DNA of 59,792 nt, counting the filler, from Jimgerdemannia flammicorona (taxonomy: Eukaryota), in assembly GCA_003990765.1 (NCBI GenBank). It is 3 parts of 3 records of this genome, joined end to end, with 100 filler letters (N's around TTAATTAATTAA, not from the genome) between each part and the next. Parts side by side here need not be neighbours in the genome. Positions count along the whole stretch, not along the records: positions 1 to 19,865 come from RBNJ01001825.1; positions 19,966 to 39,829 come from RBNJ01001826.1; 1 more part is not named here. One strand, given 5' to 3'. Within the stretch, counting starts at the first letter, position 1, and the number at the start of each line of letters is the position of its first letter. Both the position numbers and the translations under genes were made by a program. Under the pieces are notes generated by a model. It made no database searches and was not told the origin of the DNA. It worked only from the letters and a program-made list of their open reading frames with translations. Positions 1 through 59,792 of the stretch are shown here, in pieces.

Positions 1-352
1 CCCAACACCCAGTCTATCCCCTATCTCTGCCCAAAAATCCCCCAAGACCTCACACTCCCCCAGCCAATGTTCCGGCGTCTGTACATAACCCCCAGCTTGC
101 CCAACACCATAACACTCCTCGCAGTCAAATTGTCCACCCTCCACCAAATGCCCTGAGCGGAAATTCAGCATAACATTCCTCCGCAACATTCTCCACCATA
201 CCACCCAGTACTTGGGAGGGAGTCATCGCTGTACCTCAGCACTCCAAGACCAGATGCCCGCCCAGTCCCACTCCTCGCCGATCCCAACTGCCTGCCAGCC
301 ACCCGACACCAATATACATCAATCACCTCAAAATATATTTCCCCTTCACACC

Positions 353-868
353 ATGAGCCAAAGGATTGATCAGCGCCTCCAGACATTGGTCCTCAGCTCC
401 TTCCAAGCTCTACCTGTTCCTCTACCCCAATTCGGCCAAGCCAATGGAAACCCCCTCCAAAGGATCCAAGCTCATCAAGAAAATCTCACCTTGGTCAGAT
501 GCCTACTACAAGTCCACCAACTGCAGGCCTATTATGCAATCGGTGAACAATTGCAGAACCTCCCAGCCCCAGAACAGACCTATATCAGAAACACTACAGG
601 TCTGACCAGAAGAGACACTACTGCCGCAGACAGACTATATACCATTTATAAACGAAATGTCACAGCCCTGACATAGGCACAATTCTCCCTGAATGACATC
701 CAAGGAATGAACCCTATTACCTACTTGAGCATCATCAACTCTGTTGAAATCCTCTTCCCCGAAGAAGAAGAAGAGCCCTTAGAATGGAGTAACCCCAGCA
801 CAGACAACGAAGATGATGGAACAGGTATAGATGCAGAAGCAGCCTATGCTTATTGGGATGATGACTGA
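353..868 (+). pseudogene. Accessory ORF of gypsy lineage B, upstream of the PPT (171 codons, one premature TAG at 674-676)
   Basis: ATG 353 to TGA 866-868 in one frame, with a single TAG that is restorable to CAG. Core QAYYAIGEQL...TAADRLYTIYK...AL...SLND aligns by eye with the accessory ORFs of lineages A and C. Acidic aromatic tail EEEEEPLEW...DNEDD...AYWDDD. Confidence 0.7.
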
Positions 869-907
869 AGAATAGTCTGGGACAGACTACCCTTCAGTGG
901 GGGCTGA

Positions 908-2189
908 TGTGACAAGCCAAGACATACCACCCGAATCATATCTTAACCAGATGACGCGAACAAGATGACGTGAACACTCAGCCTAGTAACTAGCAACCCT
1001 TGCTGTGGAAATTGTATAAATAGCCAGATATACCAGAAAGGGTCTGTTTACCTGTACAGGTCCTGTACACCGTACAGACTCTGTACACCTACCATAAGTA
1101 GCAGATCTATAGTTAGCCACATAGTAACCAGATAGCAACCAACTTGTATAAATTACCCCAGTGACGAGAGTGAATAAAACCTCAGTCCGAAAGTTGAATA
1201 TAAACCAAAGCAAAAGTCAATTGTCTGGTACACTTAGGAGAAATGCCTGCCAAAAGCCACTTGATCCAGGAAGGATTGCAACACTTAGGAGATACGCCTG
1301 CCAACGAGCCACTGCCAAGAAGTTGTGAGCTTGGTTCTCTTCTCTTCCACTCTGGTCCACTTTCCGATATAAAGCTTGAAGATTTGCCGCCAAGTTCAAG
1401 GAAGAACTTCGCCGCCTTTGGAACTATTGATTCACTTGCCAGATAAGCCTGAAGTTTGCCGCCCAAGTTCAAGGAAGAACTTCGCCGCCATTTCCCAGTT
1501 AGAAGCCCGCCGATTCAGGAAGAATCCATGCCATCCGAATAGTATTCCCAGTTGAAGCCGATTCAGGAAGAATCCGTGCCACCCGAGTTATCCGAGTTAC
1601 CCGCCGCCTTTGAATTATCCGCCGTATTCCCAGTTAAGCCGCTGCTTTCAAGAAGCCTGCCAAATCCGCATCGTCCGTCACTTTCGAGTTATCCGCATTC
1701 CCAGAAAAGCCATCCGAGTTGTTCATCATTCCCAGTGAGCCTAGGAAAGAAACCGCGCCATATATTCCCAGTGAGCCAAATTGAGTTATCCACCCAAATC
1801 CGCATAAGGAGAACCGCTAAATTGCCAGACCGTCATGCACAAGGAGATCGTCGCACTACACAAAGAAATCGCCCACTACCCAAGAAGGAGAACCGCTAAA
1901 TTATCAGACCGTCACACCCAGAGATCGCATACTTTTGGAGATCGTCACGCTACACAAATTATACCATTCCCAGTTGACCCAAGAAGGAAGTCCATTCACA
2001 CACAAATTGCCGCTACACCCAGAGAACTGTCCCAAAAAGGAAATCGCTTGTGCAGTATCCAGATCTTGACTATTATACCGCTAAACACCAAGAACATTTT
2101 GTTGCTTTTGATAAAGTAACTGGGGGCTCAAGCCAAACTACATCAACCCCCAATCTTGTAATTTGCCTTCATTGAGCTGGCATGTTACA
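908..2189 (+). mobile_element. 3' LTR of gypsy lineage B (~1.28 kb)
   Basis: TGTGACA...TGTTACA termini, preceded by purine tract CAGTGGGGGCTGA. Colinear second copy at 35905-37279 has the same upstream tract. Contains TATAAA and AATAAA. Confidence 0.85.
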
Positions 2190-4786
2190 ATATGGTCATC
2201 TTATCAGTGACTATCTGTGAGTTATGGAATAATCATAAATGGTATAGTCTATTGTATTTTAGATCTATGATATGTGACTGGACAATATTACCTAAAATAT
2301 ATATATAATATTATTTTAATAAATTTATATAACCTTAAGATAACAATAGTCTCTAGCAACCCAACTTATATACATCATATCAGTAGAATCCTGGTCACTA
2401 CTATTCAAAATTAGAAGTTTCATTAAAAGCATACATACTAGTATTAGTAAAAAGAACTGATTCATATGGACTGCCCTTTGTCTTCAAGAGCTGATTGATG
2501 GTTTTTTATATACATAACTGTACCTTCAGCCTGTCTTTGTTTTGTTGGAGAATTGTAAAGCCTGGTAGCTTTGTTTCAGAATTCAAGAGAGATATAGTGT
2601 TACTTACTATATATGTGAAGATGGGTCTTTCTGCCTTGTCCTTTGTTGCATGATTCAAATATAATGCATATTTTCTATTTACATCAATGAATATTAGATG
2701 GAGAACAGAGTAGAGGATCTGATAGCAATATTCTTCTTCCAACATTCTGTTGGGTATAATGGCTGGAAGAGTTTGAGACCTATTATATAAAAGAACCAAT
2801 ATATGATTAGAACCTCTATACAATTTCCAAAAGAACTAAAGATTAGAAAAGAAGCGAGCTTGATACTTGCATGGCATTAAAGATTTGTATAGCTAAATGA
2901 CTAATATCTGAATTTGTTGGATTCAAATACACATCCTTATCCTGTAAGAAGTCTGTAGATGCAGAGTGTAAAGAGGTAGAAACCTCCATTGGTAATAGAG
3001 GATCTGTGCTAGCATATGGATTTTGAGAGATGATTCTTTGCCACTCTATATTGGTAAATACTGAATAGAGACATAGAGACTGAAGCACAATGATTGAAAC
3101 CAGGGCCCTATTATCAAGTATAGAATAATGAGTATAATATATTATAAAGTTAAGAACTACTTGAAGAATAAAAGAAATCTAAAATACTTATAAGACCTCA
3201 AAAATGTCATTCCAAAATTAGCCCTTTGTGGTCGCTCCAGTAAGAACAGCCATCTGGTATACTCGAAATCTCTCAGTAACATTGATGTCATTGACTATCC
3301 ACTAAATAACAGAAATATATTGTGAGATATAAAAATTAGAATAAAAAGAGAGAGCATTATATACATACTTCTGTTATTCACTCCTGCTGTATCTGTTCTG
3401 CTACTTCTGTTAGATTAACTAGTATGACTTCTACATCCTCGATCATCTCAGACTGGTCATCAATGTGAATACTAGAATTGTCGTCGGTCTGCGGTGCATC
3501 TACATTAATAGTGACACACAGGAAGTTAAGGTCTATAATCTTTTAACGCAGTCTGAAAAATGTATCTTATTGCCAGAAAAAAAAAAAAAAAAAAAAAAAG
3601 CTCACTATAATATACGATTTGGGTTTTACGCTTCATTCGTTTTTCTTTAATTTTAGTGCCATCGCCGTCCCTCCCAGCAACCTGCTTTGAAAAGATATGG
3701 TCACAACTATAAATATCTCTGATAATTATGTATATATGAAAAAAAAAAAAAAATTATCTAGATCAACTTACACCCTCACGCGAGTCGATAACTTCAGGTA
3801 GCTTTCGTTTCAACTTCTGCCCTTGCTTGTTATACCCGATCTTGAAAAATGGAAAATTGTATTAGCATATATGCTGAGCCAGCAATCGCCAGTGCATGAC
3901 TATTGATCACCTCTCATCCTCAACTCGATGACATCGTAGGGTGTGTGTTTCTCTCAATTGGAAAAAAACCCCGCGCGAACCTCCAGCGTCGCAGGCTGGT
4001 GGACGCTTCCCACTTCAGCCACTAGGGCTTCTGTGACAGAGTCACTCAAAGACATCGTGTAGAAGGGAGAGGTGCTCCCTCAACTTGATGACATCGTAGG
4101 GTGTGGGCTTCTCCCAATTGAAAAAACACGCGCGAACCTCCAGCGTCGCAGGCTGGACGCTTCCCACTTCAGCCACGAGGGCTTCCGTGACAGAGTCACT
4201 CGAAGACATCGTAGAGAAGAGGGAGGTGCTCTCAAATGGTAGACAAGAACCGTGCACTTGATAACATCGTAGGGTGTGTGTTTCTCCCAATTGGAAAAAC
4301 CCGCGCGAACCTCCAACGTCGCAGGCCGGTGGACGCTTCCCACTTCAGCCCTAGGGCTTCTGTGACAAAGTCACTCAAAGATATCATTCTGTGTGGTTCG
4401 AATTGTCAGCATTTTGTCAGAATACCAGAATACTGACCTTTAATATGTTTCGTAAGCCAGCAATCCTTTTGTCAACATTCGTCCCACTTGCAACATTCTC
4501 CTGGATGACACAGAGTTCCTTTAGCAGGACGTTATGAGAAGTGACCAATGTCGTCTTCTTGACTTGTGTTCTATAATATGCATCCCAGCTAGACACACAC
4601 CAGAGGAGGTACGAGCGCTTCCAAAAACCTAGTAGAAGAGAAAACAAGATCAAACTTTTGGTCTGAGGAATGCTTAACCAGCAACCTATACTATCCGAAG
4701 CTAGCATTGTACTTACTTGGATAATCAAGTTTCTGAAACACCTCCTCTGGGATGTCACTTGTTGGATTTTGTATATCCGTATCCAT
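2190..4786 (-). pseudogene. Multi-exon hypothetical gene with degraded C-terminal PD-(D/E)XK-like (REase-type) domain; LTR B inserted in its last exon
   Basis: ATG at 4786 (MDTDIQNP), GT-AG introns, exon SFWKRSYLLWCVSSWDAYY. C-terminal EEEYCYQILY...ERPIF...LLNSETKLPG...KDRLKVQL...DLKYNRLY resembles an expanded Mucoromycota family (RPDF...ExK; recalled, not searched). Stops and frameshifts present. Confidence 0.55.
3919..4387. repeat. Three tandem ~160-173 bp units
   Basis: ACT(C/T)GAT(G/A)ACATCGTAGGGTGTG...CGCGCGAACCTCCA...GGACGCTTCCCACTTCAGCC...GTCACTC recurs at about 3923, 4083 and 4256. Confidence 0.95.
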
Positions 4787-5662
4787 CGTTCGAAGTCTGA
4801 AAAAAAAAAAATTCGGGTTACAAAATTTGTAGCTGCGAAAGGAATTCACTATGAAATGCGTCTTGGGAGTTCGGTGTAAGCGAACCCGACAGGTAGATGA
4901 ATATAGTAAGCAAGTGAAAGAAAAAATAAATGGTGTGTAATGCGCACTATGTGAAGCTAAGATGATGGCGATGAATATGTGTCCATGTCTTTGCTTGACA
5001 CAAGTAAAAAGCGTGCACGGCATTGTAATAGGACGAAATATTTAAAGTTTGCAACTTGGGTCACGCAAAGAGTTGGCAGGGAGTACAACCATCACGCCGA
5101 GTGCAACTCTCGACTAACGACTTCTTATGATTCACTCTCGTTGCTCAACCTTCCTTTGCATGAGGTAGGTGCGGCAAGGGTGGTGAGGGGAAGACGGAAT
5201 GAATCATAACTCTCTATGATAATTGGTGTTGGATAGATTGAGGGAGGTATTTACGTTGTGTGGGTTTGATGACCCTATCACGTTCACAGCTGTACGATAG
5301 AACTACACTTAGGAAACGGGAACCGTTGGAGCAGGCTTCGTGGCTTGGTGATATATAACCTAACATACGTACAGACAAGACTAGACGTTATGCAGCTTCA
5401 GACACTTGGCCACTCACGACTAAAAACCGTGGTCAACTTTATAAGATTAGGATACATTGTTATTGCGCTAGTATTAGATATACGTACTCTATGCTATTCT
5501 TCGAATAAGAACCTCTCGAGAAGTAAAGGGATGTATTGTCTATGACTCGTCTTACGTCCAAGCCTTGTCCCGAACCCTTTTATCGCGTATTGACGTCAAT
5601 GCAAAAGAGGACTAACTGCAGACACGTTTCCCATCACTCAGCCCTGCTACTCGGCACCCACT

Positions 5663-6208
5663 CTATCGGCGCGCAATCTTGGCGCGCGGTGCCTGCCCCG
5701 ATTCCTGTCTCTTTTGCAACTTCTGCTGCCTCTTTGACCCGCCCGCGGAGGTGTCGTCGGCATTGCCCTCCGACGCGCTGCTACCGCTGAACAAGTAGGG
5801 CGCAATGAACCCCCATCCCTTGTACACGGCGTATGCCGGGATCGAGAGCATGAGCCACCAGAGCTTGTCCGAGATGAGGGCGGTGGTGACGTGGACAAAC
5901 CAGGTGACGTAGATAATGTCGAAGAAGTAGGCGACCAGACCCTCACCGTTGATGTCGTCACCGCTCTTGGCGAGCGAGCCGTCGGAGAGATAGACAGGGT
6001 TGCCCATGCCATAGAGCAAGTTGTAGAGATACAAGGTCACGGCGACGGTGGAGCCGTACAGCAGGAAGTGGGAAAAGGAGAAGGTAGACCAGTAGAAGAT
6101 GACGCGCCAGAGGATGTAGAAGATGTTGACGGCGATGAAGCCCCTCTGCAGGTTTGCAAGGGTCTTTTTGTTGTCAGCGGCAATGCGTTTTGCAGAAGTG
6201 TTTGCCAT
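5663..6208 (-). CDS. SND2: SRP-independent targeting protein 2 / TMEM208 (DUF788) family, 181 aa, intronless
   Basis: MANTSAKRIAADNKKTL start, TM segments, GSLAKSGDDINGEGLVAYFFDIIYVTW, LSIPAYAVYK and basic tail SKRQQKLQKR are typical of the family. Confidence 0.92.
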   Translation of the reverse strand: MANTSAKRIAADNKKTLANLQRGFIAVNIFYILWRVIFYWSTFSFSHFLLYGSTVAVTLYLYNLLYGMGNPVYLSDGSLAKSGDDINGEGLVAYFFDIIYVTWFVHVTTALISDKLWWLMLSIPAYAVYKGWGFIAPYLFSGSSASEGNADDTSAGGSKRQQKLQKRQESGQAPRAKIARR

Positions 6209-6380
6209 GGGTGGTAAGAGGAGCAGGGAAAGGAACAACAATTGGATGGTGAGATTGAAAGAAAATGGTGTGTCGGTGCGGGTGGCTTGGCGGATTTACG
6301 AGACGTCGACTCCTCGCCAGCCACGTCACAGAAATCCCCATTTCTCTCTCCCCAACTCACCCACCCTCCAGTGGCCCACA
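6209..6380. promoter_or_regulatory. Bidirectional promoter with GCCACGTCA (= TGACGTGGC) bZIP/UPRE-like element at 6320-6328
   Basis: 172 bp between divergent ATGs (6208 minus, 6381 plus); the motif is read directly from the sequence. Confidence 0.6.
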
Positions 6381-8638
6381 ATGCTCAGGCGCATCTCGAA
6401 AAACGTCGCCGTCCTCGACGCATTCCCAAAGGTTGAGGTCGAGAACCAGCAGAGGAGCGATAAGGGTGGCATGCTCACCATCTTGCTCACTCTCATTCTC
6501 TTGCTGCTGACCCTGGCCGAGTTGAGGGAGTACGTAAAGATATCAAGCGACGAAGAGGTTCACCCTGGATATCGTTCTAATTTGTTATCACACACCCTGC
6601 ACGTGCATAGCTACCGCAAGCTGAATCACACGTATGAGTTCCTCGTCGACCAGCATATCGATTCCAAAATTCAGATAAATGTCGACTTGACGATCGCGAT
6701 GCAGTGCAACGGTATGAGCTAATGGACTTTCTTTCCTCTAATGCGTTGGCTCCTTCGCCAAATTTACGTAGTGATACTAACTCCGGTCCTAAACGTATCC
6801 AGCCCTGTCCGTCAACGTTCTGGATGTCGCCGGTGAGCGATTGTATCTGACCCAAAACCTTCACATCGTCCCGGTATTAATCCTCACACTCTTCTCTTGC
6901 TTCGCATATCAAAATCTCCTTTTTGAAATTATGCACACGATTGGGTTACATCTGACTTCTTCCATGTTCCTGTCGCTCCCTTCCTAGACAAGCTTCGAAA
7001 TCGGCAGGGCGCGTCCCTTAGGGTAAGGACTGTTTTGTAGATTGTTCTTCCAACTTCGTCCACCTTGCTCATTAATTCATAGTTAATTTTACGACTCACG
7101 CATCCGGTCCCTTTAGCGCGGGCAGACAGCGTGAGCTCAACATCCGCCGTATCTTGAAGGCCGCGAGAATGAACAAGGCGCCGGATTCGACGACCATTGG
7201 ATGTATGTTGTACTCCCAATATTTTTATTTTATTTTATTTTATTTTTTTTTGAGGAGGAAGGGTGTCTGGTGTGGATTGTGAATGAAACTCAACCCTTTT
7301 GATGTCAATTCGAAATTGTTTGGGTCTCTTTCTCGTCAGACCTGGAAATTGATGCGGCCTGGTGAAAGCCCGCTCGATGTCGCTCACCATTTTTATGAAC
7401 AATCTCTCCCACTTCCTTCACACATCAGCCGGGGACGATGGCGCGTGCCGCATCCTTGGTTCGTTCGAGGTTAACAAAGTGAACGGCAACCTGCACATAA
7501 CATCGCTGGGCCATGGTTACAGTGCGTATCGGTTTGACGTGACTAGTTTTGATCTCATCTCGTTTCCTATCATATCCCCTCGAGATGTCTCACCCAATTA
7601 ACGTAATAACCTCATCACTCTACATGTCGTAGGTGGCGCCCATACTGAACACGATGGTAGGTCCCCATTTCGATTTCCGGGCGCTTACATAAGTGGTCCT
7701 TTCGATCATGAAATCCCCTCATCGATTCCTTTGTGGCGAGGATAATACCAGTACGGCTGGCCATAGCTCTGACGTTCCTTATTTACTATCATGGTGTAGC
7801 GATCAACTTTACCCATCGCATCGACGAGTTCTCGTTCGGTCCGCTGTACCCGAGCATCAATAACCCGTTGGACGACAGCGTGGAAATCTCTAATACCCGT
7901 GAGTTAGATGGTGTTTCATCAGGGGCGATTTTGGTTTTGGTGATTTGGATGGATCTCGGTGGTGATGTATCGTTATTATGAGGTTCACGTGATTTCGAGA
8001 CTGATGCTGATATTTTGCCTTGACACACAGATTTTGAGGCATTCCAATATTTCATCTCGGTGGTAAGCTTCCCCATTCATGAGCACCACTGGCTTTCATC
8101 GGTCGCACCGATCTCGTGTTTTTTCCAACTTCCTCTTTTGACCTCCATCTCCGCCATTCTCACACCTCGTTGTACGCAGGTTCCGACTATCTACATCGAC
8201 AACGCTGACAATACCCTGATGACGAATCAGTACTCGGTTACCGATTACCGCAAGACCTTCGACCACGAGAACAGTCGTGGAATGATTCCAGGTACGTTTT
8301 GCCCAAACATGACATAACCCTCAGGCAGACCTAAATCAGGCCCGAACGCACACCCGAATACCACTATTGATCACACACACCCCTGCTTTCCATCTCACGA
8401 AGGCCTCTTCTTCAAGTACGAGATCGAAGCTATCTCTGTCCGCATCACCGAGCATCGCCAGACCTTCCGGTATTTCATCGTCCGCCTCTGTGGCATCCTT
8501 GGCGGCGCTTTCGTTACCGTCGGCTTCGCGTACCGCGCCCTGCGGTTCATCATCGACTTACCGAAGGGAAGGCCGGCGCCGACAGGGGCCGGCGCCGCGT
8601 ACATCCCGACCTCGAACTCTGAGAAGCGGCGGCTGTGA
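6381..8638 (+). CDS. ERV41: ER-Golgi vesicle protein Erv41/ERGIC2 family, 11 exons
   Basis: LDAFPKV...KGG-TM, INVDLTIAMQC, ACRILGSFEVNKVNGNLHIT, INFTHRIDEFSFG, NPLD, FQYFISVVPT, TNQYSVT, PGLFFKYE, RLCGILGG. Ten GT-AG introns (first 6530-6610, second 6712-6802); stop TGA 8636-8638. Lacks the Cys-rich insert of Erv46. Confidence 0.9.
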
Positions 8639-9230
8639 GCCGGGTTGATGTGGCAAACGTGTGTTAGGAAATGCGAGGCGGTGGTAGACCTACATGTTTT
8701 CAAGACGTCGGCGTTCTAGGAGACCTATTTTTGATGGTCTGAATTTGTTCTCATGCTTATGGGATGTGATTGTGCGAACCTTGGTTTGCTGCGTCTGCCC
8801 GTCATACGTGTAATATATAGAACGTAATGTGCGTAAGGCATATTGCGCGAATATTCCAAGGAAGTGTACTGTTAGAATTATAAGGCAACCGATATGATAA
8901 TACCCGAGCAATGACTGTCGTGAAAATTTGCAAGGGTTGAGGAGCTATAATGCGATAAAGAAGATATATAGGCAGACTTACTGAGCTCCTGCGGTTGATC
9001 TGGCTCGCGATCTAGGTCAATATCAAGATCAGAGTTCGTTCCCACCCGATGCGAATTGTATGTGCAAGTCTTCATTTACATGAATGCTAGTACATCAACA
9101 ATGGGCATTACTAGGCATTGCTATGTAAAGTCTACTATCTCCGTGATGAGCTATGCAACACTGCGTTGTCCATTTTTCGGATGCAAGAAGAGAGTCATAG
9201 AAGCTCATTTCACACATTTTATTCTGGCAG

Positions 9231-9720
9231 GCTATGCAACTATCGATAGGCAACATTGTCTATGACTCCTTCGATGATGGCTATATGCGAAGTGAACTTG
9301 AGCCCCGCGTGCTACACATTCAGCCATGCAAGATGCTGCCTCTGGCCCAGCTTAGCAAGTCAACTGAGAAGCTGATGTTGTATCTGGCCTTGCATTGGTG
9401 AGTTGGTTATATATACTATATGAGATGGTTTGGGGTCTAGTTCTTTGATTGTTCATTAGAGATCAAAGGAACATGGACACGGGAGGCTTTTTGTATTTTA
9501 TGACGGTTACCAGGGGATTATGAAGTGTGGAAACATGTGATGAGGGGACCATTTGAAAATGATCCACCATCTATCTCACAGATCTCCCCACACGAAACTT
9601 CTATAACTACAGCCGATGCCTTTCTGCGCTACATCGACGCATTTACGTACATTTCCAAGTTCTACGCCAAGAATGCAGCGGGCAAAGCCGCAGAGGTGGA
9701 GGGAGAGCCGAAAATAGGTA
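9231..9720 (+). pseudogene. Possible two-exon gene fragment, unknown product
   Basis: CAG-bounded open segment (AMQLSIGNIVYDSFDDGYM...), GTGAGT...TTAG intron, then a second segment with one internal TGA. No family recognised. Confidence 0.25.
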
Positions 9721-10276
9721 AGTGGCATGCTATGTTTTGGGAAAGGGAGTGGATTAGTGACTGTCAGATAGAATGTTAGGTGGACTATGTTGAGTTTCCG
9801 TTTTGCTTTTTGTTTTTTAATAATAAAAAAAATAAAAAAAAATAAAAAAAAAATGTGTAGAAATGTTGTCAGCTGAAATCTTAAGGCTTTTCCGAGAACG
9901 TTTTGTAAGTTTTATTTTATTTTATTTTATTTTTGATCTTTTTTGCTATTTGTGAATGTTGTGGGGTATGAACTTGTCGGGAAGAAGATTGGAAAATGGG
10001 TGGGGCAATGTGCAAAAGGCAGCTATGAATATAGTGTAATGGTGACCCCAGAATGATGACATCAGCACAGGAGACAGCCTTTCCTTGCAAGCCACCAGAT
10101 CGGAACACAAGAAGATCATATAGTATATGAGATGAGCAATGATGACCAACTGTGAGTTATTGTAACCACAGTACAAGTATCCTGAAGAATATAAAAGAAG
10201 GATCAAGGAACCACAGTAGCAGCAACCAATAAGAACTACCAATCTCAAATTAGCTCAAAGACTTACCATAAATGAA

Positions 10277-11086
10277 ATGTCTACTGCCCACCAAACCTCA
10301 AGGTCAAAGAATCACCAAGGTATCTCAGTTGAAGAAAGGATGTTCCAAGATATCAGAAGAGCCATGAGAACCTGCTCAAGAAGGACTCCTAGTGTCAACC
10401 TGAGTACTGCAGACCCCTATCACTTTATTCTCTACCACCATAAAATGGAAATAAGGATCACTATTGCTACTGAATATCTTCAAATGTGGCAGGAGTATGA
10501 AATAGGAAACCTTCTCTGCCAGGAGTTCCCACAGGCCAGCCCTTAAGAGCTATAAGATGGCACTCCCATAGATATATGAGATAAGAATGGCTAAGAAGAT
10601 TCATCAGATCTTCAGGCATACACTATAGTTGATCCCCAACTTGGAGTATGTTAGAGTCTCAGACTTCAGAGATCTGTCATCCCACTATATCAATATACTA
10701 GAAGCCAGGGTGGCCACAGAAGCTCAGTCCACTATCACCCTCAATAGTGATAAAGTAGAAGACTTCTGGCATCCTATCCTTCAGGACAACCCGACCAATT
10801 CCTACAAGGATTGATCTCAGTATTCCAAGGCCCAAGCATCTAGGTTAGACCTTCCCAAGACCTCACATTTGTCCCTTATTTTGTAGAAGAGAACCTCATA
10901 GACTGGAGAGCCCCAGACCTCCTCCTCACTACCAAATGTGATGATATCATCAGTGATGACGTCATCCCACATGACATCAAAGTATGTAAAACATATAACC
11001 TATATGATGAATTCATGAATCTCATCTCCTTCAGTGATGATAATGATGATGATGAAGCCCCCATGGTCCTGAACTTTCTACTCTAA
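10277..11086 (+). pseudogene. LTR-encoded accessory ORF (~270 codons), 5' LTR copy
   Basis: MSTAHQ...LQMWQEYEIGNLL...AKKIHQIF...VRVSDFRDLS...acidic tail...VLNFLL*. Nonsense transitions plus two compensating indels. Present in all five lineage-A LTRs in the window. Confidence 0.75.
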
Positions 11087-11098
11087 GTTCTTTATTAT

Positions 11099-11220
11099 AC
11101 TGAATAATACCAGCACTGGTATTTTGATGTAACACTGGATAATTCCAGCACTAGCATTCTGAGGTAATGCGAAATTATTCCAGCACTGGTATTCTGATGT
11201 GACACTGAATTATACCAGTA
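11099..11220. repeat. U3 array of ~3.5 x 35-bp units each centred on palindrome AATACCAG-CA-CTGGTATT
   Basis: Units start at 11099, 11134, 11169 and 11204 (partial). The same array is at ~18330, ~28363, ~42085-42208 and ~44830-44968. TATAAATA follows at 11326-33. Confidence 0.9.
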
Positions 11221-13771
11221 TCCTTAACCTGTACAACCATTAGTGCTGACCCTGGAACTTAGTAGTTTTAGTTATTGGAATTTATATTTAGCTTTATATC
11301 TTAGCAACTATTGAATTATATTTTGTATAAATACTCCTCTTATTTCCTCTGAAATAAAGTCAGTCTTCTCAGTACAATACATACAATCTCTTGCAAGCAA
11401 TCTAAGAGATAATAAGATAGTTAAAGATAAGAAGTTTGAGGACTATAAGATCTTAGGAAGGCACTCCAATAAGAACTTGCTTATAACAAAACTTGAGTTA
11501 GTCTAAGAGATATATCTTGAAGAGAATCTGGCATATTTGAAGAACTTAGCAACCACTATATAATAACTTAGTGCCCATTGGCTGGTGATTCAAGATGAAT
11601 TCCTCACTTTCAAGCTGAAAAATGAACAACCCCTACAATAACTACTCTGACTACAAGAGTCACCTCTGCAAGAATTCAAGATAAGATGGAAATGCATCCC
11701 CCCACATTCTATAGATATACTACTGAAGAGTCAATCCTGATCTTCATTAAAGACTTTGAACAATTTGCCGCTGTATGAGTCCTTAGTGTGGATGCTCAAT
11801 TGGCCCTTCTACAAGTCAGTCTCAGAGGACCTGTCAGAGATAAGTTCAATGCAGCCACCATTGCTGATGCTAATGCAGCCAAACTTGCCAACATGAAGGC
11901 CTTTCTCAGAACAACATATTATATCAAAGAGATCAAGCAAGCTCTCAAGGATCAACTCAATACTATCTGCCAGGGACTTAGTGAAGATCCCAACTCATTC
12001 TATATCTGAATCTACCACCAGATTGTCTTGGCTGACTATAATGACTGCCTCAAGGAACAAATAGCAGATTCAACTTTCCTCAAAGGAGTTCACCCTGAAA
12101 TTTCCCTAGCAATCTGGTCTACTCTAGCTACACTGACCCTTGATCAGAAAGTGGTCTTTGCACAGAGATATTGAACTGCCAGATACCCTGCCGAACACTC
12201 AATGGAGAAAATAACTGGCATCAAGATGGAGCCATCAAAGCCAACTAGTATCTTATCTGCCCCAGTTGTAAATAGACAACCAACCCCACCTACCCCCAAG
12301 ATAGCCAAAACTGACCCAGTGGAAGAACTTACCAAGCAGTTTGCTGAGATGACTGCACACCTTAGTGATGTTGTTAGAGAAGTCTGAAGTACCAACAGGA
12401 GACCAGTGCAGAGATTTGCAGCTGCTATAGAAGAATACAATATCACATACTTTAGATGTAGAGAAGAAGGCCACTATGCAAAGAATTGCATGACTGAAAC
12501 AAGACACAAAGCCCAACTAAGCAATGCTAGCAGAACTAGAGAACAAACCAATGCAGTAGTCATCGAGGAGATTAGTGACACTGATGATGAAGAATACTAT
12601 GAGGAGCTTGAATTCTTTCCTGCTACTGAAGATACCAGAACCCAGTCCAAGCCCTATGATAAGAAGAGCAACAGTAAGCTAGTTGGAAGACCAAAGAAGA
12701 CCCCAGCTGTCACTATTTAAAGCAAGACCCAACCTAAGGAGATTGATCAAGACATAGAGTTAGATGAAGCTGCCTACCAAATTATTGAAGGCACTACTCC
12801 AGTCTCAGGAGAAAGTGAAAGCAAGAAGGAACAGAAGCTATATAAGACCAAGATCCATCAGTATGATATCTACAAGGACCTCAAGGAACAGAAGGTCAAT
12901 GCTACTTTTGGACAACTAGCTGAAGTCCCTGCCTTCAGACAGCAGTTGAGAGTAGGACTTGCAACTACTGCCAATAATTAAGAGTACAAGATTGTAGAAG
13001 CTCACAATGCACAGGAAGAATCTGAGAACTCAGGTGAAGAATCCGAAGACCAGTGCAAGACATCAGCCTATATCCTATATCAGATTGAAGACTGTATCTT
13101 TGATACCATCATTGATACCAGTGCTGGAGGATATCTCATAAGCAAGAAGGCAATTGACCACCTAGGCTGAGATATTGAAGAGTCCACCAAGATGGTCTAT
13201 GTTACAGTAGATGGTATATGAGCTACCCCCCTTGGAAAAATCCAAGAAGTCCCCATCAAGATAGGAGGAGCTACTATCCCAGTAGATATGATTGTTACAA
13301 GTGCCACCAACTATGATATCCTCATTGGCAACCAATGGCTTCACAAGGCCAAGGCCATCATTGATCTCAATGCTCAGAAGATGCAGATCAACTATAGAGG
13401 AAGAAAGGTATGAGTCTCTATCAATGTCCACAAAGGAGTTCTACCAGACATGAAGGAAGGAGATGAAGAAGACACAGAGGTCTTCATGCACTCAGTGAAC
13501 AAGAACAAGAACAAGACACCCAAGCTCACAGATGAGCAGTGGTACAACAAGATCATCGATGGCTATGTCTCTTAAGGAAGATGCCCCCATAGTACTAGGA
13601 TATACTGCTCTGAACACCTGAATGACTACTGGTCCTGTATCAGTAAAGTCAGGAAAATCTGTCAATAGAAACATAAGCAAAAAGCTACCAAAACAAAAAG
13701 GAAAGCCAAAGAAGATGACCAGCCCCCAGAGCTCCAAGCTGACAGCAATGATGAGGAGAAACAAGAATCAG

Positions 13772-14193
13772 ACATCACCCTCAAGGTCAAGAAGTTTCAC
13801 CCCAAAGCTAAGATTCCAGAATATAAGACTGAAGGAGCTATAGAAATGGACCTTGCCAGCATTCAAGATGCTACCCTCAAACCACAGACCACCACCCTAC
13901 TTGGTACTGGAATTGGAGTCAAGCTACCAGAGAACCATGCCAGAATTATTAAGACTAGGAGCAGTCTGGCCAAAAGTAAAATCTCAGTTAAAGGAGGAGT
14001 AATTGACCCCAATTACACTGGTGAGATCTTCTTTATAGTCAGAAATCACAACCACACCACCCCCTTTGAAGTCAAGAAGCATGACAGGATTGACCAGATG
14101 CTGATCCACGAAATCAAGAAGCCCAAAATCATTGAAGCCATCAAACTCATCAAGACCAAGAGAGGAGAACAAGGCTTTGGATCTACTGGAAGA
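13772..14193 (+). CDS. dut: Trimeric dUTPase domain in pol, between PR and RT (lineage A)
   Basis: All five motifs: GAI(E/G)MDL, RSSL, GVIDP(N/D)YTGEI, DRI(D/G)QM, RGEQGFGSTG. Confidence 0.97.
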
Positions 14194-14449
14194 GGAGCCT
14201 ATGCCACTATTAAGATTACTGAATTCAAGCACAAGAAAGACAAGGACCAGAACAAGCACACATATACCATTGGAGAAAACTTTCCCCTGGAGGAACAACT
14301 TCTCAAAATCCTGCATCAGAATAAAGGAGTACTTGCTACAGACTTCAGGGATATCTATAATCAAGAACCCAAGTACTACCATGAAGTTGACACTGGTGAT
14401 ACTAAGCCTATCTACCAGAAAGTCAGACCCATACTGCCTGTCTACAGAG

Positions 14450-16946
14450 AGTGGCTATGAGCAGAGCTCAAGGAAATAGAAGAAGCCAGGATCATCAAGT
14501 AAGCTATCAGCCCCTGGGCCTCACCCATTATTCTTACTCTGAAGAAAGGAAGCAAGCCAGGAGAGTTTGTGCCAAGACTCTGCATCAACTACAGGAAGCT
14601 CAATGCTATTACTAAGAAGGATAGACAGCTCTTGCCAAATATTCAAGAAATCCTTACCACTCTTAGAAGTGAAGCCAAATACTACACCACCTTGGATCTG
14701 TTCTCAGGCTTCTATCAGATTGGCCTCACTCAAGATGCCAGTGAGAAATCAGCCTTCATCACACCTGACACCACCTATATCTACCTACAAATACCATTTA
14801 GAATATGCAATGTCCCAGTAAGTTTTCAGCAAATGATGAATAGAGTTTTCAGCAATGAGATTGGAAAGTGGCTCTTTGTCTATGTTGATGATGTGATCAT
14901 CTTCAGCAATACTGTACAGGAACATATCAATCACATACAGCTAGCCCTCAAGAAGCTCAAGGAGTATGGCCTCTACATTAAGCTCAAAAAATGCAAGTTT
15001 GCAGCTCAAGAAATCACCTACCTAGGACACCTCATCAACCAGACTGGAATCCACACAGATCCCATAAAGATCAAGGCTGTTGCAGCCTACCCAAGATCCA
15101 AAACAACTACAGAAGTCTATGCCTTCCTTGGACTGGCCAGCTACTATAGAAGATTCATCAAAGAATACTCCAACATTGCAGCACCTATCTACAAGCTACT
15201 GAAGAAGGAGACCAAATTTGAATGGACCAAAGAGTGCCAAGAAATCTTCAATGAACTCAAGACCAGGTTGACCCAAGCACCTATCCTCAGAAGACCAGAC
15301 TGGAACTTAGAATTCATCCTGCAGACAGACGTGAGTACTATAGGACTTGGAGCAGTCCTAGCTCAGAAGAAAGATAGATATGAATATGTCATCTTCTATA
15401 TAAGCCAAGGTACCTGCAGAGCAGAACAGAACTACAAGTCATACAAGCTCAAATACTTAGCAGTAGTTTGAGCAGTAGATAAGTTCCACTACTATCTAGC
15501 TGGGAAATACTTTACTATTCAAACAGACCACTCTGCTCTTACCTGACTATTCCACACTCTGAACCCCAAAGGAATATATGTCAGATGGATCTACAGGCTA
15601 CAAGAGTATGACTGTACTATCAAGCACCACTCAGGAAAGACCAATACCAATGCCAATATACTCTCAAGGATACCCCAAAACACCCCATCAAGACTATTCA
15701 ACATAAATAAGGAGCTATATAATAGATTAATCAGCTACCTTGGGCAGCGGAAGATGCTCAACCACCTTGAACCTTGGACAATCAACATCATTAACTGGAC
15801 TTGGAAACAGTTTGAACTAGACAACACTATACTCAGAAAAGGAGGAAAGCTAGTAATATCCGAACACAAGAAGTATCAAGTAATGAAGAAAGTATATGAG
15901 CAAGGATACTTAGGAGGAACCAATACATATGATAAGGTAAGAAGAATCATATGGTGGCTCAAGATGGAAGAAGACCTGCACAAATTTGTCAAAGGGTGTG
16001 ACAAGTACCAAAAACAGAAACAAGATCAGTAAGACCAGACACCTGGTTTATCAAGAATTAAGCCTATCCCCTTCCACCACATCACAATGGATATCATTGG
16101 ACCATTACCAGTAACACTATCAGGAAACCACTATATTATAGTTATTGTAGACCTCTTTACTAAATAGATAGAGGCAGGAGCATTATAAGAAGCCAATGCC
16201 CTCTCTATAGTCGACTTCCTGTACTGAGAAATCATCTGCCGCTACAAGACATCAAAGTAAATCACAACAGACCATGGAACAGAATTTATCAATGGATTCT
16301 ATGAGATAATATATCAGAAATACAAGATCTAGCACATCAAGACCCCACATACTATCCTCAAGGAAATGGACAGACAGAGAGAACCAATAAGACCCTTAAG
16401 AACATCCTAGCGAAGATCTCAGAGATATATGAGAATTGGGATAACTATCTCCCAACTGCCCTCTCTGTCCTATGAGATATATAGTCACAGAGCACACACT
16501 TTACTCCAAGAGAGCTGCTCTTCGGAGAAGAATCTGATGGAACCTCAGCCATGAATCTAGACCTAACTTAGAGATGGGTTGATGCAGAAATCCAGCAACT
16601 ATACCAAATCAGGAAGAAGGCTGAAGATTACATCACCAAGTCACAAGCACTGATAAGAAAGAATGCGGAAAAGAATCACAAGGCCCTAGAACCCATCCAA
16701 ATCAGAGAAAAAGTTCTACTGTATTGAAATATGGTAGAAGTCTCATGATTGCGAAAACTAGAGCTCAAATGGAAAGGACCCTTCTATATGCAAGATATCA
16801 AGAGAACCACCTTTTGGCTTAGAAAAATCTCAGGGACCATACTGCCTACTATAGTACATAGGAACAGACTCAAGAAGTACCACAAACCTATACAAGAGAA
16901 GTAAAATATGATGACCACCTATGAGGTTCTAGTCTGCGAATCATAA
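14450..16946 (+). pseudogene. RT-RNase H-integrase of lineage A
   Basis: SPWASP, RLCINYRKLN, LDLFSGFYQI, YVDD, FLGLASYYRRFI, TDHSAL, MDIIGPLP, TDHGTEF, KWKGPF; multiple nonsense transitions. Confidence 0.95.
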
Positions 16947-17501
16947 TAGTATATCCTGTGACCAGCAGGCTATCTGTCTGGACCATTCTCTAAGGGATAT
17001 GATACTGGCAACTACTCATCTATAAGACTTTCAAAGTCAGAGAAGTTCAAACCATCAACTAATTGGTCAAGATCAGAATCAGGCCCTTGCTCTATATAAA
17101 GAGAGTGATCCTTCACCATCATGCCAAAATACAAAGAGAAGATGCCAGTCCATAAATACTACTTTTCGACCCCTTGCCAGAGGTTATGGGATTAGCAAAT
17201 TTTTTAGGACTGGACCAATGAATAAGGATGCTCAGGAAGATCCTTATTCAGGAGGAAGATGTAATGGTGACTCCAGAATGATGATATCAGCACAGAAGAC
17301 AGCCTTTCCTTACAAGCCACTAGATCAGAACACAAGAAGATCATACAGCATATGAGATGAGTAATGATGACCAACTGTGAGTCATTGTAACCACAGTATA
17401 AGCATTCTGAAGAATATAAAAGAAGGATCAAGGAACCACAGTAGCAGTAACCAACAAGAACCACCAATCCCAAATTAGCTCAAAGACTTACCATAAATGA
17501 A

Positions 17502-18317
17502 ATGCCTGCTGCCTACTAAACCTCAAGATCAAGAAACCACCAAGATATCTCAGTTGAAGAAAGGATGTTCCAAGACATCAGAAGAGCCATGAGAACCTGC
17601 TCAAGAAGGACTCCTAGTGTCAACCTGAGTACTGCAGACCTCTATCACTTTATTCTCTACCACCATGAAATGGAAACAAGGATCACCATTGCTACTGAAT
17701 GCCTCCAAATGTAGTAGGAGTACGAAATAGGAAATCTCCTCTGCTGGGAGTTCCCACAGACCAGCCCTCAAGAGCTACAAGATGCCACTCCCATAGATAT
17801 ATGCGAGACAAGAATGGCCAAGAAGATCCATCAGATCTTTAGACATGCACCATGGTCAATCCCCAACTTAGAGTATGTTAGAGTCTCAGACTTCAGAGAT
17901 CTGTCATCCTGCCATATCAATGCACTAGAAGCCAGGGTGACCACAGAAGCTCAGTTCACTATCACCCTCAACAGTGATGAAGTAGAAGACTTCTGGCATC
18001 CTATCCTTCAGGACAACCCAGACCAATTCCTACAAAGATTGATCTCAGTATTCCAAGGCCCAAGCATCTAGGTTAGACCTCCCCAAGACCCCACATTTGT
18101 CCCTTATTTTGTAGAAGAGAACCTCATAGACTGGAGAGCCTCAGACCTCCTCCTTACCACCGAATGTAATGACATCATCGGCAATGATGTCATCCCACAT
18201 AATATCAAAGTATGCAAAATGTGCGACCTATATGATGAATTCGCAGATCTCATCTCCTTCAGTAATGATAATGATGATGATGATGAAGCCCCCATGGTCC
18301 TGAACTTTCTACTCTAA
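17502..18317 (+). pseudogene. LTR-encoded accessory ORF, 3' LTR copy (272 codons, no frameshift)
   Basis: Single frame from ATG 17502 to TAA 18315-17. Internal stops are TAA/TAG where other copies have CAA/CAG/TGG. Confidence 0.8.
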
Positions 18318-19125
18318 GTTCTTTATTATACTGAATAATGCCAGCACTGGTATTTTGATATAACACTGGATAATTTCAGCACTGGTATTCTGAGGTGACA
18401 TGAAATTGTTCTAGCACCGGTATTCTGATATGATACTAAATTATACCAGTATCCTTAACCTATACAACCATCAGTACCGACCTTAGAACTTAGTAGTTTT
18501 AGTTATTGGAATTTATATTTAGCTTTATATCTTAGCAATCATTGAATTATATTTTGTATAAATACTCCTCTTATTTCCTCTGAAATAAAGTCAGTCTTCT
18601 CAGTGTAATATACACAATCTCTTGCAAGTAATCTAAGAGATAACAAGACAGTTAAAGATAAGAAGTTTGAGGACTATAAGACCTTGGAAAGGTACTCCAA
18701 TAAGAACTTACTTATAATAAAACTTGAGTTAGTCTAAGAGATATACCTTGAAGAGAATCTGGCATATTTGAAGGACTCAGTGACTACTACATAACAATAG
18801 GAATGTTCAATATCTGAAGTGTGTGAATAGCCACTAACATTATTATCTCTGTTCTTTTATTCTTTTGTCATCATCTCCAACATCTCCTTTCTCACAGTAT
18901 TTGTCTTACTGCTATGATCTGTTATCTGATGGACTTTGGGCTTGAGCATGTGATGCAACTGACTATGCTTCTCTCAAGATTTACTGCATCAGACCAACTA
19001 TGCTAAGCATGGTAGCCTCTTCTAGACAAGATAGATATGAGACCACTAGTATTCTATAAATATATCTCTGATGAGTCAATTATTATCTTTCTTGATAATT
19101 TTGAGCAATATATTATAGTAAGGAC

Positions 19126-19384
19126 TAGTACTCTTAATGAATCAAATCAAAGGTCCAATTTGATTTAATTTAAATTGAATCAAAGATTAATTCAATTCAA
19201 TTTTAATTCAAACTCTATTTTTCAAAATGTAATAATTTGATGAAAATATGTCTAAATTTAACAATCTTTAGCTTATTAAATTTAAATATATTTTCATTGA
19301 GTTATTATATTTCAAAAAATAGGATTCAAATTGGACCCTCAATTTGATTTAATTCAAATTGATTTAATTTATTTAAGAGTACTA
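19126..19384. mobile_element. hAT-type MITE
   Basis: Termini TAGTACTCTTAA...TTAAGAGTACTA; 8-bp TSD GTAAGGAC/GTAAGAAC; internal inverted symmetry. Confidence 0.85.
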
Positions 19385-19865
19385 GTAAGAACTCTATTAT
19401 CTATATAGTAAGTAGCTCTTATATCATTCAGTCTCTAAGGACCTATCTCTTAGATAGTATATAGGAATATCTTTTTAGTAGTGATTTTTTCAAGTTTATA
19501 TTTTCTGTTTTTTTTTTTGATAAAATTTTACCCAAAGATAAAAAAAAATATAAAAAATCAATAGTTAAAATATTTTTATAATTTTCAGACTTATGAATTT
19601 TTAAAAATTTATAGCCAAATTTGGCTGCATTATTATCTAAGAGATAAAAGCTATATTCACAGTTATGAATTATATTAGAAATGATGATACTGCAATACAG
19701 TATGTTCCAAAACTGAACCAATGTTTTATTAAATTTTATATTTTAATTATTTAAATAAAAATACTCTAAATAAATATATTTTATATTATAATATATTATA
19801 GTTTTATATTAGAGATATTTAAAAATATTAAATTTATTATTTTAAAATTTTTATTTTATCTTTAA

Positions 19866-19965
19866 NNNNNNNNNNNNNNNNNNNNNNNNNNNNNNNNNNN
19901 NNNNNNNNNTTAATTAATTAANNNNNNNNNNNNNNNNNNNNNNNNNNNNNNNNNNNNNNNNNNNN
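19866..19965. other. Artificial contig linker N44-TTAATTAATTAA-N44
   Basis: Six-frame stop linker, identical to the one at 39830-39929. Confidence 0.98.
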
Positions 19966-19983
19966 AAAAAAAAAAAAAAAAAA

Positions 19984-22900
19984 GCATTGGTAGTGGTTGG
20001 TTCAGCAACCATAGTCTTGGTCAGGCAGTTAATGAATATGATAATAGTATTAGTACCAGATTGAGTTCATGGTAGTTGAGTTATAAAGTCTATGGTAATT
20101 TTCTTGAACTTCTTAGTAGGAATTGACAGTGGTTATAGCAAACCAGTAGGTACTTAGTTGGTAGACTTGTTGTACTAATATAGATTACAGCTAGCAATAT
20201 AGTTCTTGATTTCCTTGACTATGTTTGGTCAATGGTAGTAGTGTTGGATGTTCTTGACAGTCTTCTCAATTCTCAGATGATTAGCAAAAGGGGAGTTATA
20301 GTGTTCTTATAAACCCCTATAGTATAAGTTCATGTTTTCAGATAGATAGACTTAATCTTAATAATAGATTAAATTATTCTCAACAGTATATATCCTTAAG
20401 CTTATTTGAGAAAACTCTAGTAGCAACTGTATCTTCTTTATAAGCTTGCCTGATTTGGTTTAGGAATTCTGATGCCAAGGTGACCTATATAATTGTGATA
20501 AGATCTGGGCATCTTAATATGATATCTGGTACTATAAGTATCTTGCCAGGCTTATAGATGATCATTGAATTGAAGGTTTGAAGCTTGAGGTTCTACTTAG
20601 CTTATAGACATGACAGAGTAGGTTGGATATTGATATACTTGAGGAATTGATAATCAGTGATAATATCAAACTCAATATCTTTTAGATAGTATCACTAGTA
20701 GTCTAATATATATATTATTGCCAGTAGTTCCTTCTTGTAAGTGGCTAGCTTTTGTTTAGCTGGGGCCAACTTGTGAGATTCAAAAGCAATAGGACAATGT
20801 CCTTTATTATCATCTTGTGACAGAACTGCTCCAATGGCAAAATTCAATACATTAGTAGTAACTGTGAATTTTAGGCCTTGATCTGCATTATGTAGAACTA
20901 GAGTATGGATCAGACAGTTCTTGAGTTCTTGAAAGACTTGTTAATAGAAGAGGTCCCAGGTATAGAGTATATAGTGGTCTGAGTACAGGGCCTTCCTCAT
21001 GAGGTTAGTCAGTGGCTTGGTAATACCAGAGAAGTTTCTGACAAAGTAGTAGTAGTAGCCAGCTAGACTAAGAAAGAATCAGAGTTCTGTGAGGTTTGAT
21101 GGAATGAGACATTCTTCAATTACTTCTATCTTATATAGGTCTACTTGAATTTCTTATGTAGAGACAATGTGACCAAGGTATTCAACTTATTCTTTGAAGA
21201 ATTCACACTTCTTGAGCTTAGCATAAAGCTTGTATTTTTGCAGGATCTCCAGGACTATTTAAATATATTTAAGGTGTTCTTCTTTAGTTGTACTAAAGAT
21301 CAGGATGTTATCAAGATATATCAATAGGAAAATAAATAGTTGGTTCTTAAATATCTTGTTCATCAGAGTCTGGAATGTGGTGGGTGCATTGGTGAGACCA
21401 AATGCTAAGATCAGGAATTCATAGAGTCTAAAGGGAGTTATGAATGCAGTCTTGGAAATGTCTTCTGGCTTGATTCAGATCTGGTGGTATCCTGACATAA
21501 GGTCTAACTTGATAAAGTACTTGGCATTCTTAAGAGTATCAAAGATTTTGATCAATCAAGGATAGTGAATAGTAGTTCTTAACAGTGAATTTGTTGAGTG
21601 TATGGTAGTCTATATATATTCACAGAGTACTATCCTTCTTCTTGATGAATAAGACTAGTGAGCCATAAGGAGATTTGCTTGGCTAGATAGCTTCTCATAC
21701 AAGTAGTTCTTCTAGTTCCTTCTTGACTGCTTCAATTTTGAGTGGTGATATGCAGTATATATATTTCTTAGATAGTATAGCTCCTAGGGTCAGTTCGATT
21801 TCATGATCAACTTCTCATGTAGGCAGTAGATTAGGTAGCTTGTCTAGAAAGACATCCTTGAATTATTCTAGCAGTAACTTGATGCTTTCATTGACTAATA
21901 GTCTCTTGTCTTATTTCTTAGAGCAGATCATTATAATAAAGGTATGTATTGCCTTCTTAAGTACTTTCTTATACTATATAGCTGACAGTATTGCAATCTG
22001 GGTCTTGCTCATAGTCTTGTCTGTCTTGATCATAATATTGGCTCCAACTTGAAGTAAAGTGACTTCATTCTTACACCAATCAATATCTGGATTGTGTTTT
22101 ATAAGCCAGAGTTTTCCTAAGATTAGGTCATGATCTCCTAGTAGTGCAATCTCAAAGTCTACTTATTCCCAATATTTCTGGATCTTGATGGGTAGTTTGG
22201 TGGCAATTGATTCAATGGGGTGCAGAGTACTGTCTGCAGTAACTATATTATTGTTCTTGAGTGCAGGCTTGGTGAGAATCTTGAGGCTTTTGATAATATT
22301 TTGATTGATGAAGTTCTCTGTAGCTCTGCTGTCTATAAGTACTTAAACTTCTTTCCCTTTGACTAAGTCTTTGAAAATGAGCATAGCTTGAGCTCAATTT
22401 TCACTAAGGCTTGCTGCTTGATCAGTGCTACCAAAACCCTTTTGATCTTATTTGGTTTCAGGGAGTTCTTGGACTTCTGTAATCTTGAGTTGACTGGCTT
22501 TTTCTAGGATCATTTGTATGACTTGGTATTCTTCTTTAACTATATAGTCTTAATTCTTCTGGTTGACAAGCAAGACTTGAACTTGTCCTTGAAAGTCTGA
22601 GTTAATGATACTAGTATCTACATCTAAATGATGTTTGATACTGAGTCCTAATCATGGTACAATTCTAGTATAATGTCCTTCAGAGCATTGAACTACAATT
22701 CCAGTAGGTACTAGAGTACAGCCCTTGACTGGAATAGTGACTTGTTTGACTGAGTGTAGGTCAAGACCAATGGCTCTTTCTATTTGATATTGAGGGATTT
22801 GGGTCTTCAGATGAAGCTTCTTGACCTTGAGCTCAAGTTGACTGGTGATAGGATTGATAGATATATCCTTGAACAACATGGTGACTGGTCTTGAGAGTTT

Positions 22901-24362
22901 ACTAGTTTTCCTAGGACATTTGGTTGCAATGTGTCCTGTTTGGTGACAGAAGAAACAGGCTCCAGATTTCTTCAGGCAGTTCTTTTCTTCAGAGGTGAGC
23001 TTGGTGTTCTTTTTGTTCATGGTATCTAAGTCCATTGGTACTGGGCCAACTGTTTTTGGTTGGTTTCTGTAGTGGTTCTCAAAGTGGTTCTTCTTGTGGT
23101 ATTCTGATTCAAAGCAGTTGTCAAAGGTGATAATATCAAATCTATTGACAATTCTCATGGCTTCATCCAGAGTTTTGAGCTCTTCTAGCTCGACCTTGAC
23201 TTATGTATTTCCCTTCAGACCTCAGACATAGCAGTCTATCTTTTCATCCTCAGATACTGCTAGTAGCTCAAGTAGGATTGACAAGAATTGTATATTGTAG
23301 CTTTGCACAGACTTGAGTTGCTTAATGTTTGCTAGCTTGTCCCTGACTAGCTTGGTGGTATTAGCAGACTTGAACTGCTTGTAAAGGGCTCTCTTGAAAG
23401 CTTCTCAATCTCTGATTTATATATATAAGTGTACAGATGTAACCATTATATAATTGTACTACCAGATGGCTGTATTTTCTTAAAGGAGTGTAGTGGTAAA
23501 TTGGACTTACATATCATCTTCCATTCTTGTGAGTTTGAAGTATTAGTCTAATTGGAAGGTCTATATATCTGTAGATAGTCCCCCTCAATGGCTGTCAAAG
23601 GTATCTGGCTTAAGTGGCTTGAAACTGACTAGTGCTATAGCAGAATGTGATATACTTGTATTTTGTATTTTCTGCTATTCTAGTTGTATTTAAAGCTCTT
23701 AGATTTGGTGGGCCATAGTATTGATTATATCCTCTATTCTGAGTTGCTGTCTTTTTACTTCTTCTATAGCAGAGGGGTCTGGCTAATAGACTGACTCTTT
23801 GCAGCTCATTTCAGGTTTGTATGACTATTTGTAACTAGTTTCTGAATTTGTATGAGGTTTCTTAATAAGGTAAGGTATAATGATACTGCTGCTACCAAGT
23901 GTAACAGTTCTAGTTTTTTTAAGAGGAAGTAGCTAAATCTGGAAGTTCTAGTTGGCCTAAAGTAGCTTGAAGAGATACTTAAAGGTTCAAGTGTTCTTAA
24001 AGGATTTCTGGGAGAAAATATTCTGAGCTTTATTCAGATAGAGAATAAGGATATTTATATATAATCTGAAAAAAAGATCTAGAAGGATCTTAGAAAGAAA
24101 GAGAAATGCTAAGAAATAGGTTCTCAGCAAAGCTGACTAATACTATTCTACAATGTTCTGAAAGATTCCATAACTAGCTAAGATAAGATACTTGATACCA
24201 AGAAAAGATAAGAATATTCTAGTAGTGTCTAGGTGCTGAGAGAAGGTTCTAAGCAAGTAGAAGGTGGTAGAAAATAGTAGAATATTCAAGAAATGACAAG
24301 AAAAGACTAACTAAAAGATGTGAAAATATACTAAGACTAAATATAACTGTGAAATTGTTACA
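19984..24362 (-). mobile_element. Gypsy lineage D (5' LTR-gag-dUTPase-PR-RT-RH-IN, 3' end lost at contig edge)
   Basis: LTR 23900-24362 (TGTAAC...GTTACA); PBS TGGTAGCAGCAG (initiator-Met-like); PVPMDLD, CFFCHQTGHIATKC, dUTPase, LIDS(R/G)AT, YLD(N/D), IN IDFITQLP. Confidence 0.92.
22420..22835 (-). pseudogene. dut: dUTPase domain between NC zinc knuckle and protease (lineage D)
   Basis: LKVKKLH...AIGLDL...LVPTGI...IINSDFQGQV...QKGFGSTD, immediately followed by the PR motif LIDS. Confidence 0.9.
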
Positions 24363-25965
24363 ATGTACAAGTAAGAATAATTTAGCAATAAGAACCACAA
24401 GCTGCTGGATCTAGTAAAACTCTTACTATATTATCAAGACCAAGGAAGATAATCAAAGAAACCCTTGAACTTAATATTGGTGACCCCAGTACTATTATAG
24501 AACTACTACCAAGGACATCAAGCCTATTTAAGATCACAATAGATCCAACAATCATTTCATCAAAACTGCTAGTCTATAGGCTCACCCATCTTAGCAATAT
24601 TATAAAAAAATCAGCTCTAAACTATAACCAATACTCTATAACAATAGAGAGAGAAGAACCTCAACTATCTACCAAATAGACAACAGAAATAGCAGAATGA
24701 CATCAGTAGATAATAAGATAGTAGTATTGGCTGACCAAGTAGCCATACTCACTCAAGCTCTTTATCTCAGTATCAAAATAAATAAGCCCACAAAAGGCTT
24801 CTGCCTCACTCTATTTAAAGGCAAAGTAGACTAAGTAATAATATTTATAGATTAAGTCAATATCAACTATTGTATCAATAGTTAGAATAATAACCAAAGC
24901 CCAGATAATATTCTTGAAAACAATATGTACTATGAGATTGAAGGTCTCTATATAACTGTAAGCTCACAGATAGAAAAAGTCACTATATATTTTATAGAAA
25001 TAGCTGCTCAATAGTGACACAATCTACTAGTATATTATCTCACTTGAGAAATCTATATCAAAATTCTTGCAAGTGATGAAGATGACAATCACTCTAACTA
25101 TAAAGCCTATCTAGCTACTATGGAGCTAAAAGAGTTATTCATTCAGCAGTTTCATAGCTCTGTCTACATTACTGAAGCCAGAACCAAGCTCAAGAACCTA
25201 TGATTCTATAATAATAGAAAAGAGAACTTTAAAGCATTTTCTACAAGACTTAAAACTCTCCTGAATACTATAGAAGTAGAATACAGCTACCAAGAATAGA
25301 CAGTAAATGAAATCTGAGCTGTCTATTTCTTCAATGCCATCTCAGGATGAGTTATCAGAAAAATCTGTGAACAAGAACAACCTTATGATTATTCACATAA
25401 GCAATAGTATCTAGAATAAGCTATTATCTAAGTATATATTATCTTCATAGTCCAAAGACCAAGATTCAATAGAAATAACAATAGAGATAAATGATATCAA
25501 TTTGAGGAAAAGTATAAACTCTGAAATGAATCTACAAGATCACAAAGAGGATTTAAGAAACTGTCTGATAAGGAAATAAAAGAACTTATGAAGAAGATAG
25601 TATATTTTCATTGTAAAAAAAGAGGACACATATCTTGTGAATACTCTGACAAGAAGACCAATATTAATAAAGAACTATCCTCTTCATATACCATTACTAT
25701 GATAGGAGATAATCTTAAAGAAATCCTTAAGAAAATCAAGATCAAAATATTTCATATTATTATAAAGATCTCAGATAAGATACATGAATCTGATACTGAC
25801 TATAACCTCTACTCAAGTATGGAAGTAACCATCAAACTAGATAAGTAAGCAATCATTAGTACAGATATTAGAATGGAGGTCCCAAAAGGAACCTATATCT
25901 ACCTTATAGAAAAGAGTAGTCTAGTCAAGGAAAAAAGACTCTATATAGCCAGAAGAGTTATAAAA
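24363..25965 (+). mobile_element. Degraded LTR-retrotransposon lineage E: gag with CCHC followed directly by a dUTPase N-terminus
   Basis: (C/Y)FHCKKRGHISCE(C/Y) at ~25601, then KIKIFH...DYNLYS...IISTDIRMEVPKGTY...EKSSL; truncated by a LINE fragment. Confidence 0.7.
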
Positions 25966-26560
25966 ATATCATATTGAACTTTTAGTCAGAATACTTGATA
26001 GAAGGTGAGAGTTTTGAGTACAAGAATTGTTATAATATAAAATAGGAGAGAGAGATTGTACAGATATCTAAATATTGACTGAATGAGTGTGAGATACTTG
26101 GAGATTATCTAGAGACAGTGTAGTAAGATAATAGAGAGAGAGAAAGATGAGATAACTTGAAAGAACAGTTGATAGAGTATATTAGTAATGAGTAGCTCAC
26201 TGTTAGATAGACACTAGTAGTATAGATAGAGTTAGCTAGATACTGGCTATATATATTCAAGAATGAGAGACAGATGGTCTTGGAAAAAAAAATAGTAAGG
26301 TAAAAAAGATTGATAGTAGATATTCTATCAGGCTGGTGAAAAGGGTGGGGCCCTCAGAGAGATCACTATTACTGCCTGGTAAAAGAGATATATGAGAGGA
26401 GTAGTAGATAGATTGAAATAGTTAATAATATAGTTATTTTTAAAATAGTGAGAATAAGAGAGAGAGAATAAAGTAGGATAGAGTAGATTGGGTTAGAGCT
26501 ATCAGTATGGTATGAGAACTATGTATTTGTTATAAATTAGTTAATAAAGGGATCTAGTGC

Positions 26561-26591
<31 letters not shown>
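25966..26591 (+). mobile_element. 5'-truncated LINE 3' end with poly(A)
   Basis: Purine-rich degraded ORF2-like sequence, AATAAA near 26543, A-tail 26565-26591. Confidence 0.5.
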
Positions 26592-27245
26592 TTACAGATA
26601 CTTAAAAACTATATTTCTAATAAGATATATAATTAGGACTACTATCTGATATATGTAGAATTTATATACAATAATGCTGTCCAATCATCTACTAGTCTTT
26701 CTCTTTCTGGCTACTTTATGATCTCAAGACCTCTATAAGTCTAGTCTCTTTTCAGAAAAATAGTTAAATATAAGTCTCTACTACTAAGAATCTCATAGAT
26801 AAGATAGATAAACTATTCAAAATTACAATACTAAACTTACAGAAAGCTCAATAATACTAAGCCAAATATACTGATAAGAAATACTATGATTAGTACTCTT
26901 AATAAATTGAATTAAATTGAATTTAACTCAAATTTAATTTGATTTAACTTTATTTGAATTAAAAAATCTCCAATTTGATTTGATTTGAATTGATTCAATT
27001 TATTTGAGAACACTAGTTATAGCTTATTTTTATATCTTTTTTCTATTTATTTTTTATCATTTTTTTAAATATTCTATAATATTTTAGTATTTATTAATTA
27101 CTTAATACTAAAACTTTACTATAATATTTTTATTTTAGCTAGTTTGTTAGTATTTCTTAGTTATAGTCTATTTTTATGTCTTTTTCTCTAGTCTTTTCTT
27201 ATCTTTTCTTAAATATTCTATAATGTTTTAGTATCTTCTAAATAC
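26592..27245 (+). mobile_element. Integrase-core remnant and D-related LTR remnant, interrupted by a MITE
   Basis: DYYLIYVEFIYNNAVQSSTSLS(P)F-like integrase text; TAGTCTTTTCTTATCTTTTCTTAAATATTCTA closely matches the reverse complement of LTR D. Confidence 0.55.
26891..27015. mobile_element. Short hAT-type MITE
   Basis: TAGTACTC...GAACACTA termini; flanking 8-mers ACTATGAT/GTTATAGC differ only by transitions. Confidence 0.6.
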
Positions 27246-30200
27246 TATAATAGTGACTCCAGAATGATGACATTAGTACAGAAGACAGCCTTTCCTTGCA
27301 AGCTACCAGATCAGAGCACAAGAAGATCATATGGTATACAAGATGAGCAATGATGACCAACTATGAGTTATTTGTGACCACAGTATGAGTATCTTGAGGA
27401 ATATAAAAGAAGGATCAAGGAATCGCAGTAGCAGCAACCAACAAGACCCATCAATCCCAAAATAGCTCAAAGACTTATTATAAACAAAATGTCTACTGCC
27501 TACTAAACCTCAAGATCAAGGAACCACCAAGATACCTCAGTCAAAGAAAGAATGTTCCAAAACATTAGAAGAGCTATGAGGACCTACTCAAGAAGGACTC
27601 CTAGTGTCAACCTGGGTACTGGTGACCCTTATCATTATATCCTCTACTGCTGTGAAATGGAAACAAGAATCACCATTGCCACCGAATGCCTCCAAATATG
27701 GCAGGAGTATGAAATAGAAAACCTCCTCTGCTAGAAGTTCCCACAGGCCAGCACTTAAGAGCTACAAGATACCACTCTCATAGATATGTATATGTGAAAT
27801 AAGGACAACTAAGAAGATCCACCAGATCTTCAGGTATGTACTATGGTCAATCCCCAACTTGGAGTATGTTAGAGTCTCAGATTTCAGAGATCTGTCATCC
27901 TGCTATATTAATGTACTAGAAGTCAGAGTGGCTACAGAAGCCCAGTCTACTATCACCCTCAATAGTGATGAAGTAGAAGACTTCTGGTACCCCATCCTCC
28001 AAGATAACCCAGACCAATTCCTGCAAGGATTGATCTCAGTATTCTAAGGCCCAAGTATCTGAGTTAGACCTCCCCAAGACCCCACATTTGTCCCCTATTT
28101 TGTAGAAGAGAACCTTATAGACTAGAGAGCTCCAGATCTCCTTGTTCCTGCTGCCACCAAACATGATGACATCATCAGTGATGACCTCATCCCACATGAC
28201 TTTGACATATGTGAAATATATGACAAAGTATATGAAGTATGCAAAATGTGTGACCTATATGACGAATTTGTAGACCTCATCTCCTTTGAAGATATCCTGA
28301 CCTCTGATGACAAGAATGAAGCTCTCATAGTCTTGAACATTCTACTCTAAGTCCCTTGTTATACTGGATAATGCCAGTACTGATATTCTGAGGTGATGCA
28401 GAATTGTTCCAGCACGGGTATTTTGATGTAACACTAAATAATACCAGCACTGGTATTCTGATGTGACACTGAATTATACAAGCATCCTGAACCTATACAA
28501 CCATCAATACCGACTCTAGAACTTAGTAGTTTTAGTTATTGGAATTTATATTTAGCTTTATATATTAGCAACCATTGAATTATATTTTATATAAATACCT
28601 CTCTTATTTTCTCTAAAATAAAGTCAGTTCCTCTCAGTACAATATATATACTTCCTTACAAGCAATTTAAAAGATACATAACAAGATAGTTTAAAGATAA
28701 GAAGTTTGAGGACTATAAGACCTTGAGAAGGCACTCCAATAAGAACTTGCTTATAACAAACTTGTAGTTAGTCTAAGAGATATACCTTAAAGAGAATCTG
28801 ATGTATTTAAAGGACTCAATGCCCACTATATGATAATGTATATAATATAGTTCTTCTCAGTGCAATACACACACTTCCTTGCAAGCAATCTAAGAGATAA
28901 CAAGATAGTTAAAGATAAGAAGTTTGAGGACTATAAGACCTTAGGAAGGTACTCCAATAAGAACTTGCTTATAACAAACTTAAGTTAGTCTAAGAGATAT
29001 ACTTTGAAGAGAATCTGGCATATTTGAAGGACTCAGTGACCACTACATGACAACTTGTTGCCCATTGGCTGGTGATTTAAGATGAATCCCTCACTTTCAA
29101 GCTGAAAAATGAACAACCTCCACAATAACTACCCTGACTACAAGAGTCACCCCTGCAAGAATTCAAGATAAGATTAGAAATGTGCCCCCCCATATTCTAT
29201 AGATATACTACTGAAGAGTCAATCCTGACTTTCATTGAAGACTTTGAACAATTCACTACCATACAAGCCCTTGGTGTGGATGCTCAATTGGCCCTTCTAC
29301 CAGTTAGCCTCAGAGGACCTGCTAGAGATAAGTTCAATATAGTCACTATTGCTGATACTGGTGCAGCCAAACTTGCCAACATGAAGGCCTTCCTCAGAAC
29401 AATATATTATACTGAAGAGATCAAGAAAGCTCTCAAGGATCAACTCAATACTATCTGCCAGGGACTTAGTAAAGATCCCAACTCATTCTATATCTGAATC
29501 TGCCACCAGATTATCTTAGCTAGCTATGATAACTGTCTCAAGGAACAAATAGCAGATTCAACTTTCCTCAAAGAAGTTCATCCTGAAATTGCCCTAACAA
29601 TCTGGTCTACCCCAGCTACACTGACCCTTGATCAGAAAGTAGTCTTTACATAGAGATATTAGACTACCAGACACCCTGCTGAACACTCAATGGAGAAAAT
29701 AACTGGCATCAAGATGGAGCCATCAAAGCCAACTAGTATCATATCCACCACAGTTGTAAACAGACAACCAACCCCACCTACCCCCAAGACAGCCAAAGCT
29801 GACCCAGTGGAGGAACTTGTTAAGCAGTTCACTGAGATGACTGCATATCTTGGTAATGTTATTAGAGAAGTCTGAAGTACTAACAGGAGACTAGTGCAGA
29901 GATTTGCAGCCACTACAGAAGAACATAATATCATATACTTCAGATGTAGAGAAGAAGGCCACTATGCAAAGAGTTGTATGACCGAAACAAGATACAAAGC
30001 ACAACTAAGTAATGCTAGCAGAACCAGAGAATAAACCAATGTTGTAGTCATCAAGGAGATTGGTGACACTGATGATAAAGAATACTATGAGGAGCTTGAA
30101 TTCTACCCTGCTACTGAAGGTATCAGAACCCAGTCCAAGCCCTATGACAAAAAGAGCAACAGCAAGCCAGTTGGAAGACCAAAGAAGATCCCAGCTGTTA

Positions 30201-32730
30201 TTATTCAAAGTAAGACCCAACCCAAGGAGATTGATCAAGACATGGAGTTAGATAAAGCTGCCTGCCAAATCATTGAAGGTACTACTCTAGTCTCAGGAGA
30301 AAGTGAAAGCAAGAAGGAACAGAAGCTACACAAGACTAAGATCCACTAGTATGATATTTACAAGGACCTCAAGAAACAGAAGATCAATACTACTTTTGGA
30401 TAACTAGCTGAAGTTCTTACCTTCAGACAACAGTTGAGAGTAGGACTTACAACTACTGCCAAGAATCAAGAGTACAAGATTGTAGAAGCTCACAATATAC
30501 AGGAAGAATCCAAGAACTCAGGTGAAGAATCCAAAGACCAGCATAAGATATCAGCCTATACCCCATGTCAGATTGAAGACTATATCTTTGATGCCATCAT
30601 TGATACTGGTGCTGGAGAATGCCTCATGAGCAAGAAGGCAATTGACTGCCTAGGCTGGGACATTGAAGAGTCCACCAAGATGGTCTATATTATAGCAGAT
30701 AGTACACAAGTTACTCCTCTTAGCAAAATCCAAGAAGTCTCCATCAAGATTGGAGGAGCTACCATTCTAGTAAATATGATTGTCACAAGTGCCACCAACT
30801 ATGACATCCTTATTGGCAATCAATGGCTTCACAAGGCTAAGGCCATCATTGACCTCAATTCTCAGAAGATACAGATCAACTATAGAAGAAGAAAGGTATG
30901 AGTCTCTATCAATGTCCACAAAGGAGTCCTACCAGACATAGAGAAAGGAGATGAAGAGGATACAGAGGTCTTCATATACTCAGTAAACAAGAACAAGAAC
31001 AAGACACCCAAGCTTACAGATGAGCAGTAGTACAATAAGATCATTGATGGCTATGTCTCTCAAGGAAGATGCCCCCATAGTACTAGGATGTACTGCTCTG
31101 AACACCTGAATGACTGCTGGTCCTGTATCAGTGAAGTCAGGAAAATCTGTCAACAGAAACATAAGCAAGAAGCTACTGAAGTAAAAAAGAAAACCAAAGA
31201 AGATGACCAGCCCCCAGAGCTTAAAGCTAATAGTGATGATGAGGAGGAATAAGAATCAGACATCACCCTCAAGGTCAAGAAGTTTCACCCCAAAGCCAAG
31301 ATCCCAGAATATAAGACTGAAGGAGCCATAGGAATAGACCTTTCCAGTATTCAAGATGCTACCCTTAAACCACAGACCACTATCCTACTTGGTACTGGAA
31401 TTGGAGTCAAGTTACCAGAGAACCATGCTGGAATTATCAAGACCAGGAGCAGTCTGGCCAAAAGTGAAATCTCAGTTAAAGGAGGAGTAATTGACCCTGA
31501 TTACACTGGTGAAATCTTCCTCATAGTCAGGAATCACAACCCCACCACCCCATTTGAAGTCAAGAAGCATGACAGGATTGGCCAGATGCTGATCCACAAA
31601 GTCAAGAAGCCCAAGATCATTGAAGCCATCGAACTCATCAAGACCAAGAGAGGAGAACAAGGCTTTGGATCTACTGGAAAAGAAGCCTATGCTGCTCCAA
31701 GATTACTGAACTTGAGCACAAGAAAGATAAGGACCAGAACAAGCACACATATACCATTGGAGAAAACTTTTCTCTGGAGGAACAACTTCTCAAGATCCTG
31801 TACAAGAATGCAGAAGTATTTGCTACAGACTTTAGAGATATCCACAATCAAGAACCCAAGTACTACTATGAAGTTGATACTGATGATACTAAGCCCATCT
31901 ACCAGAAAGCCAGACCAATACCACCTGCCTACAGAGAGTGGCTGCAAGCAGAACTCAAGGAAATAGAAGAAGCTGGAATCATCAAGCAAGCTATCAGTCT
32001 CTGGGTCTCACCCATTATCCTTGCTCTGAAGAAAGGAAGCAAACCTGGAGAGTTTGTACTAAGACTCTACATTGACTACAGGAAGCTCAATACCATCACC
32101 AAGAAGGATAAGCAGCCCTTGCCAAATATTTAAGAAATCTTTACCATTCTTGGAAGTAAAGCCAAATACTACACCACCTTAGATCTGTTCTCAGGCTTCT
32201 ATCAGATTGGTCTCACTCAAAATACCAGTGAGAAATCAGTCTTCATCACACCTAATGCCACCTATATCTACCTGCGAATACCATTTGGAATGTGCAATGC
32301 TCTAGCAAGTTTCCAGCAAATAATGAACAGAGTCTTCAGCAATGAGATTGGAAAATGACTCTTTATCTATATTGATGATGTGATCATCTTAAGCAATACT
32401 GCATGGGAATATGTCAATCACATACAGCTAGCTCTCAAGAAGCTCAAGGAGCATGGCCTCTACATCAAACCCAAGAAATGCAAGTTTACAGCTCAGGAAA
32501 TTGCCTATCTAGGACACCTCAACAACTAGACTGGAATCCACACAGACCCTATGAAGATTGAGACTGTTGCAGTCTACCTGAGACCCAGAACAACTATAGA
32601 AGTCCATGCCTTCCTTGGACTGGCCAGCTACTATAGAAGATTTATTAAAGGATATTCTAATATTATAGCATCTATCTATGAGCTACTGAAGAAGGAAACC
32701 AAATTCGAATAGACCAAGGAGTACCAAGAA

Positions 32731-33926
32731 GGACAGCTCCTTTCTTCGCTACCTTACTAGTTACAAGGTTTGGTAGGTGATCTTCCGAGTCCCCTTTCCC
32801 CTATTATTACCCCCTCTACCTCAGGTTGGTTTGCTGTGCCTGCAGGGGCATGGTGGGAGGAGGGCAATGGTGATGAGTTGCCCCTTTATTGGTGTTAGAT
32901 CAGTACTTCCTCCACTTTTTCGCAGATTCTGGTGCCTTCGGCTATGTCTGGGGTATACCCATTTTGGTGTGGCACCTTCTTCCTTTTGCTGTTGCCAACA
33001 AGGTGTTGTCTCAGTGTATCTCAGGCTATGTAGGGAGTTGGTCGATCTTGGGCATTAAGTGCTCAGTATAGGTTATCTGCAGGTCCTCAGTGCCTGTGGT
33101 GGGGCCCTCTGGCTTTGGTGAGCTTTCCGGCGAGCGCAGTTCTGGCATAGGTAACTGCTTTTTGGGTGTTGTCGGGATGGGAGGGGAGATGGCCGTCACA
33201 GATAGGAGGAAGGGTGATAATGGTGAACCAGTAGGGTGTCAGGCTGGGGACAGTCATCGAGGCTAGGGCAGATACTGCTTCAGTGGGGCCTTTTGATTGG
33301 TGCGGTGCAGTTAGGTGGTAGGTGTCACTATCGGCTTCTTTTGGCAGTCAGTGGGGTTGGGCCCCAGTCGTCAGGGGGGGTCAGGAGGCCCAAGGCTACC
33401 CATTTCAGGCATCTTGGCTACACTCAACTGGAACCGGGAGCTGACACAGCAATGTGATCGAGGCCCACAGGCTTGAGTAGTGGGGTATTGGGGGTTTCCT
33501 CCTGCCTTATGTATAAGTTCTTTACTTACCTCAACTGGGAGAACCAGGCCCTACCCACCATGTTGTGCTTTGATGAGAGTTTTTTCTTTGTCTGTCATTC
33601 TCTTTAGAGTGGTAGGGGCTATTCTATTCGACTCGGGCATGGTCTTGTACATATGTTGGGTTCTCGGGCATGTGCTTTCGGTCATTGACATATGGTTGGG
33701 TTTCCCCTGGTGGTTAGGGAGAGCATGTTGTGCAGAATGAGGTGTGGGCCTTTTTGGCCCTGCTGCGCCTGGCATAGTCGAGCTGCTGGACAATAGCTAG
33801 CCTAGGTTAATGGGGTGGCAGTGCTTAGTGGGTGGTGGGGGAGGGTTTTGGCCTATATAGTCTAGGTTCTCTTCTAATAAAAATCCGCAGGACATGAGTC
33901 TGTTAAAAAAAAAAAAAAAAAAAAAA
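32731..33926 (+). mobile_element. ~1.2-kb non-autonomous poly(A) retroposon, copy 1
   Basis: TSD GGAGTACCAAGAA/GAAGTACCAAGAA; AATAAA 33876-81; A-tail from 33905; splits lineage A pol. Confidence 0.93.
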
Positions 33927-34376
33927 GAAGTACCAAGAAACCTTCAATGAACTCAAGATCAGGTTGACCTAAGCACCTATCCTCAGAAGACCAGACTGGA
34001 ACCTAGAATTCATCCTGTAGACAGATGTGAGTACTATAGGACTTAGAGCAGGTCTAGCTCAGAAGAAAGATGGACATGAATATATCATCTCCTATACAAG
34101 CTGAGGTACCTATGGAGCAGAACAGAACTATAAGTCATATAAGCTTAAATGCTTAGCAGTAGTTTGGACAGTAGACAAGTTCCACTACTACCTAGCTGGG
34201 AAATACTTCATTATTCAAATAGACTATTCCACTCTTGCCTGACTATTCCACACTCTGAACCCTAAAGGAATATATACCAGATAGATCTACAGACTGCAAG
34301 AGTATGACTGCACTATCAAGCACTGCTCAGAAAAGACCAACACCAATACTGATGTACTCTCAAGGACACCCTGAAA

Positions 34377-34557
34377 TTAAAATTTGCTGGAGGAGCAGGG
34401 GGAGGTTGAGGATAGTGGGCAGGAGAGTGGTATTTGTACAGGAGAGTTTGGGGGGAGACCCTCCTGTGGAGATTGGGTAGTGTAGAGGGTCTATGTAATT
34501 ATCAATAGAATAGTAATAAATGGAGGAGTCCATGTGACTATAAAAAAAAAAAAAAAA
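34377..34557 (+). mobile_element. Short 5'-truncated LINE 3' end
   Basis: A-tail; TSD AAGGACACCCTGAAA/AAGAATATCTCAAAA (transition differences only); absent from the homologous position in copy 1. Confidence 0.8.
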
Positions 34558-34654
34558 GAATATCTCAAAACACCCCCATCAAGACTATTCAATATGAATA
34601 AGAAGCTATATTATGGATTAATCAGCTACCTTGGACAGTGGAAGATGCCCAACC

Positions 34655-35818
34655 CAGGTCCTTTCTCCACTATCTTACTGGTCACAAGGTTTGGTAGGCA
34701 ACCTTCCAAGTCCCCTTTCCCCTATTATTATCCTCTCTACCTTGGGTTAGTTTGCTGTACCTGCAGAGGCATGGTAGGAGGAGGGCAATGGTGTTGAGTT
34801 ACCCCTTTATTGGTGTCAGATTGGTGCTTTCTCCACTTTTTCATGGATTCTGGTGCCTTCGGCTGCATCTGGAGTGTACCTGTTTTGGTGTGGCACCTTC
34901 TTCCTTTTGCCATCACCAATAAGGTGTTGTCTCAGTATATCTCAGGCTATGTAGGGAGTCGGCCGACCTTGGGTGTCAAGTGCTCAGTGTAGGTTACCTG
35001 CAGGTCCTCGGTACCTGTGGTGGGGCCCTCTGGCTTTGGTGAGCTTCCTGGCGAGTGCAGTTCTGGTGTAGGGGACTGTTTTTCAGATGTTATTGGGATG
35101 GGAGGGGAGATGGCTGTCACAGATAGGAGGAAGGGTGATTATGGTGAACTAGTAGGGTACCAGGCTAGGGGCAGTCATCAGGGCTGGGGCAGGTGCTGCT
35201 TTGGTGGGGCCTTTTGATTGGTGTGGCACAGTTAGGTGGTAGGTGTCACTAACAGCTTCTTTTGGCGGTCAGCAGGGTTGGGCCCCAGTCATTAGGGGGG
35301 GTCGGGAGGCCCAAGGCTACCCATTTCAGGTGTCTTGGCTACACTCAACTGGAACTGGGAGCTGACATGGCAACGTGATCAAGGCCCACAGGCTTGAGTA
35401 GTGGGGTATTGGGGGTTTCCTCCCACCTCATGTATAAGTCCTTTACTCACCTCATCTGAGAGAATCAGGCCCTACCCACTATGTTGTACTTTGATGAGGA
35501 TTTTTTTTTTGTCTGTCATTCTCTTTAGAGTAGTAGGGGCTATTCTATTCAACTTGAGTGTGGCCTTGTACATATGTTGGGTTCTCGGGCATGCGCTTTC
35601 AGTCATCAGCATATGGTTGGATTTCCCCTAGTGGTAGAGAGAGCATGGTGTGCAGAGTGAGGTGTGGGCCTTTTTGGCCCTGCTGCACCTAGTATAGTCG
35701 AGCTGCTGGACAATAGCTAGCCTAAGTTAATGGAGTGGCAGTGCTTGGTGGGTGGTGGGGGAGGGTTTTGGCCTATAGTCTAGGTTCCCTTCCAATAAAA
35801 ATCCATGAGACATGAGTC

Positions 35819-35875
<57 letters not shown>
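34655..35875 (+). mobile_element. ~1.2-kb retroposon, copy 2 (no TSD)
   Basis: Colinear with copy 1; ~53-nt A-tail; left flank is lineage A pol, right flank is the lineage B PPT. Confidence 0.92.
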
Positions 35876-35878
<3 letters not shown>

Positions 35879-35904
35879 ACAGACTACTCTTCAGTGGGGG
35901 CTGA

Positions 35905-37279
35905 TGTGACAAATCAAAATATACCACCCAAATTATATCTTAACCAGATGACGCAAACAACTAGGTAAGATGATGTAAATACACAGCATAGTAACCAGCA
36001 ACCATTGCTGTGGAAAACTGTATAAATAGCCAGACATACTAGAAAGGATCTGTTTATCTGGACAGACTCTATACACCATATAGACTCTAAACACCTGCTA
36101 TAAGTAGTAGATCTATAGTTAGCCACATAGTAACCAAATAGCAACTACAATATATAAATTACCCCAGAGATAAGAGTGAATAAATCTTAGTCCAAAAAGT
36201 CCAAAATTCAAAGCAAAAGACAAGTCTGCCTATCATACTTCGAGAGGAACTCTATAGCCACTGCTAGGAGATTGTGAGCTTATTTCCCCTTTCCACTCCA
36301 GTCCACTTTCTGATACAAAGAACAAGTGCATTTTTGGTTCACTTGACAGATAAGCCTGAAGATTTGCCACCTAAGTTCAAGGAGAACTTCACCACTTTTG
36401 AGTAATCTGCCACTTAAGGAATAAGCTACTGTTTCTAAGTTATTCTCTGCCTTTTCAAGAAAGCCACCTTACTCAAGCCAGTTTCTGATGCAACTTCGCA
36501 GTGGAGCCAGTCTATGATGTAACTCCATACTAATGAAGTCAGTCTTTAATATAACTTTACCAAGAGACCCTTTCTCAAAGAATGCTGCCAGTTGTTCATA
36601 TTCCCAGAAGAGTCCGATCCAGAAGAACCTGCACCATCCAAGTTAATTCCCAGTTAAAGCTGCCATTTTCGAGAAGCCCACCGATTCAGGAGAATCTGTA
36701 TCATCTACTGTTTTCAAGTTATCTATATTCTCAGAAGACCCATGCTATCTGAGTAGTATTCCCAGTTGAAGCTGAACCTGCAACATCCAAGTTATTCATT
36801 GTCCCCAGTGAACCCATTACAGAAGAATCCATGCCATACAATTCCCAGTGAGTCAAATTGAGTTATCTACTAAATTATCAGAATGTCTGCATAAGGAACC
36901 CACCATGCTATATAGAGATTATCACATAGAGATCATCATGCTACACAGAGATCATCGTACCAAGACCATCATCCAGAAATCACACACTTTTGGAAACTGC
37001 TCATGCTACACACAAATTTCACCATTCTCAGTTGATCAAAGAAGAAAACCCATTCACATATACACAAATCACTGCTACACCCAGAGAACCATCCCAATTA
37101 GGAAATCAACACACAAATCTTTTGCAGATATCCAGCTTTGACTATTATACCACTAAACACCAAGGACCTTAGGAATCTTAGAACATTTTATTGTTTTTTG
37201 ACAAAGTAACTGGGGGCTCAAGCTAAATTACATCAACCCCCAACCTTGTAATTTGCCTCCATTGAGCTGGCACATTACA
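35905..37279 (+). mobile_element. 3' LTR of gypsy lineage B, second copy
   Basis: GGGACAGACTACTCTTCAGTGGGGGCTGA then TGTGACA...CATTACA; homologous to 908-2189. Confidence 0.88.
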
Positions 37280-37408
37280 ATACCTAAGGCAAGAATATCT
37301 TACAACTCATATCCCCCTCTTTTTACAAAGAAAAGACAAGACAAGAATGTCTGCTACCTGCTACCAAACTGTCCACCATAGCCAATCTCTCTTAAGCCAA
37401 GTTGACCA

Positions 37409-37411
<3 letters not shown>

Positions 37412-37459
<48 letters not shown>

Positions 37460-37693
37460 CTCATTTATTAACTATCTATAATATACTACATATCCTCATA
37501 CAACATCAGTAGCCCCATTCCACCCCAATCTCAATCCACCTTCACACTCACTCAGCCTTGTATCTTTAGAGTGTGAGTTACAACCTCACTGCCCAAGTAA
37601 CTAGATCCTCCTACCCAGTCTGCCCCACTCAAGAGTGGGTATGGGTTGTGAGCCCCAACCACCTCAAGTACTTGGCATCTTATACACCTGATC
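37412..37693 (-). mobile_element. Short poly(A) retro-insertion on the minus strand
   Basis: ~47-nt T-run followed by TTTATT (AATAAA on minus); possible TSD CCACCTCT/CTACCTCT. Confidence 0.5.
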
Positions 37694-37710
37694 TACCTCT
37701 ATTAGTGCCT

Positions 37711-38720
37711 CCTGTCTTGCCTGTCTTATCTGTCTTGCCCATCTTGCCCATCTTGCCCATCTTGCTTGTCTTGCCCATCTTGCCTGCTTGTGTTGCCTAT
37801 GTTGCCCATATTGCCTGTATTGCCATCTTGCCATCTTGTCCATCTTGCCTGTCTTGCCTGTCTTGCCCATCTTGCCCACCCATGTTGCCCATATTGCCCA
37901 TGTTGCCCATGTTACCTATGTTGCCCATGTTGCCCATATTGTCTATATTGCCCATTTTGCCTATTTTGCCTGTCTTGCCCATATCGCCTATCTTGCCATC
38001 TGCCCATCTTGCCCATATCACCTGTCTTACCATCTTGCCCATCTTGTCCATCTTGCCTGCCCATGTTGCCCATGTTGCCTATATTGCCCATATTGCCCAT
38101 ATTGCCCATGTTGCCCATATTGCCTATGTTGTCTGCCTGTGTTGTCCATGTTGCCTGTATTCCGTATTGTCTGTGTTGCCTGTTTTGCCCATTTTGCCCA
38201 TTTTGCTCATCTTGCCTATCTTGCCCATGTCGCCTGTTTTGCCATCTGCCCATCTTACCCATATCGCCCATCTTGCCATCTTGCCCATCTTATCTGTCTT
38301 ACCCATCTTGCCCATCTTGCCTGTCTTGCCCATGTTGCCCAACTTGTCATCTTGCCGTCTTGCCTATCTTACCCATATTGCCCATCTTGTCATCTTGCCA
38401 TCTTGCCCATCTTGCCTGTCTTGCCCATCTTGCCTGTCTTGCCTGTCTTGCCCGTCTTGCCCACCTGTGTTACCTGTATTGCCTGTATTGCCCATGTTGC
38501 CCATTTTGCCCATTTTGTCCATATTACCTGTCTTGCCATCTGCCCATCTTGCCCATGTCACCCATCTTGCCATCTTGTTATCTTACTATCTTGCCCATCT
38601 TGCCTGTCTTACCTGTCTTGCCTGCCTGTGTTGCCCATGTTGCCCGTGTTGCCCATGTTGCCCATGTTGCCCACCCATGTTGCCTGTGTTGCCTGTGTTC
38701 TGTGTTGCCCATTGTCTGCC
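37711..38720. repeat. ~1-kb 9-mer satellite (TTGCCCATC/TTGCCCATG/TTGCCTGTC)
   Basis: About 110 degenerate 9-bp units; rare TCGCC and CCCGT variants remain. Confidence 0.95.
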
Positions 38721-38787
38721 TCCTCTGTCACCCCCTCTGTCAGTAATATACCACCACTAAATAAAGTATATGAGGAGTTTATTGTAT

Positions 38788-39829
38788 GCCCCTTTCTCCA
38801 CTACCTTACTGGTCACAAGGTTTGGTAGGCGACCTTCCGAGTCCCATTTCCCCTATTGTTACCCCCTCTACCTCGGGTTGGTTTGCTGTGCCTGTAGGGG
38901 CATGGTGGGAGGAGGGCAATGGTGTTGAGTTGCCCCTTTATCGGTGTTGGATCGGTGCTTCCTCCACTTTTTCACAGATTCTGATGCCTTCAGCTGCGTC
39001 TGGGGTGTACCCATTTTGGTGCAGCGCCTTCTTCCTTTTGCCATTGCCAACAAGGAGTTGTCTCGGTGTGTCTTGGGCTACGTAGGGAGTCAGCTGACCT
39101 TGGGCATCAAGTGCTCAGTATAGGTTACCTGCAGGTCCTCGGTGCCTGTGGTGGGGCCCTCTGGCTTTGGCGAGCTTCTCGGCGAGCGTGGGTCTAGTGT
39201 AGGTGACTGCTTTTCGGGTGTTGTCGGGATGAGAGGGGAGATGTCCATTACAGATAGGCAGAAGGGCGACTATGGTGAACCAGTAGGGTGCCAGGCTGGG
39301 GGCGGTCATCAGGGCTGGGGCAGGTGCTGCTTTGGTGGGGCCTTTTGATTGGTGCAGCGTGGTTAGGTGGTAGGTGTCACTATCGGCTTCTTGTGGCGGT
39401 CAGCGGGGTTGGGCCCCAGTTGTCAGGGGGGGTCAGGAGGCCCGAGGCTACCTATTTCAGGCGTCTTGGCACCACTCAACTGGAACCGGGAGCTGACATG
39501 GCAACATGATCGAGGCCCACAGGCTTGAGTAGTGGGGTATTGGGGGTTTCCTCCCGCCTCACATGTAAGTCCTTTACTCATCTCATCTAGGAGAACCAGG
39601 CCCTACCCACCGTGTTGTGCTTTGATGAGAGTTTTTATTTGCCTGTCATTCTCTTTGGGGTGGCAGGGGCTATTCTATTCGGCTCGGGCATGGCCTTGTA
39701 CATATGTTGGGTTCTCAGGCATGCACTTTCGGTCATTGGCATATGGTTGGGTTTCCCCTGGTGGTAGGGAGAGCATGGTGCACAGAATGAGGTATGGGCT
39801 TATCAGCCCTGCTGCGCCTGACATGGTCG
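38788..39829 (+). mobile_element. ~1.2-kb retroposon, copy 3 (cut by contig end)
   Basis: Same 5' start CCTTTCTCCACTACCTTACTGGTCACAAGG; colinear with the other copies. Confidence 0.92.
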
Positions 39830-39929
39830 NNNNNNNNNNNNNNNNNNNNNNNNNNNNNNNNNNNNNNNNNNNNTTAATTAATTAANNNNNNNNNNNNNNN
39901 NNNNNNNNNNNNNNNNNNNNNNNNNNNNN
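39830..39929. other. Artificial contig linker
   Basis: N44-TTAATTAATTAA-N44. Confidence 0.98.
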
Positions 39930-40050
39930 AGACAAGGTAGAGTAGGGCCACCTGATGGGGATCGGTTAGTGGGGGGTGATATTTTATACTTATTCATAGA
40001 CTGGTAAAAAAGATGGAGTCCAAGGGACTATAAAAAAAAAAAAGAAAAAA
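39930..40050 (+). mobile_element. LINE 3' end with poly(A)
   Basis: Ends GGAGTCCAAGGGACTAT(A)n, similar to GGAGTCCATGTGACTAT(A)n at ~34525. Confidence 0.6.
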
Positions 40051-40300
40051 GGAAGAAGATACTATACTAAAATGAATATATCTTAGATATAGCTAAAGAT
40101 ACTAGAATCTGCAAAATAATAGAGAAGATACTGATCTAATACTGATAAAAGGGCAACTCATCACTATTGCTCTCCTCCCACTATATCTCTGTAAGCATAG
40201 TAAACTAATCTGAGATAAAAGGGGTAATAATAAGAGAAAGGGGACTTGAAAGGTTATTTACCAAATCTTGTAACTAGTAAGATAGCAGAGAAAGGAGCTG
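40051..40300 (-). mobile_element. 5' fragment of the 1.2-kb retroposon, older copy
   Basis: Reverse complement of CAGCTCCTTTCTCTGCTATCTTACTAGTTACAAG..., ending at 40300. Confidence 0.8.
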
Positions 40301-41248
40301 ATAATACTACAGCTCTCAAAATCACCAGTACTATACAATGAGTTATAGAAAGACAGTGGTATTTCACTGAGCTACTAACTATAGAAGAATTCTTTGATAG
40401 TATTCAAAGTATAGTATAGATATACTTATTATGAATTTTATATTTCAAGACCTATTAGAACTGAACTGAGTTCTAAGAATACTTCAAGTTGGGATAGCTA
40501 CTAAACTTAAAGTCAGAAATAGAAAAAGAAGATTAAATTAGGAAGTATCAGCTCTCTTATACTCAAATTATCATTACTAAGAAAGTATATAAGTTATTTA
40601 AGGAGAACAAGCCAGCTTTAGCTCATTTTTGAGAAATAGCTTTAGATATATCAGGAGACAATATTAAGAGAATATAATAATATAAATTATACAGTATAAG
40701 AAGATTCAACTAATCAAGACTTGAGAGTTTAAATAGGATATTTTAGTGATAAATCATCTATTCAAGAGAAAGTTGTGATAGTTAATCTAAATTAATAATA
40801 TAAATTAAAAAAATAGACATTTGATTATAATATATGAATCTAATTTTCAAATATAGTATAGTTTTACAAATAGTAGTTATTTTGGTAATATAAAAACTTT
40901 AATAATTACTAAGATTCTGTAGATATTGAAATCTTTGCAATTGCTAAATTTTAGCAAATATTAAAAGATTGTATACTTGTAAAAAGTGACTTACATAAAA
41001 TATAATCATAACTTAGTCATCTTATAGCTAGCAAACTTATATAAATATCTCAGTATTTAGAGTAAATAAATCTCAGATCAAAATAGTTTAAAGTAAAGAG
41101 AAAGTAAGAGAACTGATAAGCCTATAGACAGATATACTTTAAACTTACACTTCTGTACTCTGAGAACTCTGCAAAAATCAGAATAAGATCAAGTTTCAAG
41201 ATACAAAAATCTGCTATATTTCTGAGGTTAGATATCTACTATATTATA
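40301..41248 (+). mobile_element. Lineage C 3' end: accessory ORF remnant, PPT and LTR (40774-41248)
   Basis: Inverse homologue of 48115-48637 plus 49833-50295; EYFKLG*LL at ~40477; AAGAGAAAGT precedes TGTGATAG. Confidence 0.8.
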
Positions 41249-41689
41249 CTAATAATTCTATAGTAAAGCTTTTTTTTTTTATTAAGTATAATATTTAAAT
41301 TATCTATATGAGTATATATATCTATATTAGTATTAATTCTTTTTAAGTAATGAGTAATAGATTTAAAGCTTTATAATCTATTAAATAGAGATTTTTTTTA
41401 GTTTACTTAAGTTAATAATTAGATAAAAACTAAGTAATCTATATATCTGAATAGTAATATATATATCTATTTATTAAATAATAGTAGAACTAATCAATAT
41501 ATAGCCTGGATATTAATAAGATATTCTAACTTAACTTTTTTTTCTACTATAGATTTTTTAGTTAAAATATATAATTATATACTTAAATTTATTTTTCTTT
41601 TATATAAAGACTACTTTTAGTCTTATTAAACTTATATTTATCTAAAAGATGGATTATTTAGATTAGTCAGATCTTTTCAAAATAGATAC

Positions 41690-44600
41690 TGTTATATAGT
41701 AGTCGCTGAGTCCTTCAAATATATCAGATTCTCTTCAAGATATATCTCTTAGACTAACTCAAGTTTGTTATAAGCAAGTTCTTATTAGAGTGTCTTCCTA
41801 AGGTCTTATAGTCATCAAACTTCTTATCTTTAACTGTCTTATTATCTCTTAGATTGTCTGCAAGGAAGTATGTATAAGTGAACTTGACTGACTTTATTTC
41901 AAAGGAAATAAGAGGGGTATTTATACAAAATATAATTCAATAGTTGCTAAGATATAAAGCTAAATATAAATTCTAATAATTAAAATAAAATGCTAGGACA
42001 GGAAAAACTGCTAAGTTCCAGGGTCAGCACTGATAGTTATACAGATTCAGGATGCTGATATAATTTTGGTGGTACAGGAAAATAGTGCTAGAATAATTCA
42101 GTATTACCTCAGAATACCAGTGCTGGTATTATTTGGTATCATATCAAAATGCCAGTGTTGGTATTATTTGATATCACATCAAAATACCAGTGCTGGTATT
42201 GTTCAGTATAACCAAGAGACTTAGAGCAGAATGTTCAAGACTATTGTGACTTCATCCTTATCAGAGGTTAGGATTTCTTTGAAGAAGATGAGGTCAGTGA
42301 ATGTCTCATCTGTTTTGTCATTGTCATTATGTAGGTCATATGTTTCACATACTTCATGTGCTTCATGTATATCATACAGGATAATGTTATTACTGATGAC
42401 ATCATTACATTCAGTGATAGCAGCAGCAGAAATAAGGAGATCTGGAGCTCTCCAGTCTATGAGGTTCTCTTCTATAAAATAGAGAACAAATGTGGGGTCT
42501 TGGAGAGGTCTAACCTGGATGCTTGGGCCTTGGAATACTGAGATCAATTCTTGTAGAAATTGATCTAGGTTGTCCTGGAGAATGGGATGCCAGAAGTCTT
42601 CTACTTTATCACTATTGAGGGTGATAGTGGACTGGGCTTCTGTAGCCACTCTGGCTTCTAGTGTATTGATATAGTGAGATAATAGGTCTCTGAAGTCTGA
42701 GACTCTAACATACTCCAAGTTGGGGATCAACCATGGTACATGCCTGAAGATCTAATAGATCTTCTTAACTGTCCTTGTTTCATATATATCTATAGGAGTG
42801 GCATCTTATAGCTCTTAAGTGCTGGCCTGTGGAAACTCCTGGCAGAGGAGATTTTATATTTCATACTCCTGCCACATTTGGAGGTATTCAGTAGCAATAG
42901 TGATCCTTGTTTCCATTTTACAGTAATAGAGGATATAATGATAAGGGTTACCAGTATCTAGGTTGACACTAGGAGTCCTTCTTGAGCAGGTCCTCATGGC
43001 TCTTCTGATGTCTTGGAACATCCTTTCTTCAACTGAAGTATCTTGGTGATTTCTTGACCTTGAGGTTTGGCAAGTGGTAGGTATTTCATTTGTGGTAAGT
43101 CTTTGAGCTATTTTGGGATTAGTGGGTCTTATTGGTTGCTACTACTGTAGTTCCTTAATCCTTCTTTTATATTCTTCAAAACATCTGAACTGTAGTCACA
43201 ATGACTCACAGTTGGTCATCATCACTCATCTCATATGCTGTATGATCTTCTTATACTCTGATCTGGTGGCTTGTAAGGAAAGGTTGTCTCCTGTACTGAT
43301 GTCATTATTCTGGAGTCACTGTTACATCTTTCTTCTGAATAAGGATCTTCTTGAGTATCCTTATTCATTGGTCCAGTTCTGAAAAATTTGCTGATCCCAT
43401 AATCTCTGGCAAGGGGTCGAATAGTGGTATTTATGGGCTGGCATCTTCTCTATGTATTTTGGTGTGATGGTGAAGAGTCACTCCCTTCATATAGAGTAAG
43501 GACCTGATTCTGATCTTGACCAATCAGTTGACAGTTCAAACTCCTCTGGCTTCAAAAGTCTCATAGATAAGTAGTTGCTAGTGCTATATTCCTTAGAGAA
43601 TAGTCCAGACAGATAGCCTACTGGTCACAAGACATGCTGTTACAATTCATGGACTAGAATCTTGCAGGTGGTTATCATGTTTTGCTTCTCTTGTATAGGT
43701 TTATAGTACTTCTTGAGTCTGTTCCTATGTATTGTGGTAGGCAGTATAGTCTCTGAGATTTTTCTAAGCTAGAAGGTAGTTCTCTTGATATCTTGTACAT
43801 AGAAGAGTCCTTTCTATTTGGGCTCTAGTTTTTGCAACCATAAGACTTCTACCATATTTCAATACAGTAGAACCTTTTCTCCAATTTGGATGGGTTCTAG
43901 GGTCTTGTGGTTCTTTTCTGCATTCTTTCTTATCAGTGCTTATGACTTGATGATGTAATCTTTAGCCTTCTTCCTGATTTGATATAGTCTCTGGATTTCT
44001 GCATCAACCCATCTCTAAGTTAGGTTTAGATTTGTAACTGAGGTTCCATCAGAATCTTCTTCTTCAGAGAGCAGTTCCCTTGGAGTAAAGTGTGTGCTCT
44101 GTGACTATATGTCTTGTAGGACAGAGAGGGCAGTTGAGAGATAATTATTCTAATTCTCATATGTCTCTGAGATCTTTGCCCGAATGTTCTTGAGAGTCTT
44201 ATTGATTCTCTCTATCTATTCATTTTCTTGAGAATAGTATGTGGTGGTCTTAATGTGCTGGATCTTATATTTCTGATACATTATCTCATGGAATCTATTG
44301 ATAAATTCTGTACCACAGTCTGTTGTAATTTGCTTTGGTATCTTGTAGTGACAGATAATTTCTTGGTACAGGAAGTTAGCTATAGAGAGGGTATTGGCTT
44401 CTTGTAATACTCCTGCTTCTATCCATTTGGTGAAGAGGTCTATAATAATTATAATATAGCAGTTTCCTGATAGTGTTACTGGTAGTGGCTCAATGATATC
44501 CATTGTGATATTGTAGAAGGGGATAGACTCAATTCTTGATGACCTGGATGTCTGGTCTTGCTGATCTTGTTTCTGTTTTTGGCACTTGTTACACTCTTTG

Positions 44601-46076
44601 ACAAATTGGTGCAGGTCTTCTTCTATCTTGGACCACTATATGGTTCTTCTTACCTTATCATATATGTTAGTTCCTCCTAGATGTCCTTGCTTGTATACTT
44701 CCTTCATTACTTGATACTTCTTGTGTTTGGGTATTACTAGCTTTCCTCCTTTTATGAGTGTAGTGTTGTCTAGTTCAAACTGTTTCTAAGTCTAGTTGAT
44801 GATGGTAATTGTCCAGGTTTGAGGTACATATCTCAGAATGCCAGTACTGGTATTATTTGGTATTACATATATCAAAATACCAGTGCTGGTATTATTTGGT
44901 ATTACATCAAAATGCCAGTGCTGGTATTATTTGATATCACATCAAAATACCAGTGCTGGTATTATTCAGTATAACCAAGGGACTTAGAGTAGAATATTTA
45001 AGACCATTGGAGCTTTATCCTTATCAGAGGTCAGGATTTCTTTAAAGGAGATGAGGTCTACAAACATCTCATCTATCTCATTATTGTCATTGCATAGGTC
45101 ATATATTTCATATACTTCATGTGCTTCACATATGTTGTATGGAATGATGTCATCACCAATGATGTCATCATATTCAGCAGTGGTGGTGGCAGGAACAAGG
45201 AGATCTGGAGCTCTCCAGTCTATGAGGTTCTCTTCCACAAAATAGGGAACAAATGTGGGGTCTTAGGGAGGTCTAACCTGGATGCTTGGGCCTTGGAATA
45301 CTGAGATCAATCCTTGTAGGAATTGATCTGAGTTGTCCTGGAGAATGGGATGCCAGAAGTTTTCTACTTTATCACTATTGAGGGTGATAGTGGACTGGGC
45401 TTCTGTAGCCACTCTGGCTTCTAGTACATTGATACAGTAGAATGACAGGTCTCTGAAGTCTGAGACTCTATCATACTCCAAGTTGGGGATCAACCATGAT
45501 GTATGCCTGAAGATCTGATAGATCTTCTTAGCTGTCCTTGTTTTGCATATATCTATAGGAGTGGTATCTTATAGCTCTTGAGTACTGGCCCATGGGAACT
45601 CCTGGTAGAGGAGGTTTTCTATTTCATACTCCTGCCACATTTAGAGGCATTCAGTAGTAATGGTGATCCTTGTTTCTATTTCACAGCAATAGAGGATATA
45701 ATGATAAGGATTATCAGTACCCAGATTGATACTAGGAGTTCTTCTTGAGCAGGTTCTTATGGCTCTTCTGATGTCTTGGAATATCCTTTCTTCAACTGAG
45801 GTATCTTGATGATTCCTTGACCTTGAGGTTTGATTTTATTTGTGGTAAGTCTTTGAGCTATTTTGGGATTGGTGGATCTTGTTGGTTGCTGCTACTATAG
45901 TTCCTTGATCCTTTTTTTATATTCCTCAAGATATCTGAACTATGGTCACAATGACTCACAGTTAGTCATCATCACTCATCTCATATGCTATATGATCTTC
46001 TTGTGCTCTGATCTGATAGCTTGTAAGGAAAGACTATCTTCTATACTGATGTCATCATTCTGGGGTCACTGTTACA
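41690..46076 (-). mobile_element. Internally deleted lineage A element (partial 5' LTR 46076-~44825, IN, 3' LTR 43326-41690)
   Basis: 4-bp TSD ATAC (41686-89, 46077-80); the U3 repeat array is fused directly to the RH-IN linker at ~44825. Confidence 0.93.
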
Positions 46077-46258
46077 ATACTTAGATTAATCAAATCTTAA
46101 GCTCTCAGAATACTTACTTTTAAGTATTTTTTTATTTAAATTTAGTATTCTTTTCAAACAAATTATAGATTAGATTTATAATATTAAAGAATCTATAGGT
46201 AATTTTTCTATAGTAAGTAATAAGACTTATAAAGATTCTAGTCTTATTAACTACTATT

Positions 46259-46549
46259 TAGTACTCAGAATAAATTAAATTAAATTAAATTAAATCTCAA
46301 TTTAATTTAAGATTTCAATTTAAATCTTAATTTTCAAAATTCAATAACTTAATAAAAATATGACCAAATTTGACAAAATTATAACTTATTAGATTTATCT
46401 TATCTAAAGAAATTTAGTATAATAAAGATTATTAAATTTAATTATATTTTAGTTAAGATATTATATTTCAAAGTTTGACTTTAATTTTAAATCAAATTAA
46501 ATCTCAATTTAATTTGATCTAAATTTATATAATTTATTTAAGAGTATTA
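46259..46549. mobile_element. hAT-type MITE
   Basis: TAGTACTC...GAGTATTA termini; TSD CTACTATT/CTATTGTT; internal similarity to 19126-19384. Confidence 0.75.
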
Positions 46550-47470
46550 CTATTGTTAGTATTAGATAAAATATTATAATCTTAATCTTAATTAGATCTA
46601 TATGAGTATTAGTTTGATTAATAATATATTTAAGATAGGTGATCTTAATTTCTATAAACTTATACTTTTTAAACTTAATAAATAAGCTATATTTTTATAG
46701 TTTCTATAGAATTTCTTTAATATATTACAAATACTCCTCTATAGTCTTATTGAAGATAATAATATTATCTATATAAATATTAAGTTTTTTACTTTTTAAA
46801 CTATCTTAATTTGAAATTTATTTACTTTAAATGCTAGATTATATATATATATTAGTACTCTGAATAAGTTAATTTGAATTAAATCTGGATTTAATTTATT
46901 ATGTAATAGTTTAATCTAAATCTTAAATTTAAAATAATCTAAGCTAACTTAGATCAATCTAAATTACTCAATCTGAATTCTTCAATCTAAATTCTTTTGA
47001 ATCTACTATATAACTTATATATTAGATATATTTATATAAATAAATATACAAATAAATAAATAGTATATTCAAACACTTATATTAATTGACTAATCTTCAA
47101 CAATTCATAGTACTAATGATACTTTAAGTTAAATATCTTTGATAGTCCTATATACTTCTTATAATCTTCATTCTAAAATCTGGTAACATTATACTAAAAT
47201 TTGTGATAAGATTATTTATAGTTACTATAGGTAATAATAATAATAATATATATATTTGCAATATAACTAATATATTATATAATATATATATAATATTGAT
47301 CTTACTAAACTCAGCCAATCTCATATATTATATAGCTAGAAGTTCAAGATGCATAGTGGTTCAACTTTAAATATATATAGATATATAAGAGAAAGATACT
47401 CAGATAAAATCAAAAAGAATATGAAAATAAATAGAATTAACCTCTAAGCTATAGTAAGTATAGTTATCTC

Positions 47471-48042
47471 TAGTACTCCTAATGAGTCAATTTAATCTAG
47501 ATGGGATTCAGATTGATTCAGATTGAACCCCATCCAGATCAACTCAGATGGGATTTGAATCCCATCTGGATGGATTCAAATCAACTATTGTTTTGATTTC
47601 CAAATTAGACAATTAAATATTTACATCAATAACTCAATGAATAATCATCCAAATTTGATGTTCTTGGTGTCATTTGAAAGCCCTTAATAAGACCTATCTA
47701 ATGATATCAAACACATTGAAATTGGATCATGCGTTGCGGAGTTATGAAGGAAAATGTCTGAATTACTGATTTTCGAAATTATTCAATTTGCCAATTTTGA
47801 AAATTTCATCAAATAGAATGGTTTCCTTAATATCTCGGCAATGCATAATCTGATTTTAATGTTCTTGGTATCATTAGAAAGGCCTTATTAAGGGCTTTCA
47901 AATGACACCAAGATCATTAAATTTGGATTATTATTAATCAAGTTATTGATGTAAATATTTAATTGTCTAATTTGAAAATCAAAATAATAGTTGATTTGAA
48001 TCCCATCCGAATCCCATCTGGATTGACTCGTTCAGAGCACTA
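47471..48042. mobile_element. hAT-type fold-back MITE, 572 bp
   Basis: TIR TAGT(A/G)CTC...GAGTCAAT; TSD GTTATCTC/GTTATTTC; ~180-bp inverted arms (about 47572-47755 versus 47822-48004). Confidence 0.92.
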
Positions 48043-48114
48043 GTTATTTCTCAAAATATAATTACTCAACCCTCTAAAATCAATAATCTCATTTAATTAA
48101 AATTATTTAGCTAT

Positions 48115-51100
48115 TGTAATATAGCAGACATATAACTATATAAGTATGTTAGATTTCTATATCTTGAAAACTTGATCTTCTTTGACTCTGCAGAGTTCTT
48201 GAAATATAAAAGTGAGTGAGTTCAAAGTGTATCTGCCTGCAGGCTTACTAGTTCCTTTGTTTTCTATTTGCTTTGAACTATTTTGATCTGAGGTTTATTT
48301 ACTCTAGATACTAGAGATATTTATACAGGTTTGCTAGCTATAAGGTAGCTAAGTTATAACTATATTTCCTGTGAGTCACTTTTCAATATCTGCTAAATCT
48401 TTAACAATTGTCAAAACTTTAACATCTGCAAAGTTTTTAACATTTACAAATATTTTAACATTTACTAAAACTTTAACATTTATGAAATATGACTGCTATT
48501 TATAAGGCTATACTATATTTGGGAATTAGATTCAGATACTATAATTAAATATCTATTTCTCTAATTCATGTTCCTAATTTGGATCAACTGTCACAACTTC
48601 CTTCTAAATAGGTGATTTGTCTCTAGAGCATTCTATTCAGCTCCTTTCTCTGCTATCTTACCAGTCACAAGGTTTGGTAGGCAACCTTCCGAGTTCCCTT
48701 TTCCCTATTATTACCCCCTCTACCTTGGGTTGGTTTGCTATACCTGCAGGGGCATGGTGGGAGGAGGGCAATAGTGATGAGTTGCCCCTTTATCAGTGTC
48801 AGATTGGTGCTTCCTCTACTTTTTCATAGATTCTGGTGCCTTTGGCTGCATCTGGGGTGTACTCATTTTGGTGCGGTGCCTTCTTCCTTTTACCATCGCC
48901 AACAAGGAGTTGTCTTGGTATGTCTCAGGCTACATAGGGAGTTGGCCAACCTTGGGCATCAAGTGCTCAGTATAGGTTACCTGCAGGTCCTCAGTGCCTG
49001 TGGTGGGGCCCTCTGGCTTTGGCAAGCTTCCTGGCAAGTGTGGTTCTAGCGTAGGTGACTATTTTTCAGGTGTTGTCAGGATGGGAGGGGAGGTGGCCAT
49101 CATAGATAAGAGGAAGGGCAATAACAGTGAACCAGTAGGGTGCTAGACTGGGGGCAGTTGTCAGGGCTAGGGCAGATGCTGCTTCAGTGGGGCCTTTTGA
49201 TTGGTATAGTGTGGTTAGGTAGTAGGTGTCACTATCAGCTTCTTTTGGTGGTCAGCGGAGTTGGGCCCCAGTCATCAGGGGGGGTCAGGAGGCCTGAGGC
49301 TACCTATTTCAGGCATCTTGGCTGCACTCAACTGGAACCAAGAGCTGACATGGCAACATGATCAAGGCCCGCAGGCTTGAGTAGTGGGGTATTGGGGGTT
49401 TCCTCTTGCCTCATGTGTAAGTCCTTTACTCATCTCAACTGAGAGAACCAGGCTCTACTCACTGTGTTGTGCTTTGATAAGGGTTTTTTTCTTTGCCTGT
49501 CATTCTCTTTGAGGTGGCAGGGGCTATTCTATTTGGCTCAGATGTGGCCTTATACATATGTTGGGTTCTCAGGCATGTGCTCTCAGTCATTGGCATATGG
49601 TTGGGTTTCCCCTAGTGGTAGAGAGAGTATGGTGCACAGAATGAGGTGCAGGCCTATTCAGCCCACTGTGCCTAGTATGGTCAAGCTGCTGGACATTAGC
49701 TAGCCTAGGTTAATGGGGGGGCAGTGCTTGGTGGGTGGTGGGGGAGGGTTTTGGCCTATATAGTCTAGGTTCCCTTCCAATAAAATTCTGCAGGACATGA
49801 GTCTGTTAAAAAAAAAAAAAAAAAAAAAAAAATCTAAAGTATTCTATTTACTCAAACTCCTAAGCTTCCATAATTTATATCTCCTTATACTGTACAATTT
49901 GTATTATTATATTCATTCAATAATATCTCTTAATATATTTAAAGTCTCTTAGAGCTACTTCTCAGAAATGAGCTAGGGCATATTCATCTTCTTTGAATAA
50001 TTTATGCACTCTTTTAGTGATAATAATCTAAGTATAAGAGAGCTGGTACTCTCTAATCTAATCTTCTTTTCTCATCTCTGGCTATAAGTTTAGTAGCTAT
50101 CCCAACTTGAAATATTCTTAAAACTCAGTCCAGTTCTGGTAGATCTTGAAATACAATATTTATAACAAATGTATCTGAACAATACTCTAGATACTATCAA
50201 AGGATTTTTCATAATCAGTAGCTCAGTAGTATATCATTGTCTTTCTATAGCTCATTATATAGCACTGGTGATCTTGAGGACTGTGGCAGTACTCTGTTGA
50301 TTAGCTATAATACTTCTTAAGTCAGTTTTAGTGAATGATAGTGAGGATGATTGTGTCTGAGAGTTTTTGTAGCCAAAAGGTGATTCTTTTTATATCTTCC
50401 ATAAAGTAAGATCTTTCCCACTTAGGCCTCAGTTTTTGTAACTATAAAGCTTCTACTATATTCTGATATACTAGAACTTTGTCTCTTATCTTAATAATCT
50501 CTAGAGGCTTGTAAGTTTTCTCTGTATTATTCTGTTATAGTATCTGTATCTTAGTTATGTAATCCTCAGTCTTCTTCCTGATTTGGTGTAGTCTCCATAT
50601 TTCTGTATTTATACATTTCTATATAGTATCTTTATTGGACAATAAGATTCCTTGAGAACTTTCTTCTCTAAATAGTATTTCTCAAGAGGTGAAATGGGTG
50701 CTTTGTGATTAGATATCTTAGAGAGCAGATAATACTATTGATAGATAGTTGATCTCAGTTTTCATAGTTATCATAGATCTTGGCAATGATATTCTTGAGA
50801 GTTTTATTAGTTCTTTCTGCTTGTCTATTTCTCTGAGAGTAATAGACTATAGTCTGAATATGCTGAATTTTGTACTTCTTATAGAGAATCTTAAGGAACT
50901 GATTTATGAATTCTGTTTCTCTGTCTGTTGTTACTTGTGTTGGAGTCTTAAATCAGCAGATGATTTCTTTATAGAATAAATTGATAATTGACTATACATT
51001 AACTTCTTTAAGGGGTTCTGCCTGTATTCATTTTGTAAAAAGATCTATAATAATAATAATATATCAGTTGTCAGTCAAAGTTAAGAGTAGAGAACTAATT

Positions 51101-54100
51101 ATATCTATTATAATGTATATGAAGGATACTGGTTCTATGTGTGCTGATTCCAGGGTCTGATTTTATTAGTCTTATTTCTGTTTCTAGTATTTATTACAGA
51201 TCTTGACAAATCATCTAATATCTTTCTTTATTTGTGATCACTATATTGTTCTTCTTACTTTTTTGTAGGTATTTGTTCCTCCTAGATAGCCAAGTTCATA
51301 TACTGATTTCATTACTTGCTCCTTTTTATATTTGAGTATAACTAGTAGCTTTTCTTTCTTTGGTATTTCTCTATTAGTTTCAAATTGTTTCTATATTCTG
51401 TTAATATTTATTTGTGTCTATTCTTTCAGATATTGGGGTATCTTTTGCTATTCCAGATAGATAATAATTCTATAATAGAGTTTCTTATTTATAGTTAATT
51501 TGCTAGGTGAAAGTCTTTTGGAGTATCCATGAGAGAATATCTATATTAATATTAGTTCTTCCAGAACAGTATATGATAGTTATATTACAAGCTTGCAACT
51601 TCATAATCTATCTAGTATAGATTTCTTTGGGTTGTCTAATGGTCAGTAGTTAGGTGAGAGCTGAGTGGTCTGTCTGAATAGTGAAGTGTCTTCCAGCAAG
51701 ATAGTAGTAGAACTTTTCTATAGCCCAGATGACTGTAAGATATTCAAACTTATAGAATTCATATTCTTTTTTAGCTCCTCAGATCTCTTAACTGAGATAT
51801 ATAATAACATACTCTATTTTGTCTTTTTTTTATATCAGAACTGCTCCTAGTCTCTGTGTACTTATATTTGTCTATAGGATAAATTCTTGGGTCCAATTGG
51901 GTCTTCTAAGAATAGATGCTTGGGTCAGTCTGATTTTGAGTTCATCAAATGCTTTTTGTTGCCTACTAGTTCATTGAAACTTAATATTCTTCTTGTTGAG
52001 TTTATATATTGGGCCTGCAATATTGGAGAATCCTCTAATAAATCTGTGATACATAGTATGAGACAAGTCCCATGAAGGCTTAGGCTTCAATGATGATAGT
52101 GGGCCTTAGGTATACTATTACTGTTTAAATCTTAAGGAGGTCTATATGTATTCTATCTTAGTTAATGATATGACTAAGATAAGAGATCTCAATTTTTGCA
52201 AACTTATACTTCTTGGGCTTGATGTAAAGGCCATACTTTTTTAGTCTTTCTATCATCTACTGGATGTACTGTAGATATTCTTTAGCTGTCTTGCTGTAGA
52301 TAATAATATCATCTATATAAACTATTATTTATCTTTTTATATTATAGTAAAAGATTTTGTTTATCATTTGCTGGAAGCTTGCTAATATATTATATATTCC
52401 AAATAGCATTTATAGATAGATATAAGTTCTATCTAGGGTGATGAAGGTTGATTTTTCACTTGTTGCTTCAGTAAGACCAATTTGATAGAATCTAAAATAT
52501 AAGTTCAGAGTACTATAGTACTGTGCTTTATTTTCTAAAGTTACAAAGATGTTACTGATAAGAGGCAGTAGTTGGCAGTTCTTCTTTGTAGCTGGATTGA
52601 GCTTCCTGTAATTAGTGCAGAGTCTTGGAGAAAATTCTCCTAGTTTGCTTTCTTTTTTCAGAACTAGTACAACTGATGAAGCCCAAGGGCTGCTGACTTC
52701 TTTAATGATACCAGCTTCTTCTATCTGCTTGATTTCTTCTCTAAGCTATTCATAATAGGCTGGTAGAATTGGTCTTGCTTTTTGGTAAATTAGTTCAGTA
52801 TCTTCTATATCTACATCATAATAGTAGTATGGAGTCTTTCTCTTGATATCCTTGAAGTCTGTGGCTAGGACATCCTCAAATTCATAAAGTATCTTCTTAA
52901 GTTCCTTCTTGATTGAGAATTTATCTCTAATGATATAACTATACTTGTTTATAGTTTTCTCCTTCTTGTGATCCAATTCAGTAATCTTGATACTAATGAA
53001 TACTTCTCTTTCTATAGATCTGAATCCTTTCTTTTTTCTTTCTATTTCTTCCAACTTCTTAACTTCCATGATCTTTGGCTAAAGAACTGGGAAGATCAAT
53101 ATCTGTACTAATTAGTTCTTCTTCTTGATTAGAAATAGAATTGTAAAGTTATAGTTTCTGATAATAAGTAGTATTTCTCTTATGTAATCTGAATTGATGA
53201 CTTCTTCTTCAATAGTAATCTCACTCTTGGCCAAACTACTTCTTGTCTTGAGAATCCTGATATGGTCCTTTGGAATAGTTATTTTCAGACCAGATGCAAG
53301 CAGGGTGGTTGTCTGGGACTCTAGAATAGATTTCTCTATTGTAGTAATATCTATTCCAGCTGCATTTTCTGACTTATATTCTGGTAGAACTGCATTAGGG
53401 TGGATTTTCCAAATATTGACCTTAATTTCTTCTTCATTATTGCTGTTCTCTAAGAGAGCTGATAGTTCATCTTTCTCTTTCTCCTTCTTCTCTTGTCTTG
53501 TCTATTTTTTGAGGGCCTTCTGTCTTCTATGATAGATTTTTCTTAATTCTGCTGATATACTGATAGTAATTATCAATATATTTCATATAGTACAACTTGA
53601 TTCCATGAGGGCAGACTCCTTATAGTGCATATTCTTCAACAATCCTTTTATACTATTCTTCCTTACTGATCTATCTGACTTTCTTCTTCTTTTTCTAAAT
53701 AATCACTATATAGACTTCTTCTTGCTCACTTTCTTTTTCCTTTATCTCAGACAACACTCCTTTGTTAACATTGATGGGAATTCACATCTTCTGACCTTAG
53801 TAGATGATCTATGTATATTTTCTGAGCATTTAGGTCAATTATTGCTCTAGCTTTATGAAGCCACTAGTTATCAATAAGGATGTCATAGTTGGTAGCATTG
53901 GTTACAATTATATCTACTGGAATGATTATTTCTCCAAACTTGATGGAAATATCTTGAATCTTTCCTAGAGGTATAGCTCTTGTACTATCTACTGTAATGA
54001 ATACCAATTTGATTGCTTCTTTAATCTCCCAATCTAGATAATCTGCTGCTTTCTTACTGAGGAGGTATCTTTCTGCTCTAGTATCAATAATTGCTTTAAA

Positions 54101-55733
54101 GATTCTATCTTCAATTTGATAGGTTGTATAGACAGATGTCTTGCAATTATCTTTACACTCTTTTTTAGAGTCTTCTTAAATATTATTGGCCTCAGTTATC
54201 TTCTAATCTTACTTCTTAGTTTTTTTGGTAAGTCTATATCTCATTTACTGTCTGAATGTAGATATTTCTACCAACTGGTCTAAGGTTACATTGATCTTCT
54301 ATTGACTAAGATCCTTGAAGATGTTATACTTGAAAGTCTTTGTCTTGTGAAGCTTTTTTTTCTTTTCTCCTTTACTGGCTAGAGTAGTTCCTCAGATAAT
54401 ATCTTGGATAGCCTATTCTAACTCCATATCTTGATCTATTTCTTTATCTTGGCTTTCTGTAGTGGTTTTCATCTATTTTTCCACAGAGTTCTTCTTGAGT
54501 CTTCCTAGTGATCTCTTATAGAATTGCTTATTGATATCTTTCTTAGTAATCTATATAGAGTAGATCTCCCATTCTTCTTTATCTGATTTCCCAATCTTCT
54601 TAAAGGTGATAGTATTGACCTGTTCTTTATTTCAAGTAGCATTGCTTGGCTGGGCCTTGCATTTGGTTTTGCTCATATATTTATATGAGTAGTGGCCTTC
54701 TTCTCCACAGATGTAGCAGGTATCTCTCTTCATATCTACAGTAGTAGCAAACTTCTAAACTGAGTAGTAGTCTCTTCTTTTAATTTCTTTTACCATATCT
54801 TCTAGATGGGCTGTCATTTTAGCAAACTTCTTAGCAATTTTCTCCATTGGATCATTATTTCTTTGCTATTCAGTAGCTCTTAGCTGAGATGTATTTCAAT
54901 TGATTACTATAGTAGGAATTATACTAATTGCCTTAGATACTTCAATTCTAACTCCAGTAACTCTTTTCATTATATAGTCTTATAGGTGTCTGGCTATCCA
55001 ATATCACTAGACATAGGTATTATTTTATACTAGGTCCAGAACTACTAGTGATGAGCAGATGACCAGGGCTATCTCTAGATAGACTCTTTTTATAAAGATT
55101 GCTTTGGCTACTTAATCTCTAATAGTAGCAGCATAATCTATAAGGATTATCTAATATTGGATTCTGGTGTAGAATATGTTTAGATTCTCACTCATTCCTT
55201 GATATATTGTATTGAGCTGATTCTTCAGGACTTACTTGATCTTATCTATATAGTAGGTAGTTTAGAGTCAGGTCTTCTGTACTACTAGCATAGTATCATC
55301 ATCATTTCTCACATAAGTTGTAGCTATTCTTACTGCTCTTACTGGTCCTTGAAGATTGAAGAGTATGAGGGCTACTTGCTGTCTTGATGTCAGAGTCCTT
55401 ATAGTAATATACTACTCAAAATCATTAATGAATATAATAATTGATTCATCTGAAGTATATCTATAGAATACTGGTGGTCTCATATCTATCTTATCTGGAT
55501 GTCTTGATTTGATTTGTATGGTTGTTCAGATTATAGTAGTTGTTCAGGTTATAGCAGTTATTCATTATTCAGCTTGAAAGTGAGAGATTCATCTTAAATT
55601 ATCAGTCAATAGGCACCAAGTTATAATGTAGCAGATATATAACTATATAAGTATGTCAGATTTCTGTATCTTGAAAACTTGATCTTCTTTAACTCTGTAG
55701 AGTCCTTAGGATGTAGGAGTAGATAAGTTCAAA
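48115..55733 (-). mobile_element. Gypsy lineage C (gag-PR-dUTPase-RT-RH-IN-accessory ORF), 5' LTR interrupted by LINE
   Basis: 3' LTR 48115-48595 with PPT AGAAGGAAGT; 5' LTR end 55622-55733 matches 48115-48225; PBS TGGTGCCTATTG; CYICGEEGHYS knuckle; IIDT(R/G)A; dUTPase ~53010-53425; YIDD ~52305. Confidence 0.92.
48638..49832 (+). mobile_element. ~1.2-kb retroposon, copy 4
   Basis: 16-bp TSD TCTAGAGCATTCTATT/TCTAAAGTATTCTATT; A-tail. Confidence 0.93.
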
Positions 55734-58700
55734 GGTTGGCCTAGAGGTGCTTAGAGTGGTAAGGCTAAAGTGATAGATATGGTAAGTACTAGAAGAGCTA
55801 GCAGATTATAGACTGATAGGGGTCAGTAGAGCTATGGCTGAGAGCAGAGATAGAACTACTGATGATAGTATGACTGAGAATTTGAAAAAAAATCCAGATA
55901 TAACTACTAATAGTGAGGCTGAGCAGATGAGATATAGAGAGAAGAGAGATCTAATAGATAGTATAATGGATCTAGTGATAGCTCTATTACTCAAAAAGTC
56001 AATTTTAGATTTCACAGTCACATTGTATTTCTGAGGACTAGTAGTAATGGTAAAGATAGTTCTGGGGCTGATTTTGAAGCAGATAGCCAGAGCAGTTTTA
56101 GTGAAGTTCTTATAGGGACTAGATGAGTTTTAAGAAGATAGAACTATTAGAGAAGATCTTAAAGACTGGGTTGGTAATTAGAGAAGTAGTAGTGCTAATA
56201 ATATATTACTTAAAGTGAGACTCTAGAGTGGTTTAGGTTCTAGTGAAAGGGGTACTTATAGAAGAGATAATAGTAGAATATAGCAATATAGTAGATATTA
56301 GATTTAGGGTCTGAGAGAGAATAAAGTTCTAGACTAGAGATATAGATGTCTAACTCTAGCTTACTGGAAGAGAGGTTACTGAGAAGACTTGTAACTGGTT
56401 CTTGATATTAATGTAGAGTATATTTATATATAAGATGATAAAAATAAAGAGGAGTGAGGAGAAGAAGAAGAAGAAGAATCTACTAGAGGCCCTAGAGGAG
56501 CTCAGTGAGATGGTAGAGTATAGAGCTATAGTATAGTAGGCTTATGAGATATTGATATACTTAGAGATAGTGAATAGGAAAAAAATATATATAGATAAGA
56601 TACTGTGAGAGAAAGCTTGGGAGAGAAAAAGGTAGCAGATCCTATTAATAGGCTTAAAAGAGAGATCTATAACTGGGACTAATAGAGACTTAGATAAAAT
56701 GAAGGTAAGTACTTAGACTAGAGATAGTATTGAGATAATACCAGAGAGTATAGCAGAGAGTCAGGAGACTAGAGACCAGTGGCTTTATAATAATAGTATA
56801 CTCAAAGTCTGAGAAGGAGGAGAGGTTACAGATAAGAGTTAGTGCTCAAGTTCAGAAAATTGTAGAAGATATAGAGATGAGGAGTATATATATATAGAGT
56901 TCAGTTTAGAGTACTTGATATAGTAAGAGGGGGATAAGTGGTTAGAGTTATAGAGGATAAGCTATAGGATATTTCAGAGAAAGAGTGAGATGAGTTAGCA
57001 AGTATAGGTACTGATGCTGCAATATAGGGGGGAGGGGGAGACTGGTGACCTCTGGTGGAAAGTATATTGAAGACTTATAGTAGATGATTAAGATCTGCTA
57101 GGACAGAGACATTTTGGGGAGAGTGGAGATGGGTCTGGACATTGGTGCCTCAATTCCTCTTTATTAGATGATAAGGTACTGTAGGATAAGTGGGCTAAGG
57201 ATATTTAACAGAGAGTAGTAGGCTGGAGACAGAAAGGTGCCCCAGTTGGTATCCAGTGGATAAGGATGAAAGAGATGGCCAGGGTCTACTGGAGTGAGGC
57301 TGGCAAGGAGACTGGGAAACAGAGGAGGCAAAGAGTGAGATGAGCTTTTGTTAGACTGACTAGATTTTTGAAAGATTGGACAGGGCTAGTAACACTGGAG
57401 GGGGGAGAGGATTGGAGATTAATATAGGTGAAAATAGAAGTTGAGGAACTATAACAGGTGTTGTGGGAAGAGAAGGAGGCAAGAGTGCAGAGCTTGGTGG
57501 CACAGCTTTATTGACAGGGTTTGGAGGAAGGGAAGAGGCCCTCAAAGTATCTCACAAGGGCTCTTCAGGTAAGAAGAGTGAAGTAGAGATGGGAGGGGGT
57601 ACTAGACTCTAATAGTATACTGGTACATGGTATATAAGACATTTTTGAATCATTAAAGAAGTAATGGAGTGGTTTATGGAGTGAGGAGGAGGGTGGGGCT
57701 GATGCTGCTGCTATTAACTGAGCATTGGAGGATTGGTATCCCCCACAGGCAGAAGAGCTGAGTGGCCTAGTATTGCCAGTCCAAGAGGAGGATATCCACC
57801 AGGTTCTTGTCATGACTGCACTAGGCATAGTACCTGTGGAGGATGGTCTGCTCTGGGACTTCTGGAGGAAGATGGTGGAAGTTCTGGAAGTACTAGGTAA
57901 GATGATAGTATTGTGTGATCTAATACTACAGTCAGAGAGATGGGTGAGGGAGCAGGATCTGTGGCTGGTGATACTGCTTTACAAGAATAAGAGAAGGAGA
58001 GAGGACTAGAAGAACTGGTGGCTGATTATACTACTAGATATAGACAGAAAGTTGATGACTAAGATAGTGGTCACAAGGCTGTAGAAGATGGCTCAGCAAG
58101 TATTGAGTGTTGAACAGAGGGGCTTTATAGGAGGCCAGCTCATTAGAGATGGTACAGCTTGGATATATGGAGTTATTGAAGAGGTATGAGCTTGTGGACT
58201 AGATGAGTGACTAGTCTTTCTGAATCAGAAGAAGGCATACAACTGGGTGAGATGAGTCTGGTTGGCAAAAGTATTAGATAGGATTGGAGTATCTCATTGG
58301 TTCCAGTCAGCAATAGTCAGTCTACTGAAAGAAAGTTGGGCTGTACTCATATATAATGAGTATAGAGGAGTGACATTTTCCCTGGGTAGAGATGTACTCC
58401 AGGGAGACCCACTTTTCTCTATTCTGTATATTCTTTCCCTGGAACCTCTAATGGATAGAATTAAATAGAAGATAGTGGGACTCTTAGTCTGTGGAATTGG
58501 GTGGAAAGTTGGTGCCTTTGCTAATGATATGATGGTTGGTCTGGGATCCATCATCAATATAGAGAAGCTCAAGGAGACAGTGGAGTAGTATGAGGTAAAC
58601 TCTGGGGCTAAACTCAATTGGCATAAGTATGAAACAATGGTGTTAGACAATCTTGATGGGAGGGGATGTCATTGGAACAATTGTCTCTACTGGAGAGGCA

Positions 58701-59792
58701 GTGCAGTATTTGGGTATCTATTTGTCAGTATATGGGTTAGTCCTACTAAGACTTTGGTGAAAGCAGAGAGTTGTGATCTGGGGGGAGACCTTGCAGAGTT
58801 GGGGAGATTGCCACTTGTCTTTAGAAGGGTATGTCTTGATTTTGAATGTCTACTGGTTGCTGAAGTTGTAGTATCTGGCCTATCACCTGGACTTTCCAGC
58901 CTGGGTGGTGAAGAGACTGATGAAACTGGCCAAGGGGTGGATCTAGGCTAAGAGAAGAAGTCAGATCAGCTGGGAGGTCTTGGGCTAGTTGACTTTCTGA
59001 AGAGACTGTACTGCTTGAGAGCATAGTGGTTAAAGAGAGTAGTAGAGTTGAGAGGGGGTGGTTGGGTCTCCCTATTGCAGAAGGTCTGGGAGATAAGAAC
59101 CTCACCAAGAGACTTTACAGGAGATCTATTATCCTTGGTTGGACTTTGGAACACTGGACAAATGAGATACAAAGACTTCTGGTGGGGAGTAGCAGAGGGG
59201 GTGTACTGTATTGAAATATGCTGGCAGAGGAATAAAGAGGAGGTACCTTGGGATCCAGTAATATAGAAATGGGACTAAGTGTTGTTAGGGGGTATTCTCT
59301 TAGTTGAGTTTGATATTAGTGATGGGATCAAATGCCAAAGGAGGCCAGACCAGGATCTGTAGTCTAGTAGATGGTAGTTAGTAGATATTAGAGAGGAGTG
59401 AGGTCTGGGCCTGGAGTATAGAGGTGAGGAGGTAGCTACCACTAAAGTACTGGATGGTCTGGTGACACATGCTGTAGACTCAACTTCTGCTTGGATCACC
59501 TTATTGAGGGGGGATGCTTTGACTATAAGGTATACCATAATGTAGGGCAGAAAGGTAGATATGTATAGATACCTGAATATTGGCTAGAAGAGTGTGAGGT
59601 ACTTAGTGACTTTTGGTAGACTATTGGAGATTGATTGGATATAGTGTATAGGAGGAATGGGGCATGGGATCAGTGGGAGGATTTGAGAGATAGATTGGTG
59701 GGGGGGGGGGGGAGAGAAGGAGGGGCTTACCTTGGGTGGGGTTTTGGTGATTTGGGGGGGGCTGGTGGGTCACTAATTATTTGTTTTTGAGG
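55734..59792 (+). mobile_element. Degenerate L1/Tx1-clade LINE (ORF1, APE-RT ORF2), near full length
   Basis: RT motifs LYKNK...NWWLIILLDID.KL, EQRGFIGGQLIRD, LNQKKAYN.V, QGDPLFSILY, AFAND(D)M, SGAKLN; degraded Cys knuckle ~59565; G-rich 3' UTR. ORF1 and APE are only weakly recognisable. Confidence 0.88.

Follow-up and report, generated by a model that had tools for sequence, protein, structure and literature searches.

A decayed, once-functional accessory gene within the long terminal repeats of a fungal Ty3/gypsy retrotransposon

Simple long terminal repeat (LTR) retrotransposons are taken to encode gag and pol only, their LTRs being non-coding, and genes borne on LTRs mark out a few complex retroviruses, such as MMTV sag, which is placed in U3, and HIV nef. 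A different arrangement is that of the Arabidopsis VANDAL transposons, which encode the accessory protein VANC, with a homology region named DUF1985, and carry its targets as short motifs repeated in tandem in their non-coding DNA. Excerpts of published accounts describe MMTV sag as an open reading frame (ORF) of several hundred codons within an LTR of more than 1.3 kb, upstream of the LTR promoter (PMC2119085), and Sag as a type II membrane protein (PMC2191119); likewise in excerpt, the foamy virus activator Tas is made from its own internal promoter before acting on that of the LTR (PMC8670036, PMC4929722). Extra, lineage-conserved ORFs with no known function are described beside gag-pol, in the available parts of the respective papers, for plant LTR retrotransposons (the aORF classes; PMC7264820), for Botrytis Boty/BcGypsy1 (brtn; PMC8365987) and for fungal chromoviruses, where an 'add. 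ORF' is drawn (PMC2864245). ORF0 of rice Retrosat2 was rejected as an LTR-borne precedent, as the available text places it in the internal region, ahead of gag-pol (PMC3485330), and the accessible portion of the plant aORF review uses neither 'in the LTR' nor 'inside the LTR' (PMC7264820). In a partial survey of the literature, with Repbase-type catalogues outside its scope, we found no description of a fungal LTR-borne gene of the kind reported here.

The locus lies in a window of 59,792 nucleotides (the whole stretch of DNA analysed, filler included) from the fungus Jimgerdemannia flammicorona, composed of three pieces joined by N runs, so that its LTR copies sit on three unlinked contigs. 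An element at 10035-18796 is bounded by a 5' LTR of 1,531 bp that starts with TG (copy c1, 10035-11565, plus strand) and by a 3' LTR (c2, 17260-18796, plus strand); the two are 91% identical direct repeats flanking gag, dUTPase, RT-RNaseH and integrase, and the 4-bp target duplication ATAG stands outside both (10031-10034 and 18797-18800). Copy c2 has the form TG...ACA, and the terminal ATA of c1 is read as a C-to-T change. The polypurine tract AGGAGGAAGA (17250-17259) directly precedes c2, and the stretch following c1, TTAGTGCCCATTGGCTGGTG, in the position of a primer-binding site, is kept in a second element. In the internal region (11566-17259, plus strand), where all frames are short and broken, Pfam matched dUTPase (E = 2.7e-25; 13669-14460), RVT_1 (1.7e-27) and RT_RNaseH_2 (4.4e-24; together 14503-15471) and Integrase_H2C2 (2e-11; 15547-16032), in that order; the CCHC motif of gag (zf-CCHC, E = 0.001) scored 19.5 bits, just below its cut-off of 20.8, and a protease (RVP_2) was found in a sister element (30404-30901). 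By its LTRs and domain order, 10035-18796 is a dUTPase-bearing Ty3/gypsy (Metaviridae) LTR retrotransposon, and the repeat pair, target duplication, polypurine tract and pol domains bear out the 1.53-kb gypsy LTR that an earlier note on this DNA had recognised at 10035-11565. With its dUTPase ahead of RT, the element resembles, in domain order rather than by tree, the dUTPase Gypsy elements of the basidiomycetes Postia placenta (PosPlaTy3) and Phanerochaete chrysosporium; dUTPase lies between protease and RT in PosPlaTy3-5, but the description of PosPlaTy3, in the available portion of the source, includes no LTR-borne gene (PMC2864245). The window holds three further LTRs: c3 (27248-28835, plus strand), which is the 5' LTR of the second element, c4 (43326-41692, minus strand) and c5 (46076-44845, minus strand), which is truncated after the tandem array described below.

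Each of the five LTRs carries the remains of one ORF. In c1 this is a pseudogene at 10277-11086 (plus strand), over which a tblastn alignment to an intact environmental homolog, P0005, spans residues 1-271. The earlier note had taken it for an open frame of ~270 codons; read straight, it contains 10 stops, the first at 10544-10546, and with the frame followed it contains four, together with frameshifting deletions of -2 and -1. Remains at 17502-18317 in c2 (ATG retained, four stops), ~27489-28350 in c3 (+4 insertion/frameshift, ~6 stops), 42221-43084 in c4 (four stops, ATG changed to ATA, final 176 codons open) and 44984-45832 in c5 (three stops, a 13-nt deletion over the start) are also broken, and none of the five copies is intact: all have 3-6 stops and three are also frameshifted or start-deleted. 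The claim that all five copies, on three contigs, carry both ORF and array thus holds for the presence of frame and array, but not for the integrity of the frames.

These frames are nevertheless the remains of a real gene. Stops are depleted (four in c2, four in c4 and three in c5 against 16-20 expected), a count matched by at most 1 in 1,000 dinucleotide shuffles, and the two other frames of the ORF copies contain 12-31. In the C-terminal third, subfamilies differ by indels of 6, 12, 18, 21 and 30 nt, each divisible by three. Fixed differences between the c1/c2 and c4/c5 lineages fall 17/8/30 on codon positions 1/2/3, whereas differences within lineages are nearly uniform (25/19/27 and 30/26/38). 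The Nei-Gojobori dN/dS is 0.24, not 1, over 149 clean codons from copies that share a hypermutation bias. Intact natural versions exist in environmental data at 30-79% identity, among them P0005 (271 aa), which shares its Met-Pro start, P0015 (325 aa), P0013 (342 aa, encoded on a 4,848-nt contig) and the ORF of locus L001 (291 aa), which is ~40% identical to the window's protein and whose ATG is preceded, 17 codons before it, by a stop in the same frame. One could instead suppose that an A-rich U3 happened to leave a stretch open, or that the frame is a useless hitch-hiking fragment, given that every window copy is broken and that the family has no known Pfam domain; this we regard as highly improbable and already contradicted by the shuffle test, the in-frame indels, the codon-position bias, the dN/dS value and intact homologs that keep the start at identities as low as 30%. 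From the stop depletion, in-frame indels, codon-position bias and intact homologs, we conclude that the LTR frame is a once-functional accessory gene of ~270 codons, and the codon-level comparisons indicate that it belongs to an orphan family evolved under purifying selection.

That family is small, with ~16 members among 5.8 billion proteins searched. An exhaustive HMMER search without a length filter returned five representatives, the longest of 342 aa, and no fused forms. A metagenome scan yielded one related locus, L001, on a 1,535-nt contig, and a scan of viral contigs yielded none. Compared with itself, L001 has a single 28-nt repeat (170-197 and 1481-1508) and its LTR ends are not definable; LTR context is established for the window's lineage only, the remaining homologs lying on short contigs.

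In the window, the gene lies entirely within the LTR, upstream of the array, of a TATA box (TATA2) and of an AATAAA signal, so that each element has two copies and a solo LTR would retain the gene. It is like MMTV sag in being a protein ORF inside a long LTR and upstream of the likely LTR promoter, but its product has no hydrophobic segment and no sequence or fold similarity to Sag, and the setting is a fungal host and a Ty3/gypsy element without env. It also differs from the aORFs and the other extra ORFs, which in the available texts are internal: the window ORF is inside the LTR and hence duplicated, and its protein family is a different one (no Pfam match). A conserved gene wholly within a fungal Ty3/gypsy LTR means that an LTR could be its own transcription unit, that gene dose would be doubled per element and that solo LTRs could remain genetically active.

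Candidate elements of such a unit can be recognised. TATA2, TATAAATA (11326-11333, plus strand), the TATA box previously reported at 11326, lies 240 nt after the ORF end and is identical in c1-c4; the candidate poly(A) signal AATAAA (11353-11358, plus strand), for which we infer a role in polyadenylation, is conserved in the same four copies. Beyond the end of the c3 LTR comes a block that duplicates the final ~200 nt of the LTR (positions 1330-1527) and starts ~30 nt past TATA2, consistent with R-U5; because of this block and the AATAAA spacing, TATA2 is likely to be the promoter of the genomic RNA. A second box, TATA1 or TATAAAAG (10190-10197, plus strand), ~80 nt upstream of the ORF start, occurs in four of the five window copies, c5 having TATAAAAA; it was missed in the earlier note and alters the probable mode of expression of the gene. 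L001 has TATAAAAG 73-80 nt before its ATG, the same spacing as in the window. Directly before the start codon stands a conserved leader, AAAGACTTACCA(T/C)AAA (10257-10272, plus strand), which between c4/c5 and L001 (355-374) matches over 16-20 nt at 95-100%, the sole strong non-coding DNA match between the lineages. With TATA1 and the leader conserved just upstream of the start codon, the LTR looks like a self-contained gene, and we lean slightly towards the view that it was an LTR-autonomous transcription unit, in which TATA1 and the leader would drive an mRNA of ~1.1 kb ending at the LTR poly(A) signal and genomic RNA would start from TATA2.

An alternative interpretation is that expression was retrovirus-like, as for MMTV sag or HIV nef: a U3 gene that the genomic transcript carries at its 3' terminus only, translated from a spliced or subgenomic RNA that starts at TATA2 of the 5' LTR, with TATAAAAG playing no role. 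Should TATA2 be the genomic promoter, the gene, lying upstream of it and of AATAAA, would indeed belong to U3, and the LTR-borne ORFs of MMTV are expressed genes in the available text (PMC2119085); the conserved block before the ATG opens with ...AAAG|ACTTACC, a possible splice acceptor, but AAG is a poor one. We consider this route rather unlikely, since the distance from TATA to ATG is conserved across lineages whose proteins are ~40% identical.

The tandem array (11099-11218, plus strand) begins 12 bp past the TAA stop at 11084-11086, as had been noted, and has a period of 35 bp, 3.4 copies (previously counted as 3.5), 75% matches and a TRF score of 142. Its palindrome, AATACCAG-CA-CTGGTATT, has 8-nt arms, and the unit takes the form AAT(A/G)CCAG-CA-CTGG(T/C)ATT. 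Among the 13 units tabulated from the five copies, the centre is CA in 11 and TA in two, not the CG (AGCGCT) given before. Across contigs from soil metagenomes, the number of units varies by one either way. L001 has no comparable array within 284 nt after its stop, so the link between ORF and array holds for the window's lineage only. An accessory protein together with short tandem motifs in the element recalls VANC, but VANDAL is a plant DNA transposon, Pfam gives no homology to the LTR ORF and any anti-silencing activity of its product is hypothetical.

The protein of this LTR gene is strongly acidic overall (net charge -20 to -28), with the first 30-60 residues net positive, including RSR and RRAMRTRTRR, and the remainder increasingly acidic. 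The tail evolves fast across the family, with the motifs DLI-x-F and P-x-(V/I)-L-N-F common to clades A and B. No transmembrane or hydrophobic segment was found (maximum Kyte-Doolittle 19-residue mean 0.6-1.1), as the earlier note had stated, and its description of a helical core with an acidic/hydrophobic tail agrees with this charge profile and with AlphaFold, which for the L001 ORF (15 sequences, mean pLDDT 59.5) modelled a helical core at residues 20-165 with pLDDT 66-93; for P0005 (11 sequences), the mean pLDDT was 43.8. Neither three window translations nor 12 homologs matched Pfam at E up to 1, and the LTR ORF protein had no match by sequence in the PDB; given this lack of a described domain, the intact homologs and the dN/dS of 0.24, the checks named in the earlier note did not refute its proposal. 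Nor was any DNA-binding fold, helix-turn-helix or other, recognised in structure searches: Foldseek against the PDB and the search of BFVD gave no match at E <= 0.001 (best E 0.32 and 0.087, respectively), and the best Z of VIA-align against 48,161 chains was 3.5, with ParB/SopB/VirB-type helix-turn-helix chains at Z 2.4-2.8, within noise; a DNA-binding fold of a new kind may exist nonetheless. The DUF3102 fold, suggested earlier, ranked 37th at E 0.82, which is noise. In the ESM Atlas, the best feature score was 0.83, with a pLDDT of 0.35 for the Atlas's own model, and no usable lead emerged. The family thus adds an orphan protein group whose fold is unrecognised.

Its arginine-rich N-terminus, helical core and acidic/hydrophobic tail, which resembles an activation domain, could make up a nuclear protein that regulates expression of its own element, acting, either itself or by way of a host factor, on the palindromic array between the stop codon and TATA2, with positive feedback as the outcome. 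We put this forward tentatively, as possible but doubtful; a transactivator role would be plausible, and the DNA-binding regulator of its own U3 that the earlier note inferred, whether transactivator or anti-silencer, is hypothetical. A net charge of -20 to -28 is unusual for proteins that bind DNA directly, and an LTR with tandem repeats before its TATA box ordinarily uses them as enhancers for host factors, for which an element-encoded partner is unnecessary. By analogy, the proposed logic is that of foamy virus Tas, an activator with its own promoter that then acts on the LTR promoter; Tas, however, is a proven DNA-binding activator to which we found no similarity, the activator role here is only proposed, and tas lies between env and the LTR, whereas the window gene is wholly in the LTR. 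The fullest version, that each LTR is a self-contained gene whose product is a new sequence-specific activator or host-factor adaptor that binds the array and switches on the genomic promoter, that fungal Ty3/gypsy thereby invented a Tas-like positive feedback, and that solo LTRs left by recombination keep all members of the family supplied with the factor in trans, would be unlikely to hold in all its parts. If the protein does regulate its own element, retrovirus-like autoregulation would have arisen here independently.

Pairing at the RNA level offers another reading, in which the arginine-rich N-terminus binds hairpins of the palindromes in the 3' untranslated genomic RNA and the C-terminal motifs, as in Rev/Rex, serve to signal export or packaging. 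If TATA2 is the genomic start, transcription of the array would be confined to the 3' U3 of the genomic RNA; every unit is able to form a hairpin of 7-8 bp, and the N-terminus is basic and the tail has conserved hydrophobic motifs. The units, however, show no covariation (A-C mismatches in three of 13, and T-C and T-T in two others), and structure searches gave no RNA-binding fold, which together make this reading very unlikely; we also know of no need for a Rev/Rex-type factor in the unspliced RNA of simple LTR elements. Taken as a whole, the best explanation, an LTR-borne once-functional gene that was probably its own transcription unit and whose product may have regulated the element, has in our judgement about an even chance of being right.

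The five window copies are pseudogenes, lost with the rest of the element to element-specific C-to-T/G-to-A hypermutation. Transitions make up nearly all differences between copies; those between c1 and c2 comprise 133 transitions and one transversion. Polarising the c1/c2 differences by outgroups, themselves mutated, gave a noisy picture. The element has a CpG observed/expected of 0.08 against 1.00 in adjoining host DNA. Of the 11 stops in c2, c4 and c5, 10 would revert by a single transition to the Q, W or R codon that intact homologs have. Arg of intact homologs is replaced by Cys, His or Tyr in window copies, which points to CpG decay in the window; soil-metagenome contigs differ from the element mainly by T>C (253 sites) and A>G (188), with C>T at 65 and G>A at 42 sites (run X1). 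A classical RIP signature was rejected (element TpA/ApT 0.84, (CpA+TpG)/(ApC+GpT) 1.45), the loss being of CpG.

This clear host attack would suit a VANC-like protein of counter-defence, one that blunts RNA silencing or methylation-linked hypermutation instead of activating through the array; an orphan protein family with a fast-evolving tail, and an element family still very abundant in soil metagenomes (6,319 contigs aligned to the element in run X1), would fit as well. Yet the five window copies were mutated anyway, Pfam gives no similarity to known suppressors or to VANC, and the protein has no tie to chromatin or RNAi factors, and we judge counter-defence distinctly unlikely. Element matches were obtained in nine runs, seven of them labelled soil metagenome and four compared, at the level of contigs only, and the orphan protein family seems linked to a single, highly abundant group of elements from soil fungi.

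The three ~19.9-kb pieces of the window (N runs at 19866-19965 and 39830-39929) hold five copies of the 1.53-kb LTR: c1 at 10035-11565 (1,531 bp), c2 at 17260-18796 (91% identity), c3 at 27248-28835 and, on the minus strand, c4 at 43326-41692 and the truncated c5 at 46076-44845. Copies c1 and c2, the 5′ and 3′ LTRs, enclose a CCHC gag knuckle, a dUTPase domain (13669-14460, E 2.7e-25) positioned between protease and RT, an RT (E 1.7e-27), an RNase H (E 4.4e-24) and an integrase zinc domain (E 2e-11); the polypurine tract AGGAGGAAGA adjoins c2, and ATAG stands at both outer ends. The span 10035-18796 is therefore a complete Ty3/gypsy element with real LTRs, which bears out the earlier note's assignment to gypsy. 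The sister element, which starts with c3, has a protease (RVP_2, E 5.1e-11) and its own dUTPase domain (31253-31966). Basidiomycete Gypsy elements are known to have dUTPase in the same position, after protease and before RT (PMC2864245). A neighbouring host gene, TMEM208/SND2 (5663-6295), has a basidiomycete cluster as its nearest Atlas match (score 0.97), which hints at the host's identity but does not prove it.

The ~270-codon ORF (10277-11086 in c1) is confined within the window to the five LTR copies. The earlier note had the LTR encoding its own protein. It was right about the gene, its location and what adjoins it, but the frame is not open: read straight, c1 contains 10 stops, and none of the five copies is intact. 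When the frame is followed, there are four stops in c1 (with −2 and −1 deletions), four in c2 (no other damage), about six in c3 (with a +4 insertion), four in c4 (ATG changed to ATA) and three in c5 (a 13-nt deletion removes the start). One rival reading is that there is no gene here at all. Yet 1,000 dinucleotide shuffles predict 16-20 stops for c2, c4 and c5, counts as low as those observed arose in 1, 0 and 0 of the 1,000 shuffles, respectively, and other frames contain 12-31; 10 of the 11 stops in these three copies lie one transition away from a Q, W or R codon of intact relatives. Within the C-terminal third of the ORF, subfamilies differ in length by 6, 12, 18, 21 and 30 nt. Fixed differences between c1=c2 and c4=c5 fall 17/8/30 over codon positions 1/2/3, and dN/dS by the Nei-Gojobori method, over 149 clean codons, is 0.24, well away from the value near 1 that the earlier note had named as counting against it, whereas differences within the pairs are nearly even (25/19/27 and 30/26/38). 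This codon pattern fits selection while the lineage was active followed by neutral decay after insertion. The LTR frame was once a real gene.

Relatives outside the window point the same way. A word-indexed protein search returned five proteins at first and later 12, and an exhaustive HMMER search of 1.84 billion representatives returned five; each derives from environmental data of JGI or ENA, the longest is 342 aa, and no Pfam domain was found among them. They fall in three clades: clade A (the window copies, P0004 to P0011 and P0017; 63-79% identity), clade B (P0012, P0013 and the ORF of L001, a 1,535-nt metagenome contig with an intact relative; about 40%) and clade C (P0014 to P0016 and P0018; about 30%). 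P0005, P0004/P0009, P0013 and P0015 are among the intact homologs. The LTR is shown to carry an embedded, conserved accessory gene that is dead in the window.

The damage is due to element-targeted cytosine deamination affecting the whole element. Its two LTRs are separated by 133 transitions and a single transversion, and CpG observed/expected is 0.07-0.08 across 10035-18796 and 1.00 in adjacent host DNA (4001-10000). Soil-metagenome contigs matching the element at ≥85% identity numbered 6,319, 1,108, 460 and 589 in sequencing runs X1, X2, X4 and X5, so abundant is the family among them. Contigs of X1 read C for window T at 253 differences and G for window A at 188, as against 65 and 42 in the reverse directions, which identifies the window copy as the one that mutated. 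Arg residues of intact homologs appear as Cys, His or Tyr in the window copies. CpG ratios are 0.01-0.03 in further repeat-rich regions of the window (20000-27000 and 47000-59792). Classical RIP was rejected as the signature because its indices were not reached in the element.

Upstream of the start codon lie a first TATA box, TATAAAAG (10190-10197), and the leader AAAGACTTACCA(T/C)AAA (10257-10272). Both have equivalents in L001 (TATAAAAG at 296-303, leader at 355-370, ATG at 376) at the same spacing as in the window; the remaining DNA does not align, and protein identity is only ~40%. A Met-Pro start is common to P0005 (271 aa) and the L001 ORF (291 aa), and in L001 an in-frame stop lies 17 codons upstream of the ATG, so that no splicing is needed to complete the cistron. 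A 28-nt motif, GTCAGGCGGAAC...TCAGAACA, flanks the intact ORF of L001 (170-197 and 1481-1508), and a similar AGATCGGAACACAAG occurs in the window LTR at 10097-10111, ~180 nt upstream of the ORF.

On the 3′ side, the tandem array is where the earlier note had seen it (11099-11218; period 35, 3.4 copies), with a unit that can be written AAT(A/G)CCAGCACTGG(T/C)ATT. The palindrome has arms AATACCAG and CTGGTATT around a CA centre; the CG centre previously proposed was not seen, the tabulated units having CA in 11 of 13 and TA in 2 of 13, from a tabulation pattern that left out a few units such as a CCGG unit in c2 and a CGGG unit in c3. Because the A/G and T/C variation is symmetric, it points rather to AATGCCAG-CA-CTGGCATT as the ancestral form. 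Unit number varies among aligned soil-metagenome contigs, with skips of 36 nt and returns of 35 and 39 nt; an in-frame 6-nt deletion at 11037 also occurs among these contigs. The second TATA box, TATAAATA, was confirmed at 11326-11333, with AATAAA downstream of it at 11353-11358. Beyond the end of c3, the final ~200 nt of the LTR (positions 1330-1527) occur a second time, at 28836-29048. This block, which begins ~30 nt past the second TATA box, looks like a duplicated R-U5, perhaps produced by aberrant strand transfer, and for that reason hints that this TATA box is the start of genomic RNA. On the reading preferred here, the first TATA box would yield a short accessory-protein mRNA from every LTR and the second the genomic RNA, and we lean slightly towards the LTR being an autonomous transcription unit of this kind. 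The rival to this reading is that the protein would be made from a spliced RNA, as sag is. Near the LTR start, TGACATCA (10057-10064) would be a CRE/ATF-like octamer if its CA was formerly CG, and an intact TGACGTCA lies at 10953-10960, in the ORF part coding the acidic tail; they could be sites for host bZIP proteins, or be coincidental.

The helical core and acidic tail described in the earlier note are recovered in the protein, as is the absence of a TM segment, since no hydrophobic segment was found in it. The AlphaFold model built with 15 sequences is confident for a helical core (residues 20-165, pLDDT 66-93), after which come a less certain helix and hairpin and a disordered tail. The protein has a net charge of −20 to −28, with a basic stretch over its first 30-60 residues (RSR, RRAMRTRTRR) and acidity that rises along the C-terminal half. 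Two tail motifs are common to clades A and B: DLI-x-F with acidic residues after it and, close to the end, P-x-(V/I)-L-N-F. No described domain was matched in Pfam, PDB sequences, Foldseek PDB, BFVD or the Atlas, nor by VIA-align (best Z 3.5). A ParB/SopB/VirB-type likeness in weak VIA-align rows (Z 2.4-2.8) was discounted as within noise. We tentatively suggest that the product could be a nuclear regulator whose acidic activation-type tail would act on the adjacent array, at less than even odds. That the protein itself binds DNA is argued against by its overall acidity, by the lack of a recognised DNA-binding fold in the same searches and by the fact that arrays of this sort ahead of a TATA box commonly serve host factors as LTR enhancers. 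L001 also has no array within 284 nt 3′ of its stop. The DNA binding and the anti-silencing proposed in the earlier note thus gained no support. Rivals to a nuclear regulator are a counter-defence role and an RNA-level, Rev/Rex-like role.

In layout the closest known system is MMTV sag, an ORF within the LTR (PMC2119085), and in proposed logic it is foamy-virus Tas with its internal promoter (PMC8670036, PMC4929722); the protein has no homology to Sag or Tas and does not have the membrane topology of Sag. Additional ORFs are reported in plant LTR retrotransposons (PMC7264820), rice Retrosat2 (PMC3485330) and Botrytis Boty (brtn; PMC8365987), and fungal chromoviruses are drawn with an 'add. ORF' (PMC2864245), but as described there these occupy the internal region, whereas here the ORF is inside the LTR. 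No LTR-borne ORF in fungal elements was found in the published literature, of which coverage was partial, with element catalogues outside it. The fungal Ty3/gypsy element stands apart from these by having an accessory gene in its LTR, one that belongs to a new protein family.

In each of the two LTRs of the element, an open antisense frame spans the first 200 nt (9946-10248, minus, 100 codons; 17204-17473, minus, 89 codons); both may have arisen by chance, the antisense strand being T-rich. A second repeat family, unrelated to the LTR, has four copies with 85-89% identity (32734-33038, 34655-34959, 38786-39090 and 48638-48942). Three overlapping plus-strand frames of 346-396 codons at 37570-38828 fall in a CT-rich short-period repeat with an LPILPVLP-like translation, which is a low-complexity tandem repeat.

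Follow-up and report, generated by a model that had tools for sequence, protein, structure and literature searches.

Neurospora and other Pezizomycotina possess RIP, which introduces almost purely C:G to T:A changes into repeats after their integration, on both strands and in both linked copies, spares single-copy neighbours, creates nonsense codons from CAA, CAG and TGG and leaves AT-rich relics as end products. In Neurospora the site order is CpA >> CpT > CpG > CpC. The threshold quoted for Neurospora RIP is 400 bp at 80% identity, and DIM-2 is needed there for RIP of heterochromatic repeats according to a 2026 review; RID-1 is reported to be exclusive to Pezizomycotina. Descriptions of RIP and RIP-like defences confine them to Ascomycota, apart from variants of the CpG type in some Basidiomycota. 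The latter, i.e., the RIP-like CpG (TpCpG) hypermutation of Basidiomycota (Microbotryum, Pucciniomycotina; Rhizoctonia solani AG8), consists of transitions in repeats, in which CpG ranks first among the targets, and the authors of that work were unable to separate hypermutation from 5mC deamination (PMC4014442). Methylation-driven CpG decay is known from vertebrates, plants and the TEs of Rhizophagus irregularis. In Zoophthora radicans (Entomophthorales, Zoopagomycota), RIP was suggested solely from composite dinucleotide indices, and proteins with DNMT domains were put forward as candidates (eLife 2024; PMC11105155). A 2025 kingdom-wide k-mer screen, which included Jimgerdemannia flammicorona, concluded that ascomycetes are unique (PMC12543289). 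A search of the openly available full-text literature revealed no account of RIP-like mutation for either Endogonales or Mucoromycotina.

The window analysed here, i.e., the whole stretch of 59,792 nucleotides, supplies alignment-level evidence of an almost pure, TE-confined C-to-T process in one genome of the Endogonales, that of a root-associated fungus of zygomycete type. Acceptance of such a pattern has so far been limited to ascomycetes and part of the basidiomycetes. The process shares with Pezizomycotina RIP the features listed in our first sentence, and CpA is likewise its preferred non-CpG context. The explanation that we favour, with confidence and doubt about evenly balanced, is an active C-to-T hypermutation that sets in after integration, is confined to transposons, is linked to a methyltransferase and works like RIP.

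Host genes and the edge of the mutated DNA

The 5' ORF of ERV41 (6381–6719, in-frame intron included) matched a J. flammicorona protein model from NCBI with 100% identity across 97% of its length, and in the SND2 tree the window grouped with Mucoromycota, apart from Basidiomycota (support 92/89). Judging from these sequences, the window comes from J. flammicorona or from a genome almost identical to it, within Endogonales (Mucoromycota), and the host is therefore not a member of Dikarya. The sequence-only reading had supposed a non-Dikarya host and proposed that the species be named from these two genes; both point to Mucoromycota and not to an ascomycete. In this respect the locus differs from the Pezizomycotina systems.

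The SND2/TMEM208 gene (5666–6208, minus strand; Pfam PF05620, E 1e-52) has a single CpG-rich exon, and its best named relatives are those of Calcarisporiella (58%), Mucorales (50–55%) and Basidiomycota (at most 40%). It was covered by RNA contigs with 0 other letters and, with a CpG o/e of 1.00, represents the unmutated reference compartment. ERV41 (6381–8640, 3' end approximate, plus strand; Pfam ERGIC_N and COPIIcoated_ERV) has many short exons, and RNA contigs showed ten GT..AG joints within 6529–8401. Two public runs with small word shares bear the label root metagenome, from which no conclusion on habitat was drawn.

The region 4400–9400 contains 298 CpG (o/e 1.03), while 137 are present in 10035–59792, where CpG o/e is 0.00–0.14 in the TE parts and 0.08–0.41 in the repeats of family B; the earlier description of nearly CpG-free TEs beside a CpG-rich SND2/ERV41 block is thus accurate. 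The step at the LTR edge is sharp, from 0.88 at 9501–10000 to 0.05 at 10001–10500. The effect ends at the element boundary, and the adjoining host genes are CpG-normal and transcribed, unlike in R. solani AG8, for which genes and repeats are reported to be mutated alike. Both the CpG depletion relative to genes and its symmetry on the two strands are as in methylation-driven CpG decay.

Spared single-copy flanks are also what canonical RIP in the strict sense predicts, i.e., homology recognition of duplicated DNA (a few hundred bp or more) before karyogamy followed by burst mutation. Such a process, with an Endogonales DNMT-like enzyme replacing RID, would be a stronger sub-case of the favoured explanation, and we consider it improbable. 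A tandem duplication of a 154-bp unit outside the TEs (3918–4385, plus strand; TRF 3918–4231, period 154) was spared, which is compatible with a length threshold, and its copies differ by 18 transitions and 9 transversions, the ordinary spectrum that serves as the in-window control. However, the duplication lies in unmethylated, CpG-rich DNA and therefore does not separate the models. Moreover, as every mutated sequence is a transposon, targeting of repeats and targeting of transposon chromatin are indistinguishable in this window, which counts against the strict form.

Changes between paired LTRs

The first element is flanked by the identical target-site duplication ATAG at 10031–10034 and 18797–18800 (plus strand). 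Its 5' LTR (10035–11565, plus strand; self-BLAST; CpG o/e 0.07) is followed by an internal region (11566–17259, plus strand) in which Pfam recognised gag, protease, dUTPase (13669–14460), RT/RNase H (14503–15471) and integrase (15547–16032 onward), and by a polypurine tract before the 3' LTR (17260–18796, plus strand). The TG..CA LTR ends, the target duplication and the order gag-PR-RT-RNase H-IN identify a Ty3/Gypsy element, with an extra dUTPase domain between protease and RT. The ends, the polypurine tract and the matching 4-bp duplication assign both LTRs to a single insertion, so that the differences between them arose after integration.

The alignment of 10035–10190, within the 5' LTR, with 17260–17415 showed exactly 13 differences, all of them transitions, with 9 YpA, 3 YpC and 1 YpG by 3' neighbour, and reproduced the hand count made previously. 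Over the whole pair (10035–11565 against 17260–18796; 1531 columns, 6 of them gaps) 134 transitions and 1 transversion were found. The second pair belongs to element 3, an internally deleted copy on the minus strand that consists of a 3' LTR (41690–43326), an internal remainder with the integrase end (43327–44819; Pfam rve) and a truncated 5' LTR (44871–46076; CpG o/e 0.00), between target duplications GTAT at 41686–41689 and 46077–46080. Its LTRs differ by 138 transitions and 5 transversions over 1206 columns. Pooled, the two pairs, each flanked by a matching 4-bp duplication of its target, amount to 272 transitions and 6 transversions, an excess unlike that of methylation-driven CpG decay, and in both of them the changes are the C:G to T:A transitions by which RIP is recognised. 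The analysis of LTRs covers these two pairs in one 60-kb window.

Ordinary neutral divergence, misassembly or sequencing error is an exceedingly improbable source of this excess, as 134 transitions among 135 differences, where 2/3 would be expected, correspond to p = 1e-22, and the comparison with the in-window control, which has the ordinary 2:1 ratio (18:9), to Fisher p = 2.5e-7. A total of 666 contigs of an independent run were at least 99% alike to the stretch. The excess recurs in three further data sets, in which contigs of public runs aligned to the element gave 471:29, 352:28 and 178:18 transition to transversion places; the data of all four runs are contigs whose RNA or DNA status is partly guessed, and the metagenome run may include other organisms. 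The same pipeline applied to loci of other organisms yielded other context orders, and ratios near 1–3 for old between-element comparisons.

Polarisation with outgroups gave 77 C>T/G>A changes against 42 in the opposite direction, and 97 against 29. Singleton columns agreed, with 182 C>T/G>A against 60 (20 transversions) in family A and 132 against 25 (12 transversions) in family B, and in the soil run the window copy had T/A where others had C/G 296 times, with the opposite found 175 times. The apparent T>C sites are located in YpA, YpG and YpC. YpT accounts for just 0 of 42 and 1 of 29 of them, despite TpT making up about one quarter of T contexts, which identifies these sites as C>T hits that occurred in parallel in the outgroups. 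The claim that repeats undergo a unidirectional C>T hypermutation after insertion is thus supported by outgroups, singletons and context alike: after insertion, the copies acquire almost exclusively C>T/G>A changes.

Both strands were affected, with CpA rates on the top and bottom strands of 0.166 against 0.139 and of 0.144 against 0.203, and the loads of the LTRs were balanced within pairs (72 and 62; 71 and 67). What is mutated is the integrated, double-stranded DNA, with strands and copies hit alike. This bears on editing by a cytidine deaminase (AID/APOBEC-like or other) of TE cDNA or of transcription-exposed single-stranded DNA, which would explain a pure C>T spectrum with a dinucleotide preference; the LTR is also deeply covered by contigs of runs guessed to be RNA, and the family may be transcribed. 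Nevertheless, such editing is very unlikely, because the differences between LTRs of a single insertion postdate integration, editing of minus-strand cDNA should leave G>A changes on a single strand and chiefly in one of the LTRs, while both strands and both LTRs were hit equally, and the symmetry of the CpG preference suggests a target of the methyltransferase type. Editing of the cDNA/APOBEC type was rejected as the main cause, as were A-to-I editing and reverse-transcription error, on account of the one-insertion LTR pairs, the hits on both strands and the avoidance of TpT by T>C sites.

A comparison of changed with scored sites revealed a strong effect of context (CG 55/66, CA 144/446, CC 58/292 and CT 13/397; chi-square p = 5e-54), the order per site being CpG 0.83 > CpA 0.32 > CpC 0.20 >> CpT 0.03. 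The CpA bias proposed in the sequence-only reading therefore stands in part: CpA supplies 144 of the 270 scored changes and is the top non-CpG context, but CpG is the most mutable per site, so that the term is valid only among non-CpG sites. Unlike in Neurospora, CpG ranks first here, CpC is second among the non-CpG contexts and CpT is almost spared, and this order argues against canonical RIP. Neither is CpG essentially the sole context, as it is taken to be for the Basidiomycota, since 215 of 270 changes (80%) fell at CpA, CpC or CpT, in the order CpA > CpC >> CpT; a 5' T preference, as in the TpCpG of Pucciniomycotina, was not evident in raw, unnormalised counts. No CHG preference was detected among the CpA sites (CAG 0.25; CAT 0.36, CAC 0.38, CAA 0.31). 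Per lineage, the rates were 0.90, 0.20, 0.11 and 0.017 for CpG, CpA, CpC and CpT, against 0.0011 for transversions, i.e., C>T changes exceed the per-site rate of transversions roughly 15- to 800-fold (about 180-fold for CpA and 800-fold for CpG).

The main rival to active hypermutation is passive decay of 5mC, an alternative already raised in the sequence-only reading, in which TEs carrying methylation at CG, and less of it at CA and CC, would undergo slow spontaneous deamination with poor T:G repair, without a dedicated mutator or any sensing of repeats. We regard it as possible but doubtful. It accords with the reported high CG methylation of TEs in the related R. irregularis, with CpG being the most mutable context, symmetrically on both strands, and with the CpG poverty of the elements already at insertion (19 inferred CpG in 1.5 kb, or 38 C/G positions). 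On the other hand, the 215 of 270 changes outside CpG are not explained by CpG deamination alone in these two LTR pairs, and the dominance of non-CpG targets is likewise unlike methylation-driven CpG decay. The rates of CpA and CpG relative to transversions also count against passive decay: mammalian CpG transitions run at roughly 10–50 times other rates, and in heavily methylated plant genomes the transition to transversion ratio of LTR pairs is only a few to one.

The distribution of changes along the LTRs was examined for strand-coordinated tracts, a check suggested together with the initial observation. None were found by a runs test in the four LTRs, where 39, 35, 36 and 37 runs were observed against 33.7, 31.5, 36.3 and 33.8 expected, i.e., at or above expectation throughout, and no signal of mutation clustering was detected in the LTR pairs. 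Changes interspersed without strand runs, together with the equal loads of paired LTRs, are what a gradual process such as passive decay predicts, and the lack of tracts in the four LTRs is unlike Neurospora and counts against canonical RIP. The latter would account for the nearly pure C:G>T:A spectrum and for LTRs 5.7 kb apart being mutated to similar extents. Many superimposed rounds of mutation would likewise wipe out strand-coordinated tracts.

Other repeat copies and their relics

The internal region of element 1 contains 38 in-frame stops, 36 of which have a homologous codon in another copy, and for 19 of the 36 that codon is a sense codon. The latter comprise seven TAA against CAA, two TAG against CAG, and one each of TGA against TGG, TAG against TGG and TAG against CAA, five TGA against CAA, for which CGA was inferred as ancestral, and two that require a transversion. 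The derivation of TE stops from CAA, CAG and TGG to TAA or TAG, as previously proposed, hence applies to most of them, except for the TGA of inferred CGA origin (5/19) and the two reached through a transversion (2/19). The internal region differs from that of element 2 by 371 transitions and 23 transversions, and from that of element 3 by 177 and 10.

Element 2 belongs to the family of element 1. Its 5' LTR (27242–28840, plus strand) has 85% identity to A1/A2, with about 200 transitions to 31 transversions, and its internal region (28852–32730, plus strand; self-BLAST; Pfam protease and dUTPase) resumes at 33924–34371 and 34556–34654, past two insertions of family B. The family-B copies B1 (32734–33926, about 1.2 kb, GC 50%), B2 (34655–35875, its 3' end overlapped by a run of 53 A, TRF A53 at 35823–35875), B3 (38788–39829) and B4 (48638–49832), all on the plus strand, differ in pairs by 105–154 transitions and 6–14 transversions. 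B3 is the least mutated (GC 56%, CpG o/e 0.41), with 17 singleton C>T changes, the lowest number of the four copies. A further family-B fragment (40047–40300, minus strand) shows heavily one-sided mutation, its GC content being 32% against 50% in B1; the two differ by 53 transitions and 1 transversion in 254 bp, and at 49 of the 53 transitions the fragment has T/A where B1 has C/G. So many one-sided changes beside a single transversion count against passive decay.

One or more degenerate Gypsy relics (18801–27240, minus strand; 31% GC) are AT-rich and CpG-free (CpG o/e 0.01; TpA/ApT 1.06), with remnants of RNase H, dUTPase and zinc knuckle. An older, more divergent Gypsy copy (49833–55700, minus strand; 31% GC, CpG o/e 0.00; Pfam dUTPase and protease remnants) differs from element 1 by 521 transitions and 353 transversions, and element 1 has C/G where this copy has T/A at 372 sites, with the reverse at 149. 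The relic at 39830–41686 (no strand assigned; 23% GC) is among the few parts with classical RIP index values (TpA/ApT 1.22; (CpA+TpG)/(ApC+GpT) 0.81; composite index +0.42), and its repeats differ from 48117–48625 by 94 transitions and 27 transversions. With time, the copies turn stop-ridden and then become AT-rich relics, which have decayed to 17–25% GC. This end state fits canonical RIP and is unlike methylation-driven CpG decay.

The RT/RNase H ORF scan of metagenomes yielded 80 loci, all with at most 41% identity and none of the element 1 family. As far as can be told, none is ascribable to J. flammicorona, and the loci served only as unlabelled comparators. The tblastn search with eight named proteins gave at most 49% identity. 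The Pfam search of 12 long ORFs from 14 of the 80 loci revealed one host gene, which was ATG10-like and for which an Atlas look-up returned Ascomycota as the commonest group, a mere lead.

Candidate enzymes, RIP indices and earlier screens

DIM-2-like homologues have been reported in Endogonales and Glomeromycota. For J. flammicorona AD002, Dataset S1 of PMC9963178 gives three DIM2-class proteins (JGI 471264, 479070 and 483080) as well as KMT1 and HP1, and among the rows considered none between the DIM2 block and the KMT2 block belongs to J. flammicorona. This inventory is a published reciprocal-BLAST on a fragmented assembly, and what is said here of DNMTs is taken entirely from the literature. 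By that account the species shares a DIM-2-type enzyme with the Pezizomycotina and differs from them in the reported absence of RID, which is again at odds with canonical RIP.

In the active hypermutation that we favour, transposon chromatin of the H3K9me/HP1 type would recruit the DIM-2-like enzymes of the DNMT1 superfamily reported for J. flammicorona, and cytosines in CG and CH contexts would be targeted and turned into T, whether by way of 5mC or because the enzyme promotes deamination. Such a mechanism would be akin to the branch of Neurospora RIP that depends on DIM-2 and is related to heterochromatin, and RID would not be required. If an enzyme actively drives the process, repeat-directed mutagenesis reaches as far as the fungi of zygomycete grade, and an ancestral part in it may be considered for DIM-2-like enzymes. 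A further question is why the J. flammicorona genome is still so inflated (about 73% repeats according to its S1 table row) despite the C-to-T process.

We put forward only tentatively that Endogonales possess a true RIP-type defence without RID, in which DIM-2-like enzymes drive active C-to-T mutation of repeats under a site rule of their own, CpG > CpA > CpC >> CpT. Repeat-directed hypermutation would then be older than Dikarya or would have originated independently in Mucoromycota, and it would have been missed so far because dinucleotide-index and k-mer screens are blind to young copies. The composite RIP index of young copies was -0.31 to -0.81, below the value expected under RIP and unlike in Pezizomycotina. 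It exceeded 0 in 17 of 118 1-kb windows, 2 of which lie in host genes, and 2 of 118 passed stringent thresholds; only AT-rich relics showed the classical index values. As in Z. radicans, a RIP-type signature is claimed here outside Dikarya in a transposon-inflated genome of zygomycete grade. Unlike in that fungus, which belongs to another phylum, the indices of Jimgerdemannia are mostly negative, and the evidence comes from alignments (LTR pairs with target duplications, polarisation and per-site rates). LTR-pair spectra reveal what index and k-mer screens overlook. On the rows considered, the 2025 k-mer screen would leave the species unflagged; for J. flammicorona its table gives AT-rich tetramers as enriched 1.5–4.0 fold in non-coding DNA but at only 0.76–0.81 fold in annotated repeats (PMC12543289).

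Transition excess between repeat copies

The 156 bp at 10035-10190 are the beginning of the 5' LTR of a Ty3/Gypsy retrotransposon, called element 1. Self-comparison of the window revealed a direct repeat of 1.53 kb (10035-11565 and 17260-18796) with TG..CA termini, a polypurine tract preceding the 3' copy and the four bases ATAG flanking both outer sides; thus, both LTRs stem from a single insertion, at which time they had the same sequence. According to Pfam, the sequence between the LTRs codes for protease, a dUTPase domain, RT/RNase H and integrase. The dUTPase domain (PF00692) of the Gypsy pol was found at 13669-14460 and 31253-31966 (E 3e-25 and 3e-29), in the same frame and upstream of the RT ORF, and Pfam also detected its remnants on the minus strand of older, diverged Gypsy copies (22652-23200 and 53115-53501). 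Each LTR copy of the family carries 2.2-3.7 units of a 35-bp tandem repeat (11099-11218, 18330-18449, 28409-28484, 42084-42209 and 44833-44966).

The hand count of 13 differences between these 156 bp and the copy starting at 17260, all of them transitions (nine YpA, three YpC and one YpG), was exact, and over the full LTR pairs the pattern is more extreme than the sequence-only reading had reported. The LTRs of element 1 differ by 134 transitions and one transversion in 1531 columns, six gap columns being present, while those of element 3, an internally deleted minus-strand Gypsy copy (41690-43326 and 44871-46076, TSD GTAT), differ by 138 transitions and five transversions. The internal region of element 1 gave 371 transitions to 23 transversions against element 2, a copy of the same family with its 5' LTR at 27242-28840, and 177 to 10 against element 3. 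Likewise, pairwise comparison of four copies of family B, a GC-rich repeat of 1.2 kb unrelated to Gypsy, showed 105-154 transitions and 6-14 transversions. The control, a short, CpG-rich, non-transposon tandem duplication (3918-4385), had 18 transitions and nine transversions (Fisher p = 2.5e-7 against the LTR pair), and the excess was also lower in old between-family comparisons (521:353). Based on both results, the excess reflects the post-insertion history of these repeats, and the genome-wide mutation spectrum and the analysis pipeline were rejected as its source.

The family B copies are located at 32734-33926 (B1), 34655-35875 (B2), 38788-39829 and 48638-49832, with a minus-strand fragment at 40047-40300. 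Two of them lie 0.7 kb apart within element 2, of which about 15 bases are duplicated at the B1 junction, and a run of 53 A overlaps the 3' end of B2. No Pfam matches were found in the long ORFs; the family resembles a retroelement of non-LTR or SINE-like type.

Context, direction and extent of the changes

For context scoring, C was assumed to be the older state at all C/T columns of both LTR pairs (elements 1 and 3). Differences were present at 55 of 66 CpG sites (0.83; per-lineage rate 0.90), 144 of 446 CpA sites (0.32; 0.20), 58 of 292 CpC sites (0.20; 0.11) and 13 of 397 CpT sites (0.03; 0.017), with transversions at 6 of 2736 sites (per-lineage rate 0.0011). The proposed CpA bias therefore stands as the largest share of changes (144/270) but not as a preference per site, where CpG is the most mutable. 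CpG deamination alone does not account for the spectrum, as only 55 of the 270 changes are at CpG. No CHG-type symmetry was found. The in-frame stop codons of element 1 are in line with this spectrum: 17 of the 19 with a sense counterpart in another copy are explained by transitions alone, from CAA (7), CAG (2), inferred CGA (5), TGG (2) and one double change.

LTR pairs from metagenome loci were processed with the same pipeline. The Ga0307507 contigs (13 pairs) gave 194 transitions and 13 transversions, with CpA 0.26, CpG 0.20, CpC 0.02 and CpT 0.02, and the JAABU-prefixed contigs (eight pairs) 265 and 17, with CpA 0.11, CpG 0.37, CpC 31/33 and CpT 0.20. The order in the window, CpG > CpA > CpC >> CpT, is unlike both sets, and the differing orders among the comparators indicate that the pipeline imposes no single pattern. 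The Ga0307507 pairs belong to a distant Gypsy family; their LTRs are short (213-288 bp), lie about 5.7 kb from each other and have mostly undepleted CpG (o/e 0.64-1.38), and a flanking ATG10-like gene hints that these contigs may be ascomycete. In the AT-rich JAABU contigs (30-37% GC), CpC is nearly gone: 3264 bp contain 33 inferred sites, and 31 of these differ.

Polarised with the remaining LTR copies as outgroups, 77 and 97 changes were C>T/G>A, compared with 42 and 29, respectively, in the reverse direction. The apparent T>C sites fall at YpA, YpG and YpC, and only 0/42 and 1/29 at YpT, although one in four T contexts is TpT; they are thus parallel hits in several outgroup copies and no true back-changes. 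Single-copy departures comprised 182 C>T/G>A, 60 reverse changes and 20 transversions in the five LTRs, and 132, 25 and 12, respectively, in family B. The process is displayed most clearly by the family B fragment at 40047-40300, which differs from B1 by 53 transitions and one transversion, has T/A at 49 of the 53 and contains 32% GC (50% in B1). An unclassified repeat occurs near the window start (879-2192) and inside the transposon cluster (35876-37282); the latter copy has T/A where the former has C/G 30 times, with five opposite cases and nine transversions, and CpG o/e is still 1.08 in the 500-bp bin 1501-2000 of the former.

Contigs from four coded public runs were aligned to 4400-17200 at a likeness of at least 85%. 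As contigs, from one metagenomic run among others, they serve only to show the same kind of family-wide variation: 471 transition and 29 transversion places in X5 (soil metagenome, 5745 contigs on the stretch), 352 and 28 in X2, 178 and 18 in X1, and five and two in X3 (nine contigs). In X5, the window copy has T/A against C/G elsewhere 296 times, and the opposite 175 times. Two runs that are taken, as a guess, for RNA have high-depth contigs (up to 3466) over the LTR region 10035-11658, and these contigs carry 20-51 differences per 280-400 bases; if that guess is right, diverged Gypsy-family copies may be transcribed.

CpA rates were equal on both strands (0.166/0.139 in one LTR pair, 0.144/0.203 in the other), as were the loads of paired LTRs (72/62 and 71/67), which points to integrated duplex DNA as the substrate. 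Minus-strand cDNA editing and transcription-coupled single-strand deamination were rejected as main sources, since strands and LTRs are equally mutated. A DNA deaminase is likewise very unlikely given the strand symmetry. The affected compartment has a sharp edge: CpG o/e drops from 0.88 in the 500 bp ahead of the element 1 LTR to 0.05 in the next 500 bp. In the neighbouring SND2 (5666-6208, minus strand) and ERV41 (6381-8640, plus strand), it is 1.03; ten GT..AG introns are spliced, and RNA contigs show 0-5 differences.

Host and RIP indices

The closest named relatives of SND2 are from Calcarisporiella (58%), Mucorales (50-55%) and Mortierellomycotina (44-48%), with Basidiomycota at 40% or less and no ascomycete among the matches. 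In the tree, SND2 falls in a Mucoromycota group with 92/89 support and branches outside both Mucorales and Mortierellomycotina. When the in-frame first intron of ERV41 is read through, the 5' ORF aligns with 100% identity to a Jimgerdemannia flammicorona (Mucoromycota, Mucoromycotina, Endogonales) protein model from NCBI, the alignment covering 97% of the ORF. Judging by these proteins, the window is J. flammicorona or a near-identical genome, and the supposed non-Dikarya host was confirmed. ERV41 intron 1 (6529-6611; 81 bases, GT..AG, in frame and open) is spliced out in RNA contigs; one J. flammicorona model retains it, which is why the ORF has 100% identity to that model and 73% to two others.

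Classical RIP (repeat-induced point mutation) indices leave the young copies unflagged (TpA/ApT 0.74-0.94, (CpA+TpG)/(ApC+GpT) 1.25-1.56). CpG decay replenishes CpA and TpG, and no more than about a tenth of the bases are changed. The composite index exceeds 0 in 17 of 118 one-kb windows, two of these in host genes, and stringent thresholds are passed by 2 of 118. Only relics of 17-31% GC start to reach the indices. J. flammicorona was part of a 2025 kingdom-wide k-mer screen (PMC12543289; row in the S1 table), whose data give it AT-rich tetramers at 1.5-4.0 fold in non-coding DNA and only 0.76-0.81 fold in annotated repeats; on the rows examined, the species therefore does not show the joint enrichment, in one compartment as well as the other, that the screen asks for. 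A 2024 Entomophthorales paper (PMC11105155), where it treats RIP, suggests it from composite indices alone and describes it as until then observed in Dikarya only. Full-text literature searches found no report of RIP-like mutation in Endogonales.

Candidate mechanisms

The process is post-integration, element-confined, strand-symmetric and nearly pure C-to-T, at rates far over the transversion background; the RIP-like interpretation of this confirmed observation is partly supported. It probably depends on cytosine methyltransferases. As given in PMC9963178, RID-1 is reported in Pezizomycotina only and DIM-2-like proteins occur in Endogonales and Glomeromycota; its supplementary table lists three DIM2-class proteins (BAH and C5-methyltransferase domains), KMT1 and HP1 for J. 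flammicorona. In Neurospora, according to a review, RIP of heterochromatic repeats requires DIM-2. For these reasons we favour, at about an even chance, active conversion in which heterochromatin would direct a DIM-2-type enzyme onto integrated elements, and its activity would convert cytosines to T at CG and CH sites.

Passive decay of 5mC, the main rival, is possible but rather less probable: it fits the symmetric CpG preference, the balanced loads of paired LTRs and the failure to find strand-coordinated mutation runs in the LTR pairs, but not the dominance of non-CpG sites or the magnitude of the transition excess. Strict RIP, with homology sensing in the sexual phase, would be a stronger sub-case of active DIM-2-type conversion and seems doubtful. 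The element-confined C-to-T process works like RIP, whereas RID is reported for Pezizomycotina only, the indices do not flag young copies and strand tracts were not found. A RIP-like process would sit in a phylum, Mucoromycota, where RIP lacks acceptance.

Low CpG also marks a 9-bp tandem array, TCTTGCCCA, at 37733-38673 (about 106 copies, 73% matches, three frames open), with CpG o/e of 0.13 and CpA/TpG o/e of 2.15; shortly upstream, at 37413-37459, there is a run of 47 T.

What the first reader, a model, noticed from the sequence alone, without database searches (positions are those of the whole stretch)
13772..25965. dUTPase in four LTR-retrotransposon lineages at two different positions
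A (13772-14193, 31262-31680) and C (~53010-53425) have the order PR-spacer-dUTPase-RT. D (22420-22835) has NC-dUTPase-PR, as in betaretroviruses, and E (~25737-25960) also has dUTPase directly after NC. dUTPase is rare but reported in some fungal gypsy elements. Finding it in every gag-pol sampled from three unlinked contigs suggests host-specific pressure (high dUTP or uracil/deamination-based restriction) and repeated capture or module swapping. The coordinate range spans a contig gap and is not a physical cluster.
Basis: partly seen in the sequence, partly recalled or inferred. Interest (0 to 1): 0.7.

Follow-up and report, generated by a model that had tools for sequence, protein, structure and literature searches.

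The report
Two dUTPase-carrying gypsy retrotransposon clades
Almost every gypsy-type jumping gene sampled from this probably fungal genome carries an enzyme domain that should keep uracil out of its DNA copy, a known but uncommon accessory that here looks inherited within two old lineages rather than repeatedly captured under a host-specific pressure.

Summary
Observation confirmed. All five dUTPase domains sit at the stated places, in decayed Ty3/gypsy elements on three unlinked contigs. The trait is genome-wide: 59 of 60 elements chosen without regard to dUTPase carry it, and 0 of 16 copia loci do. The 'four lineages' fall into two RT groups, each with one layout. Clade I is non-chromo (A, C, G, H): PR-Cys finger-dUTPase-RT. 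Clade II is chromovirus (D, D', E, F1, F2): NC-dUTPase-(Cys finger)-PR. Relatives in public metagenome-type data have the same layouts, so position is inherited. Repeated capture is not shown: a single origin is not rejected against non-element enzymes, and no element dUTPase groups with host DUT1. One ancient exchange is suggested by a Cys/His finger 57% identical across clades. Host-specific pressure is unsupported: DUT1 and a uracil glycosylase match are present, and decay is strand-symmetric C-to-T, which dUTPase cannot prevent. dUTPase at several positions is already in print (Postia, Tuber, rotifers). This scan already noted the finger, frameshift and hypermutation elsewhere in this genome. 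New in passing: a degenerate dUTPase-like domain in the PR-RT linker of many non-chromo gypsy Pols.

The parts
10035..11566 (+). Element A, 5' LTR (begins TG; preceded by ATAG)
13075..13377 (+). A protease (gag capsid region at 11689-12108)
13537..13647 (+). A Cys/His finger module (C-x-H-x14-C-x2-C), between PR and dUTPase
13780..14190 (+). A dUTPase, stop-free, in frame with RT
14494..16341 (+). A RT (14494-15030), RNase H (15280-15636), integrase core (16072-16341); no chromodomain found
17260..18797 (+). A 3' LTR (TG...CA, followed by ATAG, a 4-bp target-site duplication); 134 transitions and 1 transversion against the 5' LTR over 1,532 positions
19866..19965 (.). Artificial junction between contigs (second junction at 39830-39929)
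19983..22378 (-). Element D: PR (22067-22378), RT (21169-21688), RNase H (20545-20898), integrase cut by the contig end
22421..22831 (-). D dUTPase, 3 stops, about 24 codons after the NC knuckle and in the same frame
22904..23632 (-). D gag: capsid (23189-23632) and CCHC knuckle (22904-22978)
   Evidence: Ty3_capsid and Retrotrans_gag in the sister family D'
24690..25653 (+). Element E: F-type gag remnant (start approximate) and NC knuckle (25582-25653)
25735..25964 (+). E dUTPase, N-terminal ~79 residues, then truncated; family layout NC-dUTPase-Cys-PR-RT
27242..28844 (+). Element A2, 5' LTR (approximate ends)
30563..31135 (+). A2 protease (30563-30865) and Cys/His finger (31025-31135)
31268..31678 (+). 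A2 dUTPase, stop-free, all five motifs
31981..34323 (+). A2 RT (31981-32517) and RNase H (33976-34323), interrupted by a 1.2-kb poly(A)-tailed repeat at 32734-33929
50827..52706 (-). Element C: RT (52170-52706), RNase H (51560-51913), integrase (50827-51120)
53013..53420 (-). C dUTPase, 2 stops
53548..55486 (-). C Cys/His finger (53548-53655), protease (53822-54127), gag (55067-55486)

Best explanation
The genome's gypsy load comes from two old Ty3/gypsy lineages that already carried a dUTPase and then amplified to thousands of copies. Clade I (non-chromo: A, C, G, H) keeps the enzyme between PR and RT. Clade II (chromoviruses: D, D', E, F1, F2) keeps it between NC and PR. SHOWN: the layouts, their fit to the RT tree, conserved catalytic motifs and fold, and purifying selection while the elements were active. 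INFERRED from retroviral dUTPases: the domain is made as part of Gag-Pol, packaged in the particle, released by PR and trimerises. It hydrolyses dUTP so that RT does not put uracil into the cDNA, which the host uracil glycosylase would attack; this matters most in non-dividing cells where host DUT1 is low. INFERRED from sequence: the enzyme and a small Cys/His finger moved once, early, between the two clades, and D/D' later lost the finger. The C-to-T decay of the copies is a separate process acting after insertion.
For: Position matches RT clade in all 46 own RT rows. Each clade has outside members with the same layout: clade I SH-aLRT 99 with P0171, P0172, P0228; clade II 96 with P0174, P0175, P0001. 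The two RT clades are not one group (p-AU 0.0003). Seventeen columns are invariant across 11 sequences from six families plus the host retrocopy, including the motif 2 Arg-Ser, motif 3 Asp, motif 4 Gln and motif 5 GFGS (motif numbering recalled). The F2 model matches human dUTPase at Z 20.9, rmsd 2.5, 123 aligned. Transversions at codon position 2 against four-fold sites: D vs D' 0.24 (RT 0.13, gag 0.32); A vs C 0.19 (RT 0.18). The finger is 27/47 identical between A and F2, with 0 of 1,000 shuffles reaching the score, against 41% for RT. Retroviral precedent for the role: PMC4531489.
Against: No activity, expression or particle data. The dUTPase tree (136 columns) is poorly resolved, and in three AU tests the constrained tree beat the free search, so those p-values are soft. 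With other element dUTPases in the set, a single origin was rejected (p-AU 0.0018). Clade II is not recovered cleanly in a 257-row FastTree: support 0.23, with five dUTPase-less proteins inside, one of them labelled Closterium; P0228 leaves clade I in that tree. A's finger is only weakly like that of G and H in its own clade (2 of 1,000 shuffles reach the score), so rate differences could mimic exchange. P0171 and P0172 were found with a query that included the dUTPase. The hosts of the outside relatives are unnamed.
Confidence: 0.62

Rival explanations
1. Host-driven filter: something in this fungal lineage (a high dUTP/dTTP ratio in the cells where transposition happens, or strong uracil excision) lets only dUTPase-bearing gypsy families amplify. 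The enzyme is inherited, but its near-universality reflects selection by the host.
For: 59 of 60. All 392 PR/RT/RH/IN fragments seen fall into nine dUTPase families (373 at 62% identity or more; 10 decayed pieces at 47-62%) or are copia integrases (9). A foreign fungal gypsy RNase H found nothing closer than 46%. The baseline survey of 25 fungi and over 150 families named dUTPase in only three Postia families (PMC2864245).
Against: Copia elements, which also reverse-transcribe in particles, have open frames of up to 1,522 aa in this genome, and none of 16 loci carries dUTPase. Host DUT1 has four exons with canonical motifs. One UDG match is present. Rotifers show a similar prevalence (3 of 4 lineages, PMC5408684). 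Sampling was biased to best Pfam hits.
Confidence: 0.25
2. Repeated independent captures in this host's ancestry, for example from host DUT1 mRNA by template switching.
For: An intronless retrocopy of host DUT1 exists (C6287, 97-99% identical to C33350), so its mRNA does get reverse-transcribed. Starred branches force at least three origins of own-element dUTPases in the 91-row tree. D/D' lack the finger and score higher against cellular enzymes (best 124 bits against 86-96 for A and F1).
Against: No element dUTPase groups with the host copy; D/D' plus host is borderline rejected (p-AU 0.052). Element enzymes are only 32-44% identical to one another and to the host copy when compared with A2. 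Each layout has outside relatives.
Confidence: 0.1
3. Counter-defence against cytosine deamination, or a non-catalytic (scaffolding or decoy) role.
For: Repeats are heavily C-to-T mutated (134 transitions to 1 transversion between A's LTRs). A degenerate dUTPase-like domain is conserved in G/H and many other Pols, and BIV keeps an inactive dUTPase (PMC4531489), so the fold can persist without catalysis.
Against: C>T and G>A rates are nearly equal in element sense in all five families tested (for example D 0.127 against 0.120, H 0.057 against 0.055), unlike one-strand editing of cDNA. All 13 changes in the DUT1 retrocopy are CpG transitions. dUTPase cannot repair U:G in DNA (established knowledge). 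Catalytic motifs are kept.
Confidence: 0.05

Closest known systems
PosPlaTy3-3, -4, -5 of Postia placenta; Phanerochaete elements; Tmt1 of Tuber melanosporum (PMC2864245: passages and section 5 read; the 2008 papers seen only as references)
   Same: Fungal gypsy elements with dUTPase at the amino terminus of Pol (as D and E) or between PR and RT (as A and C); several positions within one genome.
   Different: There it is a minority of families; here nine of nine families seen carry it, with thousands of copies and a Cys/His finger beside the enzyme.
Bdelloid rotifer Juno, Vesta and TelKA (PMC5408684: passages and section 3.1 read)
   Same: Three of four lineages carry dUTPase between PR and RT, and Juno has an extra Zn knuckle after it. 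This is a precedent for near-universal carriage in one genome.
   Different: One position only and no chromodomain; here there are two positions. The finger here is C-x-H-x14-C-x2-C; its homology to the Juno knuckle was not tested.
Betaretroviral NC-dUTPase (MMTV p30, M-PMV) (PMC4531489: passages and part 1 of section 10 read)
   Same: dUTPase directly after NC and before PR (clade II).
   Different: The retroviral protein is trans-frame across gag-pro. Here NC, dUTPase, PR and RT are in one frame, integrase ends in a chromodomain, and whether NC stays fused is unknown.
'dUTPase-like' domain between PR and RT of giant planarian gypsy-like elements (PMC6431247, passage) and dUTPase in the PNMA-ancestor metavirus (PMC11011659, passages)
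   Same: dUTPase-related domains in animal Ty3/gypsy Pol; for the planarian elements the position between PR and RT is stated.
   Different: The passages read do not say whether these domains are catalytic. They may be instances of the degenerate linker domain found here (not tested).

Membership tests
Trimeric dUTPases (PF00692) | Pfam score above the cut-off | tested here: met
Trimeric dUTPases (PF00692) | Five conserved motifs, including the motif 3 Asp and the C-terminal Gly-rich arm | tested here: met
   Met in stop-free copies of A, D', F1, F2, G and H. Damaged in window copies C, D and E. Motif numbering is recalled.
Trimeric dUTPases (PF00692) | dUTPase beta fold | tested here: met
   F2 model, Z 20.9, rmsd 2.5, 123 aligned to 24ok_A
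Trimeric dUTPases (PF00692) | dUTP hydrolysis and trimer formation | not testable with these tools
   needs an assay
Ty3/gypsy LTR retrotransposons (Metaviridae) | Order PR-RT-RH-IN with gypsy-type RNase H | tested here: met
Ty3/gypsy LTR retrotransposons (Metaviridae) | Paired LTRs with TG...CA ends and a target-site duplication | tested here: met
   Element A only: 10035-11566 and 17260-18797, ATAG on both sides; the CA end is clear on the 3' LTR only. The other window copies are truncated.
Chromoviruses (clade II) | Chromodomain after integrase | tested here: met
   D, D', F1 and F2 loci and P0175. Window D is cut before it; E loci did not reach it.
Chromoviruses (clade II) | RT groups with chromovirus RTs | tested here: met
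   Inside a 99-supported group with plant and algal Pols that carry PF00385 or are labelled Ty3-gypsy. The named clade (Tcn1 or other) was not tested.
Chromoviruses (clade I) | Chromodomain after integrase | tested here: not met
   No chromodomain hit after the integrase of A or C in the window, or in G/H loci L037-L056, some of which end soon after integrase. RT lies outside the chromovirus group.
Betaretroviral NC-dUTPase | dUTPase directly after NC, before PR | tested here: met
Betaretroviral NC-dUTPase | Trans-frame gag-pro product | tested here: not met
   NC to dUTPase is in frame in all but one (L014) of the clade II copies listed
PosPlaTy3 / Tmt1 dUTPase elements | Shared descent of RT and dUTPase | not tested
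   The sequences were not retrieved; Additional files 1 and 2 of PMC2864245 (.DOC) were not seen.

The most novel reading that the evidence does not exclude
dUTPase capture is an ancient, recurring event in Ty3/gypsy Pol that is mostly invisible. A catalytically dead dUTPase-fold domain persists in the PR-RT linker of most non-chromo Pols sampled (68 of 88), and lineages under strong uracil pressure re-acquire a live enzyme beside it (G and H carry both in tandem). In this host lineage the pressure is strong enough that only gypsy families with a live dUTPase, passed between clades with a dedicated Cys/His finger, have amplified.
Probability: 0.25. Interest if true: 0.7.

Novelty: new variant of a known kind. 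Interest (0 to 1): 0.4.

Why it matters
The role and origin of dUTPase in LTR retrotransposons are stated as unclear in PMC2864245. This genome offers nine families, two positions, two expression modes (in frame with RT, or upstream of a -1 frameshift in G/H) and a dUTPase-less copia control in the same host. That makes the question testable by comparison. The headline claim of host-specific pressure and repeated capture is not borne out, which keeps interest moderate. If the degenerate linker domain is confirmed as a dUTPase relic, it would name an unannotated domain of many gypsy Pol proteins and push dUTPase capture deep into Ty3/gypsy history.

Tried and rejected
(1) Four independent lineages: rejected; two RT groups.
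(2) Capture from this host's DUT1: not supported.
(3) One-strand cDNA editing: rejected by the strand-symmetric spectrum.
(4) A viral donor for F2: the metagenome scan gave 78 of 80 loci with stand-alone dUTPases at 41-49% identity; the 12 put in the tree form their own group away from F2. The other two loci were gypsy elements (L157 RH-dUTPase-IN; L226).
(5) Frequency in related fungi: not obtainable; no relatives are held for G000 and outside proteins carry no taxon. One search returned mostly plant and algal Pols with inflated scores (0 of 120 with PF00692) and served only as outgroup. One search gave 2 hits.
(6) Cys finger identity: no Pfam family, no Atlas hit, only Z 4.0 or lower rows over that part of a two-domain model. 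This shows neither novelty nor absence.
(7) Three copies of the finger with zinc: no answer.
(8) Structure of the G/H linker domain: model failed, pLDDT 32; no fold search was run on it. Direct G/H-to-dUTPase profile match was weak (probability 6.5 and 0.5); the link is transitive through the linker family.
(10) No Rfam match in the window.
(11) The AU test 'all own elements plus host' did not finish.
(12) Deaminase inventory: not searched.
(13) Literature: no paper paired 'inactivated', 'degenerate', 'pseudo-' dUTPase or 'dUTPase-like domain' with 'retrotransposon'; 2 papers for 'dUTPase-like' + retrotransposon + gypsy. Subscription journals are not covered.
Full report
1. Observation. The window is three contigs joined by N spacers at 19866-19965 and 39830-39929. 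Pfam finds dUTPase in A, A2, C and D above its cut-off. A profile trained on elements adds the N-terminal 79 of 135 positions in E. The order is PR-Cys finger-dUTPase-RT in A, A2 and C; gag-NC-dUTPase-PR-RT in D; and gag-NC-dUTPase in E, whose match to relatives stops at about 25964. Element A has both LTRs and a 4-bp target-site duplication. All copies are decayed: CpG falls to 0-12 per 2 kb in most repeat bins, against 103-126 in the three gene-bearing bins. The host is probably a fungus. TMEM208's best Atlas cluster is commonest in Basidiomycota, and earlier notes of this scan place it in Endogonales, which I did not test.

2. Prevalence. The genome (231 Mb) gives 8,265 first-look candidates for dUTPase and 7,947 for gypsy RNase H. 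These are loose counts, not copy numbers. Twenty stretches that I picked by hand from contigs over 6 kb (191,552 bases) held 6 dUTPase hits, about one per 32 kb, which is of the same order. I counted elements whose protease start is linked to RT or to gag/NC, in sets not chosen by dUTPase: RNase H-chosen 17 of 17 (20 loci), arbitrary 5 of 5 (20 loci), chromodomain-chosen 14 of 15 (18 loci), gag-chosen 23 of 23 (30 loci). That is 59 of 60. Loci without such a linked protease were not counted. The sets are best Pfam hits dominated by a few families, and several gag-chosen loci overlap dUTPase-chosen ones (for example L113, L133, L135). The one miss (L086) is an F1 copy with a deletion from gag to PR. 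Of 392 PR/RT/RH/IN fragments in all own loci, 373 match one of nine families at 62% or more, 9 are copia integrases, and 10 are decayed pieces at 47-62%. None of 16 copia loci has a dUTPase inside the element; the two hits in L098 are the halves of a gypsy dUTPase split by the copia. For comparison, a survey of 25 fungi and over 150 families named dUTPase in three Postia families (PMC2864245, section 5; its .DOC supplements were not seen and bear on this).

3. Two clades, fixed layouts. On RT, families A/C, G and H form clade I (PR-finger-dUTPase-RT, no chromodomain found). D, D', F1 and F2 form clade II (NC-dUTPase-PR, chromodomain). E joins clade II by its F-type gag, its layout and its dUTPase, which groups with F2 on a long branch. 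With outside proteins, clade I (SH-aLRT 99) includes P0171, P0172 and P0228, and clade II (96) includes P0174, P0175 and P0001; all carry dUTPase, in the clade's position where the protein reaches that far. Holding the two clades together on RT is rejected (p-AU 0.0003). Against this: in a 257-row FastTree, clade I holds (0.96, without P0228), but clade II has support 0.23 and takes in five dUTPase-less proteins. P0001, P0005 and P0054 are 91-97% like own families and may come from close relatives of the host. Among the 150 best hits of a dUTPase-finger-PR profile over 1.8 billion proteins, 15 have dUTPase before PR, 16 after PR, 4 are dUTPase-finger pieces, 1 is NC-dUTPase, 42 have several dUTPase domains and 72 show one dUTPase alone. 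Two further outside elements have it between RNase H and integrase (P0181, L157). Both layouts are therefore widespread outside this genome.

4. Origin of the enzyme. Host DUT1 is a four-exon gene on C33350, and an intronless retrocopy lies on C6287. No element dUTPase groups with the host copy. The tree has only 136 columns. With other element dUTPases present, one origin for clades I+II was rejected (p-AU 0.0018) while each clade alone was not (0.12, 0.12; long rows C and E left out). With only non-element outgroups, one origin was not rejected (0.65), and there the free search missed better trees. The number of captures is unresolved: one or two is enough, and more is not shown.

5. The Cys/His finger. 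A module of about 40 residues (C-x-H-x14-C-x2-C) lies between PR and dUTPase in both clades, so it precedes the enzyme in clade I and follows it in F1, F2 and E; D and D' lack it. A and F2 share 27 of 47 residues, and A and F1 21 of 40 (0 of 1,000 shuffles), against 41% and 38% for RT. A against G or H, in its own clade, is weak (2 of 1,000 shuffles). P0172 (clade I) and P0175 (clade II) both have it, so any exchange is old. I read this as one early transfer.

6. Function. Catalytic motifs are kept across families, the fold is that of dUTPase, and replacement transversions are suppressed about as much as in gag or RT. The domain was therefore under selection while the elements were active. From retroviruses (PMC4531489), the likely role is to lower dUTP at the site of reverse transcription, mainly in non-dividing cells. 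In A, D', F1 and F2 it is in frame with RT. In G and H, RT is in the -1 frame behind a GGGAAAY site (4 of 6 G and 12 of 13 H copies), so the enzyme would be made in excess over RT. Activity, processing and expression were not tested.

7. Host pressure. The host has DUT1, one UDG match and four DNA methylase matches. Decay is strand-symmetric and ranks CpG far above CpA, CpC and CpT in five families. A's LTRs differ by 134 transitions and 1 transversion. This is damage after insertion, which a dUTPase cannot prevent. Copia elements have long open frames here without the enzyme. A softer host filter on gypsy families cannot be excluded without genomes of relatives.

8. A side result. The ~100 residues after the dUTPase in G/H match a domain found in the PR-RT linker of 68 of 88 dUTPase-less Pols and 1 of 92 (hhalign 96.4%). 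That domain matches stand-alone dUTPases (96.1%, E 3e-9, 84 columns, 12% identity), while six control profiles score below 0.3%. The six nearest sisters of clade I did not score for it. Pfam does not annotate it in three proteins scanned, and the structure prediction failed. Searches found no paper describing it as degenerate, though PMC6431247 and PMC11011659 mention dUTPase-like or dUTPase domains in animal elements (passages only).

9. Known and new. dUTPase at the Pol amino terminus, between PR and RT, and at the C-terminus is described for Postia, with Phanerochaete and Tuber cited (PMC2864245). Rotifers have it in three of four lineages (PMC5408684). Entomophthora muscae is enriched for PF00692 with retroviral domains (10.1101/2023.09.13.557621, passage). 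PMC2774666 mentions dUTPase in various fungal chromoviruses (passage). This scan has already noted the finger, the frameshift, the split integrase, the LTR genes and the hypermutation on other pieces of this genome. What this report adds is the census with a copia control, the two-clade resolution with outside relatives, and the linker relic. Verdict: real, a new variant of a known kind, interest 0.4.

Noticed in passing
G/H loci, e.g. L047:3055-3474(+), L046:3226-3698(-); P0193, P0187, P0212: Degenerate dUTPase-like domain in the PR-RT linker, present in 68 of 88 dUTPase-less non-chromo Pols and in tandem behind the intact-looking dUTPase in G and H (hhalign 96%).
   Followed up: partly
L037-L056, dUTPase-RT junction: Conserved GGGAAAY slippery site with RT in the -1 frame, placing the frameshift after PR and dUTPase (4 of 6 G, 12 of 13 H copies).
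   Followed up: partly
L001:3590-4216(-) = C6287; parent L077 = C33350: Processed retrocopy of host DUT1; all 13 differences counted are CpG transitions.
   Followed up: yes
window 10035-11566 vs 17260-18797: LTR pair differs by 134 transitions and 1 transversion; extreme C-to-T decay of repeats, noted before in this genome.
   Followed up: partly
window 17718-18068(+), 42224-42751(-), 45266-45568(-): Conserved ORF of no Pfam family inside the A-family LTR, with a 35-bp tandem array nearby in each LTR.
   Followed up: no
window ~15700 (A), ~51480 (C); L021, L036: RNase H-integrase junction: an ATGAATAA-type overlap in A/C-family relatives, with integrase in another frame in C and L021; window copy A reads in frame and differs by a single-base indel.
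   Followed up: partly
L098 (C2081): A copia element inserted inside a gypsy dUTPase domain.
   Followed up: partly
G spacer, e.g. L056 between PR and dUTPase: Extra Cys clusters in the long PR-dUTPase spacers of G and H, one resembling half of a fungal Zn2Cys6 motif (resemblance recalled; no Pfam hit in an H spacer).
   Followed up: no
window 32734-33929, 34655-35847, 38781-39828, 48638-49855: Four copies of a ~1.2-kb poly(A)-tailed repeat, probably the 3' end of a non-LTR element; one interrupts A2.
   Followed up: no
window 37733-38673: 9-bp tandem array of about 106 copies.
   Followed up: no
window 5666-6208(-), 6120-8640(+): Divergent host genes: TMEM208/SND2 and an ERGIC (Erv41/46-type) gene.
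   Followed up: partly
P0172 and P0175: A clade I and a clade II protein, both with dUTPase and finger, list the same longest-contig length (28,665), so the two clades may also co-occur in another genome.
   Followed up: no
P0003-P0140: 42 of 150 top hits are proteins with two or more tandem dUTPase domains.
   Followed up: no
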